Origin: Eledone cirrhosa
Taxonomy: Eukaryota
Direction: 5' to 3'
Assembly (NCBI GenBank): GCA_964016885.1
Contig: OZ024755.1
Coordinates: 35,836,001 to 35,900,000, forward strand
DNA length: 64,000 bases
Shown here in pieces: positions 1 through 64,000 of the stretch; the stretch's first letter is position 1; every line of letters begins with the position of its first letter. Below the pieces are notes generated by a model. It worked only from the letters and a program-made list of their open reading frames with translations, had not been told where the DNA came from and searched no databases. The position numbers and the translations under genes are program-made.

Positions 1-18
1 TATATACACATATGCATA

Positions 19-66
<48 letters not shown>

Positions 67-87
67 TATGCATATGTGTATATATAT

Positions 88-1413
88 AGCTCACTTGAGC
101 AGAGGAGCTCACTAGAGCAGTGGTTGTCTTGAGCAGAGGAGCTCACTAGAGCAGAGACTGTCTTGAGCAGAGGAGCTCACTAGAGCAGTGGTTGTCTTGA
201 GCAGAGGAGCTCACTAGAGCAGTGGCTGTCTTGAGCAGAGGAGCTCACTAGAGCAGAGACTGTCTTGAGCAGAGGAGCTCACTAGAGCAGTGGTTGTCTT
301 GAGCAGAGGAGCTCACTAGAGCAGAGACTGTCTTGAGCAGAGGAGCTCACTAGAGCAGTGGCTGTCTTGAGCAGAGGAGCTCACTAGAGCAGTGGTTGTC
401 TTGAGCAGAGGAGCTCACTAGAGCAGAGACTGTCTTGAGCAGAGGAGCTCACTAGAGCAGAGACTGTCTTGAGCAGAGGAGCTCACTAGAGCAGTGGCTG
501 TCTTGAGCAGAGGAGCTCACTAGAGCAGAGACTGTCTTGAGCAGAGGAGCTCACTAGAGCAGTGGTTGTCTTGAGCAGAGGAGCTCACTAGAGCAGAGAC
601 TGTCTTGAGCAGAGGAGCTCACTAGAGCAGTGGCTGTCTTGAGCAGAGGAGCTCACTAGAGCAGTGGTTGTCTTGAGCAGAGGAGCTCACTAGAGCAGTG
701 GCTGTCTTGAGCAGAGGAGCTCACTAGAGCAGAGGCTGTCTTGAGCAGAGGAGCTCACTAGAGCAGTGGTTGTCTTAAGCAGAGGAGCTCACTAGTGCAG
801 AGGTTGTCTTGAGCAGAGACTGTCTTGAGCAGAGGAGCTCACTAGAGCAGTGGTTGTCTTAAGCAGAGGAGCTCACTAGAGCAGTGGTTGTCTTAAGCAG
901 AGGAGCTCACTAGTGCAGAGGCTGTCTTGAGCAGAGACTGTCTTGAGCAGAGGAGCTCACTAGAGCAGTGGTTGTCTTAAGCAGAGGAGCTCACTAGAGC
1001 AGTGGTTGTCTTAAGCAGAGGAGCTCACTAGTGCAGAGGCTGTCTTGAGCAGAGACTGTCTTGAGCAGAGGAGCTCACTAGAGCAGTGGTTGTCTTAAGC
1101 AGAGGAGCTCACTAGAGCAGTGGTTGTCTTGAGCAGAGGAGCTCACTAGAGCAGTGGCTGTCTTGAGCAGAGGAGCTCACTAGAGCAGTGGCTGTCTTGA
1201 GCAGAGACTGTCTTGAGCAGAGGAGCTCACTAGAGCAGTGGTTGTCTTGAGCAGAGGAGCTCACTAGAGCAGTGGTTGTCTTGAGCAGAGGAGCTCACTA
1301 GAGCAGTGGTTTCTTGAGCAGAGGAGCTCACTAGAGCAGTGGCTGTCTTAAGCAGATAGTCTTGGGCAGAGGAGTTCACTACAGCAGACGTTGTCTTGAG
1401 CAGAGACTGTCTT
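88..1413. repeat. 34-bp minisatellite (GAGCAGAGGAGCTCACTAGAGCAGTGGTTGTCTT), about 39 units
   Basis: Tandem unit read directly; two GAGCAG-initiated subunits of 18 and 16 bp; degenerates at the right end. Confidence 0.95.
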
Positions 1414-2347
1414 AGGTTTTCTACGTCATTGTTTGTTGTTGTTGTGTTCTTGTCATTGTAGTTATAGTGTTGTGATTGGTATAGTTTTGTTGTTGTTGCT
1501 GTCATTGTAGTGTTGTTTTTGTGATTGTAGTTATAGTGTTGTCGTAGTTATAGTGTTGTTGTTGTTGTCGTAGTTTTTTTTTTGCTGTCATTGATGTAGT
1601 TTCCTTGCTGTCATTGTAGTTTTAGAGTTGTTGTTGTTGTTGTCATTGTTGTTGTTCCCATTTCTTACTTTGTGTCTCTCCAAAAACAAGATCATCTAGG
1701 ACAGAACAAAGGAGGGACACAGAATAAGAAATCAGTCACTGAGGAGGTCACAGAATGTGTCGCAAAAGAGGTTCGATAATATATAAGCCATCCAGGTATA
1801 TTGAACCAACCAACCGGAAATTTATAATAAATTGAAGTGAAAAGCAATAGGTTGTTGTTATTGGCAGCATGACCCTCCCAAAGTATAACAAGGAATATAT
1901 AATATAATATATTATGTAAATAAATATAGTGTAGGTGATTCAGTGAATTACCGGTGGTGGTACCAAAATAAATAAGCACTCGGTGCACAGTCAGGATGTA
2001 TACATATATATGTAAATGAGGCTGCTGTTAGGAAGGGCATCCAGCTGTAGAAATCAAGTTCTGTATGAGCAAGACATGGTCACCCGACCTGACATTGCCC
2101 ACAACAGGACAACCTATGCTAGCATGGAAGAATGAACATAAAACGGTGATGATGATGATGATGATATATATATATATATATATATGTAGATATATATATA
2201 TGTGTATATATAACTAACTATATATATATATATAAGAAAGTTTGACGTGTTGGACTTAAGCCCTTCTTCAGGAGTATAAAATAGAGACAGGGTCACAATG
2301 GAGAAAGAGAAAGAATTTCAGTAAAGACACAAAAAAATACAAATATA

Positions 2348-2527
2348 TCATCATCATCATCATCATCATCATCATCGTTTAACGTCCATGTTCCACGCTT
2401 GCATGGGTTTGAACGGGAGTTTTCCCACTTGAGGCAAGAGTGGTTGTCTTGCTCGCATAGGACTGTCTGGCGGGTTTTCTACGGCTGGATGCCCTTCCTA
2501 ACACCAACCACATTTACAGTGTGGCCA
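2348..2527 (-). mobile_element. RTE-family 3' end fragment with (GAT)n tail
   Basis: Matches the 3' UTR of the RTE at 52771-53125 (GGTTGGTGTTAGGAAGGGCATCCAG...GGACGTTAAACGATGATG). Confidence 0.75.
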
Positions 2528-2700
2528 CATTTATTTTTTTGTGTCTTTACTGAAATTCTTTCTGTTTCTCCATTGTGAACCTGTCTCTATTTTGTACTCC
2601 TGAAGAAGGGCTTAAGTCCAGCACGTCAAACTTTCTTTCCTCTTTCAAATATAAAGCGTGAAACTAATAAGACTTTTTGTACCTGTTTGTTGTCTCCTTG

Positions 2701-2738
<38 letters not shown>

Positions 2739-3075
2739 AACAACGAACAGCAGAGGACACGTTTCGCACTTTTCCGACAGACAACCTTTCCCCCACCCCC
2801 GGAAAAAAAACCCAGTTGATGGATGTGAATCCGAAATATATAGGGACAATTAAATCTCTCCCAAGGTAACTCTTTCTCGTGTTGTTATTTTTATTTTTAT
2901 CCTTTACGCTCTTTGCTTCATTCCTCTACACGTTACAGTCTTCTACATGCCACGCATCTCAACGTACACCCACTTACATCTCTCTCTCCCACCACCGGAT
3001 CTTGTTACCCGGAGATTTACCCATCTGCATTGTCGAGGCTTCCAAATGACTTAAAGAAATTTACCATATATATAT

Positions 3076-3416
3076 ATGGCTTAGTGGTTAGAGCATTGGC
3101 CTTGCAATCGAAAGGTTGTGAGTTCAATTCTCAGACCGGGTGATGTGTTGTTTCCTTGAGCAAGACACTTTATTTCACATTGCTCCAGTTTACTCAGCTG
3201 TAGAAATGAGATGATAGGGACTGGGGTCCCTATCATTCCACTGCAAAGTGGTTGTGGAGGTGCCACGGCAAAAAAGCACCCAGCACTCACTCTAAATGAG
3301 GTTGGTGTTAGGAAGGGCATCCAGCTGTAGAAATCAAGTTAGAATCAGTTCCCGTCCCACCCTTGCAAGCAGGGAAAAGCGGACTTAAAATGATGATGAT
3401 GATGATGATGATGATG
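3076..3416 (+). mobile_element. tRNA-derived CORE-type SINE with RTE-derived tail
   Basis: A box TGGCTTAGTGG, B box GAGTTCAATTC, central GTGTTG..CCTTGAGCAAGACACTTTATTTCAC, tail shared with RTE, (GAT)n end; near-identical to 26651 and 27234 copies. Confidence 0.85.
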
Positions 3417-4820
3417 AAAACTCTCTCATTAGGAAACTATTGTTTGGAGCATATCTTAACCCTTTTATCATTGTATTTCAAGTATTTTTGAAAATAATGA
3501 AAAATTAGGAGGAATTGAATAAAATAACATTTCAATTTAGAACATAATGTTTAGAAAATTATTTAACAAACATTTCTAAAATCAAATTATGAAATATTTT
3601 ACTTATAAGGATAAACATTTAAAAATAAGCAGTTTTGTAACATAAATCCAGCTAACTTTGGCAGGATTTGAACTCAGATCGTAAAGGGCCGTAACTCCAT
3701 GCCATAAAGTATGTTGTCAGATGCTCCACCGATACTGCCAATTCACCACCCCTTATATAATATTATGTTGAAAAGTTCTAAGCAAAGTATAAATCATGTC
3801 AATTCCATGCTAGCATGGAAAAAAAATGATGTTATATAGTGATGATGATAAATACTTTAAAATAAACAGTTTTGTATCCTTTAACTAAGGGTGGTTTCAG
3901 GTTGTTTAGTATCAAAAGGATAAACTAATGTTTGCCTATGAGGGAAAATAATTTTTTTAAAACTTTTCAAAAGCACTTTCCTTTAAAATGAAAAAGGCTA
4001 CACCCTGTAAGTAGTTATCAAATAAAGTTTTATAAAATAAAAGAACTAATAATGTTTTTTCTATTTTCCAAAGCAATTACAAGGAATGCTAATAATAAGA
4101 TGAGTCAAATGTAATTTTCTATTGATGAAAAGAATAAATGAATATCATAATTAGTCACCCTAATTACACCTCTACCAGTATACATTGGCTAAATTTAAAA
4201 TATTCCCCAGATTTTTCTCATATCTTACTGGAAATATATTATTTATTTTCTACCTCCGTCTCACTACTTCTTGCTTAAATTTATCTAAGATACTTCAAAA
4301 TTGTTAGTAAACCTATTGTGATTATTACTTTAGTAATAGTGTATTACATCTCTTTCTTACACACACACTTACTCACATATATACATATACCTCAGTTAAA
4401 CTAGTCACTACATCGCAATATACAAACAGTTCAGTTATCGGAGTTATGTATGTAGAAAATTGAATCTATTAACTAAAAATAGATATAGCTAACAGGAATA
4501 GAACATTATTTCACATAGTAAAAGAAGACAATTTCAAATGATTTGAATTGTGAAATTGGCATATTAAACCAAAACTAGAGTCAGAATTTTAGTTTTATCA
4601 ACTTACAATGTGGGAAGAAAAAAACAGAAAAAAAAAAAAAAAATCCAATCTAACGCTGAGTAATCTTAATATTCAGGTAAAATGTAAACATGATTTTTAA
4701 ACCAACCATATCTGGCCAGAATTGTTTCACCTCTTTCTGTTCAAGCTGGCTGTAACTAGCCACTCATTCTGATGTTAAGGTATTGTTCTCAAAATAAATA
4801 TCAAAACTAACATGGTTTAA

Positions 4821-5031
4821 CCCTTTAGCATTTAAACCAGCCATATCTGGCCAGAATTCTCTCGCCTCTTTCTTTTCAAACTGGCCCCTCATACTGATGT
4901 TAAGGTATTGTTCTCAAAATAAATAATATCAAAATCTCATAAATTTGATATTATGTGAGATAATTATGTGAGGTAAAGGCTTTACCACAAAAATACAATA
5001 GTAAATATAGAGTAATGTAAATGATGAAGGT
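4821..5031 (-). mobile_element. piggyBac-like TTAA MITE, monomer (partial copy just upstream at about 4697-4810)
   Basis: TTAA|CCCTTTAGCATTT ... ATGATGAAGGT|TTAA; contains one copy of the 72-bp satellite unit in reverse orientation. Confidence 0.8.
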
Positions 5032-5258
5032 TTAAAGTGGTATTTCATTCAATGTGCCGAGATAACTCATCCCAACATGTTTAAACTCCATTCCAACAGT
5101 TCATAACTCCAAAGATATGAACTCGATTCTAAAAGTTCACAAATTCTAAGCTAGATGGGGTTACTAGTTTATTGACGTGATGTTTGTCAACCATTGAGAT
5201 ATGTGTTGTTAATAAATGTTTGTTTAAAAAAAATAGTCATTTTACTGAAGAAAAAGCC

Positions 5259-8200
5259 CAGCACAGCAACTGTAGATGTGTAAAATAAACATGGCAGTCA
5301 CCACAGCAACTGTAGCTGTGTAAAATATACATGGCAGTCACCACAGCAACTGTAGCTGTGTAAAATATACATGGCAGTCAATACAGCAACTGTAGCTGTG
5401 TAAAATATAAACAGTAGTCAACACAGCAACTGTATCTGTGTAAAATATACATGGCAGTCAACACAGCAACTGTAACTGTGTAAAATATACATGGCAGTCA
5501 ACACAGCAACTGTAGCTGTGTAAAATATACACAGCAGTCAATACAGCAACTGTAGCTGTGTAAAATATACGCAGCAGTCAACACAGCAACTGTATCTGTG
5601 TAAAATATACGCAGCAGTCAACACAGCAACTGTAGCTGTGTAAAATATACGCAGCAGTCAACACAGCAACTGTATCTGTGTAAAATATACACAGTAGTTA
5701 ACACAGCAACTGTATCTGTGTAAAATATACATGGCAGTCAACACAGCAACTGTAACTGTGTAAAATATACATGGCAGTCAACACAGCAACTGTAGCTGTG
5801 TAAAATATACACAGCAGTCAATACAGCAACTGTAGCTGTGTAAAATATACACAGCAGTCAATACAGCAACTGTAGCTGTGTAAAATATACGCAGCAGTCA
5901 ACACAGCAACTGTATCTGTGTAAAATATACGCAGCAGTCAACACAGCAACTGTAGCTGTGTAAAATATACGCAGCAGTCAACACAGCAACTGTATCTGTG
6001 TAAAATATACACAGTAGTTAACACAGCAACTGTATCTGTGTAAAATATACATGGCAGTCAATACAGCAACTGTAGCTGTGTAAAATATACGCAGCAGTCA
6101 ACACAGCAACTGTATCTGTGTAAAATATACGCAACAGTCAATACAGCAACTGTATCTGTGTAAAATATCCGCAGCAGTCAACACAGCAACTGAAGCTGTG
6201 TAAAATATATGCAACAGTCAACACAGCAACTGTAGATGTGTAAAATATACGCAGTGGTCAATACAGCAACTGTAGCTGTGTAAAATATACGCAGCAGTCA
6301 ACACAGCAACTGTATCTGTGTAAAATATACACAGTAGTCAACACAGCAGCTGTATCTGTGTAAAATATACGCAGCAGTCAGCACAGCGACTGTAAATGTG
6401 TAAAATATACGCAGCAGTCAACACAGCAACTGTAGCTGTGTAAAATATACGCAGCAGTCAACACAGCAACTGTATCTGTGTAAAATATACACAGTAGTCA
6501 CCACAGCAACTGCAGCTGTGTAAAATATACGCAACAGTCAACACAGCAACTGTAGATGTGTAAAATATACGCAGCAGTCAACACAGCAACTGTAGGTGTG
6601 TAAAATATACATGGCAGTCAATACAGCAACTGTAGCTGTATAAAATATACGCAGCAGTCAACACAGCAACTGAAGCTGTGTAAAATATACGCAACAGTCA
6701 ACACAGCAACTGTAGCTGTGTAAAATATACATGGCAGTCAACACAGCAACTGTAGCTGTGTAAAATATACACAGCAGTCAATACAGCAACTGTAGCTGTG
6801 TAAAATATACGCAGCAGTCAACACAGCAACTGTATCTGTGTAAAATATACGCAGCAGTCAACACAGCAACTGTAGCTGTGTAAAATATACGCAGCAGTCA
6901 ACACAGCAACTGTATCTGTGTAAAATATACACAGTAGTTAACACAGCAACTGTATCTGTGTAAAATATACATGGCAGTCAACACAGCAACTGTAACTGTG
7001 TAAAATATACATGGCAGTCAACACAGCAACTGTAGCTGTGTAAAATATACACAGCAGTCAATACAGCAACTGTAGCTGTGTAAAATATACACAGCAGTCA
7101 ATACAGCAACTGTAGCTGTGTAAAATATACGCAGCAGTCAACACAGCAACTGTATCTGTGTAAAATATACGCAGCAGTCAACACAGCAACTGTAGCTGTG
7201 TAAAATATACGCAGCAGTCAACACAGCAACTGTATCTGTGTAAAATATACACAGTAGTTAACACAGCAACTGTATCTGTGTAAAATATACATGGCAGTCA
7301 ATACAGCAACTGTAGCTGTGTAAAATATACGCAGCAGTCAACACAGCAACTGTATCTGTGTAAAATATACGCAACAGTCAATACAGCAACTGTATCTGTG
7401 TAAAATATCCGCAGCAGTCAACACAGCAACTGAAGCTGTGTAAAATATATGCAACAGTCAACACAGCAACTGTAGATGTGTAAAATATACGCAGTGGTCA
7501 ATACAGCAACTGTAGCTGTGTAAAATATACGCAGCAGTCAACACAGCAACTGTATCTGTGTAAAATATACACAGTAGTCAACACAGCAGCTGTATCTGTG
7601 TAAAATATACGCAGCAGTCAGCACAGCGACTGTAAATGTGTAAAATATACGCAGCAGTCAACACAGCAACTGTAGCTGTGTAAAATATACGCAGCAGTCA
7701 ACACAGCAACTGTATCTGTGTAAAATATACACAGTAGTCACCACAGCAACTGCAGCTGTGTAAAATATACGCAACAGTCAACACAGCAACTGTAGATGTG
7801 TAAAATATACGCAGCAGTCAACACAGCAACTGTAGGTGTGTAAAATATACATGGCAGTCAATACAGCAACTGTAGCTGTATAAAATATACGCAGCAGTCA
7901 ACACAGCAACTGAAGCTGTGTAAAATATACGCAACAGTCAACACAGCAACTGTAGCTGTGTAAAATATACGCAGCAGTCAACACAGCAACTGTAGGTGTG
8001 TAAAATATACATGGCAGTCAACACAGCAACTGTAGATGTGTAAAATATACACAGCAGTCAACACAGCAACTGAAGCTGTGTAAAATATACGCAGCAGTCA
8101 ACACAGCAACTGTAGCTGTGTAAAATATACATGGCAGTCAACACAGCAACTGTAGATGTGTAAAATATACACAGCAGTCAATACAGCAACTGTAGCTGTA

Positions 8201-8585
8201 TAAAATATACGCAGCAGTCAACACAGCAACTGTAGCTGTGTAAAATATATGCAGCAGTCAACACAGCAACTGTATCTGTGTAAAATATACACAGTAGTCA
8301 ACACAGCAACTGTATCTGTGTAAAATATACGCAGCAGTCAGCACAGCAACTGTAGATGTGTAAAATATACGCAGTGGTCACCACAGCAACTGCAGCTGTG
8401 TAAAATATACATGGCAGTCAACACAGCAACTGTAGATGTGTAAAATATACGCAGTGGTCACCACAGCAACTGCAGCTGTGTAAAATATACATGGCAGTCA
8501 GCACAGCAACTGTAGATGTGTAAACTATACGCAGTGGTCACCACAGCAACTGCAGCTGTGTAAAATATACACGGCAGTTAACGGG
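5259..8585. repeat. 40-bp minisatellite (ACACAGCAACTGTAGCTGTGTAAAATATACGCAGCAGTCA), about 83 units
   Basis: Tandem unit read directly; ends in GGCAGTTAACGGG|TTAA. Confidence 0.97.
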
Positions 8586-8823
8586 TTAAACACACAGATA
8601 CATACAAATGATGGGCTTTCAGAGTTTCTATCAAGCAAATCCACTCCCAAGGCATCGGTCTGTCTGAGGCTATAGCAAAAGACACTTGCCTGAGATGCCA
8701 CACAGAAACAACAAATCTAGAACTACATGCTTTAGAAGTGAACCTCTAAACCACGCAGTAATGTTATATAAGATATATCGAATACTACCACTATGAACAA
8801 CATACTGATATTATTAATAGCAT

Positions 8824-9012
8824 GGCGGTGGATTGGCAGTATCGGTAGAGGGTCGGACGCCGTGTTTTGACGCATAGAGTTACGGCCCTTTCCATTCTGA
8901 GTTCAAATCCCGCCACGGTTAACTTTGCCTTTCATCCTTATGGGCTCGATAGGATGAAGTACCAGTAATACACTGGGATAATTGCTGGCCTTGTGCCTAA
9001 AGAAGAAACAAT
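8824..9012 (+). mobile_element. ~190-bp tRNA-derived SINE (Nin/Deu-domain-like)
   Basis: TGGCAGTATCGG A box, GAGTTCAAATCC B box, CTTTGCCTTTCATCC..GGGGTCGATAAA-like core; ATTATTAATAG repeated at 8810 and 9011. Confidence 0.8.
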
Positions 9013-9024
9013 TATTAATAGTAA

Positions 9025-9211
9025 TAATTGTTTCTACTTTAGGCACAAGGCCAGCAATTACCCAGTGCATTACTGGTACTTTATTTTATCGACCCCGTAA
9101 GGATGAAAGGCAAAGTTAACCGTGGCGGGATTTGAACTCAGATCGTAAAGGGACGTAACTATGCTGGAAAACATGGCGTCCGACTCTCCACCGATACTGC
9201 CAATCCACCGC
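9025..9211 (-). mobile_element. Same ~190-bp SINE, inverted
   Basis: Reverse-complement homology to 8824-9012. Confidence 0.8.
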
Positions 9212-10193
9212 TCTGTATTTATTATTATTATTAATAGTAATAATAGTTTACCACATTTTAGCGAGGAACGGGAAGGGGGGTGGAATTTTTTTTTTTTTTT
9301 TTTTTTTCTTCTTTTAATTATCCCCAATAATCATTGAAAACTATATTTCATTTCTTTTGAGATTCAAAATAAACAATTCAAACACAACTCCGAACATAGT
9401 TTTTACATGATCACAAAAATACACATGTACAGCTGTTTATGTTGTAGTTTTAATAAAATATCTAAAAAAAAATATGTCTCCGAAAATTAAGTTTACAGGA
9501 GAAAATAGATTACACGAAAATGTTTCTCAATGTGCAAAGGAAGACAAAGATATTATTGTTATTTTTATATATTTTTTTTAAACATTGGATTAAAAATAAA
9601 CAACACAAGCAAAATCATTAATAACTGCTTTGAATTGCTATCTCTCTCTCTCTCTCTCCACCCCTTTTCAGTTATACTCGCTCACACAATTCTAGAAAAT
9701 AGGCAAAAAACTCACTTTTGTTTATTAAATTACTATTATAATATAACATCTTTTTGTGTTTTTTGTTTTGTTTAAATTAAATTGAAACCCCCCACCCACC
9801 CACCCCTAACATGCAATGAATTTCAAAGAAAATTTCATTACAAAATTTAATAAATTTTCCCCCTACGCCAACTCTCTTGTAGACATTTTCTAATATATAT
9901 ATATATATTTTTATTTTTATTTTTTGGAGGGTGGGGGTGCGGGGGGGGGGGGGGGGGGGGTGATTGTTATATTTATTTTTGTAAAGAAAATGAAATATAA
10001 TCAATCCAGTCAGTGTCAGTATAGGACAATTATTTTAGCAGACTACATTCAGTTCAACGTTCAGTACATATAGCTGTTAAGTATTGAACTAGAAATTATA
10101 GAGTAACTTTACTTCTCCCTCACTGCCTGATCTTCTGCACGCTATTATATTTAACAGTTCCCATCCCACCCTTGCAAGCAGGGAAAAGTGGAC

Positions 10194-10224
<31 letters not shown>

Positions 10225-10312
10225 GCATAAAATTCACAATAACATCAGTAATGAATGTTTTAGGGCCATTTTCCTTGCTTCAAGCAGTTGTTAAGCCTTA
10301 TGGATCTCTCAA

Positions 10313-12258
10313 CCCTTTAACATTTACTCTATATATACTATTGTATTTTTATGGTAAAGGCTTTACCTCACATAATACCTCATAACATTTACATTACTCT
10401 ATATATACTCTTGTATTTTCACAGTAAAGGCTTTACCTCACATAATATCACACATAACATTTACATTACTCTATATATACTCTTGTATTTTCACAGTAAA
10501 GGCTTTACCTCACATAATATCTCCCATAACATTTACATTACTTTATATATACTATTGTATTTTTATGGTAAAGGCTTTACCTCACATAATATCTCACATA
10601 ACATTTATATTACTCTATATATACTATTGTATTTTCACAGTAAAGACTTTACCTCACATAATATCTCACATAACATTTACATTACTCTATATATACTATT
10701 GTATTTTTATGGTAAAGGCTTTACCTCACATAATATCTCACATAACATTTACATTACTCTATATATACTATTGTATTTTTATGGTAAAGGCTTTACCTCA
10801 CATAATATCTCACATAACATTTACATTACTCTATATATACTGTTGTATTTTCACAGTAAAGGCTTTACCTCACATAATATCTCACATAACATTTACATTA
10901 CTCTATATATACTATTGTATTTTCACAGTAAAGACTTTACCTCACATAATATCTCACATAACATTTACATTACTCTATATATACTATTGTATTTTCACAG
11001 TAAAGGCTTTACCTCACATAATATCTCACATAACATTTACATTACTCTATATATACTATTGTATTTTCACAGTAAAGGCTTTACCTCACATAATATCTCA
11101 CATAACATTTACATTACTCTATATATACTATTGTATTTTTATGGTAAAGGCTTTACCTCACATAATATCTCCCATAACATTTACATTACTCTATATATAC
11201 TATTGTATTTTTATGGTAAAGGCTTTACCTCACATAATATCTCCCATAACATTTACATTACTCTATATATACTATTGTATTTTCACAGTAAAGTCTTTAC
11301 CTCACATAATATCTCACATAACATTTACATTACTCTATATATACTATTGTATTTTCACAGTAAAGGCTTTACCTCACATAATATCTCCCATAACATTTAC
11401 ATTACTCTCTATATACTATTGTATTTTCACAGTAAAGGCTTTACCTCACATAATATCTCCCATAACATTTACATTACTCTATATATACTATTGTATTTTT
11501 ATGGTAAAGGCTTTACCTCACATAATACCTCACATAACATTTACGTTACTCTATATATACTATTGTATTTTCGCAGTAAAGGCTTTACCTCACATAATAC
11601 CTCACATAACATTTACATTACTCTATATATACTATTGTATTTTCACAGTAAAGTCTTTACCTCACATAATATCTCACATAACATTTACATTACTCTATAT
11701 ATACTATTGTATTTTCACAGTAAAGGCTTTACCTCACATAATACCTCACATAACATTTACATTACTCTATATATACTATTGTATTTTTATGGTAAAGGCT
11801 TTACCTCACATAATATCTCACATAACATTTACATTACTCTATATATACCATTGTATTTTCACAGTAAAGGCTTTACCTCACATAATATCTCACATAACAT
11901 TTACATTACTCTCTATATACTATTGTATTTTCACAGTAAAGGCTTTACCTCACATAATATCTCATAACATTTACATTACTCTCTATATACTATTGTATTT
12001 TCACAGTAAAGGCTTTACCTCACATAATATCTCACATAACATTTACATTACTCTATATATACTATTGTATTTTCACAGTAAAGGCTTTACCTCACATAAT
12101 ATCTCACATAACATTTACATTACTCTCTATATACTATTGTATTTTCACAGTAAAGGCTTTACCTCACATAATATCTCACATAACATTTACATTACTCTAT
12201 ATATACTATTGTATTTTCACAGTAAAGGCTTTACCTCACATAATATCTCACATAACAT
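10313..12258 (+). repeat. 72-bp MITE-derived minisatellite, block 1 (about 27 units), beginning at the MITE terminus
   Basis: Unit CATAACATTTACATTACTCTATATATACTATTGTATTTTCACAGTAAAGGCTTTACCTCACATAATATCTCA; array opens with TCAA|CCCTTTAACATTT. Confidence 0.95.
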
Positions 12259-12469
12259 CTCGTATACGAGAGACGTGTGTTGACGTGTGTGAACAAGCTC
12301 GGCTACCGAGTCGGATTTACTTACTCAAAAAGTGAGTTTTGATTAATTTTTTTATACTGTAATATACGTTAACCCCTTGCCTTGGTCGTCAAACTTTGAG
12401 TTTATTTATTTTCGCCCCTTTTTGGGGCGAATTTTCCAGTTAAAAATTTATTACGGCAAACTAATAGAA

Positions 12470-14206
12470 ATGGACGGAATTTTCACATCTCATCCTAACG
12501 TGAAAGCCACGCCCCCTAAGAAAGGTGATACAGAGAAGCTAGAAGCACAAGGCTCTAAGTCTTCCCTCCTCACTTCTGCAAAAGAAACATGGAACACGGA
12601 ATTAAAAGAAAAATTTGTAGAAATGGGTGAAAACCCAGAAAGTCACATAAACGCAGACAAAAACATCAACGACAATAACAGCAATAGTCACAACACCAAC
12701 CAAGGAAAAAATAACGATAACACCAAACAAAGTGAACCCACTACTGGTACCTCCTTTGCACAGGCGGTCCGGAAAACACAAACCTGCAAGCAACTGGACA
12801 TTACAACTCTGAGAGAAAAGATGAAGGAAGCGAAACAGTATGTAACTTTCAAAGAAGGAGGAGACTTCACAATCACCTCCCCACAAGAAATCAAAAGAGA
12901 CACGACGCTAAGAACGATATCTTTCAGAACAATTTCCAACATAACAAGGAAACCAACTCAATTATCCCAAAAAGAGATTGAGCTGGTCCTAAAAAATGTG
13001 TGGAGTGATATATCGTTCATACAAAAAGGGCCACTCTATGGGAATATAACGGTCCTAATGAAGGATCAATTGACGGCCAGGAAATACTCTGTGGCACCAA
13101 TTGTTTCCAAGATATATACATTTTTCCCCACATATTTAGGGAAAAGAACGCAGAAGATAAGGGTCTCCGGAATCCGGCCAAATGCATGCATTTCCTGGGT
13201 ACTAACAGGATTTTTAGAAGACGAGGACGGAATCCTCTCAGTAGGAGAAGTCACCACAGACGTTTTCGGCGGTTTGAGCGTGGAGGTTCTGGTCCAAATG
13301 AGACCAGAACGAATCGCTAGAATACCACAGAGGGTGTCCCTCGATGGAGAAACATTTATATATATTTCAGCCGAGGGTAGGAGGCCCATATGTTACTACT
13401 GTTCAAGCAGGGGTCATCTAAGGGCTGCTTGTCCTCAATTGACAAAAAAAAAGGCTCTTTTGCCTACACCCCACACACCACCACCGCCACCACCACCACC
13501 ACCTCCACCACCACCACCACAACAACAACAAAAACAACAGGGAAAAATAACACAAGACACGGCCCCACCCAAAACAACTCCCAAAACACACACAAATACA
13601 ACAAAACCCCAAAATACACCACTACCCGACAGCACGGACGAGGACCCAGCGGAAACGGCACCTAGTGACGAAGAGGGGGAACCCTTCCAACCTGTAAAAA
13701 GGAAAAAAAGAAAGCACCACTCGAACATAAACGAAACAAACACACAACCACCAACAAAAACAAAACAAACAGAACAAACAAAATCCGCCCCACCCCAAAA
13801 CATAACACATACAACAAAACGTAAGCACACACAAGAACAACAAACAAACACAACACAAATAAAACAGTATACATACATTAACACAAATAACAAAGAACTA
13901 GTAAAAACAATACACAAAGACCCTTTGGTGGAAACTGAAGGGCAATTCTTTGCAAGCGCGGCCAACAAACCGCATTTAAAAATGATAAGACTCCCAATGG
14001 ACACCTATGCAAAACTAAGAGAGAACTTTCCTGAGGACGTGGGGAAAACATGTACTCGACCCTATAACCGCGTCCTCTTGAAACGTTTCCCCACCCACAC
14101 CTCACCAAACACCCCCACTCCACCACAGAACAACACCCCACCAAACAACCCCTCCAATACGCCCATGGATATTGTGCAACCTGCTCCTCAGGAGCCGAAC
14201 AGGTAG
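12470..14206 (+). CDS. LINE ORF1 nucleic-acid-binding protein (578 aa from first ATG; frame open from 12377)
   Basis: SFAQAV motif, CX2CX4HX4C knuckle CYYCSSRGHLRAAC, polyproline run, basic KRKKRK; position upstream of ORF2. Confidence 0.88.
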   Translation: MDGIFTSHPNVKATPPKKGDTEKLEAQGSKSSLLTSAKETWNTELKEKFVEMGENPESHINADKNINDNNSNSHNTNQGKNNDNTKQSEPTTGTSFAQAVRKTQTCKQLDITTLREKMKEAKQYVTFKEGGDFTITSPQEIKRDTTLRTISFRTISNITRKPTQLSQKEIELVLKNVWSDISFIQKGPLYGNITVLMKDQLTARKYSVAPIVSKIYTFFPTYLGKRTQKIRVSGIRPNACISWVLTGFLEDEDGILSVGEVTTDVFGGLSVEVLVQMRPERIARIPQRVSLDGETFIYISAEGRRPICYYCSSRGHLRAACPQLTKKKALLPTPHTPPPPPPPPPPPPPPQQQQKQQGKITQDTAPPKTTPKTHTNTTKPQNTPLPDSTDEDPAETAPSDEEGEPFQPVKRKKRKHHSNINETNTQPPTKTKQTEQTKSAPPQNITHTTKRKHTQEQQTNTTQIKQYTYINTNNKELVKTIHKDPLVETEGQFFASAANKPHLKMIRLPMDTYAKLRENFPEDVGKTCTRPYNRVLLKRFPTHTSPNTPTPPQNNTPPNNPSNTPMDIVQPAPQEPNR

Positions 14207-14227
14207 GTCCTTCCTCTTTTAACCAAC

Positions 14228-17200
14228 ATGGCTGATATAAGAGTTGGGTTTCTGAATGTACGTGGCCTGGGACTGTCTTGGAAACAAGGCAAACTTTTAA
14301 ACGATCTCAGGTCACATAGAATGGATGTAATGGCTATTTGCGAGTCCAGGATCAGCAGCGAGCACCAACTGGCGCCCCTCTTCGACGACTTTGAGATCTT
14401 CGCATCTCTCTGTCAACCGGGGGGTGGGGGTGGAGTTGTCGTTCTGCTGCGAAAACACCTGGGCCTCGCCATACAGAAGGTGCACCTGGACCCGGAGGGT
14501 CGACTGGTGGTTTTAGACGTCGGCAGTAGTGAAAGTGGAGCCCTTAGACTAATAGCTGTGTACGCCCCTTTTTGGGCAGCGCGGCCGGAATACTTCCAAC
14601 GTCTGGAAACTTTTCTGGGAACGTCCCGCTCCTTGCTTTTAGTGGGGGACTGGAATGGTATCCTGGATGCACGTTGGGACTATGTAGGGGCATGTGCCAA
14701 TAGAGGGGGGTGTAAAAGCCTCAAAAGGTTAATCGGCCGATTTGACCTGGCCGATAGATATCGACTAGATTTTCCGACTGTACCACTATGGACGTGGACC
14801 AATCGCAGTGGAACATCTAGGTCGTACCTAGATAGGGTCCTAGTTAGAGAGAACGATAGGGACACATTTAGCTGTCCAAAAATGTTCATGGTTGACTATT
14901 CGGATCACAAGTTAGTGACCTGCATAGCCAACCTTGATAGAACCCATAGACAGGGACCCGGTTACTGGAAGCTGAACTTGTCCTTACCGAGAAGCAAAGC
15001 TTACAGTAAACGGATTAGCACGTTAGTTAAGCAGAATTTGACAGGAGCAATTGTCAACAACAGGTGGTGGAGCTCTCTTAAGAGAGCAATTAGAATAGAA
15101 TCGATAGGTTTTAGTCAGGAATTAGCAAGGGATAGGAACAAGACGGAAAGGGAATTAGTAGATAGAGTAGAAGAGGCGATTAGGAGTGGCAATGTAGCCG
15201 GCGTGCTGGCATCAAGAATGGCCTTAGACCAGTTCTTTGAGGTGAAGCATGAAGGCTGCGTTGTCAGGAGTAAAATACGTGCTCTGGGTAATGAGGGAGC
15301 CAAAGCTGTAAGCTGGGCCCGAGTGACAGAGGCAAAAAGTGGGAACAAGTCCACGATTCGGTCTTTGAAGGACCAGGATGGGCGTGTGATCCTTGAACCT
15401 GGGCAGATGTGTGCGGCCTTTCAGCGGCACTTTGCACGACTGTTCGAGAGGGGCGGCGCGCCGGGTGAGACTATGGATTTCAATCCATACCTCGACGGTC
15501 TGCCGCGCCTCTCGGACGCGGAGGCGAAGTCCTGCGAAAGGACGATTTCAGCTGCTGAGATAGGGGCGGCGCTGAGCCAATGCGGCAAACGCAAATCCCC
15601 GGGTCTCGATGGTCTACCATACGAGCTATATGTAGCGATGCCGGACTTGTTCTCCGATATCCTCGAAGCGGTCTACTGCAACTGGCAGCAGAACGGGAGA
15701 ATTCCCAGTTCTGTGACCAAGGGCGTAGTTACGCTGGTGAGGAAGGATGAGAACAAGGGGGATGACATAAGTAACTTCAGGCCCATAACTCTGCTAAATA
15801 CAGAGTTAAAGATTTTGGCCAAGGTGTTAGCGAAGAGGTTGGCGCTTGTCGTTGGAAACCTGGTGGGAGAAGCGCAGACATGCGCAATCCCGTCCAGGTC
15901 CATTCACGACAATCTCCACCTTATGCGATACATCATAGAGAGGGTAGGGAATGAACCCGGCTTTGGTGGGGCCCTGATCAACTTGGATCAATCTAAAGCT
16001 TTCGATAGGGTTGACCATCGTTACCTGGATGCGGTGCTCGCGGCGGCAGGCTTCGGACCCGTTTTCAGGGGTTGGATTGCTGCGATGCACAGCAGCAACG
16101 TCTGCTCAAGGGTCAAGGTGAACGGCCACCTCTCGGAGCCGTTCCAAATCATGCGATCCATCCGACAGGGATGCCCTCTCTCCTCCCTACTGTATGTGCT
16201 GGCTCTTGAGCCACTACTGCGGAAGTTGGAGCGGTTGCAGGGCATCCCTTTGGAACCGGGATTGCAGAAAGCGGCGTCGGCCTACGCCGATGACGTGACA
16301 GTAATGGTGTCGAAAACCTCGCAAATCGGTGAGATCGGCACCTTACTGGAGGAATATGAAAGGTTTACAGGAGCCAAGCTGAACCGGGACAAGTCCGTCG
16401 GTTTGCAACTCGGAACATGGAGAGGCAAACCGATGCCCTCCAACGACGTCGTCGGACGCTGGACGGAGGGCCCGGTGAAGCTGCTTGGGGTCTGGTTCGG
16501 ACCAGACCTCCAGGTGGAGAAAAACTGGAACGAGGTAACGGCCAGGGTGTTTGCACTCACCCAGAAGTGGGCCCAGTGCAAACTATCCCTGAAAGGTCGA
16601 GCGGAGGTGGCGAATACTTATATAGCATCCGTCATCTACTACCGCTTGACCGTCGTGCCTTGCCCAGTGAAAAGACTCGCCAAAATGGAGTGCGCGCTGT
16701 TCCAATTTCTTTGGAACAAGCGGACCCCTTTGGTGAGGAGATCCATCTGCTGTCAACACCCTTCGAAAGGAGGGCTGGGGATGCCGTGGCTACAGATGCG
16801 TAAACACGCATTAAGGCTACGGCACCTCCAGGTATTCCTCACCGGTCAACCGGTGTGGGCCCCGTTTGTGAGGCGAGCCTTTCCCAGACTCGTCTCGCTC
16901 ACCGAGCTGCAATCCTGGGTCAAGCAAAGACCGAGAAAAGTGGGCGACTGGCACATTGAATGTGCCCAGGCGCTCACGGCCCTCTGGAAAGCGGACCCGG
17001 CAATCAGTGGAGACTCCACCTCGACATTCTATAGAGGGTTGGTACGCAGCAGGTGCGACGATGCTCTCGGAGAAGCTCTAGGCATGGAGGAAGATGAACT
17101 GGCCAGTCTGTTCGGTGGGACGTTTGGCCCTGGACCGATGGACAACTTCCAAAAGTCCCTGGCTTGGCAGTGCTACCGAGGGGCTCTACCCGTTCGAGAC

Positions 17201-17665
17201 AAGCTCCACAGACATGGGAGCCTGGGTAGAGATCCTTTGAATAAGATCTGTCCGAGATGCGTGCATGATGACGAAACCGTTGCGCACGCATTCGTACACT
17301 GCCCAGGCATTGCTGACCTGTGGGGCTATGTGGAACGACTACTGTCGAGGGTGGGACCAATCCGGTTGACCACCGAGTCCATTGTCACGATCAAACCGCC
17401 TCCCCCTTTCAAAAACGAAGGAGAGGCGGTTTTTCTCTGTGTGGTAGCCATGGCTAAAGAAGTTGTATGGTGGACGAGGCTGAAAGGGCTGAGGTCAGAC
17501 ACCTTTCTCTCCGGCCAACAACTGGTCCCCTTTTTCAAATACCATTTTAAAAGAAGGATCAGAATGGAGAGAGAGGTGCTCTACCCCAGCAAGTTTTATG
17601 AAAGGTGGGTGAAAGTAGGGAGAATGGCCAGAGTGAATGGGTCTTCTCTCTATATCAGCCTGTAG
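14228..17665 (+). CDS. LINE ORF2: APE endonuclease, reverse transcriptase and C-terminal CCHC (1145 aa)
   Basis: APE motifs LNVRGL, ES, VYAP, GDWN, YLDRV, SDH; GPGYWKLN; RT motifs KSPGLDG, FRPITLLN, DQSKAFDRV, RQGCPLS, YADD; CPRC-X8-H-X4-C. Confidence 0.97.
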   Translation: MADIRVGFLNVRGLGLSWKQGKLLNDLRSHRMDVMAICESRISSEHQLAPLFDDFEIFASLCQPGGGGGVVVLLRKHLGLAIQKVHLDPEGRLVVLDVGSSESGALRLIAVYAPFWAARPEYFQRLETFLGTSRSLLLVGDWNGILDARWDYVGACANRGGCKSLKRLIGRFDLADRYRLDFPTVPLWTWTNRSGTSRSYLDRVLVRENDRDTFSCPKMFMVDYSDHKLVTCIANLDRTHRQGPGYWKLNLSLPRSKAYSKRISTLVKQNLTGAIVNNRWWSSLKRAIRIESIGFSQELARDRNKTERELVDRVEEAIRSGNVAGVLASRMALDQFFEVKHEGCVVRSKIRALGNEGAKAVSWARVTEAKSGNKSTIRSLKDQDGRVILEPGQMCAAFQRHFARLFERGGAPGETMDFNPYLDGLPRLSDAEAKSCERTISAAEIGAALSQCGKRKSPGLDGLPYELYVAMPDLFSDILEAVYCNWQQNGRIPSSVTKGVVTLVRKDENKGDDISNFRPITLLNTELKILAKVLAKRLALVVGNLVGEAQTCAIPSRSIHDNLHLMRYIIERVGNEPGFGGALINLDQSKAFDRVDHRYLDAVLAAAGFGPVFRGWIAAMHSSNVCSRVKVNGHLSEPFQIMRSIRQGCPLSSLLYVLALEPLLRKLERLQGIPLEPGLQKAASAYADDVTVMVSKTSQIGEIGTLLEEYERFTGAKLNRDKSVGLQLGTWRGKPMPSNDVVGRWTEGPVKLLGVWFGPDLQVEKNWNEVTARVFALTQKWAQCKLSLKGRAEVANTYIASVIYYRLTVVPCPVKRLAKMECALFQFLWNKRTPLVRRSICCQHPSKGGLGMPWLQMRKHALRLRHLQVFLTGQPVWAPFVRRAFPRLVSLTELQSWVKQRPRKVGDWHIECAQALTALWKADPAISGDSTSTFYRGLVRSRCDDALGEALGMEEDELASLFGGTFGPGPMDNFQKSLAWQCYRGALPVRDKLHRHGSLGRDPLNKICPRCVHDDETVAHAFVHCPGIADLWGYVERLLSRVGPIRLTTESIVTIKPPPPFKNEGEAVFLCVVAMAKEVVWWTRLKGLRSDTFLSGQQLVPFFKYHFKRRIRMEREVLYPSKFYERWVKVGRMARVNGSSLYISL

Positions 17666-17902
17666 GTGAAAGAAGAGGAAAAAGCGGAGACGAGGGAAGC
17701 ACCTACTCTTTGTGCTCCTGAGGAGAAGGGTTACACATTTTTTCCGGGGTGTGTGCGACCCATGTTAATGCCCCCTCCCTATTGAGGACTTCGTTTGTTG
17801 TTGTTATTTCATTGTTATATTTTTGTACTCGTTAATTATATGTAAACTTCCCCCCTTGTATCTGTCCCTACCTTTTGTGCCCTAGTGGCAAATAAAGAAA
17901 CC

Positions 17903-19189
17903 ACTCTATATATACTATTGTATTTTCACAGTAAAGGCTTTACCTCACATAATATCTCACATAACATTTACATTACTCTATATATACTATTGTATTTTCA
18001 CAGTAAAGGCTTTACCTCACATAATATCTCACATAACATTTACATTACTCTATATATACTATTGTATTTTTATGGTAAAGGCTTTACCTCACATAATATC
18101 TCCCATAACATTTACATTACTCTATATATACTATTGTATTTTTATGGTAAAGGCTTTACCTCACATAATATCTCCCATAACATTTACATTACTCTATATA
18201 TACTATTGTATTTTCACAGTAAAGTCTTTACCTCACATAATATCTCACATAACATTTACATTACTCTATATATACTATTGTATTTTCACAGTAAAGGCTT
18301 TACCTCACATAATATCTCCCATAACATTTACATTACTCTCTATATACTATTGTATTTTCACAGTAAAGGCTTTACCTCACATAATATCTCCCATAACATT
18401 TACATTACTCTATATATACTATTGTATTTTTATGGTAAAGGCTTTACCTCACATAATACCTCACATAACATTTACGTTACTCTATATATACTATTGTATT
18501 TTCGCAGTAAAGGCTTTACCTCACATAATACCTCACATAACATTTACATTACTCTATATATACTATTGTATTTTCACAGTAAAGTCTTTACCTCACATAA
18601 TATCTCACATAACATTTACATTACTCTATATATACTATTGTATTTTCACAGTAAAGGCTTTACCTCACATAATACCTCACATAACATTTACATTACTCTA
18701 TATATACTATTGTATTTTTATGGTAAAGGCTTTACCTCACATAATATCTCACATAACATTTACATTACTCTATATATACCATTGTATTTTCACAGTAAAG
18801 GCTTTACCTCACATAATATCTCACATAACATTTACATTACTCTCTATATACTATTGTATTTTCACAGTAAAGGCTTTACCTCACATAATATCTCATAACA
18901 TTTACATTACTCTCTATATACTATTGTATTTTCACAGTAAAGGCTTTACCTCACATAATATCTCACATAACATTTACATTACTCTATATATACTATTGTA
19001 TTTTCACAGTAAAGGCTTTACCTCACATAATATCTCACATAACATTTACATTACTCTCTATATACTATTGTATTTTCACAGTAAAGGCTTTACCTCACAT
19101 AATATCTCACATAACATTTACATTACTCTATATATACTATTGTATTTTCACAGTAAAGGCTTTACCTCACATAATATCTCACATAACAT
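17903..19189 (+). repeat. 72-bp minisatellite, block 2 (about 18 units); duplicate of 10972-12258
   Basis: Same ordered rare variants as the end of block 1 (AAAGTCTTT, TTACGTTAC, TTCGCAGT, TATACCATT, 2-bp deletion). Confidence 0.95.
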
Positions 19190-19400
19190 CTCGTATACGA
19201 GAGACGTGTGTTGACGTGTGTGAACAAGCTCGGCTACCGAGTCGGATTTACTTACTCAAAAAGTGAGTTTTGATTAATTTTTTTATACTGTAATATACGT
19301 TAACCCCTTGCCTTGGTCGTCAAACTTTGAGTTTATTTATTTTCGCCCCTTTTTGGGGCGAATTTTCCAGTTAAAAATTTATTACGGCAAACTAATAGAA

Positions 19401-21137
19401 ATGGACGGAATTTTCACATCTCATCCTAACGTGAAAGCCACGCCCCCTAAGAAAGGTGATACAGAGAAGCTAGAAGCACAAGGCTCTAAGTCTTCCCTCC
19501 TCACTTCTGCAAAAGAAACATGGAACACGGAATTAAAAGAAAAATTTGTAGAAATGGGTGAAAACCCAGAAAGTCACATAAACGCAGACAAAAACATCAA
19601 CGACAATAACAGCAATAGTCACAACACCAACCAAGGAAAAAATAACGATAACACCAAACAAAGTGAACCCACTACTGGTACCTCCTTTGCACAGGCGGTC
19701 CGGAAAACACAAACCTGCAAGCAACTGGACATTACAACTCTGAGAGAAAAGATGAAGGAAGCGAAACAGTATGTAACTTTCAAAGAAGGAGGAGACTTCA
19801 CAATCACCTCCCCACAAGAAATCAAAAGAGACACGACGCTAAGAACGATATCTTTCAGAACAATTTCCAACATAACAAGGAAACCAACTCAATTATCCCA
19901 AAAAGAGATTGAGCTGGTCCTAAAAAATGTGTGGAGTGATATATCGTTCATACAAAAAGGGCCACTCTATGGGAATATAACGGTCCTAATGAAGGATCAA
20001 TTGACGGCCAGGAAATACTCTGTGGCACCAATTGTTTCCAAGATATATACATTTTTCCCCACATATTTAGGGAAAAGAACGCAGAAGATAAGGGTCTCCG
20101 GAATCCGGCCAAATGCATGCATTTCCTGGGTACTAACAGGATTTTTAGAAGACGAGGACGGAATCCTCTCAGTAGGAGAAGTCACCACAGACGTTTTCGG
20201 CGGTTTGAGCGTGGAGGTTCTGGTCCAAATGAGACCAGAACGAATCGCTAGAATACCACAGAGGGTGTCCCTCGATGGAGAAACATTTATATATATTTCA
20301 GCCGAGGGTAGGAGGCCCATATGTTACTACTGTTCAAGCAGGGGTCATCTAAGGGCTGCTTGTCCTCAATTGACAAAAAAAAAGGCTCTTTTGCCTACAC
20401 CCCACACACCACCACCGCCACCACCACCACCACCTCCACCACCACCACCACAACAACAACAAAAACAACAGGGAAAAATAACACAAGACACGGCCCCACC
20501 CAAAACAACTCCCAAAACACACACAAATACAACAAAACCCCAAAATACACCACTACCCGACAGCACGGACGAGGACCCAGCGGAAACGGCACCTAGTGAC
20601 GAAGAGGGGGAACCCTTCCAACCTGTAAAAAGGAAAAAAAGAAAGCACCACTCGAACATAAACGAAACAAACACACAACCACCAACAAAAACAAAACAAA
20701 CAGAACAAACAAAATCCGCCCCACCCCAAAACATAACACATACAACAAAACGTAAGCACACACAAGAACAACAAACAAACACAACACAAATAAAACAGTA
20801 TACATACATTAACACAAATAACAAAGAACTAGTAAAAACAATACACAAAGACCCTTTGGTGGAAACTGAAGGGCAATTCTTTGCAAGCGCGGCCAACAAA
20901 CCGCATTTAAAAATGATAAGACTCCCAATGGACACCTATGCAAAACTAAGAGAGAACTTTCCTGAGGACGTGGGGAAAACATGTACTCGACCCTATAACC
21001 GCGTCCTCTTGAAACGTTTCCCCACCCACACCTCACCAAACACCCCCACTCCACCACAGAACAACACCCCACCAAACAACCCCTCCAATACGCCCATGGA
21101 TATTGTGCAACCTGCTCCTCAGGAGCCGAACAGGTAG
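19401..21137 (+). CDS. LINE ORF1, copy 2
   Basis: Translation identical to copy 1. Confidence 0.88.
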   Translation: MDGIFTSHPNVKATPPKKGDTEKLEAQGSKSSLLTSAKETWNTELKEKFVEMGENPESHINADKNINDNNSNSHNTNQGKNNDNTKQSEPTTGTSFAQAVRKTQTCKQLDITTLREKMKEAKQYVTFKEGGDFTITSPQEIKRDTTLRTISFRTISNITRKPTQLSQKEIELVLKNVWSDISFIQKGPLYGNITVLMKDQLTARKYSVAPIVSKIYTFFPTYLGKRTQKIRVSGIRPNACISWVLTGFLEDEDGILSVGEVTTDVFGGLSVEVLVQMRPERIARIPQRVSLDGETFIYISAEGRRPICYYCSSRGHLRAACPQLTKKKALLPTPHTPPPPPPPPPPPPPPQQQQKQQGKITQDTAPPKTTPKTHTNTTKPQNTPLPDSTDEDPAETAPSDEEGEPFQPVKRKKRKHHSNINETNTQPPTKTKQTEQTKSAPPQNITHTTKRKHTQEQQTNTTQIKQYTYINTNNKELVKTIHKDPLVETEGQFFASAANKPHLKMIRLPMDTYAKLRENFPEDVGKTCTRPYNRVLLKRFPTHTSPNTPTPPQNNTPPNNPSNTPMDIVQPAPQEPNR

Positions 21138-21158
21138 GTCCTTCCTCTTTTAACCAAC

Positions 21159-24100
21159 ATGGCTGATATAAGAGTTGGGTTTCTGAATGTACGTGGCCTG
21201 GGACTGTCTTGGAAACAAGGCAAACTTTTAAACGATCTCAGGTCACATAGAATGGATGTAATGGCTATTTGCGAGTCCAGGATCAGCAGCGAGCACCAAC
21301 TGGCGCCCCTCTTCGACGACTTTGAGATCTTCGCATCTCTCTGTCAACCGGGGGGTGGGGGTGGAGTTGTCGTTCTGCTGCGAAAACACCTGGGCCTCGC
21401 CATACAGAAGGTGCACCTGGACCCGGAGGGTCGACTGGTGGTTTTAGACGTCGGCAGTAGTGAAAGTGGAGCCCTTAGACTAATAGCTGTGTACGCCCCT
21501 TTTTGGGCAGCGCGGCCGGAATACTTCCAACGTCTGGAAACTTTTCTGGGAACGTCCCGCTCCTTGCTTTTAGTGGGGGACTGGAATGGTATCCTGGATG
21601 CACGTTGGGACTATGTAGGGGCATGTGCCAATAGAGGGGGGTGTAAAAGCCTCAAAAGGTTAATCGGCCGATTTGACCTGGCCGATAGATATCGACTAGA
21701 TTTTCCGACTGTACCACTATGGACGTGGACCAATCGCAGTGGAACATCTAGGTCGTACCTAGATAGGGTCCTAGTTAGAGAGAACGATAGGGACACATTT
21801 AGCTGTCCAAAAATGTTCATGGTTGACTATTCGGATCACAAGTTAGTGACCTGCATAGCCAACCTTGATAGAACCCATAGACAGGGACCCGGTTACTGGA
21901 AGCTGAACTTGTCCTTACCGAGAAGCAAAGCTTACAGTAAACGGATTAGCACGTTAGTTAAGCAGAATTTGACAGGAGCAATTGTCAACAACAGGTGGTG
22001 GAGCTCTCTTAAGAGAGCAATTAGAATAGAATCGATAGGTTTTAGTCAGGAATTAGCAAGGGATAGGAACAAGACGGAAAGGGAATTAGTAGATAGAGTA
22101 GAAGAGGCGATTAGGAGTGGCAATGTAGCCGGCGTGCTGGCATCAAGAATGGCCTTAGACCAGTTCTTTGAGGTGAAGCATGAAGGCTGCGTTGTCAGGA
22201 GTAAAATACGTGCTCTGGGTAATGAGGGAGCCAAAGCTGTAAGCTGGGCCCGAGTGACAGAGGCAAAAAGTGGGAACAAGTCCACGATTCGGTCTTTGAA
22301 GGACCAGGATGGGCGTGTGATCCTTGAACCTGGGCAGATGTGTGCGGCCTTTCAGCGGCACTTTGCACGACTGTTCGAGAGGGGCGGCGCGCCGGGTGAG
22401 ACTATGGATTTCAATCCATACCTCGACGGTCTGCCGCGCCTCTCGGACGCGGAGGCGAAGTCCTGCGAAAGGACGATTTCAGCTGCTGAGATAGGGGCGG
22501 CGCTGAGCCAATGCGGCAAACGCAAATCCCCGGGTCTCGATGGTCTACCATACGAGCTATATGTAGCGATGCCGGACTTGTTCTCCGATATCCTCGAAGC
22601 GGTCTACTGCAACTGGCAGCAGAACGGGAGAATTCCCAGTTCTGTGACCAAGGGCGTAGTTACGCTGGTGAGGAAGGATGAGAACAAGGGGGATGACATA
22701 AGTAACTTCAGGCCCATAACTCTGCTAAATACAGAGTTAAAGATTTTGGCCAAGGTGTTAGCGAAGAGGTTGGCGCTTGTCGTTGGAAACCTGGTGGGAG
22801 AAGCGCAGACATGCGCAATCCCGTCCAGGTCCATTCACGACAATCTCCACCTTATGCGATACATCATAGAGAGGGTAGGGAATGAACCCGGCTTTGGTGG
22901 GGCCCTGATCAACTTGGATCAATCTAAAGCTTTCGATAGGGTTGACCATCGTTACCTGGATGCGGTGCTCGCGGCGGCAGGCTTCGGACCCGTTTTCAGG
23001 GGTTGGATTGCTGCGATGCACAGCAGCAACGTCTGCTCAAGGGTCAAGGTGAACGGCCACCTCTCGGAGCCGTTCCAAATCATGCGATCCATCCGACAGG
23101 GATGCCCTCTCTCCTCCCTACTGTATGTGCTGGCTCTTGAGCCACTACTGCGGAAGTTGGAGCGGTTGCAGGGCATCCCTTTGGAACCGGGATTGCAGAA
23201 AGCGGCGTCGGCCTACGCCGATGACGTGACAGTAATGGTGTCGAAAACCTCGCAAATCGGTGAGATCGGCACCTTACTGGAGGAATATGAAAGGTTTACA
23301 GGAGCCAAGCTGAACCGGGACAAGTCCGTCGGTTTGCAACTCGGAACATGGAGAGGCAAACCGATGCCCTCCAACGACGTCGTCGGACGCTGGACGGAGG
23401 GCCCGGTGAAGCTGCTTGGGGTCTGGTTCGGACCAGACCTCCAGGTGGAGAGAAACTGGAACGAGGTAACGGCCAGGGTGTTTGCACTCACCCAGAAGTG
23501 GGCCCAGTGCAAACTATCCCTGAAAGGTCGAGCGGAGGTGGCGAATACTTATATAGCATCCGTCATCTACTACCGCTTGACCGTCGTGCCTTGCCCAGTG
23601 AAAAGACTCGCCAAAATGGAGTGCGCGCTGTTCCAATTTCTTTGGAACAAGCGGACCCCTATGGTGAGGAGATCCATCTGCTGTCAACACCCTTCGAAAG
23701 GAGGGCTGGGGATGCCGTGGCTACAGATGCGTAAACACGCATTAAGGCTACGGCACCTCCAGGTATTCCTCACCGGTCAACCGGTGTGGGCCCCGTTTGT
23801 GAGGCGAGCCTTTCCCAGACTCGTCTCGCTCACCGAGCTGCAATCCTGGGTCAAGCAAAGACCGAGAAAAGTGGGCGACTGGCACATTGAATGTGCCCAG
23901 GCGCTCACGGCCCTCTGGAAAGCGGACCCGGCAATCAGTGGAGACTCCACCTCGACATTCTATAGAGGGTTGGTACGCAGCAGGTGCGACGATGCTCTCG
24001 GAGAAGCTCTAGGCATGGAGGAAGAGGAACTGGCCAGTCTGTTCGGTAGGACGTTTGGCCCTGGACCGATGGACAACTTCCAAAAGTCCCTGGCTTGGCA

Positions 24101-24596
24101 GTGCTACCGAGGGGCTCTACCCGTTCGAGACAAGCTCCACAGGCATGGGAGCCTGGGTAGAGATCCTTTGAATAAGATCTGTCCGAGATGCGTGCATGAT
24201 GACGAAACCGTTGCGCACGCATTCGTACACTGCCCAGGCATTGCTGACCTGTGGGGCTATGTGGAACGACTACTGTCGAGGGTGGGACCAATCCGGTTGA
24301 CCACCGAGTCCATTGTCACGATCAAACCGCCTCCCCCTTTCAAAAACGAAGGAGAGGCGGTTTTTCTCTGTGTGGTAGCCATGGCTAAAGAAGTTGTATG
24401 GTGGACGAGGCTGAAAGGGCTGAGGTCAGACACCTTTCTCTCCGGCCAACAACTGGTCCCCTTTTTCAAATACCATTTTAAAAGAAGGATCAGAATGGAG
24501 AGAGAGGTGCTCTACCCCAGCAAGTTTTATGAAAGGTGGGTGAAAGTAGGGAGAATGGCCAGAGTGAATGGGTCTTCTCTCTATATCAGCCTGTAG
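21159..24596 (+). CDS. LINE ORF2 (APE-RT-CCHC), copy 2
   Basis: 1145 aa; four amino-acid differences from copy 1 (K/R, L/M, D/E, G/R). Confidence 0.97.
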   Translation: MADIRVGFLNVRGLGLSWKQGKLLNDLRSHRMDVMAICESRISSEHQLAPLFDDFEIFASLCQPGGGGGVVVLLRKHLGLAIQKVHLDPEGRLVVLDVGSSESGALRLIAVYAPFWAARPEYFQRLETFLGTSRSLLLVGDWNGILDARWDYVGACANRGGCKSLKRLIGRFDLADRYRLDFPTVPLWTWTNRSGTSRSYLDRVLVRENDRDTFSCPKMFMVDYSDHKLVTCIANLDRTHRQGPGYWKLNLSLPRSKAYSKRISTLVKQNLTGAIVNNRWWSSLKRAIRIESIGFSQELARDRNKTERELVDRVEEAIRSGNVAGVLASRMALDQFFEVKHEGCVVRSKIRALGNEGAKAVSWARVTEAKSGNKSTIRSLKDQDGRVILEPGQMCAAFQRHFARLFERGGAPGETMDFNPYLDGLPRLSDAEAKSCERTISAAEIGAALSQCGKRKSPGLDGLPYELYVAMPDLFSDILEAVYCNWQQNGRIPSSVTKGVVTLVRKDENKGDDISNFRPITLLNTELKILAKVLAKRLALVVGNLVGEAQTCAIPSRSIHDNLHLMRYIIERVGNEPGFGGALINLDQSKAFDRVDHRYLDAVLAAAGFGPVFRGWIAAMHSSNVCSRVKVNGHLSEPFQIMRSIRQGCPLSSLLYVLALEPLLRKLERLQGIPLEPGLQKAASAYADDVTVMVSKTSQIGEIGTLLEEYERFTGAKLNRDKSVGLQLGTWRGKPMPSNDVVGRWTEGPVKLLGVWFGPDLQVERNWNEVTARVFALTQKWAQCKLSLKGRAEVANTYIASVIYYRLTVVPCPVKRLAKMECALFQFLWNKRTPMVRRSICCQHPSKGGLGMPWLQMRKHALRLRHLQVFLTGQPVWAPFVRRAFPRLVSLTELQSWVKQRPRKVGDWHIECAQALTALWKADPAISGDSTSTFYRGLVRSRCDDALGEALGMEEEELASLFGRTFGPGPMDNFQKSLAWQCYRGALPVRDKLHRHGSLGRDPLNKICPRCVHDDETVAHAFVHCPGIADLWGYVERLLSRVGPIRLTTESIVTIKPPPPFKNEGEAVFLCVVAMAKEVVWWTRLKGLRSDTFLSGQQLVPFFKYHFKRRIRMEREVLYPSKFYERWVKVGRMARVNGSSLYISL

Positions 24597-24833
24597 GTGA
24601 AAGAAGAGGAAAAAGCGGAGACGAGGGAAGCACCTACTCTTTGTGCTCCTGAGGAGAAGGGTTACACATTTTTTCCGGGGTGTGTGCGACCCATGTTAAT
24701 GCCCCCTCCCTATTGAGGACTTCGTTTGTTGTTGTTATTTCATTGTTATATTTTTGTACTCGTTAATTATATGTAAACTTCCCCCCTTGTATCTGTCCCT
24801 ACCTTTTGTGCCCTAGTGGCAAATAAAGAAACC

Positions 24834-26252
24834 ACTCTATATATACTATTGTATTTTCACAGTAAAGGCTTTACCTCACATAATACCTCACATAACATTT
24901 ACATTACTCTATATATACTATTGTATTTTCACAGTAAAGGCTTTACCTCACATAATATCTCACATAACATTTACATTACTCTATATATACTATTGTATTT
25001 TCACAGTAAAGGCTTTACCTCACATAACATTTACATTACTCTATATATACTATTGTATTTTCACAGTAAAGGCTTTACCTCACATAATACCTCACATAAC
25101 ATTTACATTACTCTATATATACTATTGTATTTTCACAGTAAAGGCTTTACCTCACATAATATCTCACATAACATTTACATTACTCTATATATACTATTGT
25201 ATTTTCACAGTAAAGGCTTTACCTCACATAACATTTACATTACTCTATATATACTATTGTATTTTCACAGTAAAGGCTTTACCTCACATAATATCTCACA
25301 TAACATTTACATTACTCTATATATACTATTGTATTTTCACAGTAAAGGCTTTACCTCACATAATATCTCACATAACATTTACATTACTCTCTATATACTA
25401 TTGTATTTTCACAGTAAAGGCTTTACCTCACATAATACCTCACATAACATTTACATTACTCTATATATACTATTGTATTTTCACAGTAAAGGCTTTACCT
25501 CACATAATATCTCACATAACATTTACATTACTCTATATATACTATTGTATTTTCACAGTAAAGGCTTTACCTCACATAATACCTCACATAACATTTACAT
25601 TACTCTATATATACTATTGTATTTTCACAGTAAAGGCTTTACCTCACATAATACCTCACATAACATTTACATTACTATATATATACTATTGTATTTTCAC
25701 AGTAAAGGCTTTACCTCACATAATATCTCATATAACATTTACATTACTCTATATATACTATTGTATTTTCACAGTAAAGGCTTTACCTCACATAATACCT
25801 CACATAACATTTACATTACTCTATATATACTATTGTATTTTCACAGTAAAGGCTTTACCTCACATAATACCTCACATAACATTTACATACTCTATATATA
25901 CTATTGTATTTTTATGGTAAAGGCTTTACCTCACATAATATCTCACATAACATTTACATTACTCTATATATACTATTGTATTTTCACAGTAAAGGCTTTA
26001 CCTCACATAACATTTACATTACTCTATATATACCATTGTATTTTCACAGTAAAGGCTTTACCTCACATAACATTTACATTACTCTATATATACTATTGTA
26101 TTTTCACAGTAAAGGCTTTACCTCACATAATATCTCACATAACATTTACATTACTCTATATATACTATTGTATTTTCACAGTAAAGGCTTTACCTCACAT
26201 AATATCTCACATAACATTTACATTACTCTATATATACTATTGTATTTTCACA
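24834..26252 (+). repeat. 72-bp minisatellite, block 3, including 60-bp short units
   Basis: Some units lack the 12-bp CATAATATCTCA sub-repeat; no second MITE terminus seen. Confidence 0.93.
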
Positions 26253-26356
26253 TACTATTTACTATTATATTTTCATGGCTATTTCAAATGTATTTCCCCT
26301 GCTATCTTCTGGGGCAACACTATCCATTCTGTCTGCTAGGCTCTAACTTGTATAAG

Positions 26357-26551
26357 GGCGGAGGATTGACAGTATCGGTAGAGGGTTGGATGCCCCCCAT
26401 GCTTTGCAACATAGAGTTACGCCACTTTATGATCTGAGTTGAAATCGCGCTGAGGTTAACTTTGTCTTTCATCCTTACGGGATTGATAACATAAAGTACC
26501 AGTAATGTACTAGGATAATTGCTGGCCTTATGCCAAAAGTAGAAACAATTA
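26357..26551 (+). mobile_element. ~190-bp tRNA-derived SINE
   Basis: Homologous to 8824-9012. Confidence 0.75.
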
Positions 26552-26650
26552 TTATCATTACTAGCAGAAAACCACCTTTGGGGCGGTTTTCTGCTAGCAT
26601 GTATAGTGTACATATTGATATTATACGCAAATATATATATATGTAGATAT

Positions 26651-27003
26651 GGAGGCACATGGCTTAGTGGTTAGAGCATTGGCCTTGCAATCGAAAGGTT
26701 GTGAGTTCAATTCTCAGACCGGGTGATGTGTTGTATCCTTGAGCAAGACACTTTATTTCACATTGCTCCAGTTTACTCAGCTGTAGAAATGAGATGATAA
26801 GGACTGGGGTCCCTATCATTCCACTGCAAAGTGGACGTGTAGACGCCACGGCAAAAAAGCACCCAGCACTCACTGTAAATGAGGTTGGTGTTAGGAAGGG
26901 CATCCAGCTGTAGAAATCAAGCCAAGATCAGTTCCCGTCTCACCCTTGCAAGCAGGGAAAAAGCGGACGTAAAATGAAATGATGATGAAATGATGATGAT
27001 GAT
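26651..27003 (+). mobile_element. CORE-type SINE with RTE tail
   Basis: GGAGGCACATGGCTTAGTGG start, B box, central core, (GAT)n end. Confidence 0.85.
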
Positions 27004-27233
27004 ATGTCAAATGAAATCATAATTTACAATATACACAGAAATTGAACGAAGTCTGTGTTACACTCTCTTCTGTAATCAGTAAAGTAATTCATGATACATT
27101 TAAAAAAGACGATATTATATATGAACTGCATTACGGCAAAATTTTAGGGAAACGAAAAAGAAGAAAATTAGTGACAGAAATATAAACCGTATATAACGAT
27201 GCAAATATATGAATGTTTATATAAGTGATGTAA

Positions 27234-27577
27234 TCATCATGATCATCATTACATTTTACGTCCGCTTTTTCCCTGCTTGCAAGGGTGGGATGGGAACTGA
27301 TTCTGGCTTGATTTCTACAGCTGGATGCCCTTCCTAACACCAACTTCATTTACAGTGAGTGCTGGGTGCTTTTTTGTCGTGGCACCTCCACTACCACTTT
27401 ACAGTGGAATGATAGGGACCTCAGTCCCTATCATCTCATTTCTACAGCTGAGTAAACTGGAGCAATGTGAAATAAAGTGTCTTGTTCAAGTAAACAACAC
27501 ATCACCCGGTCTGAGAATTGAACTCACAACCTTTCGATTGCAAGGCCAATGCTCTAACCACTAAGCCATGTGCCTCC
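27234..27577 (-). mobile_element. CORE-type SINE with RTE tail, inverted
   Basis: Reverse-complement homology to 26651-27003. Confidence 0.85.
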
Positions 27578-27730
27578 AGAAATCTAATGAGTGTTATAAT
27601 ATAACGGGCACTAACCGGAAGCGTTGACATTTGAAAATTTTAAAGACGTGAATCTTAAAATAAGCAATACTTTATATATAAGAATATTTATGTTTAATCA
27701 AGAGCTACGAAATTTAGTAGATAAAATACA

Positions 27731-27917
27731 TAATTGTTTCTACTTTAGGCACAAGGCCAGCAATTACCCAGTACATTACTGGTACTTATTTTATCGACCC
27801 CGTAAGGATGAAGGGCAAAGTTTACCTCGGCGCGATTTGAACTCAGACTGTAAAAGGACATAACTATGCTAGAAAGCATGACGTCCGACCCTCTACCGAT
27901 ACTGCCAATCCACCGCC
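27731..27917 (-). mobile_element. ~190-bp tRNA-derived SINE
   Basis: Homologous to 9025-9211. Confidence 0.78.
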
Positions 27918-28042
27918 AAGTAGATAAATTACATAATATTCATTCACCCTTTATTCAAAGTAATCCAACTTATTTTACTAACGGGATAAAAAATTATAAA
28001 ATGGACGCTGTCCCACACTTCTCCCTTTATTATAGTATAGAA

Positions 28043-28233
28043 GGGTGGTGGATTGGTAGTATCGGTAGAGGGTAGGACGCCATGCTTTGTAGCATAGAGT
28101 TATGGCCCTTTATGATCTGAGTTCAAATCCCGCCGAGGTTAACTTTGCCTTTCATCCTTACGGGGTCGATAAAATAAAGTACCAGTAATGTACTGGGATA
28201 ATTGCTGGCATTGTGCCTAAAGTAGAAACAATT
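28043..28233 (+). mobile_element. ~190-bp tRNA-derived SINE
   Basis: Homologous to 8824-9012. Confidence 0.78.
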
Positions 28234-28356
28234 ATACTATAGATTAAGTATTTAATGGGAGTCATATTTTACTATAGCAATGTTTCAGTTCAAATATACT
28301 CTAAGTAGTGAAAATGTGTAGCAGAAATCTAATGAATGATTTATAAATCTGATGTG

Positions 28357-29330
28357 GGCCCCGTTTCTGAGATAGGCCTTCCTGCAAGTTGTCTTGCTGA
28401 CAGAGCTGCAGTCCTGAGTCAAGCGGAGACCGAAGAAAATGGACGCCTGGCACATAGAATGCGCTCAGGTGCTCACAGTCCTCTATCAAGCGGGCACAGC
28501 AATCAGTGGAGACTCCACTTCAACATTCTATAGAGGGTTAGTACGTTACAAGTGCGACAACGTGCTCAGAGAGACTCTGGTCGTCGAAGACGATGAGCTC
28601 ACCAGTCTGTTTGGTAGGACTTTCCGCCCGGGACCTATGAACAACTTCCAGAGGTCCCTGGTGTGGCAGTGCTTCCGAGGAGCTCTACAAGTTCGAGACA
28701 AGATCTACAGGCATGGACGCCCCTGCAGGGATGATTCAAAGAGGACGTGTCCAAGATGCGAGCAGGACATTGAAACCGTCTTGCACGCAATTGTACACTG
28801 CCCGGGTGTAACCGACCTGTGGAACTACACAGAACAACTGCTATCACATATGGGACAAATCCAGTTGACTGCCAAGTCCATTGTAAGGATCAAACTGCCA
28901 GCCTCTTTCAAAAACGAAAGAGAGGAGATACTCCTCTGTATAGTGGCGATGGTGTAAGAGGTTATATGGTGGACGAGATTGAGAGGACTGAGGACAGATG
29001 CCTTTCTCTCCGGACAACAATTGATTTCCTTCTTTAAGTATCACTTTAGAAGGAGAATCAGAGTGGAGAGAGAGGCACTGCACCCCAGTAAATTTACTGA
29101 AAGGACCAAGTGATTGGGCCTTCTCTGTATATAAACCTGTAGGTTGAAGATGAGAGCAAAAGGAAGAAAGGAGCACTTGCACAACACACTCCTGGAGTTG
29201 AGGGTTGTTCTAACGAGATTGTTAAATTTGCTTGTTTTAATAATATTTTTAGACGATTGTATGTAAAATCCGCGGCATGCGTCTTTGTATTGTCCCCTTT
29301 TCTTGTGCGCCCTTGTGGAAAATAAAGAAA
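28357..29330 (+). mobile_element. 5'-truncated, decayed relative of the Tx1-like LINE with 15-bp TSD
   Basis: WHIECAQVLT..ISGDSTSTFYRGLVR..CPRC aligns to the ORF2 C-terminus; stops and frameshifts; ends GTGGAAAATAAAGAAA; TATAAATCTGATGTG at 28342-28356 and 29333-29347. Confidence 0.92.
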
Positions 29331-30134
29331 TATATAAATCTGATGTGACAGCTCTAATATATTGGAAGGAAGGGAAATTTTGAGAAATTTACGAAATGAA
29401 AACTTATTTTTTCTGAAAGATAGGTGGAGATATAGTTAGTTAGTGTAAATTTTGAAGGATATATTTTTGTTTTATGATCTGAAAATATTTATATATGAGA
29501 TTTGACAGAGGCTGGTGAAATATGGGAAAGATTTAATATTTGAAACCAAAAAAAAAACCAAAAAACCAAAAACAAAAGAAAAAAGGGAAGAAAAAAATGC
29601 GACACCATTTTGGAACATTTATGGTGTTTTGTTCATTGGTAAGATGTTTCTAGAAAATCTCTTCTCTACTCCCATCTTATTGAAATATTGAAGAAGACCA
29701 GAAAATACTTCACATTAGACATAACAACAGAAAACTAACGGAATAATGAGATTACACACCAACAAGACAGAAGAAGAACCTAATATGGTAAACAATGACA
29801 ATGTAACATGTTACTTTTAGCTATTATCAAACCTGCTTTTATAAATCCCTTCAAATAAGCTTTACCGGGTGTGATATTTTAAAAGGTAGTATGTTGCTGT
29901 ATCAAACTCTTACTTAATGGAATCTCTTAGTTCTCTAACTTAGTATGGAGCTTTATCTATTGTGTGAAGGCTGCAGGAAAAGTCTGATATCTGCCGCCAT
30001 TTGTAGTCAGTGAGGAAAACTAATAATGCAGTATTACAAAAGACATACCTTCCCACACACACAGACTCAAACATACATCTAGTAGGCACCTCTTAAACAC
30101 TAGGCTCACACCCACTTCTGTCCACATCACCCTT

Positions 30135-31710
30135 ACACTGTGAACAAAACATATCCAGCATACACAGTAAAGTGGTCATGTAGGTGTCATGACAAAAAGC
30201 ACCCAGTCCACACTGTAAAGTGGTCGTGTAAGTGTCATGACAAAAAACACCCAGTCCACACTGTAAAGTGGTCGTGTAGGTGTCATGACAAAAAGCACCC
30301 AGCCCGAACTGTAAAGTGGTCATGTAGGTGTCATGACAAAAAACACCCAGCCCACACTGTAAGGTGGTCGTGTAGGTGTCACGACAAAAAGCACACAGTC
30401 CACACTGTAAAGTGGTCATGTAGCTGTCATGAGAAAAAGCACCCAGCCCACACTGTAAGGTGGTCGTGTAGGTGTCATGACAAAAAGCACCCAGTCCACA
30501 TTGTAAAGTGGTCATGTAGGTGTCATGACAAAAAGCACCTAGCCCGAACTGTAAAGTGGTCATATAGGTGTCATGACAAAAAACACCCAGCCCACACTGT
30601 AAGGTGGTCGTGTAGGTGTCATGACAAAAAGCACCCAGCCCACACGGTAAGGTGGTCGTGTAAGTGTCATGACAAAAAGCACCCAGTCCACATTGTAAAG
30701 TGGTCATGTAGGTGTCATGACAAAAAACACCCAGCCCACACTGTAAGGTGGTCGTGTAGGTGTCATGACAAAAAGCACCTAGCCCGAACTGTAAAGTGCT
30801 CATGTAGGTGTCATGACAAAAAGCACCCAGCCCACACTGTAAAGTGGTCATGTAGGTGTCATGACAAAAAGCACCCAGTCCACACTGTAAAGTGGTCATG
30901 TAGGTATCATGACAAAAAGCACCTAGCCCGAACTGTAAAGTGCTCATGTAGGTGTCATGACAAAAAGCACCGAGCCCACACTGTAAAGTGCTCATGTAGG
31001 TGTCATGACAAAAAGCACCCAGCCCACACTGTAAAGTGGTCGTGTAGGTGTCATGACAAAAAGCACCCAGCCCGAACTGTAAAGTGCTCATGTAGGTGTC
31101 ATGACAAAAAGCACCCAGCCCACACTGTAAAGTGGTCATGTAGGTGTCATGACAAAAAGCACCCAGTCCACACTGTAAAGTGGTCATGTAGGTGTCATGA
31201 GAAAAAGCACCTAGCCCGAACTGTAAAGTGGTCGTGTAGGTGTCATGATAAAAAGCACCCAGTCCACACTGTAAAGTCGTCATGTAGGTGTCATGACAAA
31301 AATCACCCAGCCCACACTGTAAAGTGGTGTGTAGGTGTCATGACAAAAAGCATTCAGTCCACATTGTAAAGTGGTTGTGTAGGTGTCATGACAAAAAGCA
31401 TCCAGTCCACACTGTAAAGTGGTTGTGTAGGTGTCACGACAAAGAGTACCCAGTCAACACTGTAAAGTGGTCATGTAGGTGTCATGACAAAAAGCATCCA
31501 GTCCACACTGTAAAGTGGTTGTGTAGGTGTCATGACAAAAAGCACCCAGTCCACACTGTAAAGTGGTTGTGTAGGTGTCATGACAAAAAGCACCCAGTCC
31601 ACACTGTAAAGTGGTTGTGTAGGTGTCATGACAAAAAGCACCCAGTCCACACTGTAAAGTGGTCATGTAGGTGTCATGACAAAAAGCACTCAGCACACAT
31701 TCTAAAGTGG
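30135..31710 (+). repeat. 48-bp minisatellite (about 33 units) running into an RTE/SINE tail (to about 31858)
   Basis: Unit CACACTGTAAAGTGGTCATGTAGGTGTCATGACAAAAAGCACCCAGTC; continues into GTGGTTGGCATTAAGAAGGGCATCCAGC and (GAT)n. Confidence 0.93.
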
Positions 31711-31940
31711 TTGGCATTAAGAAGGGCATCCAGCCATAGAAACCTAACTAGAAACAGTCCAGTGTGAGTAAGACCTAACTTGCCTCCAATGGGACAACCC
31801 ATCTATCCCATGCTAGGATGGAAAAATGGACGTTAAACGATGGTGATGATGATGATGATATTTAGGTGTGCATCAGTTATCATATTTTATATTGTTATAC
31901 CAGAAGATACGGTGAATTAGAAGAACTGTTAGAACATGAG

Positions 31941-34900
31941 TACTGGGTGCTTTTTGTTGTGACACCTACATGACCACATTACAGTGTGGACTAGACACTT
32001 TTTGCTGTACATGACACCACATTACAGTGTAGACTAGGCACTTTTTGCTGTACCTGACACCACTTTACAGTGTAGACTAGGCACTTTTTGCTGTACATGA
32101 CACCACATTACAGTGTGGACTGGGCACTTTTTGCTGTACATGACACCACATTACAGTGTGGACTAGGCACTTTTTGATGTACATGACACCACATTACAGT
32201 GTGGGCTGGGCACTTTTTGACATACATGACACCACATTACAGTGTGGACTGGGCACTTTTTGCTGTACCTGACACCACATTACAGTGTGGACTAGGCACT
32301 TTTTGATGTACATGACACCACATTACAGTGTGGGCTGGGCACTTTTTGACATACATGACACCACATTACAGTGTGGACTAGGCACTTTTTGCTGTACATG
32401 ACACCACATTACAGTGTGGACTGGGCACTTTTTGCTGTACATGACACCACATTACAGTGTGGACTAGGCACTTTTTGCTGTACATGACACCACTTTACAG
32501 TGTGGACTAGGCACTTTTTGCTGTACCTGACACCACATTACAGTGTGGACTAGGCACTTTTTGCTGTACATGACACCACATTACAGTGTGGACTGGGCAC
32601 TTTTTGCTGTACATGACACCACATTACAGTGTGGACTAGGCACTTTTTGCTGTACATGACACCACATTACAGTGTGGACTAGGCACTTTTTGCTGTACAT
32701 GACACCACATTACAGTGTGGACTAGGCACTTTTTGCTGTACATGACACCACTTTACAGTGCGGACTAGGCACTTTTTGCTGTACCTGACACCACATTACA
32801 GTGTGGACTAGGCACTTTTTGCTGTACATGACACCACATTACAGTGTGGACTAGGCACTTTTTGCTGTACCTGACACCACATTACACTGTGGACTAGGCA
32901 CTTTTTGCTGTACATGACACCACATTACAGTGTGGAGTAGGCACTTTTTGCTGTACATGACACCACATTACAGTGTGGACTAGGCACTTTTTGATGTACA
33001 TGACACCACGTTACAGTGTGGGCTGGGCACTTTTTGACATACATGACACCACATTACAGTGTGGACTAGGCACTTTTTGCTGTACATGACACCACACTAC
33101 AGTGTGGACTAGGCACTTTTTGCTGTACCTGACACCACTTTACAGTGTGGGCTGGGCACTTTTTCACATACATGACACCACATTACAGTGTGGACTAGGC
33201 ACTTTTTGCTGTACATGACACCACATTACAGTGTGGACTAGGCACTTTTTGCTGTACCTGACACCACTTTACAGTGTGGACTGGGCACTTTTTGACGTAC
33301 ATGACACCACATTACAGTGTGGACTGGGCACTTTTTGCTGTACATGACACCACATTACAGTGTGGACTGGGCACTTTTTGCTGTACATGACACCACATTA
33401 CAGTGTGGGCTGGGCACTTTTTGACGTACATGACACCACATTACAGTGTGGACTGGGCACTTTTTGCTGTACATGACACCACATTACAGTGTGGACTAGG
33501 CACTTTTTGACGTACATGACACCACATTACAGTGTGGACTGGGCACTTTTTGCTGTACATGACACCACATTACAGTGTGGACTGGGCACTTTTTGCTGTA
33601 CATGACACCACATTACAGTGTGGACTGGGCACTTTTTGCTGTACATGACACCACATTACAGTGTGGACTGGGCACTTTTTGCTGTACATGACACCACATT
33701 ACAGTGTGGGCTGGGCACTTTTTGACGTACATGACACCACATTACAGTGTGGACTGGGCACTTTTTGCTGTACATGACACCACATTACAGTGTGGACTAG
33801 GCACTTTTTGACGTACATGACACCACATTACAGTGTGGACTGGGCACTTTTTGCTGTACATGACACCACATTACAGTGTGGACTGGGCACTTTTTGCTGT
33901 ACATGACACCACATTACAGTGTGGACTGGGCACTTTTTGCTGTACATGACACCACATTACAGTGTGGGCTGGGCACTTTTTGCTGTACATGACACCACAT
34001 TACAGTGTGGACTAGGCACTTTTTGCTGTACATGACACCACATTACAGTGTGGACTGGGCACTTTTTGCTGTACATGACACCACATTACAGTGTGGACTA
34101 GGCACTTTTTGACGTACATGACACCACATTACAGTGTGGACTGGGCACTTTTTGCTGTACATGACACCACATTACAGTGTGGACTAGGCACTTTTTGCTG
34201 TACATGACACCACATTACAGTGTGGACTGGGCACTTTTTGCTGTATATGACACCACATTACAGTGTGGACTGGGCACTTTTTGCTGTACATGACACCACA
34301 TTACAGTGTGGACTAGACACTTTTTGACGTACATGACACCACATTACAGTGTAGACTAGGCACTTTTTGCTGTACATGACACCACATTACACTGTGGACT
34401 AGGCACTTTTTGCTGTACATGACACCACATTACAGTGTGGACTAGGCACTTTTTGACGTACATGACACCACATTACAGTGTGGACTAGGCACTTTTTGAC
34501 GTACATGACACCACATTACAGTGTGGACTGGGCACTTTTTGCTGTACATGACACCACATTACAGTGTGGACTAGGCACTTTTTGATGTACATGACACCAC
34601 ATTACAGTGTGGGCTGGGCACTTTTTGACATACATGACACCACATTACAGTGTGGACTAGGCACTTTTTGCTGTACATGACACCACATTACAGTGTGGAC
34701 TAGGCACTTTTTGCTGTACATGACACCACATTACAGTGTGGACTGGGCACTTTTTGCTGTACATGACACCACATTACAGTGTGGACTAGGCACTTTTTGC
34801 TGTACATGACACCACATTACAGTGTGGACTGGGCACTTTTTTGCTGTACATGACACCACATTACAGTGTGGACTGGGCACTTTTTGCTGTACCTGACACC

Positions 34901-37900
34901 ACATTACAGTGTGGACTAGGCACTTTTTGATGTACATGACACCACATTACAGTGTGGGCTGGGCACTTTTTGACATACATGACACCACATTACAGTGTGG
35001 ACTAGGCACTTTTTGCTGTACCTGACACCACATTACAGTGTGGACTAGGCACTTTTTGCTGTACATGACACCACATTACAGTGTGGGCTGGGCACTTTTT
35101 GCTGTACATGACACCACATTACAGTGTGGACTAGACACTTTTTGCTGTACCTGACACCACATTACAGTGTGGACTAGACACTTTTTGCTGTACATGACAC
35201 CACATTACAGTGTGGACTAGACACTTTTTGCTGTACCTGACACCACATTACAGTGTGGACTAGACACTTTTTGCTGTACCTGACACCACATTACAGTGTG
35301 GACTAGACACTTTTTGCTGTACCTGACACCACATTACAGTGTGGACTAGGCACTTTTTGCTGTACATGACACCACATTACAGTGTGGGCTGGGCACTTTT
35401 TGCTGTACATGACACCACATTACAGTGTGGACTAGACACTTTTTGCTGTACATGACACCACATTACAGTGTGGACTAGACACTTTTTGCTGTACATGACA
35501 CCACATTACAGTGTGGACTAGACACTTTTTGCTGTACCTGACACCACATTACAGTGTGGACTAGACACTTTTTGCTGTACCTGACACCACATTACAGTGT
35601 GGACTAGACACTTTTTGCTGTACATGACACCACATTACAGTGTGGACTAGACACTTTTTGCTGTACCTGACACCACATTAGTGTGGACTAGGCACTTTTT
35701 GCTGTACATGACACCACATTACAGTGTGGACTAGGCACTTTTTGCTGTACATGACACCACATTACAGTGTGGACTGGGCACTTTTTGCTGTACATGACAC
35801 CACATTACAGTGTGGACTAGGCACTTTTTGCTGTACATGACACCACATTACAGTGTGGACTAGGCACTTTTTGCTGTACGTGACACCACATTACAGTGTG
35901 GACTAGACACTTTTTGCTGTACATGACACCACATTACAGTGTGGACTAGACACTTTTTGCTGTACCTGACACCACATTACAGTGTGGACTAGACACTTTT
36001 TGCTGTACCTGACACCACATTACAGTGTGGACTAGACACTTTTTGCTGTACCTGACACCACTTTACAGTGTGGACTAGACACTTTTTGCTGTACCTGACA
36101 CCACATTACAGTGTGGACTAGACACTTTTTGCTGTACCTGACACCACATTACAGTGTGGACTAGACACTTTTTGCCGTACCTGACACCACATTACAGTGT
36201 GGACTAGACACTTTTTGCTGTACCTGACACCACATTACAGTGTGGACTAGACACTTTTTGCTGTACCTGACACCACATTACAGTGTGGACTAGACACTTT
36301 TTGCTGTACCTGACACCACATTACAGTGTGGACTAGGCACTTTTTGCTGTACATGACACCACATTACAGTGTGGACTAGGCACTTTTTGCTGTACATGAC
36401 ACCACATTACAGTGTGGACTGGGCACTTTTTGCTGTACATGACACCACATTACAGTGTGGACTAGGCACTTTTTGCTGTACATGACACCACATTATAGTG
36501 TGGACTAGGCACTTTTTGCCGTACATGACACCACATTACAGTGTGGACTAGACACTTTTTGCTGTACATGACACCACATTACAGTGTGGACTAGACACTT
36601 TTTGCTGTACATGACACCACATTACAGTGTGGACTAGACACTTTTTGACGTACATGACACCACATTACAGTGTGGACTGGGCACTTTTTGACGTACATGA
36701 CACCACATTACAGTGTGGACTAGACACTTTTTGACGTACATGACACCACATTACAGTGTGGACTAGGCACTTTTTGCTGTACATGACACCACATTACAGT
36801 GTGGACTAGACACTTTTTGCTGTACATGACACCACATTACAGTGTGGACTGGGCACTTTTTGCTGTACATGACACCACATTACACTGTGGACTAGACACT
36901 TTTTGACGTACATGACACCACATTACAGTGTGGACTGGGCACTTTTTGCTGTACATGACACCACATTACAGTGTGGACTAGACACTTTTTGACGTACATG
37001 ACACCACATTACAGTGTGGACTAGGCACTTTTTGCTGTACATGACACCACATTACACTGTGGACTAGGCACTTTTTGCTGTACCTGACACCACATTACAG
37101 TGTGGACTAGACACTTTTTGCTGTACATGACACCACATTACAGTGTGGACTAGGCACTTTTTGCTGTACATGACACCACTTTACAGTGTGGACTGGGCAC
37201 TTTTTGCTGTACATGACACCACTTTACAGTGTGGACTGGGCACTTTTTGCTGTACATGACACCACTTTACAGTGTGGACTGGGCACTTTTTGACGTACAT
37301 GACACCACATTACAGTGTGGACTGGGCACTTTTTGACGTACATGACACCACATTACAGTGTGGACTAGGCACTTTTTGCTGTACATGACACCACATTACA
37401 GTGTGGACTAGACACTTTTTGCTGTACATGACACCACATTACAGTGTGGACTGGGCACTTTTTGCTGTACATGACACCACATTACACTGTGGACTAGACA
37501 CTTTTTGACGTACATGACACCACATTACAGTGTGGACTGGGCACTTTTTGCTGTACATGACACCACATTACAGTGTGGACTAGACACTTTTTGACGTACA
37601 TGACACCACATTACAGTGTGGACTAGGCACTTTTTGCTGTACATGACACCACATTACACTGTGGACTAGGCACTTTTTGCTGTACCTGACACCACATTAC
37701 AGTGTGGACTAGACACTTTTTGCTGTACATGACACCACATTACAGTGTGGACTAGGCACTTTTTGCTGTACATGACACCACTTTACAGTGTGGACTGGGC
37801 ACTTTTTGCTGTACATGACACCACTTTACAGTGTGGACTGGGTACTTTTTGCTGTACATGACACCACTTTACAGTGTGGACTGGGCACTTTTTGACGTAC

Positions 37901-38346
37901 ATGACACCACATTACAGTGTGGACTGGGCACTTTTTGACGTACATGACACCACTTTACAGTGTGGACTGGGCACTTTTTGCTGTACATGACACCACATTA
38001 CAGTGTGGACTAGGCACTTTTTGCTGTACATGACACCACATTACAGTGTGGACTAGACACTTTTTGACGTACATGACACCACATTACAGTGTGGACTAGG
38101 CACTTTTTGCTGTACATGACACCACATTACAGTGTGGACTGGGCACTTTTTGCTGTACATGACACCACATTACAGTGTGGACTAGACACTTTTTGCTGTA
38201 CCTGACACCACATTACAGTGTGGACTAGGCACTTTTTGCTGTACATGACACCACATTACAGTGTGGACTAGGCACTTTTTGCTGTACATGACACCACATT
38301 ACAGTGTGGGCTGGGCACTTTTTGCCATGACACCTACACGACCACT
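31941..38346 (-). repeat. 43-bp minisatellite (about 147 units), related to the 48-bp unit, opposite orientation
   Basis: Unit GCACTTTTTGCTGTACATGACACCACATTACAGTGTGGACTAG; both edge units are of the 48-bp type (GACACCTACATGACCAC). Confidence 0.95.
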
Positions 38347-39219
38347 CTTTATGAATGAATAGTTCTCAAAGGAAATGGGGACCAATAACATGAATAAATA
38401 CTGATCATTCATATAATCATGCTTTTAGGATTTGAAACTTAACTGGATTCTTTCATTTAAATTTATTTTTCTCTAAATACAGAACATCTCTTTATTGCAG
38501 AACATATCTTTATTGCAACTGAGAGTGCAATCAGTAGATACATACAAGTTTTATAGTTTCTACTTTATTACCAACCTATCTGGAATTCGAACTCTCTTCT
38601 ACGATCAATAAAATCAGCACTAGTGAGATATTAAAGTTGATTTAATTAACTATAACATCCTCCTCCTTTAAAAACAACGTCACATCTAAGCAAAATAAAT
38701 TATTTTTCCTTGCCTAATTAACAGTTTTAATGGAACGGTAACACTGGTCTTTTTACTGACATCATATAGCTCTAATAAGCTAAAGATGTCTTGATTTTAT
38801 GTGCAGACATAGGCTCCCCTTTTCCTTCCTCAATCAAATTCTTTGACAATGTCTTTGATTATTATCTGCCTGTTTAATGAATCATTATAACCTATAATTC
38901 AACTTGACTTTTCAATCTTGTCAATAAATCTGCTACTTCTCTTAAAATCAATTGATCCAGTAAACTTTTAAGAGCAATATTTGCCAAACACAAAATTTGT
39001 TTCATCTCACTAATTAAGCCAAAGGATTAATAATATTTCATAACTTTCCAAAACGAAGACCTGTAGATATTTATTATAATTGCAGTATTTTGTGGCAATA
39101 CGAAAAGTTTGAAAGTCAGTTACATAGATTTAATGCATTTATTTAGATGTTAAGTTTATAAAAACAAATAATTAGATTTTTATATAAAAATCGTACTTTT
39201 AATGAATTACAAGTCAGTT

Positions 39220-39278
<59 letters not shown>

Positions 39279-39785
39279 CAAGTCAGTTTGTTATATATAT
39301 ATATATATATACATATATATAATTACAAGTTAGTTTGTTATTTTATTTTATATATATATATTTTTTTTTATTTTTATTTGCTTTGCTAAAGTGACAACTC
39401 TATTTTTAAACACATAAATCAATAAATGAATAAATAAAATAAAATAAAATTCCTGCCTTTGAAATAATTAGAAGTAACTAATGATATAGAACTTATTAAT
39501 TTGTATCTAAATTGTATGATATACGTGACAGAATTGCAACACTGTAAATCAATGAAGTGTGAACAGTAAATTGTGTCAGAGAGAGTGATCAGGTTGAACT
39601 ATATGGTTAGTTGTAATGTCCATAGGAATGTGCCTCTAAGATAAACTACATCTCCTTTAAATATAGCCAAGTTATGGTGACTCAGTATATCCCCTTCTGT
39701 GATACTGTATGTTAGTAAAGAAGAATGAGAAGAAAGGAAAATGGAAACTAAAAGGGTTCTAAAGTAATGTTGATTTTTAAATAAA

Positions 39786-39975
39786 TAATTGTTTCTACGT
39801 TAGGCACAAGGCCAGCAATTACTCAGTGTATTACTGGTACTTTATTTTATCGACCCCGTAAGGATGAAAGGCAAAGTTAACCTCGGCGGGATTTGAACTC
39901 AGAATGGCAAGGGCCGTAACTCTATGCGTCAAAGCATGGCGTCCGACCCTCTACCGATACTGCCAATCCACTGCC
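39786..39975 (-). mobile_element. ~190-bp tRNA-derived SINE
   Basis: Homologous to 9025-9211; AAATAAATAAT on both flanks. Confidence 0.8.
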
Positions 39976-40386
39976 TTTTTAAATAAATAATAATAATGAA
40001 ATTATTGTGTAAAGTGCTCAGGTGCACTACAACTCGTCAATATAGTGCATAGAATAATACACAAATGTCAGGGAAGTACATGTGTGTATGTGTTAGCTGT
40101 TCTGTTGGCGGATCTCGGGAAGCATGGAGGCCTTAAAGGATGCAGTGTCTCGACAGCTAACAACTGATGCAGGTAGTTTGTTCCATGCTTTTTGGGGAAT
40201 AACTTGAAAATATAATTAAAGCTGTTAAAATAAACTGGTGTTAAAATAAACTATAAATAGGAATACACAATGTTTGTCCAACCCTTACAAGCAGGGAAAA
40301 GTGGACGTAAAATGATGATGATGATGATGATGATGAAGTCACAAGTATGAAAATACACTCTTGACAGAGGCAATGCCGAAATGTTT

Positions 40387-40553
40387 CCATTAGCATTTAA
40401 ACCGGCCATATCCGGCCAGAATTCACTCACCTCTTTCTTAACATCAGTATGAGTGGCCATAACTGGCCACTCATACTGATGTTAAGATATTGTTCTCCAA
40501 AATAAATAATATCAAAATCTAATAGATTCGATATTATGTGAGATAATTATGTA
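40387..40553 (-). mobile_element. Partial TTAA-MITE copy carrying a perfect 24-bp inverted repeat
   Basis: Homologous to 4821-4970; hairpin at 40436-40487. Confidence 0.75.
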
Positions 40554-40691
40554 ATATGTGTAAATATGAAAATACACTCTTGACAGGTGCAATGTGTCCG
40601 AAGACAGAAGAACCGAACTCCCACCATCATCGCCCCCATCTCTCTCGCCCTCCCCATCTCTCTGTATAGTGAGAAAATGGGGTCCCACATG

Positions 40692-40993
40692 CTAGCCGTC
40701 CCACAGCCCTGGCAGACAGAATGCCGAAGGTGTTCCCCAGAGGATGGTAAGGGAGATGTGCTGGAAGAGCCATTCCATCTGGCGAGGCTCACACCGGCGG
40801 CTGGCCAGCTCTGCGCCTATGGTGGTGAGTAGGGAGGTAGCCCTAGGGCCAAGGACACCAGAAGTCTCTACTGCTACAGCTGGCCAGCTCCGCACCTATG
40901 GTGGTGAGTAGGGAAGTAGCCCTGGGTCCAAGGACACCAGAAGTCTCTACTGCTACAGCTGGCCATCTCCGCACCTATGGTGGTGAGTAGGGA
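40692..40993 (-). pseudogene. C-terminal fragment of a CRE-like (restriction-like endonuclease) non-LTR retrotransposon with a 79-bp tandem repeat
   Basis: PAVAVETSGVLGPRATSLLTTIG..EPRQMEWLFQHISLTI resembles the AVETxGxxG...FQRIS..I.RGN terminus of CRE-clade ORFs; recognised by eye. Confidence 0.6.
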
Positions 40994-41044
40994 ATTAAAT
41001 ACAATTAAATATTGAAGGTATTTGCAATGATGATAATAATACGA

Positions 41045-42230
41045 TAATAATGAAATGATTGTGTACAGTGCTCAGGTGCACTACAACTCATCAAAGGTGC
41101 ATGTATAGTACATAGAATAATGTACAACTGTCAGGGAAGTGAACAGTTTATGAGTCATGAAATACATGTGTGTGTGTGTATGGAGGGGGGACAACAGGTG
41201 TAGTGTTGGCGAATTTCAGGAAGCATGGAGGTTTTAAAGAATGCAGTGTCTCGACAGCTAACAACTGATGTAGGTAGTTTGTTCCATGGAGGTTTTAAAG
41301 GATGCAGTGTCTCGACAGCTAACAACTGATGCAGGTAGTTTGTTCCATGGAGTTTTAAAGGATGCAATGTCTCGACAGCTAACAACTGATGTAGGTAGTT
41401 TGTTCCATGGAGGTTTTAAAGGATACAGTGTCTCGACAGCTAACAACCAGTGCAGGTAGTTTGTTCCATGGAGGTTTTAAAGGATGCAGTGTCTCAGCAA
41501 CTAACAACTGATGCAGGTAGTTTGTTCCATGGAGGTTTTAACCCTTTAATGTTCAAACCGGCCAAAACCGGCCAGAATTCTCTACCTCTTTCTGTTGAAA
41601 CTGGCAGCAACCGGTCGCTCAAACTGATGTTAAGGAATTGTTTTCAAAATAAATACTTTCAAAATCTCATCGATTCGAAAGCCTTTACCATGAAAATATA
41701 ATAGTATATATAGAGTAATGTGAATACTAAAGGGTTAAAAGATGCACTGTCTCAGCAGCTAACAACTGATGCAGGTAGTTTGTTCCATGCTTCAGCAACT
41801 CTGAGTGTGAAAAAAAGTAATGGGAGCTGTGCTGTTTTCTGACTTTGTAGACATGCCCATGTGTGTTAAACACATGGAATTCAAAAAGGTGCTCAGGGTT
41901 GTTGTTGGAAAGATGGTTAATAATTTTGTGGGTGTTTACCAAGTCAGTTGAATGATGTCGGATCTTCAATGTATCCATGCCCAGGGAAGCAAGGCATTCA
42001 GAGTATGGTAGATGCCTGATGGAGGGTATTCGCTTGGTTGCACATCTCTGAACAGTTTCCAGGAGGTCAATGTTCTGAGCAAGATAGGGGTTCCAGACTG
42101 GTGATGCAAATTCTAAGTGTGGCCGCACCATAGCTATATACAGCTTTAAATAGATAGTTGGAGAGCAGCTGACAAAGGTCTTGCGGAGTGATGCTAAACA
42201 CCCTCAGCCTTCTTGACAAATTGTGTACAG
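41045..42230 (-). mobile_element. CR1-clade LINE 3' fragment with internal 61-bp tandem repeat and MITE insertion
   Basis: VRPHLEFASPVWNPY..LETVQR.ATK.IP and WNKLPASVV..FK are typical CR1 ORF2 C-terminal motifs; further 3'-end copies at about 39985-40190 and 42225-42410. Confidence 0.85.
41542..41734 (-). mobile_element. piggyBac-like MITE, complete, with TTAA target duplication
   Basis: TTAA(41538-41541)|CCCTTTA...TAAAGGG|TTAA(41735-41738); neighbouring 61-bp units show the empty site GGAGGTTTTAAAGGATGCA. Confidence 0.9.
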
Positions 42231-42475
42231 TACTCAGCTGCATTACAACTCATGAAAGGTGCATGTATATAGTAAAAAGAATAATGTACAACTGTCAGGA
42301 AAGTGAACAGGAAAGTCATGATATACATGTGTGTGTGTGTGTGTGTATGATGGAGGAATATCAGGTGTAGTGTTGGTGAAATTCAGGAAGCATGGAGGTT
42401 TTAAAGGATGATGTACAAAAGATAGCTTTGGTGGTTTCAGTATATGACTTGAAGAGATACAGTTACATGTGGTCT

Positions 42476-42501
42476 TACTAATTACTGCTGCTGCTACTAC
42501 C

Positions 42502-42534
<33 letters not shown>

Positions 42535-42862
42535 ACTATTACTACTGGTGACACTGCTACTGCTGCTACTACTACTGCTGCTGCTATTACTACTACTACT
42601 ACTACTACTACTGCTGCTGCTACTACTACTGCTACTACTACTACAGCTGCTGCTGCTGCTGTTACTACAACTGCTACTAGTATTACTAGTACTACTACTA
42701 CCACAACAACTACTACTAATACTAGTACTACCACCACTACAACAACTACTACTAATACTGGTATTACTACCACCACCACTACAACTACCACCACTACTAC
42801 TACTACTATTACTACTACCACCAACTACAACAATACTAATAATAATAATACTACTACTAACA
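42476..42862. repeat. Compound trinucleotide microsatellite (ACT/GCT/ACC/AAT)n
   Basis: Read directly. Confidence 0.9.
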
Positions 42863-43496
42863 ATATGGAGAAGTTTGTACTGATAGTTTTAAAAAGCAAC
42901 CAACTGATGTAAATGTGCAGCTGAATACAAAGTATCTGTGAATCCTGTAATTAAATTGTAGTCAGAATTTCATATATATTGTTTACATAGTCGTAATCAG
43001 AGGATTTATGGATAAACAGTTTCAAACTGGATTCTGTATTATCAGACATGATTCTTGGTGAGAATCTTAGCTGATACATATTCACCTCACGTTCTCCAAT
43101 ACCATAAGAACTAAGCTACAAGGAAATTATGCCATTGTGACAAGAAGACTGTGAAACTAGATCTATTACTCTTAAATATTGATTTTATTCTTCAATATAG
43201 TAAAGAATAGAAAAAGCAAAGATACAAAGGGAAATATTTTTAATCCTGAAATTTTACGATAAAAGTAGAACAATTTAAAATAATTAAAATAATAATATTA
43301 ATAAAATAAAACCATAGTGGGAAGTAACCAATTGAAAGGTTAATATTTTAAATGTTAAAAGGGACCAAATGTGGGTGGTGGCTGAGAATTTAAAAAGCAG
43401 AAGTAAAGATCCTAGGGAGATTAGTAAAACATCCAGATAAACAGAAATTCTGTTGACGGAGATAGACCGATAATTTATTCTTGATAATGTAAGTTT

Positions 43497-43813
43497 ACAT
43501 TATAAAGAATACACTGAGGATGAAAAACTCAGAGCTGTACGGGAGCCTCGCAAAAGTCAGCTCAAAAGTGACACAGAGGAGAATGAGGTTAGCTGGACAT
43601 GCTCACCGACATCCAGAGTTGACATTGCACTCAGTGCTCCTGTGGGAGCCCCTACATGGACACACTGGAAGAGGAAGACCAAGGTTAACGTATGTTGATG
43701 CCCTAAGGACAGACACTGGTCTGTTGGAGATGCAGGACATGGCAGCGATAATGAGGGACAGAGACCGCTGGAGAGAACTCGTCCATGAATCTCGGGAATT
43801 TTACCCGCCCTAG
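43497..43813 (+). mobile_element. RTE-clade 3' fragment (second family)
   Basis: RRMRLAGH..R..LLWEP.HG..GRGRPRLTYVD; AATGTAAGTTT direct repeat at 43486 and 43814. Confidence 0.75.
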
Positions 43814-43937
43814 AATGTAAGTTTGAAGTAGATGAAAAATATTTAAGGGGGCAATGTATTTGTTATATAAGAATGGAGAGATGCTGTGCTGAATAAGACT
43901 CGTCCCACCCTTGCAAGCAGGGAAAAGTGGACCATAT

Positions 43938-44135
43938 CTTTCTTGGAGCAGTTTGGTGTTCCAAATCCGTGTTCATCCTCAAACTGCTCATTTCCTTCAA
44001 ACAATCGTTTAAACCATCCATAGACACTGGCTTTGCTCATCAATTCCTCCCCATAGAACTCTCTGACATTCCATAAGCTTCTTATTTGGTTTTCTTTAAT
44101 TTAACACAAAGTTTGATGGCATAACATTGCTCCAT
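43938..44135 (-). pseudogene. mariner-type transposase N-terminal HTH remnant
   Basis: MEQCYAIKLCVKLKKT, then stop/frameshift, then YGEELMSKASVYGWFKRLFEGNEQFEDE..GTP. Confidence 0.7.
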
Positions 44136-45065
44136 GTTTCCCTGCATCTTGCCACATGTTGACAGATCAGTGAATCAGATCACAGTGATTCCACCATGTA
44201 CATCACTGTGCTTCAGCCTAGGCAGATAGGAAGTTGTTAGTTAATCACTTTATACATTATATATAAGTCTATCTCACCATGTAGTAGCATTTTAATTGAA
44301 TATTTAATACCTTTCCTGAAGCTTTCTCATTACTTACTGAACACATGTGTTTGATGGTTCAAAGATATAATGAGAATACAGGTAGCACAAAATTTGCACA
44401 AGACTAATCCAGAGCTTGTGAGTAAAGACAGATTGTAAGCAAAGTAGATTAATCGTGACTCAGAACAAAATAAGTGATTAAAATCCAGATGTGATTGGTC
44501 TTATCAACTCCAGCACATGACATAATCTTGATTCTGTTGACATGGAAACAATACAAACGAATTCATAGATGGAATGCATCTTTGCTGCAATGTGCAAGAC
44601 ACTTTATTCCACTTTGCTCCAGTTCACTCAGCTGCCAAAAATGCATGATACCTGTAATTAAAAGGGACCAGCTTTGTTACACACTGTGTCATGCTCAACC
44701 ACTTACATGTTAATTTCACAAGCAGGTAGTTCCATCAATTGAATCAACTTGAACATTCTTCTTTTTCTTCTTCTTTGCCCACTTATTCTTGAGAGGGTTG
44801 TGGGGGGCAGAGTCATCAAACACTCCCTCCAGCAGGTCCTGTCAGATGCAACTGTCTATAACTGATCCGACTGGATCCCCACGAATGACCAGCCAAGCTC
44901 ATGGATGTTATCCAACCAACTTGCTTGAGGTCTACCCCTGGGTCTCTTGCCAGTTGGTTTTGCCCGTAAAATCTGTCCATTGAAAATAATAGAGGTTCAA
45001 CACACAACACTATTTGAGGTGAGATGGAATCTTGATACCATTTTCATGACAAACCCATTAAAGCT

Positions 45066-45410
45066 GGGGTTGATAAAATTCTACAGAGATCAACTTTAAT
45101 TTACACCCTTCTTGGGTTGATAAAATTCTACAGAGATCAACTTTACTTTACATCCTTCTTGGGTTGATAAAATTCTAGAGAGATCAACTTTACTTTACAT
45201 CCTTCTTGGGTTGATAAAATTCTACAGAGATCAACTTTACTTTACATCCTTCTTGGGTTCATAAAATTCTACAGAGATCAACTTTACTTTACATCCTTCT
45301 TGGGTTGATAAAATTCTACAGAGATCAACTTTACTTTACATCCTTCTTGGGTTGATAAAATTCTACAGAGATCAACTTTACTTTACACCCTTCTTCGGTT
45401 GATAAAAGTA
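45066..45410 (+). repeat. 47-bp minisatellite (about 7 units) derived from the tRNA-SINE core
   Basis: Unit AGATCAACTTTACTTTACATCCTTCTTGGGTTGATAAAA resembles SINE AGGTTAACTTTGCCTTTCATCCTTACGGGGTCGATAAAA; followed by SINE 3' end TGCTGGCCTTGTCCCTAATTTAGAAAC. Confidence 0.8.
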
Positions 45411-46308
45411 TCAGTTAACAATTAGAGTTGATTTCACCCTCTCCTCAAACTGCTGGCCTTGTCCCTAATTTAGAAACCGGTAGAAGTAAGGAAATTTCAG
45501 CAGAATAGTGTAGGAAGAAGTACCCTAGCATTATGATCTAATCCTGTAACTAGGTTTTGTTCCGTAGTTGCAGCAACTCTTGCAGTCTTATTTCTTCTTC
45601 TCTATTAATTCCAGGAATTCTATCTACATAGCAAATCAAAATTTAATTTAGGATAGCTTCCATAGACGCAAAAGAAGCTAAAATAATGTGCATATATGAT
45701 GCATTTATGATGATTGCATGTGGCAAAATAGCAGGAGGGAATGATACCAGCATTTAACTGTTGCTTGCACAAAATAGAAAGATAACTACAGTTTGGATTT
45801 ACCAGATTTTTCAAATCTATGTAAGCTGTTGGACAAAGAAACATTGTTAAGTGTAAAACGATGTTCATTTAATTTAGTCTCCCATTTGATTAACCGAGTG
45901 GAACTGATAGAAAATACTAGCAGAAATTATTCAACAACACAGTTCTGCTGTTTGAATAATGTTTACTTTCAGTCTTACTACTTATGCAGACTCATAGAGA
46001 AGGTTAGATAAATAAATTTCCTAATTGATATGTCTACCTCAATATAGAATTGAACATGAGTTTAGATAAAGGCACGTGTAAACATGCATAAGTTATGTAA
46101 ATAAATAACTATGTATGCAATATTGGCAGACGTACTGTATTATCCACTTTTAATCAAATTTCTTACAAGAAATCCAAATATATGTCCAAGCAAAAGAGAA
46201 ACAGCCAGAGAATTCAACTATTTCCGAACTGATATATAGCTGCCAGCTACATATACAAACACACACTATCTTACATTACACTTTATATGTGTGTGGCTGT
46301 TACAGACA

Positions 46309-46341
<33 letters not shown>

Positions 46342-46518
46342 TCCGCTCACACACACAAGCATCTGCTCACATATACACAGGCCTTTCTTTCAACTATAGA
46401 TGTGTATAGTTGTTACTGCACAGCCATATTTTCTTACACACACACACGCACACACACTGATTGTTTATTTCCTTTTATACGTACATTTCAATAGTTTGTG
46501 CGCACCCTATCGTGTTAT

Positions 46519-46567
<49 letters not shown>

Positions 46568-48412
46568 TATGTGTGCATAATACACACATTCACACAGAAA
46601 TCACAACTGTAAGAAAGAGTGCCCCCAGCCTAACCTTTCCAATTCAATGATAGTTGTGGTGAGTAATAAATAAAGGAAGAACTTATGGCAAGGAAGTTAT
46701 TTGAGTAAAGTTTACTACATCTAGAGCAAGCCAGCAAGCAAACATGGTCATTTTGCAGTGACTCATCATAAATGTAAGTGATTTATCTGCATGGATAGCA
46801 TACAAGGAATTTGCACAAACATTTCTCACAGTGAACAGTGATTAAAGACAGCTCTAATTGTATAGCAACAAGTTTGGTTCAAAAGCCTTACGCTATTGTA
46901 ACTTAGCATTAAGACTACACTGAAAAATTCATAACTTCTCAGGCAAGTAAACATGTCAACTAAAAATAGGAAAATGGACAATCTGCCCATCACCGTATCA
47001 TTGGAGTTTCTGCACATAAAACTTCAAATCAACCCCTCATATATATTTTCTTTATAAGCAGCATAATTGGAGAAGAAAATTTTATATGAAAACCTTAAGC
47101 AAATAACAATGTTTGGTGGAGAATCTCAGAATTTAGGTCAACGAGAAATAGCCCGTCAAAAGAAGATGCAATAATATTTTGTGATATCGACATTAAGTGA
47201 GAAATATAATTCAGAAAAGGCAGAGGAAATTATTGTAAAGAAAAGAAAGATAGACAAAGATATTGAATAAAAGATACATGTAACAAGAGATCATCATTAT
47301 CGTCACTGTTGTCCTTCCATCATTGACTTTATCACAAAATGATGAACATTAAACAATAAATCCAGCAAAAGTGAAAGATCCACATTAAGTAAAATATGTA
47401 TTACATATTGTGGGGTATAGAAGGGGATGTTTTCAATACACAGGTAGTAGCTCCATCATATAATGTTGTTAGGAGAACATGGAGAAGAATATGGCATACA
47501 GAGAGTATCATAAATGTACCATAATGGTCCACATGAAAAAGGCTCCATCTTATGTACGTATATATATATGCCGGGTGTGTTGAGTGGCTATACACATGTC
47601 AGTGAAGATGGTAGTCATAATAAGCTATAGCAAATATCAAATGTATTTAAAAAGTAATCCTTTATGAAAGTGTCTTTTGCAATGTTCATGCTGAATGATT
47701 TTTTTTCATATCTAGCCATATATTAACTTCTTGCTTCTCTTTGTATGCATGTTAGTGCATGTTCATATCTACATGTACTCATTAAATGAGTTGATTTCTG
47801 AGAGTAAAAAAAAAAAAGAATCTATTATATAAGTAAATACATAACAAAATCATGGGCAAAAGAGTAGCATGAAAATGAATCTGAAAGCAGTAAAATATCA
47901 ATGGTTTGATAGAAGGTATGTCTATAATTGAAATAGCAATATACAAGAAAATTTCAGCCGATATAGCTTGAAGCTGATGTTTTTATTTTTTTTTATTTTT
48001 TATTTTTTATTTTTTATTTTTTATTTTTTATTTTTAATATTATTTTCAGTAGTGCAGTAGCAATCAGAATATGGTCCTAAACCAAAAAGAAAGGTAAGAA
48101 AAAAAAATAGTATTAAACAGAATATAGTTTTTATGACAGCTACAAGTTGTGGAGATATTTTGTTTTTTTTGTGGCAGGTTTTATTGCTGGCAAAAATGGA
48201 TCCAGGGGATAAAAAGCAGGTATAGAATGGAGAAATAGTAAAATGTACTAAATACTTCTTAAGTGATTCTTTGCTTCTACAGGTATAGTTCGTACATTTG
48301 TAGATTTGATTTCTAACATTTGTTTTATATAAGCAGTCTTACGTGAACAGACTGTATACAGTTGGATTGATATGATACAAGATTAACAATCAAGAAGTTA
48401 ACAGTTCACATC

Positions 48413-49087
48413 ATAACCTCACTGGTCCCTCTGTCTATAATAACCTCAGTGACCCCTCTGTCTATAATAACCTCACTGGCCCCCTCTGTCTATAATAACC
48501 TCAGTGACCCCTCTATAAATAATAACTCCACTGGTCCCTCTGTCTATAATAACCTCACTGGCCCCTCTATAAATAATAACCTCACTGGCACCTCTGTCTA
48601 TAATAACTTCACTGGCTCCTCTATAAATAATAACCTCACTGGCCCCTCTGTCTATAATAACCTCACTGGCCTCTCTATAAATAATAACCTCACTGGCCCC
48701 CTCTGTCTATAATAACCTCACTGGCCCCTCTGTCTATAATAACTTCACTGGCTCCTCTATAAATAATAACCTCACTGGCACCTCTGTCTATAATAACCTC
48801 AGTGAGCCCTCTGTCTATAATAACCTCACTGGCCCCTCTGTCTATAATAACCTCACTGGCTCCTCTGTCTATAATAACCTCAGTGACCCCTCTGTCTATA
48901 ATAACCTCACTGGCCCCTCTGTCTATAATAACCTCACTGGCCCCTCTGTCTATAATAACCTCACTGGCTCCTCTGTCTATAATAACTTCACTGGCTCCTC
49001 TATAAATAATAACCTCACTGGCACCTCTGTCTATAATAACCTCACTGGCCCCTCTATAAATAATAACCTCACTGGTCCCTCTATAAA
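48413..49087. repeat. 27-bp minisatellite (AATAACCTCACTGGCCCCTCTGTCTAT), about 25 units
   Basis: Read directly; origin not identified. Confidence 0.92.
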
Positions 49088-49096
49088 TATGTAGTA

Positions 49097-49512
49097 CAGT
49101 GTAACCTCACAGTTCAAGTTTAATTCATTCCATGACTGAGCTCGTTTTATGATTTACTTGTTTTACAAATCAATTTTCCCCATTGAAATTAACCAAAATA
49201 TAAATAATCCGTTCCAGCGCCATAAAACCACCTCAAAATCATTTCTTATGGGTTTTAAAACAGAAAAGGTGCAGTTATAAGGAAAATGACAATTATAAAA
49301 ACATAATAAAAGAGAATGCAAAAGAAATATGTAAACCAGTAATACACTGGGATAATTGCTGGCCTTGTGCCAAAAGTAGAAATAATTAATTGTATGAAAA
49401 TCACTCGTACTGTGGATTTCCACTCGTATTACAAGACAAAAATTTGCACGAGCCTCGACTCGTACAGAAAATTACTAGTACAATAGGGCACTGTTACTGC
49501 GTGGTTCCACTG
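49097..49512. mobile_element. Decayed Tigger/pogo-like non-autonomous DNA transposon
   Basis: TA|CAGTGTAACCTC ... GTGGTTCCACTG imperfect terminal inverted repeats; repeated internal CTCGTA motifs. Confidence 0.5.
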
Positions 49513-49579
49513 TGTCTGGTGCCCTAAAATGTAGTTAATTGTTAATTTTGATCTTGTTTTATTGTTTATCAGTATGTGT

Positions 49580-49981
49580 AATATGGAAGCCTTGTAGTGG
49601 GGAGGGCCAAGAAAACCTGGGATGAGGTGATAAAAGCTGATCTTGCCCAATTGCACCTCTCAAAGGCGATGACACAGGACCGAGACCTCTGGCGTTAGGC
49701 AGAAATACAGAAGACGACTTCCCACGGATACAAACGAAAGCTGAAGCATATAGACAGTATGCCCGCACCCACCTCCCACTGCAAAGTGGTCATGTAGGTG
49801 TCACGGTAAAAAGCACCCAGCATTCACTGTAAATGAGTTTGGTGTTAGGAAGGGCATCCAGCTGTAGAAATCAAGCCAGAATCAGTTCCTGTATGAGCAA
49901 AACATGGTCACGTGATTTGGCATTGCTCACAACAGGACAACTCATCTAACCCATGCTAGCATGGAAGAATGAATGTAAAAC

Positions 49982-50012
<31 letters not shown>
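49580..50012 (+). mobile_element. RTE 3' fragment
   Basis: GRPRKTWDEVIKADL, then shared tail and (GAT)n. Confidence 0.75.
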
Positions 50013-50395
50013 CAAGTAGTTAGTTACAATTAAAAAATGTTTTGTTTTAAATAACTGAAAAGAAAAAAAAAAAAAAAAAAAAAACCTAGGCATGTGGTTA
50101 GAATGTTTCAGGAGAGAATCGCTGGATAAATTTTACGAGCAAAACCAACCGGCAGGTGACCCAGCAAGATGGTTCAATAACATCCATGAGCTTGGCTGGT
50201 CTCACTTGGGGATATAGTTGGAGATGGTTGCTTCTCTCAAGACCCACTGGAAGGAACGTTTGAGGACTCTTCTCCCATGGACCTCAAATCGCTAAAATTG
50301 GCAGAGGAGATGACGAAGGAACACAACAAGTGGAGAGATGTCGTGCTGAGAAGGACCCATCCAACCCATGCAAGCATGGAAAAGCAGACTTTAAA

Positions 50396-50431
<36 letters not shown>

Positions 50432-50936
50432 CCTTTCCTCTTTTATGATGTTAGAGTGAAATTTGAAAGAGTTTCTATTAAGTTATAGAACCACATAAAG
50501 GTTCCCTCAATGGTATGAAACAATACTATATATTTATGTGTATAGCTATAAAAATAACTTCGGCTGCGTAGCATTACTGTGATCTAAGGAAGAAGACTTT
50601 TGGACAGAAAATACTAGAGTTATGAGACAGCTGACCAAGTTGGTTGCTATAATATCAAAGAAGGCTTTTAATTGATTTCTCAAAGTCTTCCTGACTCGCT
50701 ATTCATCTCAGTAATAATGTTTGTTGCTTCTACTATACTTGAAATATTAGAAAAAGTCAACAGTGTTAAATCACAAATATAGAAATATCTGACTCACATA
50801 AAAAACTTAGTTTATGGAAAGATAGAAAACAACACTTTAATCCCATTTTGTATAAGACAGTGAGCACTATTATTCATCTATCTGCTGTCTAGTTGATATC
50901 ACAATGACATGCTGTATATAATTATATATATATATG

Positions 50937-50979
<43 letters not shown>

Positions 50980-50984
<5 letters not shown>

Positions 50985-51105
50985 AAAAAGTATGTCCCCG
51001 ACAGCAGAGCTCGAGCCGTTTCGACGGCTATTTCTGGACTCAAATGTCCAGAAATAGCCGTCGAAACGGCTTGAGCTCTGCCGTTGGAGTCATACTTTTT
51101 CCTAT
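50980..51105. repeat. 60-bp-arm fold-back inverted repeat, 6-nt loop
   Basis: Arms 50980-51039 and 51046-51105; inner 36 bp have a single G-T mismatch. Confidence 0.92.
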
Positions 51106-51190
51106 TCCCCACTCTACTACCCTAAGTATTGAGTACTCTGGTGCGTTATGGTCCATCTGGTTCCTTACCACAATTTCTTCATTATATATG

Positions 51191-51251
<61 letters not shown>

Positions 51252-51356
51252 GTATATATGTATATATATATGTATATATATACATACATGTATATATATA
51301 TGTATATATGTATATATATATGTATATATATACATACATGTATATATGTATATATG

Positions 51357-51406
<50 letters not shown>

Positions 51407-51465
51407 AATACGAGGGAAAGTAAGAAATCGGAGAATAGACCGTTAAAACATGTTTATTTAAAACA

Positions 51466-51506
51466 GCACCTACGTACGTTTCGCCCAGTTGGGCTTCTCA
51501 AGGGCA
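51466..51506 (-). ncRNA. Minimal type I hammerhead ribozyme motif (Penelope/retrozyme-like)
   Basis: Minus strand UGCCC-UUGAGAA-GCCC(AACU)GGGC-GAAAC-GUAC-GUA-GGUGC; AATAAA follows downstream; stem I imperfect. Confidence 0.65.
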
Positions 51507-52184
51507 TAAATAACCAAAAGTGTTCCTTACATTGCTCGGAAAGAGTTTCTGGGGTTAAATTCATGTGAAGGTTCATTGCTCGCAAAAATAGCTTGTTTTG
51601 ATTTTGCAGCAGGTCAAGGGAGGTAACTCTGGCCGGTGTTAGGGCAGTCTTTCCCGGACAAATTTTTATCCGCTACAAGATGAGGATACGACCTTACCCT
51701 TGTCGATACGCACAGGGTCATGTAACCAACGCTTATTTTGAGACGTTTGAGGCTGGGTCTGGTATGCAAGGTTAGTTTCCTGGGTGTTATTTTGCAGCGC
51801 CTGCCCACCGGGGTGTTAAGACTTGTTGCAGGGAGATCCGGTGCACGGTTTCACTCCTCATCCTTAACCCATCTAAAGAAGGATATTTTTAAGCGATGTG
51901 TACAACTTATCGCTGTTTCTCTCTCAATACGTAAATACTGTATATATATATATCATCATCATCATTCTTCGATTACTGTCGAGATGATGGATCTCACTCT
52001 CATGCCCCAGAATTCCCTGTCCCCCATCGCTGCCCCCAGGTCCCGTCTACTGATTCCCGTATATCTAGAGATCATTATGATCAGAAACAGGACCCGGGAA
52101 AGCAGGGGCTGGACCTATATCAACAGGTATACCATATAGTGTGGTTCCCTGAGGAACAGGAACCCTGGTGCAGTTAGTTGCGGA

Positions 52185-52251
<67 letters not shown>

Positions 52252-52356
52252 AATGTGTATATATATATATATATGTGTGAATGTATATATATATATATAT
52301 ATATATATATGTGAATGTGTATATATATATATATGTGTGAATGTATATATATATAT

Positions 52357-52728
52357 ATAAAACCTACTACAGTCAGTAGGCATCTCTAACAAAATACACC
52401 CCCGTCCCACCACCCCCACCGCCCCCTTCTATGTAAAGTTATGTTGGTGCCACACCATCCAGGCCGAAACAAATGAGATCGTGTAGGTGTCACGACAAAA
52501 AAACACACAGTCCACGCTGTAATGTGGCCGTGTAGGCAACACGGTAAAAACCTCCCAGACCCACACTGTAAATGTGGTTGGTGTTAGGAAGGGCATCCAG
52601 CTGTAGAAAACCCGCCAGACAGTCCTATGCGAGCAAGACAACCACTCTTGCCTCAAGTGGGAAAACCCCCGTCCAAACCCATGCAAGCGTGGAACACGGA
52701 CGTTAAACGTTGATGATGATGATGATGA
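52357..52728 (+). mobile_element. RTE 3' UTR fragment
   Basis: Highly similar reverse complement of 52771-53140; (GAT)n tail. Confidence 0.85.
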
Positions 52729-52770
52729 TATGTGAATGTGTATATATATATATATGCGTGAATGTATATA

Positions 52771-54969
52771 TCATCATCATCATCATCATCAACGTTTAAC
52801 GTCCGTGTTCCACGCTTGCATGGGTTTGGACGGGGGTAGTCCCACTTGAGGCAAGAGTGATTGTCTTGCTCGCATAGGACTGTCTGGCAGATTTTCTACA
52901 GTTGGATGCCCTTCCTAACACCAACCACATTTACAGTGTGGGTCTGGGAGGTTTTTACCGTGTTGCCTACACGGCCACATTACAGCGTGGACTGTGTGTT
53001 TTTTTGTCGTGACACCTACACGATCTCGTTTGTTTCGGCCTGGATGGCGCGGCACCAACATAACTTTACATGGAACGGGGTGGTGTGGATGGGGTGGGGG
53101 TGGTGGCGGGACGGGGTGTAGTTTGTTAGAGATGCCTACTGGCAAGGCGGGTCTTCTCTGTTACTGAGTACCGCCAAAGGTCACGGTCCAGTGACATTGT
53201 CTTGGAGAGGTGTAAGTGTATGAGGTCGGAGTTTATCAGCTCATCCCATGTTTTTCTAGGTCTGCCTATTCCGTGGCTACCGTCTATCTTTATTGCCCTG
53301 CACTTTGTAATACAGCTATCGACTTTCATGCGCATCACGTGTCCATACCAACGCAGCCTTCTCTCGAGTAAACAACATCTGATCCCTCTTATCTCTAATT
53401 TTTTCCTTAGTTCGTTTATGCTTTGCCGTTCACGTATATTACTGTTACACATCCAGCGGAGCATGCAAGCTTCGTTCCTCTCTAGTCTGCGTATATCCTC
53501 TGCACACAATGCCCAGGTCTCACTACCATGCAACATTGCTGTTCGTATGCAGGCATCGTACAACCTGCCTTTCATTTTTAGGGAGAACCCTTTAGCAGCT
53601 AATAGTGGTATAAGCTCTCTGAACTTTTTCCAACCAGTTCTGACCCTAGCTACAGTACTTTCAGAGCACCCTCCCCCACTGCTGATTTTATCGCCCAGGT
53701 AACGGAAGCTGTCCACTATTTCTATAGAACCCTCTGCGCAATTGAAAGAGCTAGTATTTTGTGGGCACTTGCTGCTACTTATTGCACCAGAACATCGGCC
53801 ACATGTAAAGTCTATGTTCTTAGTTAGCTTACCTGTGATCCCACTACATCTTTTATGCACCCATACTTTGCATTTAGGACATAAGATGGAGTTTCTACCT
53901 ACGCCTTTCCTACATACCGAGCACGACCATTTCCCAGAAGGGACCGCCGCCTTGTTTTCTTTCCTACAAACTAGAACTTTGGTCTTAGCCAGGTTAATTT
54001 TAAGTCCTTTTGACTCTAGGCCGTGCTTCCATGTTTGGAATTTCTTCTCTAGCTCGGCCATTGATTCCGCTATGAGTGTCAGGTCGTCTGCGTATAGGAG
54101 TTCCCATGGGCAGCCTGTCTTGAACTCCTCTGTTATAGCCTGAAGGGCAATAATAAATAGTAGGGGGCTGAGAACAGAGCCCTGATGGACGCCAACTTTT
54201 ACGCTAAACTCTTCACTATATTCGTTGTTAATTCTAACCTTGCTGACTGTTTCTTTATACATGGCTTGTATAGCCCTCACAAGCCATTCGTCAACGCCTA
54301 GTTTTCTAAGAGCCCACCAGATAATGGAGCGGGGGACTCTGTCGAAGGCTTTCTCCAGGTCGACAAAAGCTAAGTAGAGGGGTTTACCTTTAGCTAGGTA
54401 CTTCTCCTGTAGTTGTCGTACTATGAAAAGAGCGTCTGTGGTGCTTTTGCCTGACACAAACCCGAACTGCATTTCATCTAGATCAATTCTCTCTCTGATT
54501 AGTTGCGCTATTACTTTTTCCGTGACCTTCATGACCTGGTCGATTAATTTAATGCCTCTATAGTTACTCCTATCTAGGGCGTCTCCTTTACCCTTATAAC
54601 AGTTAACGATGATGCTGCTATGCCAGTCCTTCGGAACAACCCCATTCTGTACGACTTGGTTAACTATGCGGGTGACCATGGTGTGTCCCACCGTGCCAGA
54701 TGCCTTCAGCATCTCAGCAACTATTTCCGAAGGCCCAGCCGCCTTACCCGTCTTCATATCTTTGATTGCCTTACTTATTATACTCCCCTCGACTAACACT
54801 GCTGGTCCCTCTATCGGGTCGATATGGGGGAGACTGTCTTTCTCCCATTTATTCTCCTCATTTAGTAGCCTTTCATAGTGACACTTCCAAGCTACCTTCT
54901 TATCAGTGTCGGTGATGGCAAGTATGCCATCATCGTTAAGTACACACTTCTCCCCGACAATATCACGGT
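52771..54969 (-). mobile_element. 5'-truncated RTE-clade LINE within a (TA)n/GTGAATG microsatellite
   Basis: Open RT frame, 3' UTR and (GAT)n tail; endonuclease absent. Confidence 0.9.
53126..54968 (-). CDS. RTE reverse transcriptase (partial, no genuine start) with PHD-like Cys/His insert
   Basis: NYRGIKL, QFGF, FVDLEKAFDRV, GVHQGSVLSP, YADD, FRYLG, RRLRWYGHVMR, GRPRKTW; insert CSVC..CPKC..WVHKRC..FTCGRC; frame stays open upstream of 54799. Confidence 0.9.
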
Positions 54970-54992
54970 TATATATATATATATATATGTGA

Positions 54993-55046
<54 letters not shown>

Positions 55047-55566
55047 TCTGCTCAAGTGATAGCTTGTGATGAACGCTTTAAATTAAATTTGGTGCTCAAC
55101 ATGACACTTCTAAAGAATGAGAGTTACCTTTGACAATGTTACATACGTTCATACTATTAAGTACTTACTAAAATGAACTTTTACACACACCCACACATAT
55201 ATATATATATACAAATAAATATATATATATACATATATATATATATACAAATAAATATATATTTATATATACATATAAATATATATATTTATACATATAA
55301 ATATATATATTTATACATATAAATATATATATTTATACATAGAAATATATATATTTATACATAGAAATATATATATTTATACATATAAATATATATATTT
55401 ATACATATAGATATATATACATACATACATATATATATATATATAAATATATATATACACAAATAAATATATATATATACATATAAATATTTATATTTAT
55501 ACATATAAATATATATATTTATACATATAAATATATATACATACATACAAATATATATACATACAT

Positions 55567-55615
<49 letters not shown>

Positions 55616-55677
55616 TATATTTATATATACATATAAATATATATATTTATACATATAAATATATATACATACAGCCA

Positions 55678-55935
55678 CGGGAAAAACCTGGGACGAGCTG
55701 ATAAATTCCGACCTCACACACTTACACCTCACCAAGACAATGTCACTGGACCGAGACCTTTGGCGGTACTCAGTAATAGAGAAGACCCGCCTTACCTAAA
55801 TACAAAGTAAAACCTACTACAGTCAGTAGGCATCTCTAACAAAATACACCTCAATCCCACTCAAGTGGGAAAACCCTCCGTCCAAACCCCTGCAAGCATG
55901 GAACACGGATGTTAAACGATGATGATGATGATGAT
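55678..55935 (+). mobile_element. Internally deleted RTE 3' fragment in AT microsatellite
   Basis: [31 protein letters not shown] matches the RTE C-terminus. Confidence 0.8.
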
Positions 55936-56237
55936 ACAAATATATATACATACATACATATATATATATATAAATATATATTTATATATACATACATTTA
56001 TATATATATATATATATATAAATATATATTTATATATACATATAAATATATATATTTATACATATAAATATATATACATACATACATATAAATATATATA
56101 CATACATACATATAAATATATATACATACATACATACATATAAATATATATACATACATACATATAAATATATATACATACATACATATATATACATATA
56201 CATACATACATACATATATACATACATATAAATATAT

Positions 56238-56268
<31 letters not shown>

Positions 56269-56944
56269 AATATATGTAAATATATATATATATATATACA
56301 TATAAATACATATAAATATGTGTGGGCATGTGTCTGTGTGGGCATGTGTGTGTGTATATATATATATATATTGATGGTTGATTGATTGCTACATAGCCAA
56401 ATGTCATGCTGTCAGTTAACTTATGGAAGCCCAAAGTAAACGTACAAAGAATATATCCGAAGGAAATATCGTACCAATGTAAAGCTAGCATAATGTTAGC
56501 AAGTAAAATAATAACAAAAAGGAGACCAAAAATATCGACAGTTCTAAGAATATAAAATACCAAAGTCTGGAGAATACGATATATTTTTGAAATATATGTT
56601 AATCTCAGCATGACTCATTTCCCAATACTGCTTCCTGGAAGTACATAAATAGAGAGCCTTAAATACTAGATCAGTGTATTTAGTAAAATAGCAGAGAATA
56701 CAAGTTCCGCAAGAAGCTGGAAATCGGTTCAGTAATTGAATTAAAGTAACTATTTGATGTGATCAATAATTGTGTTTTCATGTTGGTTTATGGAGTATTT
56801 TAAGCAACATGACTTGTTATTTCCAAAGATCTGCTTGAGTTAAAGTATCCATTTTCTTTTTCCAACAGAGCTGATTTCATGAGATATAGTAGAGAGTGAT
56901 TCCCTTAGTTAATTATCCTCCCCTTAATACAGTAAACATATGGA

Positions 56945-57272
56945 ATGGAAGGCACTAAGTCAGCTATGACGACAAGTGTTCCGGCTGATCTGATCATTGG
57001 AACAGCCTGCTCCTGAAATTAATGAGCAAGTGGCTGAGCATTCCAGAAACACGTGTACACTTAATCTAGCTCTCAGGGAGATTTGGCATGAAACAGAATG
57101 TGACAAGGTTGCTCCTTCGAATTACAGGTACAACGCATATTTGCCAGCTGAGTAGACTGGAGCAACGTGAAATAAAGTGTCTTGCTCAAGGACACAACGT
57201 GCCGCCAGGAATTAAACTTACGACCTTATGATTGAGAGCTGAATTCCCTAACTACAGAGCCACACGTCTTCA
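56945..57272 (-). mobile_element. tRNA/CORE-type SINE with a different 3' tail
   Basis: Shares GTTGTGTCCTTGAGCAAGACACTTTATTTCAC core; distinct tail, also seen at about 44590-44755. Confidence 0.65.
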
Positions 57273-57518
57273 CACAATAAACATAGTAGAGTTATTAAAG
57301 ACAAGTATACAAGCCGCAAGATATTTAGTTTCTAATTCCAGGAATAATAATATTCCTTTTATTTTTCTTACTGTATTCTTCTTCTTTGTCCACTTATTTC
57401 TGAGAAGGCTATGGTGGCACAGTGACCATATCTTGCTCATATAGCACTGTTTTGGGCTAGGTTTCTACAGCTGGATGCCCTTCCTAACACCAACCACATT
57501 TACACTGTGGATTGGGTG

Positions 57519-58708
57519 CTCTCACCTCTTTCTGTTCAACCCGGCCGTAACTGGCCACTCATACTGATGTTAAGGTATTGTTCTCAAAATAAATAACATC
57601 AAAATCTCGTAGATTCGATATCATGTGAGATAATTATGTAAGATAAAACCTTTACCACAAAAATACAATAATATATATAGAGTAATGTAAATATTATGTG
57701 AGATAATTATGTAAGATAAAGCCTTTACCACAAAAATACAATAATATATATAGAGTAATGTAAATGTTATGTGAGATATTATGTAAGATAAAGCCTTTAC
57801 CACAAAAATACAATAATATATCTAGAGTAATGTAAATGGTATGTGAGATATTATGTGAGGTAAAGCCTTTACCACAAAAATACAATAATATATATAGAGT
57901 AATGTAAATGTTATGTGAGATATTATGTAAGATAAAGCCTTTACCACAAAAATACAATAATATATCTAGAGTAATGTAAATGGTATGTGAGATATTATGT
58001 GAGGTAAAGCCTTTACCACAAAAATACAATAATATATATAGAGTAATGTAAATGTTATGTAAGATATTATGTGAGGTAAAGCCTTTACTGTGAAAATATA
58101 GTATATATATAGAGTAATGTAAATATTATGTGAGATATTATGTGAGGTAAAGCCTTTACCACAAAAATACAATAGTATATATAGAGTAATGCAAATGTTA
58201 TGTGAGGTATTATGTGAGGTAAAGCCTTTACCACAAAAATACAATAGTATATATAAAGTAATGTAAATGTTATGTGAGGTATTATGTGAGGTAAAGCCTT
58301 TACCACAAAAATACAATAATATATATAGAGTAATGTAAATGTTATGTGAGATATTATGTGAGGTAAAGCCTTTACCACAAAAATACAATAATATATATAG
58401 AGTAATGTAAATGTTATGTGAGATATTATGTGAGGTAAAGCCTTTACTGTGAAAATATAGTATATATATAGAGTAATATAAATATTATGTGAGATATTAT
58501 GTGAGGTAAAGCCTTTACCACAAAAATACAATAGTATATATAGAGTAATGCAAATGTTATGTGAGGTATTATGTGAGGTAAAGCCTTTACCACAAAAATA
58601 CAATAGTATATATAAAGTAATGTAAATGTTATGTGAGGTATTATGTGAGGTAAAGCCTTTACCACAAAAATACAATAGTATATATAGAGTAATGTAAATG
58701 TTAAAGGG
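57519..58708 (-). mobile_element. TTAA-MITE with internal 72-bp array (about 15 units, 57621-58700)
   Basis: On minus strand: TTAA|CCCTTTAACATTTACATT, then array, then unamplified MITE body (GATATCGAATCTACGAG...CAGAAAGAGGTGAGAG). Confidence 0.88.
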
Positions 58709-59029
58709 TTAAGTCATACTAATAGCTCTTTCCAGTTGCCACAATCAGAGAAACATCTCTGATCAACTAATGAAATTATAGTTGCATGAAAATTGTTTTA
58801 AGACAAAAAGATTCAAAGTAAATTTGACACAGATTTCATCTTCTGTACACAATTCCAGTAAATGCAAATGAATGTAAAACCATAATTTCCTGTGTAAGAA
58901 TAAATGCATAAAAGAAATGAAATGGTGATATATACCAAATGACCAATAACCATTCCCTATGACAACTTTTGTGGATAAAGAGTGAAAAGTTAAGAGTTTT
59001 ATTTATTTACCACTAACAGTGCCCCCACC

Positions 59030-59308
59030 CCCCTCCCACTGCAAAGTGGTCGTGGAGGTGTCACAACAAAAAAGCACCCAGTCCACACTGTAGTGTGGTC
59101 ATGTAGGCACCACAGTAAAAAAGCACCCAGTACTCACTGTAAATGAGGTTGTTATTAGGAAGGGCATCCAGCTGTAGAAATCAAGCCAAAATCAGTTGCC
59201 GTATGAGCAAGACAAGGTCACCCGACCTGGCATTGCCCACAACAGGACAACTTGTCTAACCTATGCTAGCGTGGAAGAATGGACGTAAAATGATGATGAT
59301 GATGATGA
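59030..59308 (+). mobile_element. RTE/SINE tail fragment with two copies of the 48-bp unit
   Basis: Two GTGGTC..AAAAAGCACCCAGT units precede AGGAAGGGCATCC; (GAT)n end. Confidence 0.75.
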
Positions 59309-59521
59309 GTGGACATCTCGTTTTTTTAAGTGTTAACATCTCACAAGACAATTCTTCATGGCACTATACTGGCAACACAATCCTGAACTGTACACTACTG
59401 CAGAAATGGTGTCCTCCTTGTTGAGATTCATTGTAAAAGAAGTGAGGAAAACTCTAAGGTGAAGGGAGAAAAATTGTAATCACTTCTCCTATTGTTCATT
59501 TTTCATTCTGTAATATTGTGG

Positions 59522-59717
59522 CAGACCTGCCAACCTCTAAAAACCCAAACGGGGAGTACCATGAAAAAAAGTGCCCCAAAACAGGGAGAAATGAGGCAAA
59601 ATGGGGAGATTTTACATAAAAAAAAGCTATACCCATTTTCACTAGATAAGACATATCTCATCCACCCCTAAGTGGGTGAAAGATCTCCATCTCGGATGGG
59701 AAGAGTTGACAGGTCTG
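59522..59717. mobile_element. 196-bp MITE with 13-bp terminal inverted repeats
   Basis: CAGACCTGCCAAC / GTTGACAGGTCTG (one mismatch); flanks TTGTGG and TTATGG. Confidence 0.6.
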
Positions 59718-60290
59718 TTATGGAATTTTACCAATTTCTTTCACTCCCAAGATTTTTCCTGTCAAAAATGGTTGCTGAACATTTTCTCAATAATAATTCA
59801 TTCGACGATTTAATGAACAAATTAACAACTGATACAGATGTTTTTTTGTTTTTTTTTAAAATAATAACCAAAATGACATATTTGTTTATTTTATACACGA
59901 GAAAGATGTTTTAATTTCAAACCAGCTACCTTTTTCATCAGACCCTGTTGTTTATGTAGATATCTAGAACATCACGCTTTTACAAGTTTTGTGGGTCATA
60001 AAAACACTTTTACGACTTGAAGTTTTCTTCAATATTTTCTTTTGAAAATGATTGAGATGATTGTTCAATAAACTAGCTTGTATGTGGAAAAAAAAAAAGA
60101 GGAGGAGCTATCAACTTTGTACCCTCAGGTGTTGACGAAGTTTGACCATACCTGGGTATGTCCTTTCTGATAGAAGTAACAGCTCCTAAACTATAGCTGC
60201 AACTGAAGTAAGAAACATGAAATGGCTAAATCAATGTCCAGAAATAGGTATGAACAACTTGTACAATATTTTCACCTGTGCCACAATATG

Positions 60291-60502
60291 CCTCTCATAG
60301 ACATGACAAGTTTTGTAAAGTACACCCAATCTTCCCCTCATAGACATGACAAGTTTCACAAAGTACACCCAATCTTCCCCTCATAGACATGACAAGTTTC
60401 ACAAAGTACACCCAATCTTCCCCTCATAGACATGACAAGTTTCACAAAGTACACCCAATCTTCCCCTCACAGACATGACAAGCTTTGTAAAGTGCACCCA
60501 AT
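60291..60502. repeat. 43-bp tandem repeat, about 5 units (unrelated to 31941-38346)
   Basis: CCTCATAGACATGACAAGTTTCACAAAGTACACCCAATCTTCC. Confidence 0.9.
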
Positions 60503-60794
60503 TTCAGGTAATGTTAAAAAAATACATTTTGTCTCCCATTAGAAGCTGATTGTGGATGAGGCTATTATAGAATATGAAAGGATGAACTCTTGCTGAATGA
60601 GACATACTACTTTGTGGATGTCAACACATCTATGTTGTAAAATATCTGTCCACAAGTAAAGACACTATAAACATTGGAAATCAATCAACCCATTTTAAGG
60701 CTCATACATTAGAGGACTGGGGTTTGACTTAGACAACATTCAACTGGATGTTAAGAGTTAATATAACATTGAATCAACAACTTCAACACTTTAA

Positions 60795-61541
60795 CCCTTT
60801 AGAATTTACATTACTCTATATTTACTATTGTATTTTCATGGTAAAGGCTTTATCTTACATAATTATCTCACATAATATTGAATCTATGAGATTTTGATGT
60901 TGTTTATTTTGAGAACAATACTTTAACATCAGCATGAGCCACAACATACAGCCGGTTTGAACAGAAAGAGGTGAGAGAATTCTGGGTGATGTGGTTGGTT
61001 TAACCCTTTAGAATTTACATTACGCTATATTTACTACTGTATTTTCACAGTAAAGTCTTTATTTTACAAAATTATCTCACATAATATCGAATCTACAAGA
61101 TGTTGATATTATTTATTTTGAGGGCGGTGGATTAGCAGTATCAGTAGAGGGTCGGACACCATGCTTTCCAGCATAGTTACGTCCCTTTACGATCTGAGTT
61201 CAAATCCCGCCGAGGTTGACTTTGCCTTTCATCCTTACGGGGTCGATAAAATAAAGTACCAGTAATGCACTGGGTAATTTGCTGGCCTTGTACCTAAAGT
61301 AGAAACAATTATTTATTTTGAGAACAATACCTTAACATCAGTACGAGCAGCCAGTTACAGCTGGTTTAAACAGAAAGAGGTGAGAGAGTTCTGGGTGGAT
61401 ATGGTTGGTTTAACACTTTAGAATTTACATTACTCTATATTTACTACTGTATTTTCACAGTAAAGTCTTTATTTTACAAAATTATCTCACATAATATCGA
61501 ATCTACGAGATGTTGATATGGTTGGTTTAATTGCTAAAGGG
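60795..61541 (+). mobile_element. Head-to-tail trimer of the TTAA-MITE
   Basis: Left ends at 60795, 61004 and 61414, each after TTAA; single right end TAAAGGG|TTAA (61542-61545). Confidence 0.85.
61123..61307 (+). mobile_element. ~185-bp tRNA-derived SINE with 15-bp TSD, inside the MITE
   Basis: ATTATTTATTTTGAG at 61108-61122 and 61308-61322. Confidence 0.9.
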
Positions 61542-62367
61542 TTAAATATTTATACTAACTACTGTTAGAAACTCTACAAGTTGGAGTTAAGTAAAGACTT
61601 ATTACAGAAATGCAATCTTTCTCTTTCCTCCTTCTCTTTTTTCTTTCCTTTTCTCTAACACAAACAATCAGAAATACATATACTGTTACAGCTTAAACTA
61701 CCGAATTACCAATGGAAATGTGAACCAGTTTGAAGAAGCCAAAAATGGTATAGCCTTCAGCTATTCCATTTCTTAATCATAAAATATTACAAATAATTCC
61801 AACTTTGGTCCACAGTAGCTTCTGGTTATATCTTTCAGATTTGAAAGTTGTAGAAATGTGAATGTGACCCAACATGACCTAGCTAAGTGAGACATTTAAT
61901 TCAATACTATACTTAACTTACTATCAAACTGGGAACGAAGTTCACAAGTTGTAAGTTCTACACCTACACTAATGCTTTGGAATGGTCATAATTCTACAAT
62001 TAAATAGATTATAAAGATATAGTCACGCTAAAATAATTGTTTCTACTTTTGGCACAATGCCAGCAATTACCCCAGTGCATTACTGCTACTTTATTATGGC
62101 TGAATTTGGTGGCTGTGGACGGTTAATATGTTAACCACTAGGTGGGGTTTTTTTTTGTAACTAAGTATACGCTGTTTTTATGACTGGATAATTGTATTGT
62201 AAGGCGGTGAATTAGCAGTCATGAAGATGTCGGGTAGAATGCCTTGTGGTATTCGTCCCACCTCATTGCACACTCTGCATTCAAATCCCGCTGTGGTCAA
62301 CTTTGTCTTTCATCCTTTTGAGCTTGATAAAAAAAGTACCAGTCCAGTATTGGGGTCCATTCTCCCT

Positions 62368-62490
62368 CAATACCTTAATGTAGATATGAACAATATCTTA
62401 ATGTAGATATGAGCGGCAGATTACAACTGGTTTTAACAGAAAGAGGTGAGAGAATTCAGGCCGGATACAGCCGGTTTAAATGCTAAAGGG
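62368..62490 (+). mobile_element. Right-end fragment of the TTAA-MITE
   Basis: CAGAAAGAGGTGAGAGAATTC...TTTAAATGCTAAAGGG|TTAA. Confidence 0.75.
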
Positions 62491-64000
62491 TTAATATAGC
62501 TAATATAGTGGTTTATAAAATTTGTTTAGAATTTTTTTTCATTGTCTTCTTTATTCTTAAAATGGTAACATTGAATGGCATTCAGTGTGTGCAAGTTCTC
62601 CAATAATTCTTCAAATTAACAACAGTGATGTAAGAAAGCTCACATTAAATATTGGTGACCTTTAGACAAGGCATTCATCTTGCAAGGTTATTTGTCACTC
62701 ACTCCTACTCTGTCTTTTACTGTTTCTCATCTCATATAATGTTAATTTCCAATGATAAACGATTTCTAGACAAGCTTTTAAATCTCTGCTAAATAAATAT
62801 CATGACTGCCATCCATAGCTCCGTTTGATTCTGTTTCCAGGAGGGGGGTTGGGGCGAAACAAAGAAATAATTTCTGGCCGATATTGATAATTCTATATCG
62901 AAATAGAATCTAAAGAAAAATACATCACATCTGCTACGTTAACTGTATGAAAAGTGGAAATATATAATATGTATATTTTGTGTATTAAATCTCTAGCGCT
63001 AAAGTAAGAAAGTTGGTCTTTACACTATTACAAGGAACAGTCTTCTAAAATAGAAACTTATTATTTTACATTATATCTTCTCTGTCTAACTCGCCGAGGT
63101 TAACTTTGCCTTTCATCCTTACGGGGTCGATAAAATAAAGTACCAGTAATGTACTGGGTAATTGCTGGCCTTGTGCCAAAAGTAGAAACGATTATATCTT
63201 CTCTGTCTATGATGCTGTGTGGTTTGGGGGCTTTTTTTTTATGAGCATTGTTCTTGAGCAAGACACTTTATTTCACATTGCTCCAGTTTACTCAGCTGTA
63301 GAAATGAGTTGTCACGCCACTGGTATCAAGCTGTATCGGCCATTGCCTTTCCCTTGGACAACATCATATACAGTGTATATACATTGTATATATATAATGT
63401 ATGTGTGTATATATATACATATATATATCATCATCACCACCGTTTAACGTCTATCTTCTACGCTAGCACGGGTTAGACAGGAATTGTCCCATTTGAGGCA
63501 AGATTGGTTGGGAGACAGTGTGTCGCCCGTATAGAACTGTTTCTGGCAGGTTTTCTACGGCTGGATGCCCTTCCTAACACCAACCACATTTACAGTGTGG
63601 ACTGGGCGCTTTTTACTGTGTTACCTACACAACCTCTTTAGTTTGGACTGGATGTTCTGTGGTACCAACATAACTTTACAGAGAAAGGGTGGTGTTGGTG
63701 GGAGTGAGTGGATGGGGGTAATGGCAGTGGGTTGGGGTGTATATTTGGTAAAAGGTACCTACTGACTGTAGGTAAACTTTGCATGTAGGGAAAGCGGAAT
63801 ATATATATATATATATATATATATGTTATCATGTCACTGGTGCCAAGCTGTATCAACCATTGCCTTTCCCTTAGACAACATCGGTAGTATGGACGGGGAA
63901 AAAGTGATATGCATGGCTGACTGGTGATCTTACCCCTGGGAGGGAGTCTTTTCCCTCATATTACATTCATAAAAAATATAAAGAAAGATTGAAAAAAGCT

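Follow-up and report, generated by a model that had tools for sequence, protein, structure and literature searches.

The target of the Xenopus LINE Tx1L sits in the internal tandem repeats of Tx1D, and insertion of Tx1L gives a target-site duplication. In Xenopus laevis this target has been described as a specific sequence within Tx1D (PMC4494074, PMC1950540), and targeting of non-autonomous DNA transposons by members of the Tx1 clade is on record from both Xenopus and crocodilians (PMC4494074). The locus reported here lies in a 64,000-nucleotide stretch of Eledone cirrhosa DNA (the window), and resembles Tx1L in Tx1D in that a two-ORF APE-type LINE occupies what is probably a fixed site in a non-autonomous DNA transposon of the piggyBac type (PMC4494074, PMC1950540). 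It differs in that the site is found at the inner edge of the terminal inverted repeat (TIR) and has been multiplied into a minisatellite of 72-bp units, the host MITE is without its far end, 7 bases are missing in place of a duplication, and the specificity of the LINE is a probable one suggested by sequence. The crocodilian families Tx1-Mar and Tx1-9_AMi likewise prefer non-autonomous DNA transposons (Mariner-N4_AMi and Harbinger; PMC4494074), but they do so in vertebrate hosts, in other transposon superfamilies and at dispersed targets with no tandem array. Keno, Kibi and Koshi, of the Tx1 clade, target multicopy repeats, as the window LINE probably does; in their case these are U2 snRNA genes or microsatellites. 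Tandem repeats arising inside non-autonomous TIR elements are known from the clam Donax trunculus (DTC84) and from Drosophila virilis (Tetris; PMC3879986, PMC4079207); unlike these, the window unit includes part of the TIR, and the accessible text of the two reports holds no mention of a LINE using either repeat.

The reading that we favor, with a probability of roughly 0.55, is that a young LINE, likely of the Tx1 clade, entered a 72-bp minisatellite on a decayed MITE end a single time, was later duplicated in tandem together with 1.3 kb of array, and likely has a genome-wide preference for the repeat site, forming a cephalopod parallel of Tx1L and Tx1D.

The MITE family and the LINE-bearing array

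On the forward strand, the MITE family includes a monomer at 4821-5032, which begins TTAA|CCCTTTAG and has a decayed far TIR, an intact monomer at 41542-41734 (CCC...GGG), and a compound element at 60795-61541 with both termini and TTAA on each side. The intact monomer has an imperfect 14-bp TIR (CCCTTTA...TAAAGGG, 12/14 matching), and comparison with the empty units of its 61-bp host repeat shows that TTAA was duplicated. Short TIRs beginning with CCC are of the piggyBac type, and the family displays both such TIRs and TTAA target duplication (41542 and 60795-61541). Judged by eye, the 13 window ORFs of at least 150 aa, four of which were also scanned, include none resembling a transposase. 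In the short-read run X11, TTAACCCTTTAGCATTTACATT precedes the 72-bp unit in 4,946 reads; neither the MITE nor the unit had a match among the fetched loci L001-L115.

At the LINE locus, all of whose features are on the forward strand, the array starts at a decayed MITE end (10309-10325), where TCAA replaces TTAA before CCCTTTAACATTT and the first unit is without ACATT; the start at a MITE terminus that the earlier note had described is thus present. The 72-bp arrays span 10324-12258, 17903-19189 and 24834-26252. The left minisatellite (10326-12258) has about 27 units, the last of which ends in ...CATAACAT at the LINE 5' junction. LINE copy 1 (12259-17900; 5,642 bp) begins with a 12-bp palindrome and ends in AATAAAGAAA, and is followed by CC (17901-17902) and by the middle array (17903-19189), an exact copy, unit by unit, of 10972-12258. 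LINE copy 2 (19190-24831) is again followed by CC, and the right array (24834-26252) has about 20 units, four of them of 60 bp. The two intact LINEs do occupy the same unit position, as had been noted before, with the common junction CATAACAT|LINE...AATAAAGAAA|CC|ACTCTATAT. At both copies the 7 bases TTACATT of the 72-bp unit are absent and CC is added. The unit starts within the MITE TIR, and the insertion site, TAACAT^TTACATT^ACTCT, occurs once per unit at about MITE positions 11-18. The description of the unit as a subterminal MITE segment applies to the monomers at 4821 and 60795, where it is terminal to subterminal, but the monomer at 41542 retains only about half of it. A 65-bp target duplication would be possible in a 72-bp array, but the units that follow copy 2 and precede copy 1 disagree at position 53, and a duplication of 137 bp breaks down at position 6. 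On account of these mismatches a 7-bp deletion is preferred.

The right array ends against a diverged remnant of MITE subterminal sequence (26253-26280); past 26252 there is neither a MITE body nor a second TIR nor TTAA (26252-30150 has no 11-mer in common with two monomer bodies). The LINE-bearing array hangs on a single decayed MITE end and is not within a whole MITE: TTAA is not duplicated here (TCAA, with the far end missing), and the array and LINE are not enclosed by two TIRs and a TTAA duplication, as they would be in a Tx1C-like composite with the LINE in a complete DNA transposon. Of the earlier proposal that the nest lies inside a MITE, the one decayed end is what stands. With that single end and no second TIR, the locus cannot now move as a composite. 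The left and right arrays have three exact unit types and rare variants in common and look local in origin. A second array of the 72-bp unit was overlooked in the earlier note: a reverse-strand MITE (57519-58708) carries its own 15-unit array at 57623-58708 with no LINE, and no unit type is identical between it and the LINE-locus arrays. Array growth may have proceeded by slippage between the TAACATT of the TIR and a similar sequence 72 bp further in, and separately also at 57623-58708.

Tandem duplication of the LINE and its array

A 6,931-bp block is present in tandem, with 10972-17902 recurring at 17903-24833; the match takes in 10972-17954 and 17903-24885, which are the same except at 5 sites, and the array is identical unit by unit. 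The two LINE copies are one insertion duplicated in tandem, a firmer statement than the "probably" of the earlier note, and the unit-for-unit identity rules out two independent insertions at one phase. The second copy would have arisen by unequal exchange between array units. All 5 differences between the LINE copies fall within 692 of the 6,931 bp (23452-24143; P=0.0004 if random), and at position 17117 the copy-2 letter is the sole letter seen in the short-read runs X5, X1 and X2. A tract of about 700 bp may thus have been overwritten later from another family member, either in the cell or by assembly polishing. As a separate question, the second copy might be an artefact of assembly in which two haplotypes or reads were joined through the array. 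This is a possibility of some weight, even if we doubt it on balance: some 6.2 kb, of which 1,287 bp are variable minisatellite, show zero differences, and the five differences are clustered as polishing errors would be, whereas between two haplotypes one would expect array differences too and a very recent unequal exchange would look identical. It is very improbable that the second copy goes back to another retrotransposition event at this locus, either with a 1,287-bp target duplication or from RNA initiated in the upstream array and inserted at the site kept beside the 3' end of the first copy. The duplication breakpoint does lie at most 52 bp from the LINE 3' end, where the first unit of the roughly 20 downstream is situated, a U1-inserted relative shows a 163-bp target duplication, and SINEU-3 is a published example of sequential tandem insertion (PMC4494074). 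However, the longest target duplication observed here is eight times shorter than the event needs, and unequal exchange requires no special step.

Affinities of the LINE

The ORFs are intact in both LINE copies: ORF1 (578 aa) lies at 12470-14206 in copy 1 and at 19401-21137 in copy 2, and ORF2 (1145 aa) at 14228-17665 and 21159-24596. ORF1 contains one CCHC knuckle (CYYCSSRGHLRAAC, aa 308-321) with a Pfam E-value of 0.007, below the cut-off, and its Atlas neighbours at 0.90-0.92 include zf-CCHC clusters; a CCHC knuckle in ORF1 is typical of Tx1 and is not known from mammalian L1. ORF2 has an N-terminal APE endonuclease, a reverse transcriptase (RT; YADD) and a C-terminal zinc finger, and this layout downstream of ORF1 is that of the L1 group. 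Its nearest relatives are octopod proteins. It scores 465 bits against the U2-inserted, Keno-like L008 and 404 against the U1-inserted L110, versus 184 against human L1 ORF2p, its best PDB match (R2 reaches at most 85), and it is 28-30% identical to the U2-inserted L008 and L004 over nearly its full length. The score of 465 bits against 184 makes it likely that the LINE is of the Tx1 type, in a comparison where L008 is the proxy for named Tx1 sequences. A quick RT tree (41 rows, without named Tx1 or L1 references) leaves the base unsplit and does not nest the window LINE among L008 and L004. A ribozyme or strong structure at the LINE 5' end was rejected (no Rfam match; fold z = -1.43).

An older, 5'-truncated relative on the forward strand at 28357-29330 (74% identity), flanked by a 15-bp target-site duplication (28342-28356 and 29333-29347), lies in unique, non-repeat DNA, as the earlier note had recognized. 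Relatives with 41% identity form head-to-tail arrays, some of which repeat an identical truncation, and the three outer 3' flanks of these arrays share nothing beyond the end motif of the element. There is no support for reading their 11-17-bp spacers as target duplications: the motif is absent at the two outer 5' ends that could be located (L120, L126), and it also varies within a contig. An exact search of metagenome contigs with the LINE 3' end gave 0 matches, and no relatives were found in viral contigs.

Copy number, junction phase and probable targeting

The window by itself cannot demonstrate targeting, since it records one insertion only and 8.6% of its DNA outside the LINEs consists of 72-bp arrays. 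Short reads were drawn from four of 13 runs (X1, X2, X5 and X11; X3, X4, X6-X10, X12 and X13 were left out). Signs in X5 and X11 make the family look multicopy in one organism: ORF1 contigs of X5 have depths of 1,959-2,244, and four divergent contigs have depths of 7-19, a ratio of about 160 (range 104-310), and an X11 restriction fragment at 13185-13440 (36,972 molecules) has variants at 71% and 44%. Contig pieces were taken from a listing of 24, with 36,840 pieces and 3,550 loose-end rows beyond those listed. Four of the 24 reach a LINE end, and three of these run into the 72-bp repeat in the same phase: record 1 of X1 and record 9 of X2 start 30 nt inside the repeat and span the LINE 5' junction, and record 8 of X1 extends 24 nt beyond the 3' end into the repeat, overlaps (30, 30 and 24 nt) that are under the bridging standard of 31 nt on each side. 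The fourth, record 16 of X2, ends exactly at 17900 in a branch or dropout. No flank other than the 72-bp repeat occurs among these four pieces, and no X5 junction piece is listed. An X11 fragment (119 reads, 1 start), unassigned to a subfamily, passes from a 3'-end-like stretch through TCTATCTATCT into LINE sequence and not into the repeat.

The same-phase junctions in X1 and X2 and the multicopy signs in X5 and X11 lend weight to the earlier idea that the LINE uses a MITE-borne repeat as its target, while the window contributes a single insertion to it. The APE domain would nick at this unit position and prime reverse transcription there, with a small target deletion. The LINE probably came after decay of the MITE end and so would not have been brought in as part of a composite DNA transposon.

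In the read data, several targeted retrotransposition events and the copying of a single insertion at the DNA level would look alike. A chance insertion amplified at the DNA level, through tandem or ectopic array exchange or as a moving MITE-array-LINE composite, would give shared junctions without endonuclease targeting. The window itself contains a duplicated LINE and array, the junctions agree to the base, and the 41%-identical relatives stand in head-to-tail arrays with repeated truncations. Depth along the LINE is also nearly flat from 5' to 3' (10.2 v 12.2 in X1; 4.6 v 4.8 in X2), so that few truncated copies are evident, as such copying would predict. We nevertheless consider this account unlikely, given that the locus is now immobile as a composite, that the left and right arrays look local, and that the window copies have letters rare or unseen in X5 contigs at 12666, 12733 and 12749. 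If the window comes from organism D, these letters imply that it does not represent the main pool collapsed into one copy. More improbable still is that a LINE lacking target specificity inserted a single time into a plentiful AT-rich repeat, with the X1 and X2 contigs being alleles of one locus in close relatives. The share of the window taken up by arrays, the 74%-identical relative in unique DNA, and the depths of 10 and 4.6, which fit one or two copies given ordinary coverage of X1 and X2, all point that way. Yet the 5' pieces of X1 and X2 are unlike both window copies at 12620, 12666, 12733 and 12749 and carry the X5 majority alleles there. The repeat:LINE depth ratios of X1 and X2 (106 and 138) are of the same order as that of X5 (474), as dilute DNA from a multicopy family would give; if it is dilute, a junction present at one locus would hardly ever be assembled (P <=0.005 per word under an assumed model).

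In Octopus vulgaris, 421 insertions are assigned to 13 L1-Tx1 families with recent activity, and piggyBac families number 6 (PMC13282606); a target analysis was not found in the parts of that report and its supplement that were searched. No prior report of an octopod LINE in a MITE minisatellite was found in the literature, mostly outside subscription journals and Repbase, the latter of which could list it. The suggestion of an independent invertebrate case is plausible, but the strategy itself is already known from frogs and crocodiles, in which Tx1 elements target non-autonomous DNA transposons (PMC4494074). We tentatively offer a more extended scenario, in which an octopod LINE with at least 100 copies evolved apart from those of frogs, its endonuclease reading the MITE TIR site, with slippage-made minisatellites renewing the target and nicks beside an inserted copy seeding duplication of LINE and array. 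If targeting is false, the locus would be an ordinary nested insertion followed by tandem duplication. If it is true, this young, intact cephalopod LINE would have a defined target some 20 bases long and would add a new APE specificity to those of Tx1L, R1Bm and L1; the strategy of inserting into the repeat of another transposon would have arisen in molluscs too, and the growth of MITE-born minisatellites would be tied to LINE survival in octopod genomes.

The LINE locus and its apparent doubling

At the LINE locus (10309-26252) two 5,642-bp copies (12259-17900 and 19190-24831) lie between three arrays of a 72-bp unit delimited by Tandem Repeats Finder (10324-12258, 17903-19189 and 24834-26252). 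Both copies retain intact ORF1 (578 aa) and ORF2 (1145 aa). In ORF2, the APE, RT and zf-RVT domains all pass their Pfam cut-offs, and the catalytic motifs are in place. As the earlier note had stated, both interrupt the array at one unit position, with an identical junction pattern: CATAACAT directly precedes the LINE, whose end AATAAAGAAA is followed by CC and then ACTCTATAT. In empty units of the window, and in 136 raw reads of short-read run X11, TTACATT occupies the site. A perfect 12-bp palindrome (12259-12270) opens the LINE, followed by two small hairpins; the 5' end fold overall is not above chance (z -1.43).

The two copies are one insertion, which had earlier been thought probable: 10972-17954 equals 17903-24885 (offset 6,931 bp) at all but five sites, and ahead of each copy stand 18 array units that agree variant for variant. 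All five differences fall inside 692 bp of ORF2 (P = 0.0004, simulation), four of them changing a residue, and their density in this tract, 0.7%, is like that between the window and the family majority elsewhere (4 in 603 nt). At position 17117 the copy-2 letter is the sole letter in contigs of runs X5, X1 and X2. We infer that this tract was either converted or polished with reads of another copy. About 20 units lie downstream of the LINE; the duplication breakpoint falls in the first of these, at most 52 bp from the 3' end of the LINE. The second copy may be an assembly join instead of a real duplication.

The host MITE and its arrays

The piggyBac-like MITE is 190-215 bp long with ends CCCTTTA...TAAAGGG. 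The proposed origin of the 72-bp unit from its end segment is borne out, the unit beginning within the TIR; on the MITE, the LINE site falls at about positions 11-18. Copies lie at 4821, 41542, 60795-61541 (compound) and 58708 (minus strand), and fragments at 4696, 40387 and 62490; that at 41542 duplicated TTAA within a 61-bp repeat, and empty 61-bp units adjoin it. As TTAACCCTTTAGCATTTACATT precedes the 72-bp unit in 4,946 X11 reads, the MITE end is common in that genome. A second MITE-borne array, devoid of LINEs (57623-58708 in 57519-58708, minus strand; 57623-58703 by Tandem Repeats Finder), grew on another MITE, which a further repeat cuts off at 57519; it has its own variants and higher-order repeats and no exact unit type in common with the LINE locus. 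The left and right arrays of the latter have three unit types and several rare variants in common. Of the three-tier nest first described, the LINE inside a MITE-derived array stands, and the outer tier is reduced to a remnant, since the terminus reads TCAA/CCC and neither MITE body nor second TIR was found after 26252. Unlike the Tx1C type, the locus falls short of a complete composite transposon.

Array growth from mobile-element segments looks common in the window, because among its other minisatellites (94-1356, 5262-8582, 30155-31711, 31973-38325, 41224-41541 and 48413-49082; units 34, 40, 48, 43, 61 and 27 bp) the 48-bp and 43-bp arrays, which are alike and in opposite orientation, match dispersed-repeat pieces at 49765 and 59050. 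SINE-like dispersed repeats form inverted pairs 88-94% identical (26650-26997 / 27233-27578; 8810-9225), and a 543-aa RT ORF with a PHD finger, presumably RTE-like (53126-54757, minus strand), lies beside a 770-bp inverted repeat (52374-53141).

Affinities of the LINE

The LINE likely belongs to the Tx1 clade, a placement favoured by ORF2 similarity to two snRNA-adjoining loci: 465 bits to L008, at U2, and 404 to L110, at U1 (same program and database size). Its nearest proteins, one from NCBI (70-76%) and one from Argonauta hians (68% over RT), make an octopod host very likely; in the comparison with solved structures, 184 bits are reached by human L1 ORF2p versus 85 or less by R2 proteins. 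A quick RT tree, containing no named reference and unresolved at its base, joins it to octopod proteins (99) and to an array-forming family (100).

snRNA flanks were seen in three of 20 loci scanned, plus L110, found separately. Keno-like LINEs lie in U2 genes of metagenome contigs (L008, 5815-5977; L004, 4675-4885); both end in poly-A and then U2 sequence, and the start of L008 follows an initial portion of U2, an arrangement on record for Keno. The L110 LINE (30% identical) lies in a U1 gene and is flanked by a target duplication of 163 bp whose two copies (3070-3232 and 10008-10170) are 99.4% identical, and L022 adjoins U1 likewise, ending at about the same position. The DNA transposon Dada-U1 is the only U1-targeting element given in the consulted part of a 2015 listing (PMC4640811), and target preference is described as frequent among Tx1 clade members (PMC4494074; PMC4640811).

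A probable preferred site in the repeat

We assign a probability of about 0.55 to a mechanism in which the APE domain prefers the site TAACAT/TTACATT/ACTCT, which array growth would provide once per 72-bp unit; seven target bases would be lost at insertion, and unequal exchange would later double LINE plus array. Target-primed reverse transcription with endonuclease-led specificity is assumed because it is known for Tx1L and R1-type elements (PMC1950540, PMC1919474); SINEU-2 is a described case of small target deletions (PMC4494074).

Reads of four of 13 runs were compared with 12224-17945 at 85% likeness. The family looks multicopy in organism D (runs X5 and X11): four X5 ORF1 contigs with 0-2 differences have depths of 1,959-2,244, and four divergent ones, taken as low-copy, 7-19 (ratio about 160, range 104-310), and an X11 fragment of 36,972 molecules has variants at 71% and 44%. 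Runs X1 and X2 hold one or two copies each if coverage is ordinary. Four of the 24 contig pieces listed, beside which stand 36,840 further pieces, reach a LINE end, and none of these four shows another flank. X1 record 1 (12229-12831) and X2 record 9 (12229-12778) start exactly 30 nt within the repeat and continue without interruption over the 5' junction, and X1 record 8 (17587-17924) traverses the 3' junction. Such a 30-nt start is the expectation for a 31-mer graph, which we take these contigs to come from, at a branch from pure repeat into the LINE; the junction overlaps are shorter than the 31-nt bridge standard.

At four sites both 5' pieces carry the letter of the X5 majority instead of that of the two window copies, and are thus not the window allele. 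Repeat:LINE depth ratios are 106 (X1), 138 (X2) and 474 (X5). If X1 and X2 are assumed to contain the DNA of an X5-like genome in dilute form, the probability of a junction word reaching two counts is at most 0.005 with one locus and about 0.2-0.96 with 50 loci; therefore tens of copies would have the junction in common, should this model hold. A single chance insertion, met again as alleles, seems to us improbable. One landing in the arrays is unsurprising, as they make up 8.6% of the window's non-LINE DNA, and this tells against targeting. In X1 and X2, depth is flat along the LINE, which suggests few truncated copies; this fits amplification of one insertion at the DNA level, an unlikely but more credible alternative, and fits a processive enzyme equally.

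Against targeting count a 3' contig (X2 record 16) ending at 17900, the LINE end; an X11 fragment (119 reads, one start) passing from 29 nt of 3'-end-like sequence through TCTATCTATCT into LINE sequence, which could come from any subfamily; and a 74% relative at 28357, correctly placed outside the repeat by the earlier note, with a 15-bp TSD in unique DNA. No X5 junction piece occurs among the matches listed, with 3,550 loose-end rows beyond them. The closest flanked relatives (41% identity; animal-like DNA that sits, at 40 of 44 loci, in a bacterial bin) lie head to tail in arrays with a period of ~6.4-6.85 kb; three outer 3' flanks compared have nothing in common past the element's end motif, and one has only dispersed-repeat pieces in common with two 5' flanks. 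That bin (G001: L072-L109, L112, L113, L116-L135) holds dozens of full-length relatives, one array reaching ~70 kb, with identical 5' truncations repeated, the surrounding DNA being ordinary AT-rich sequence without a common target. In X2, very deep ORF2 relatives (14400-17200, summed depth up to 156,000) with almost no matching ORF1/UTR suggest that this organism has a sister subfamily whose ends differ.

No cephalopod case was found in the literature searched, Repbase, most subscription journals and the PMC4494074 supplement excepted. For Octopus vulgaris, 13 L1-Tx1 families of recent activity are on record, and the portions of text and supplement searched contain no analysis of their targets (PMC13282606); the parts consulted of PMC8869645 and PMC4585706 make passing mentions only. 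Mollusc MITEs with tandem repeats are known (PMC3879986). Tx1L inserts in Tx1D, a non-autonomous piggyBac, and crocodilian Tx1-Mar and Tx1-9_AMi in Mariner-N4_AMi and Harbinger elements, respectively (PMC4494074; PMC6719617, PMC1635306). The strategy proposed here is the same, and if targeting holds the Eledone LINE would work like Tx1L in Tx1D.
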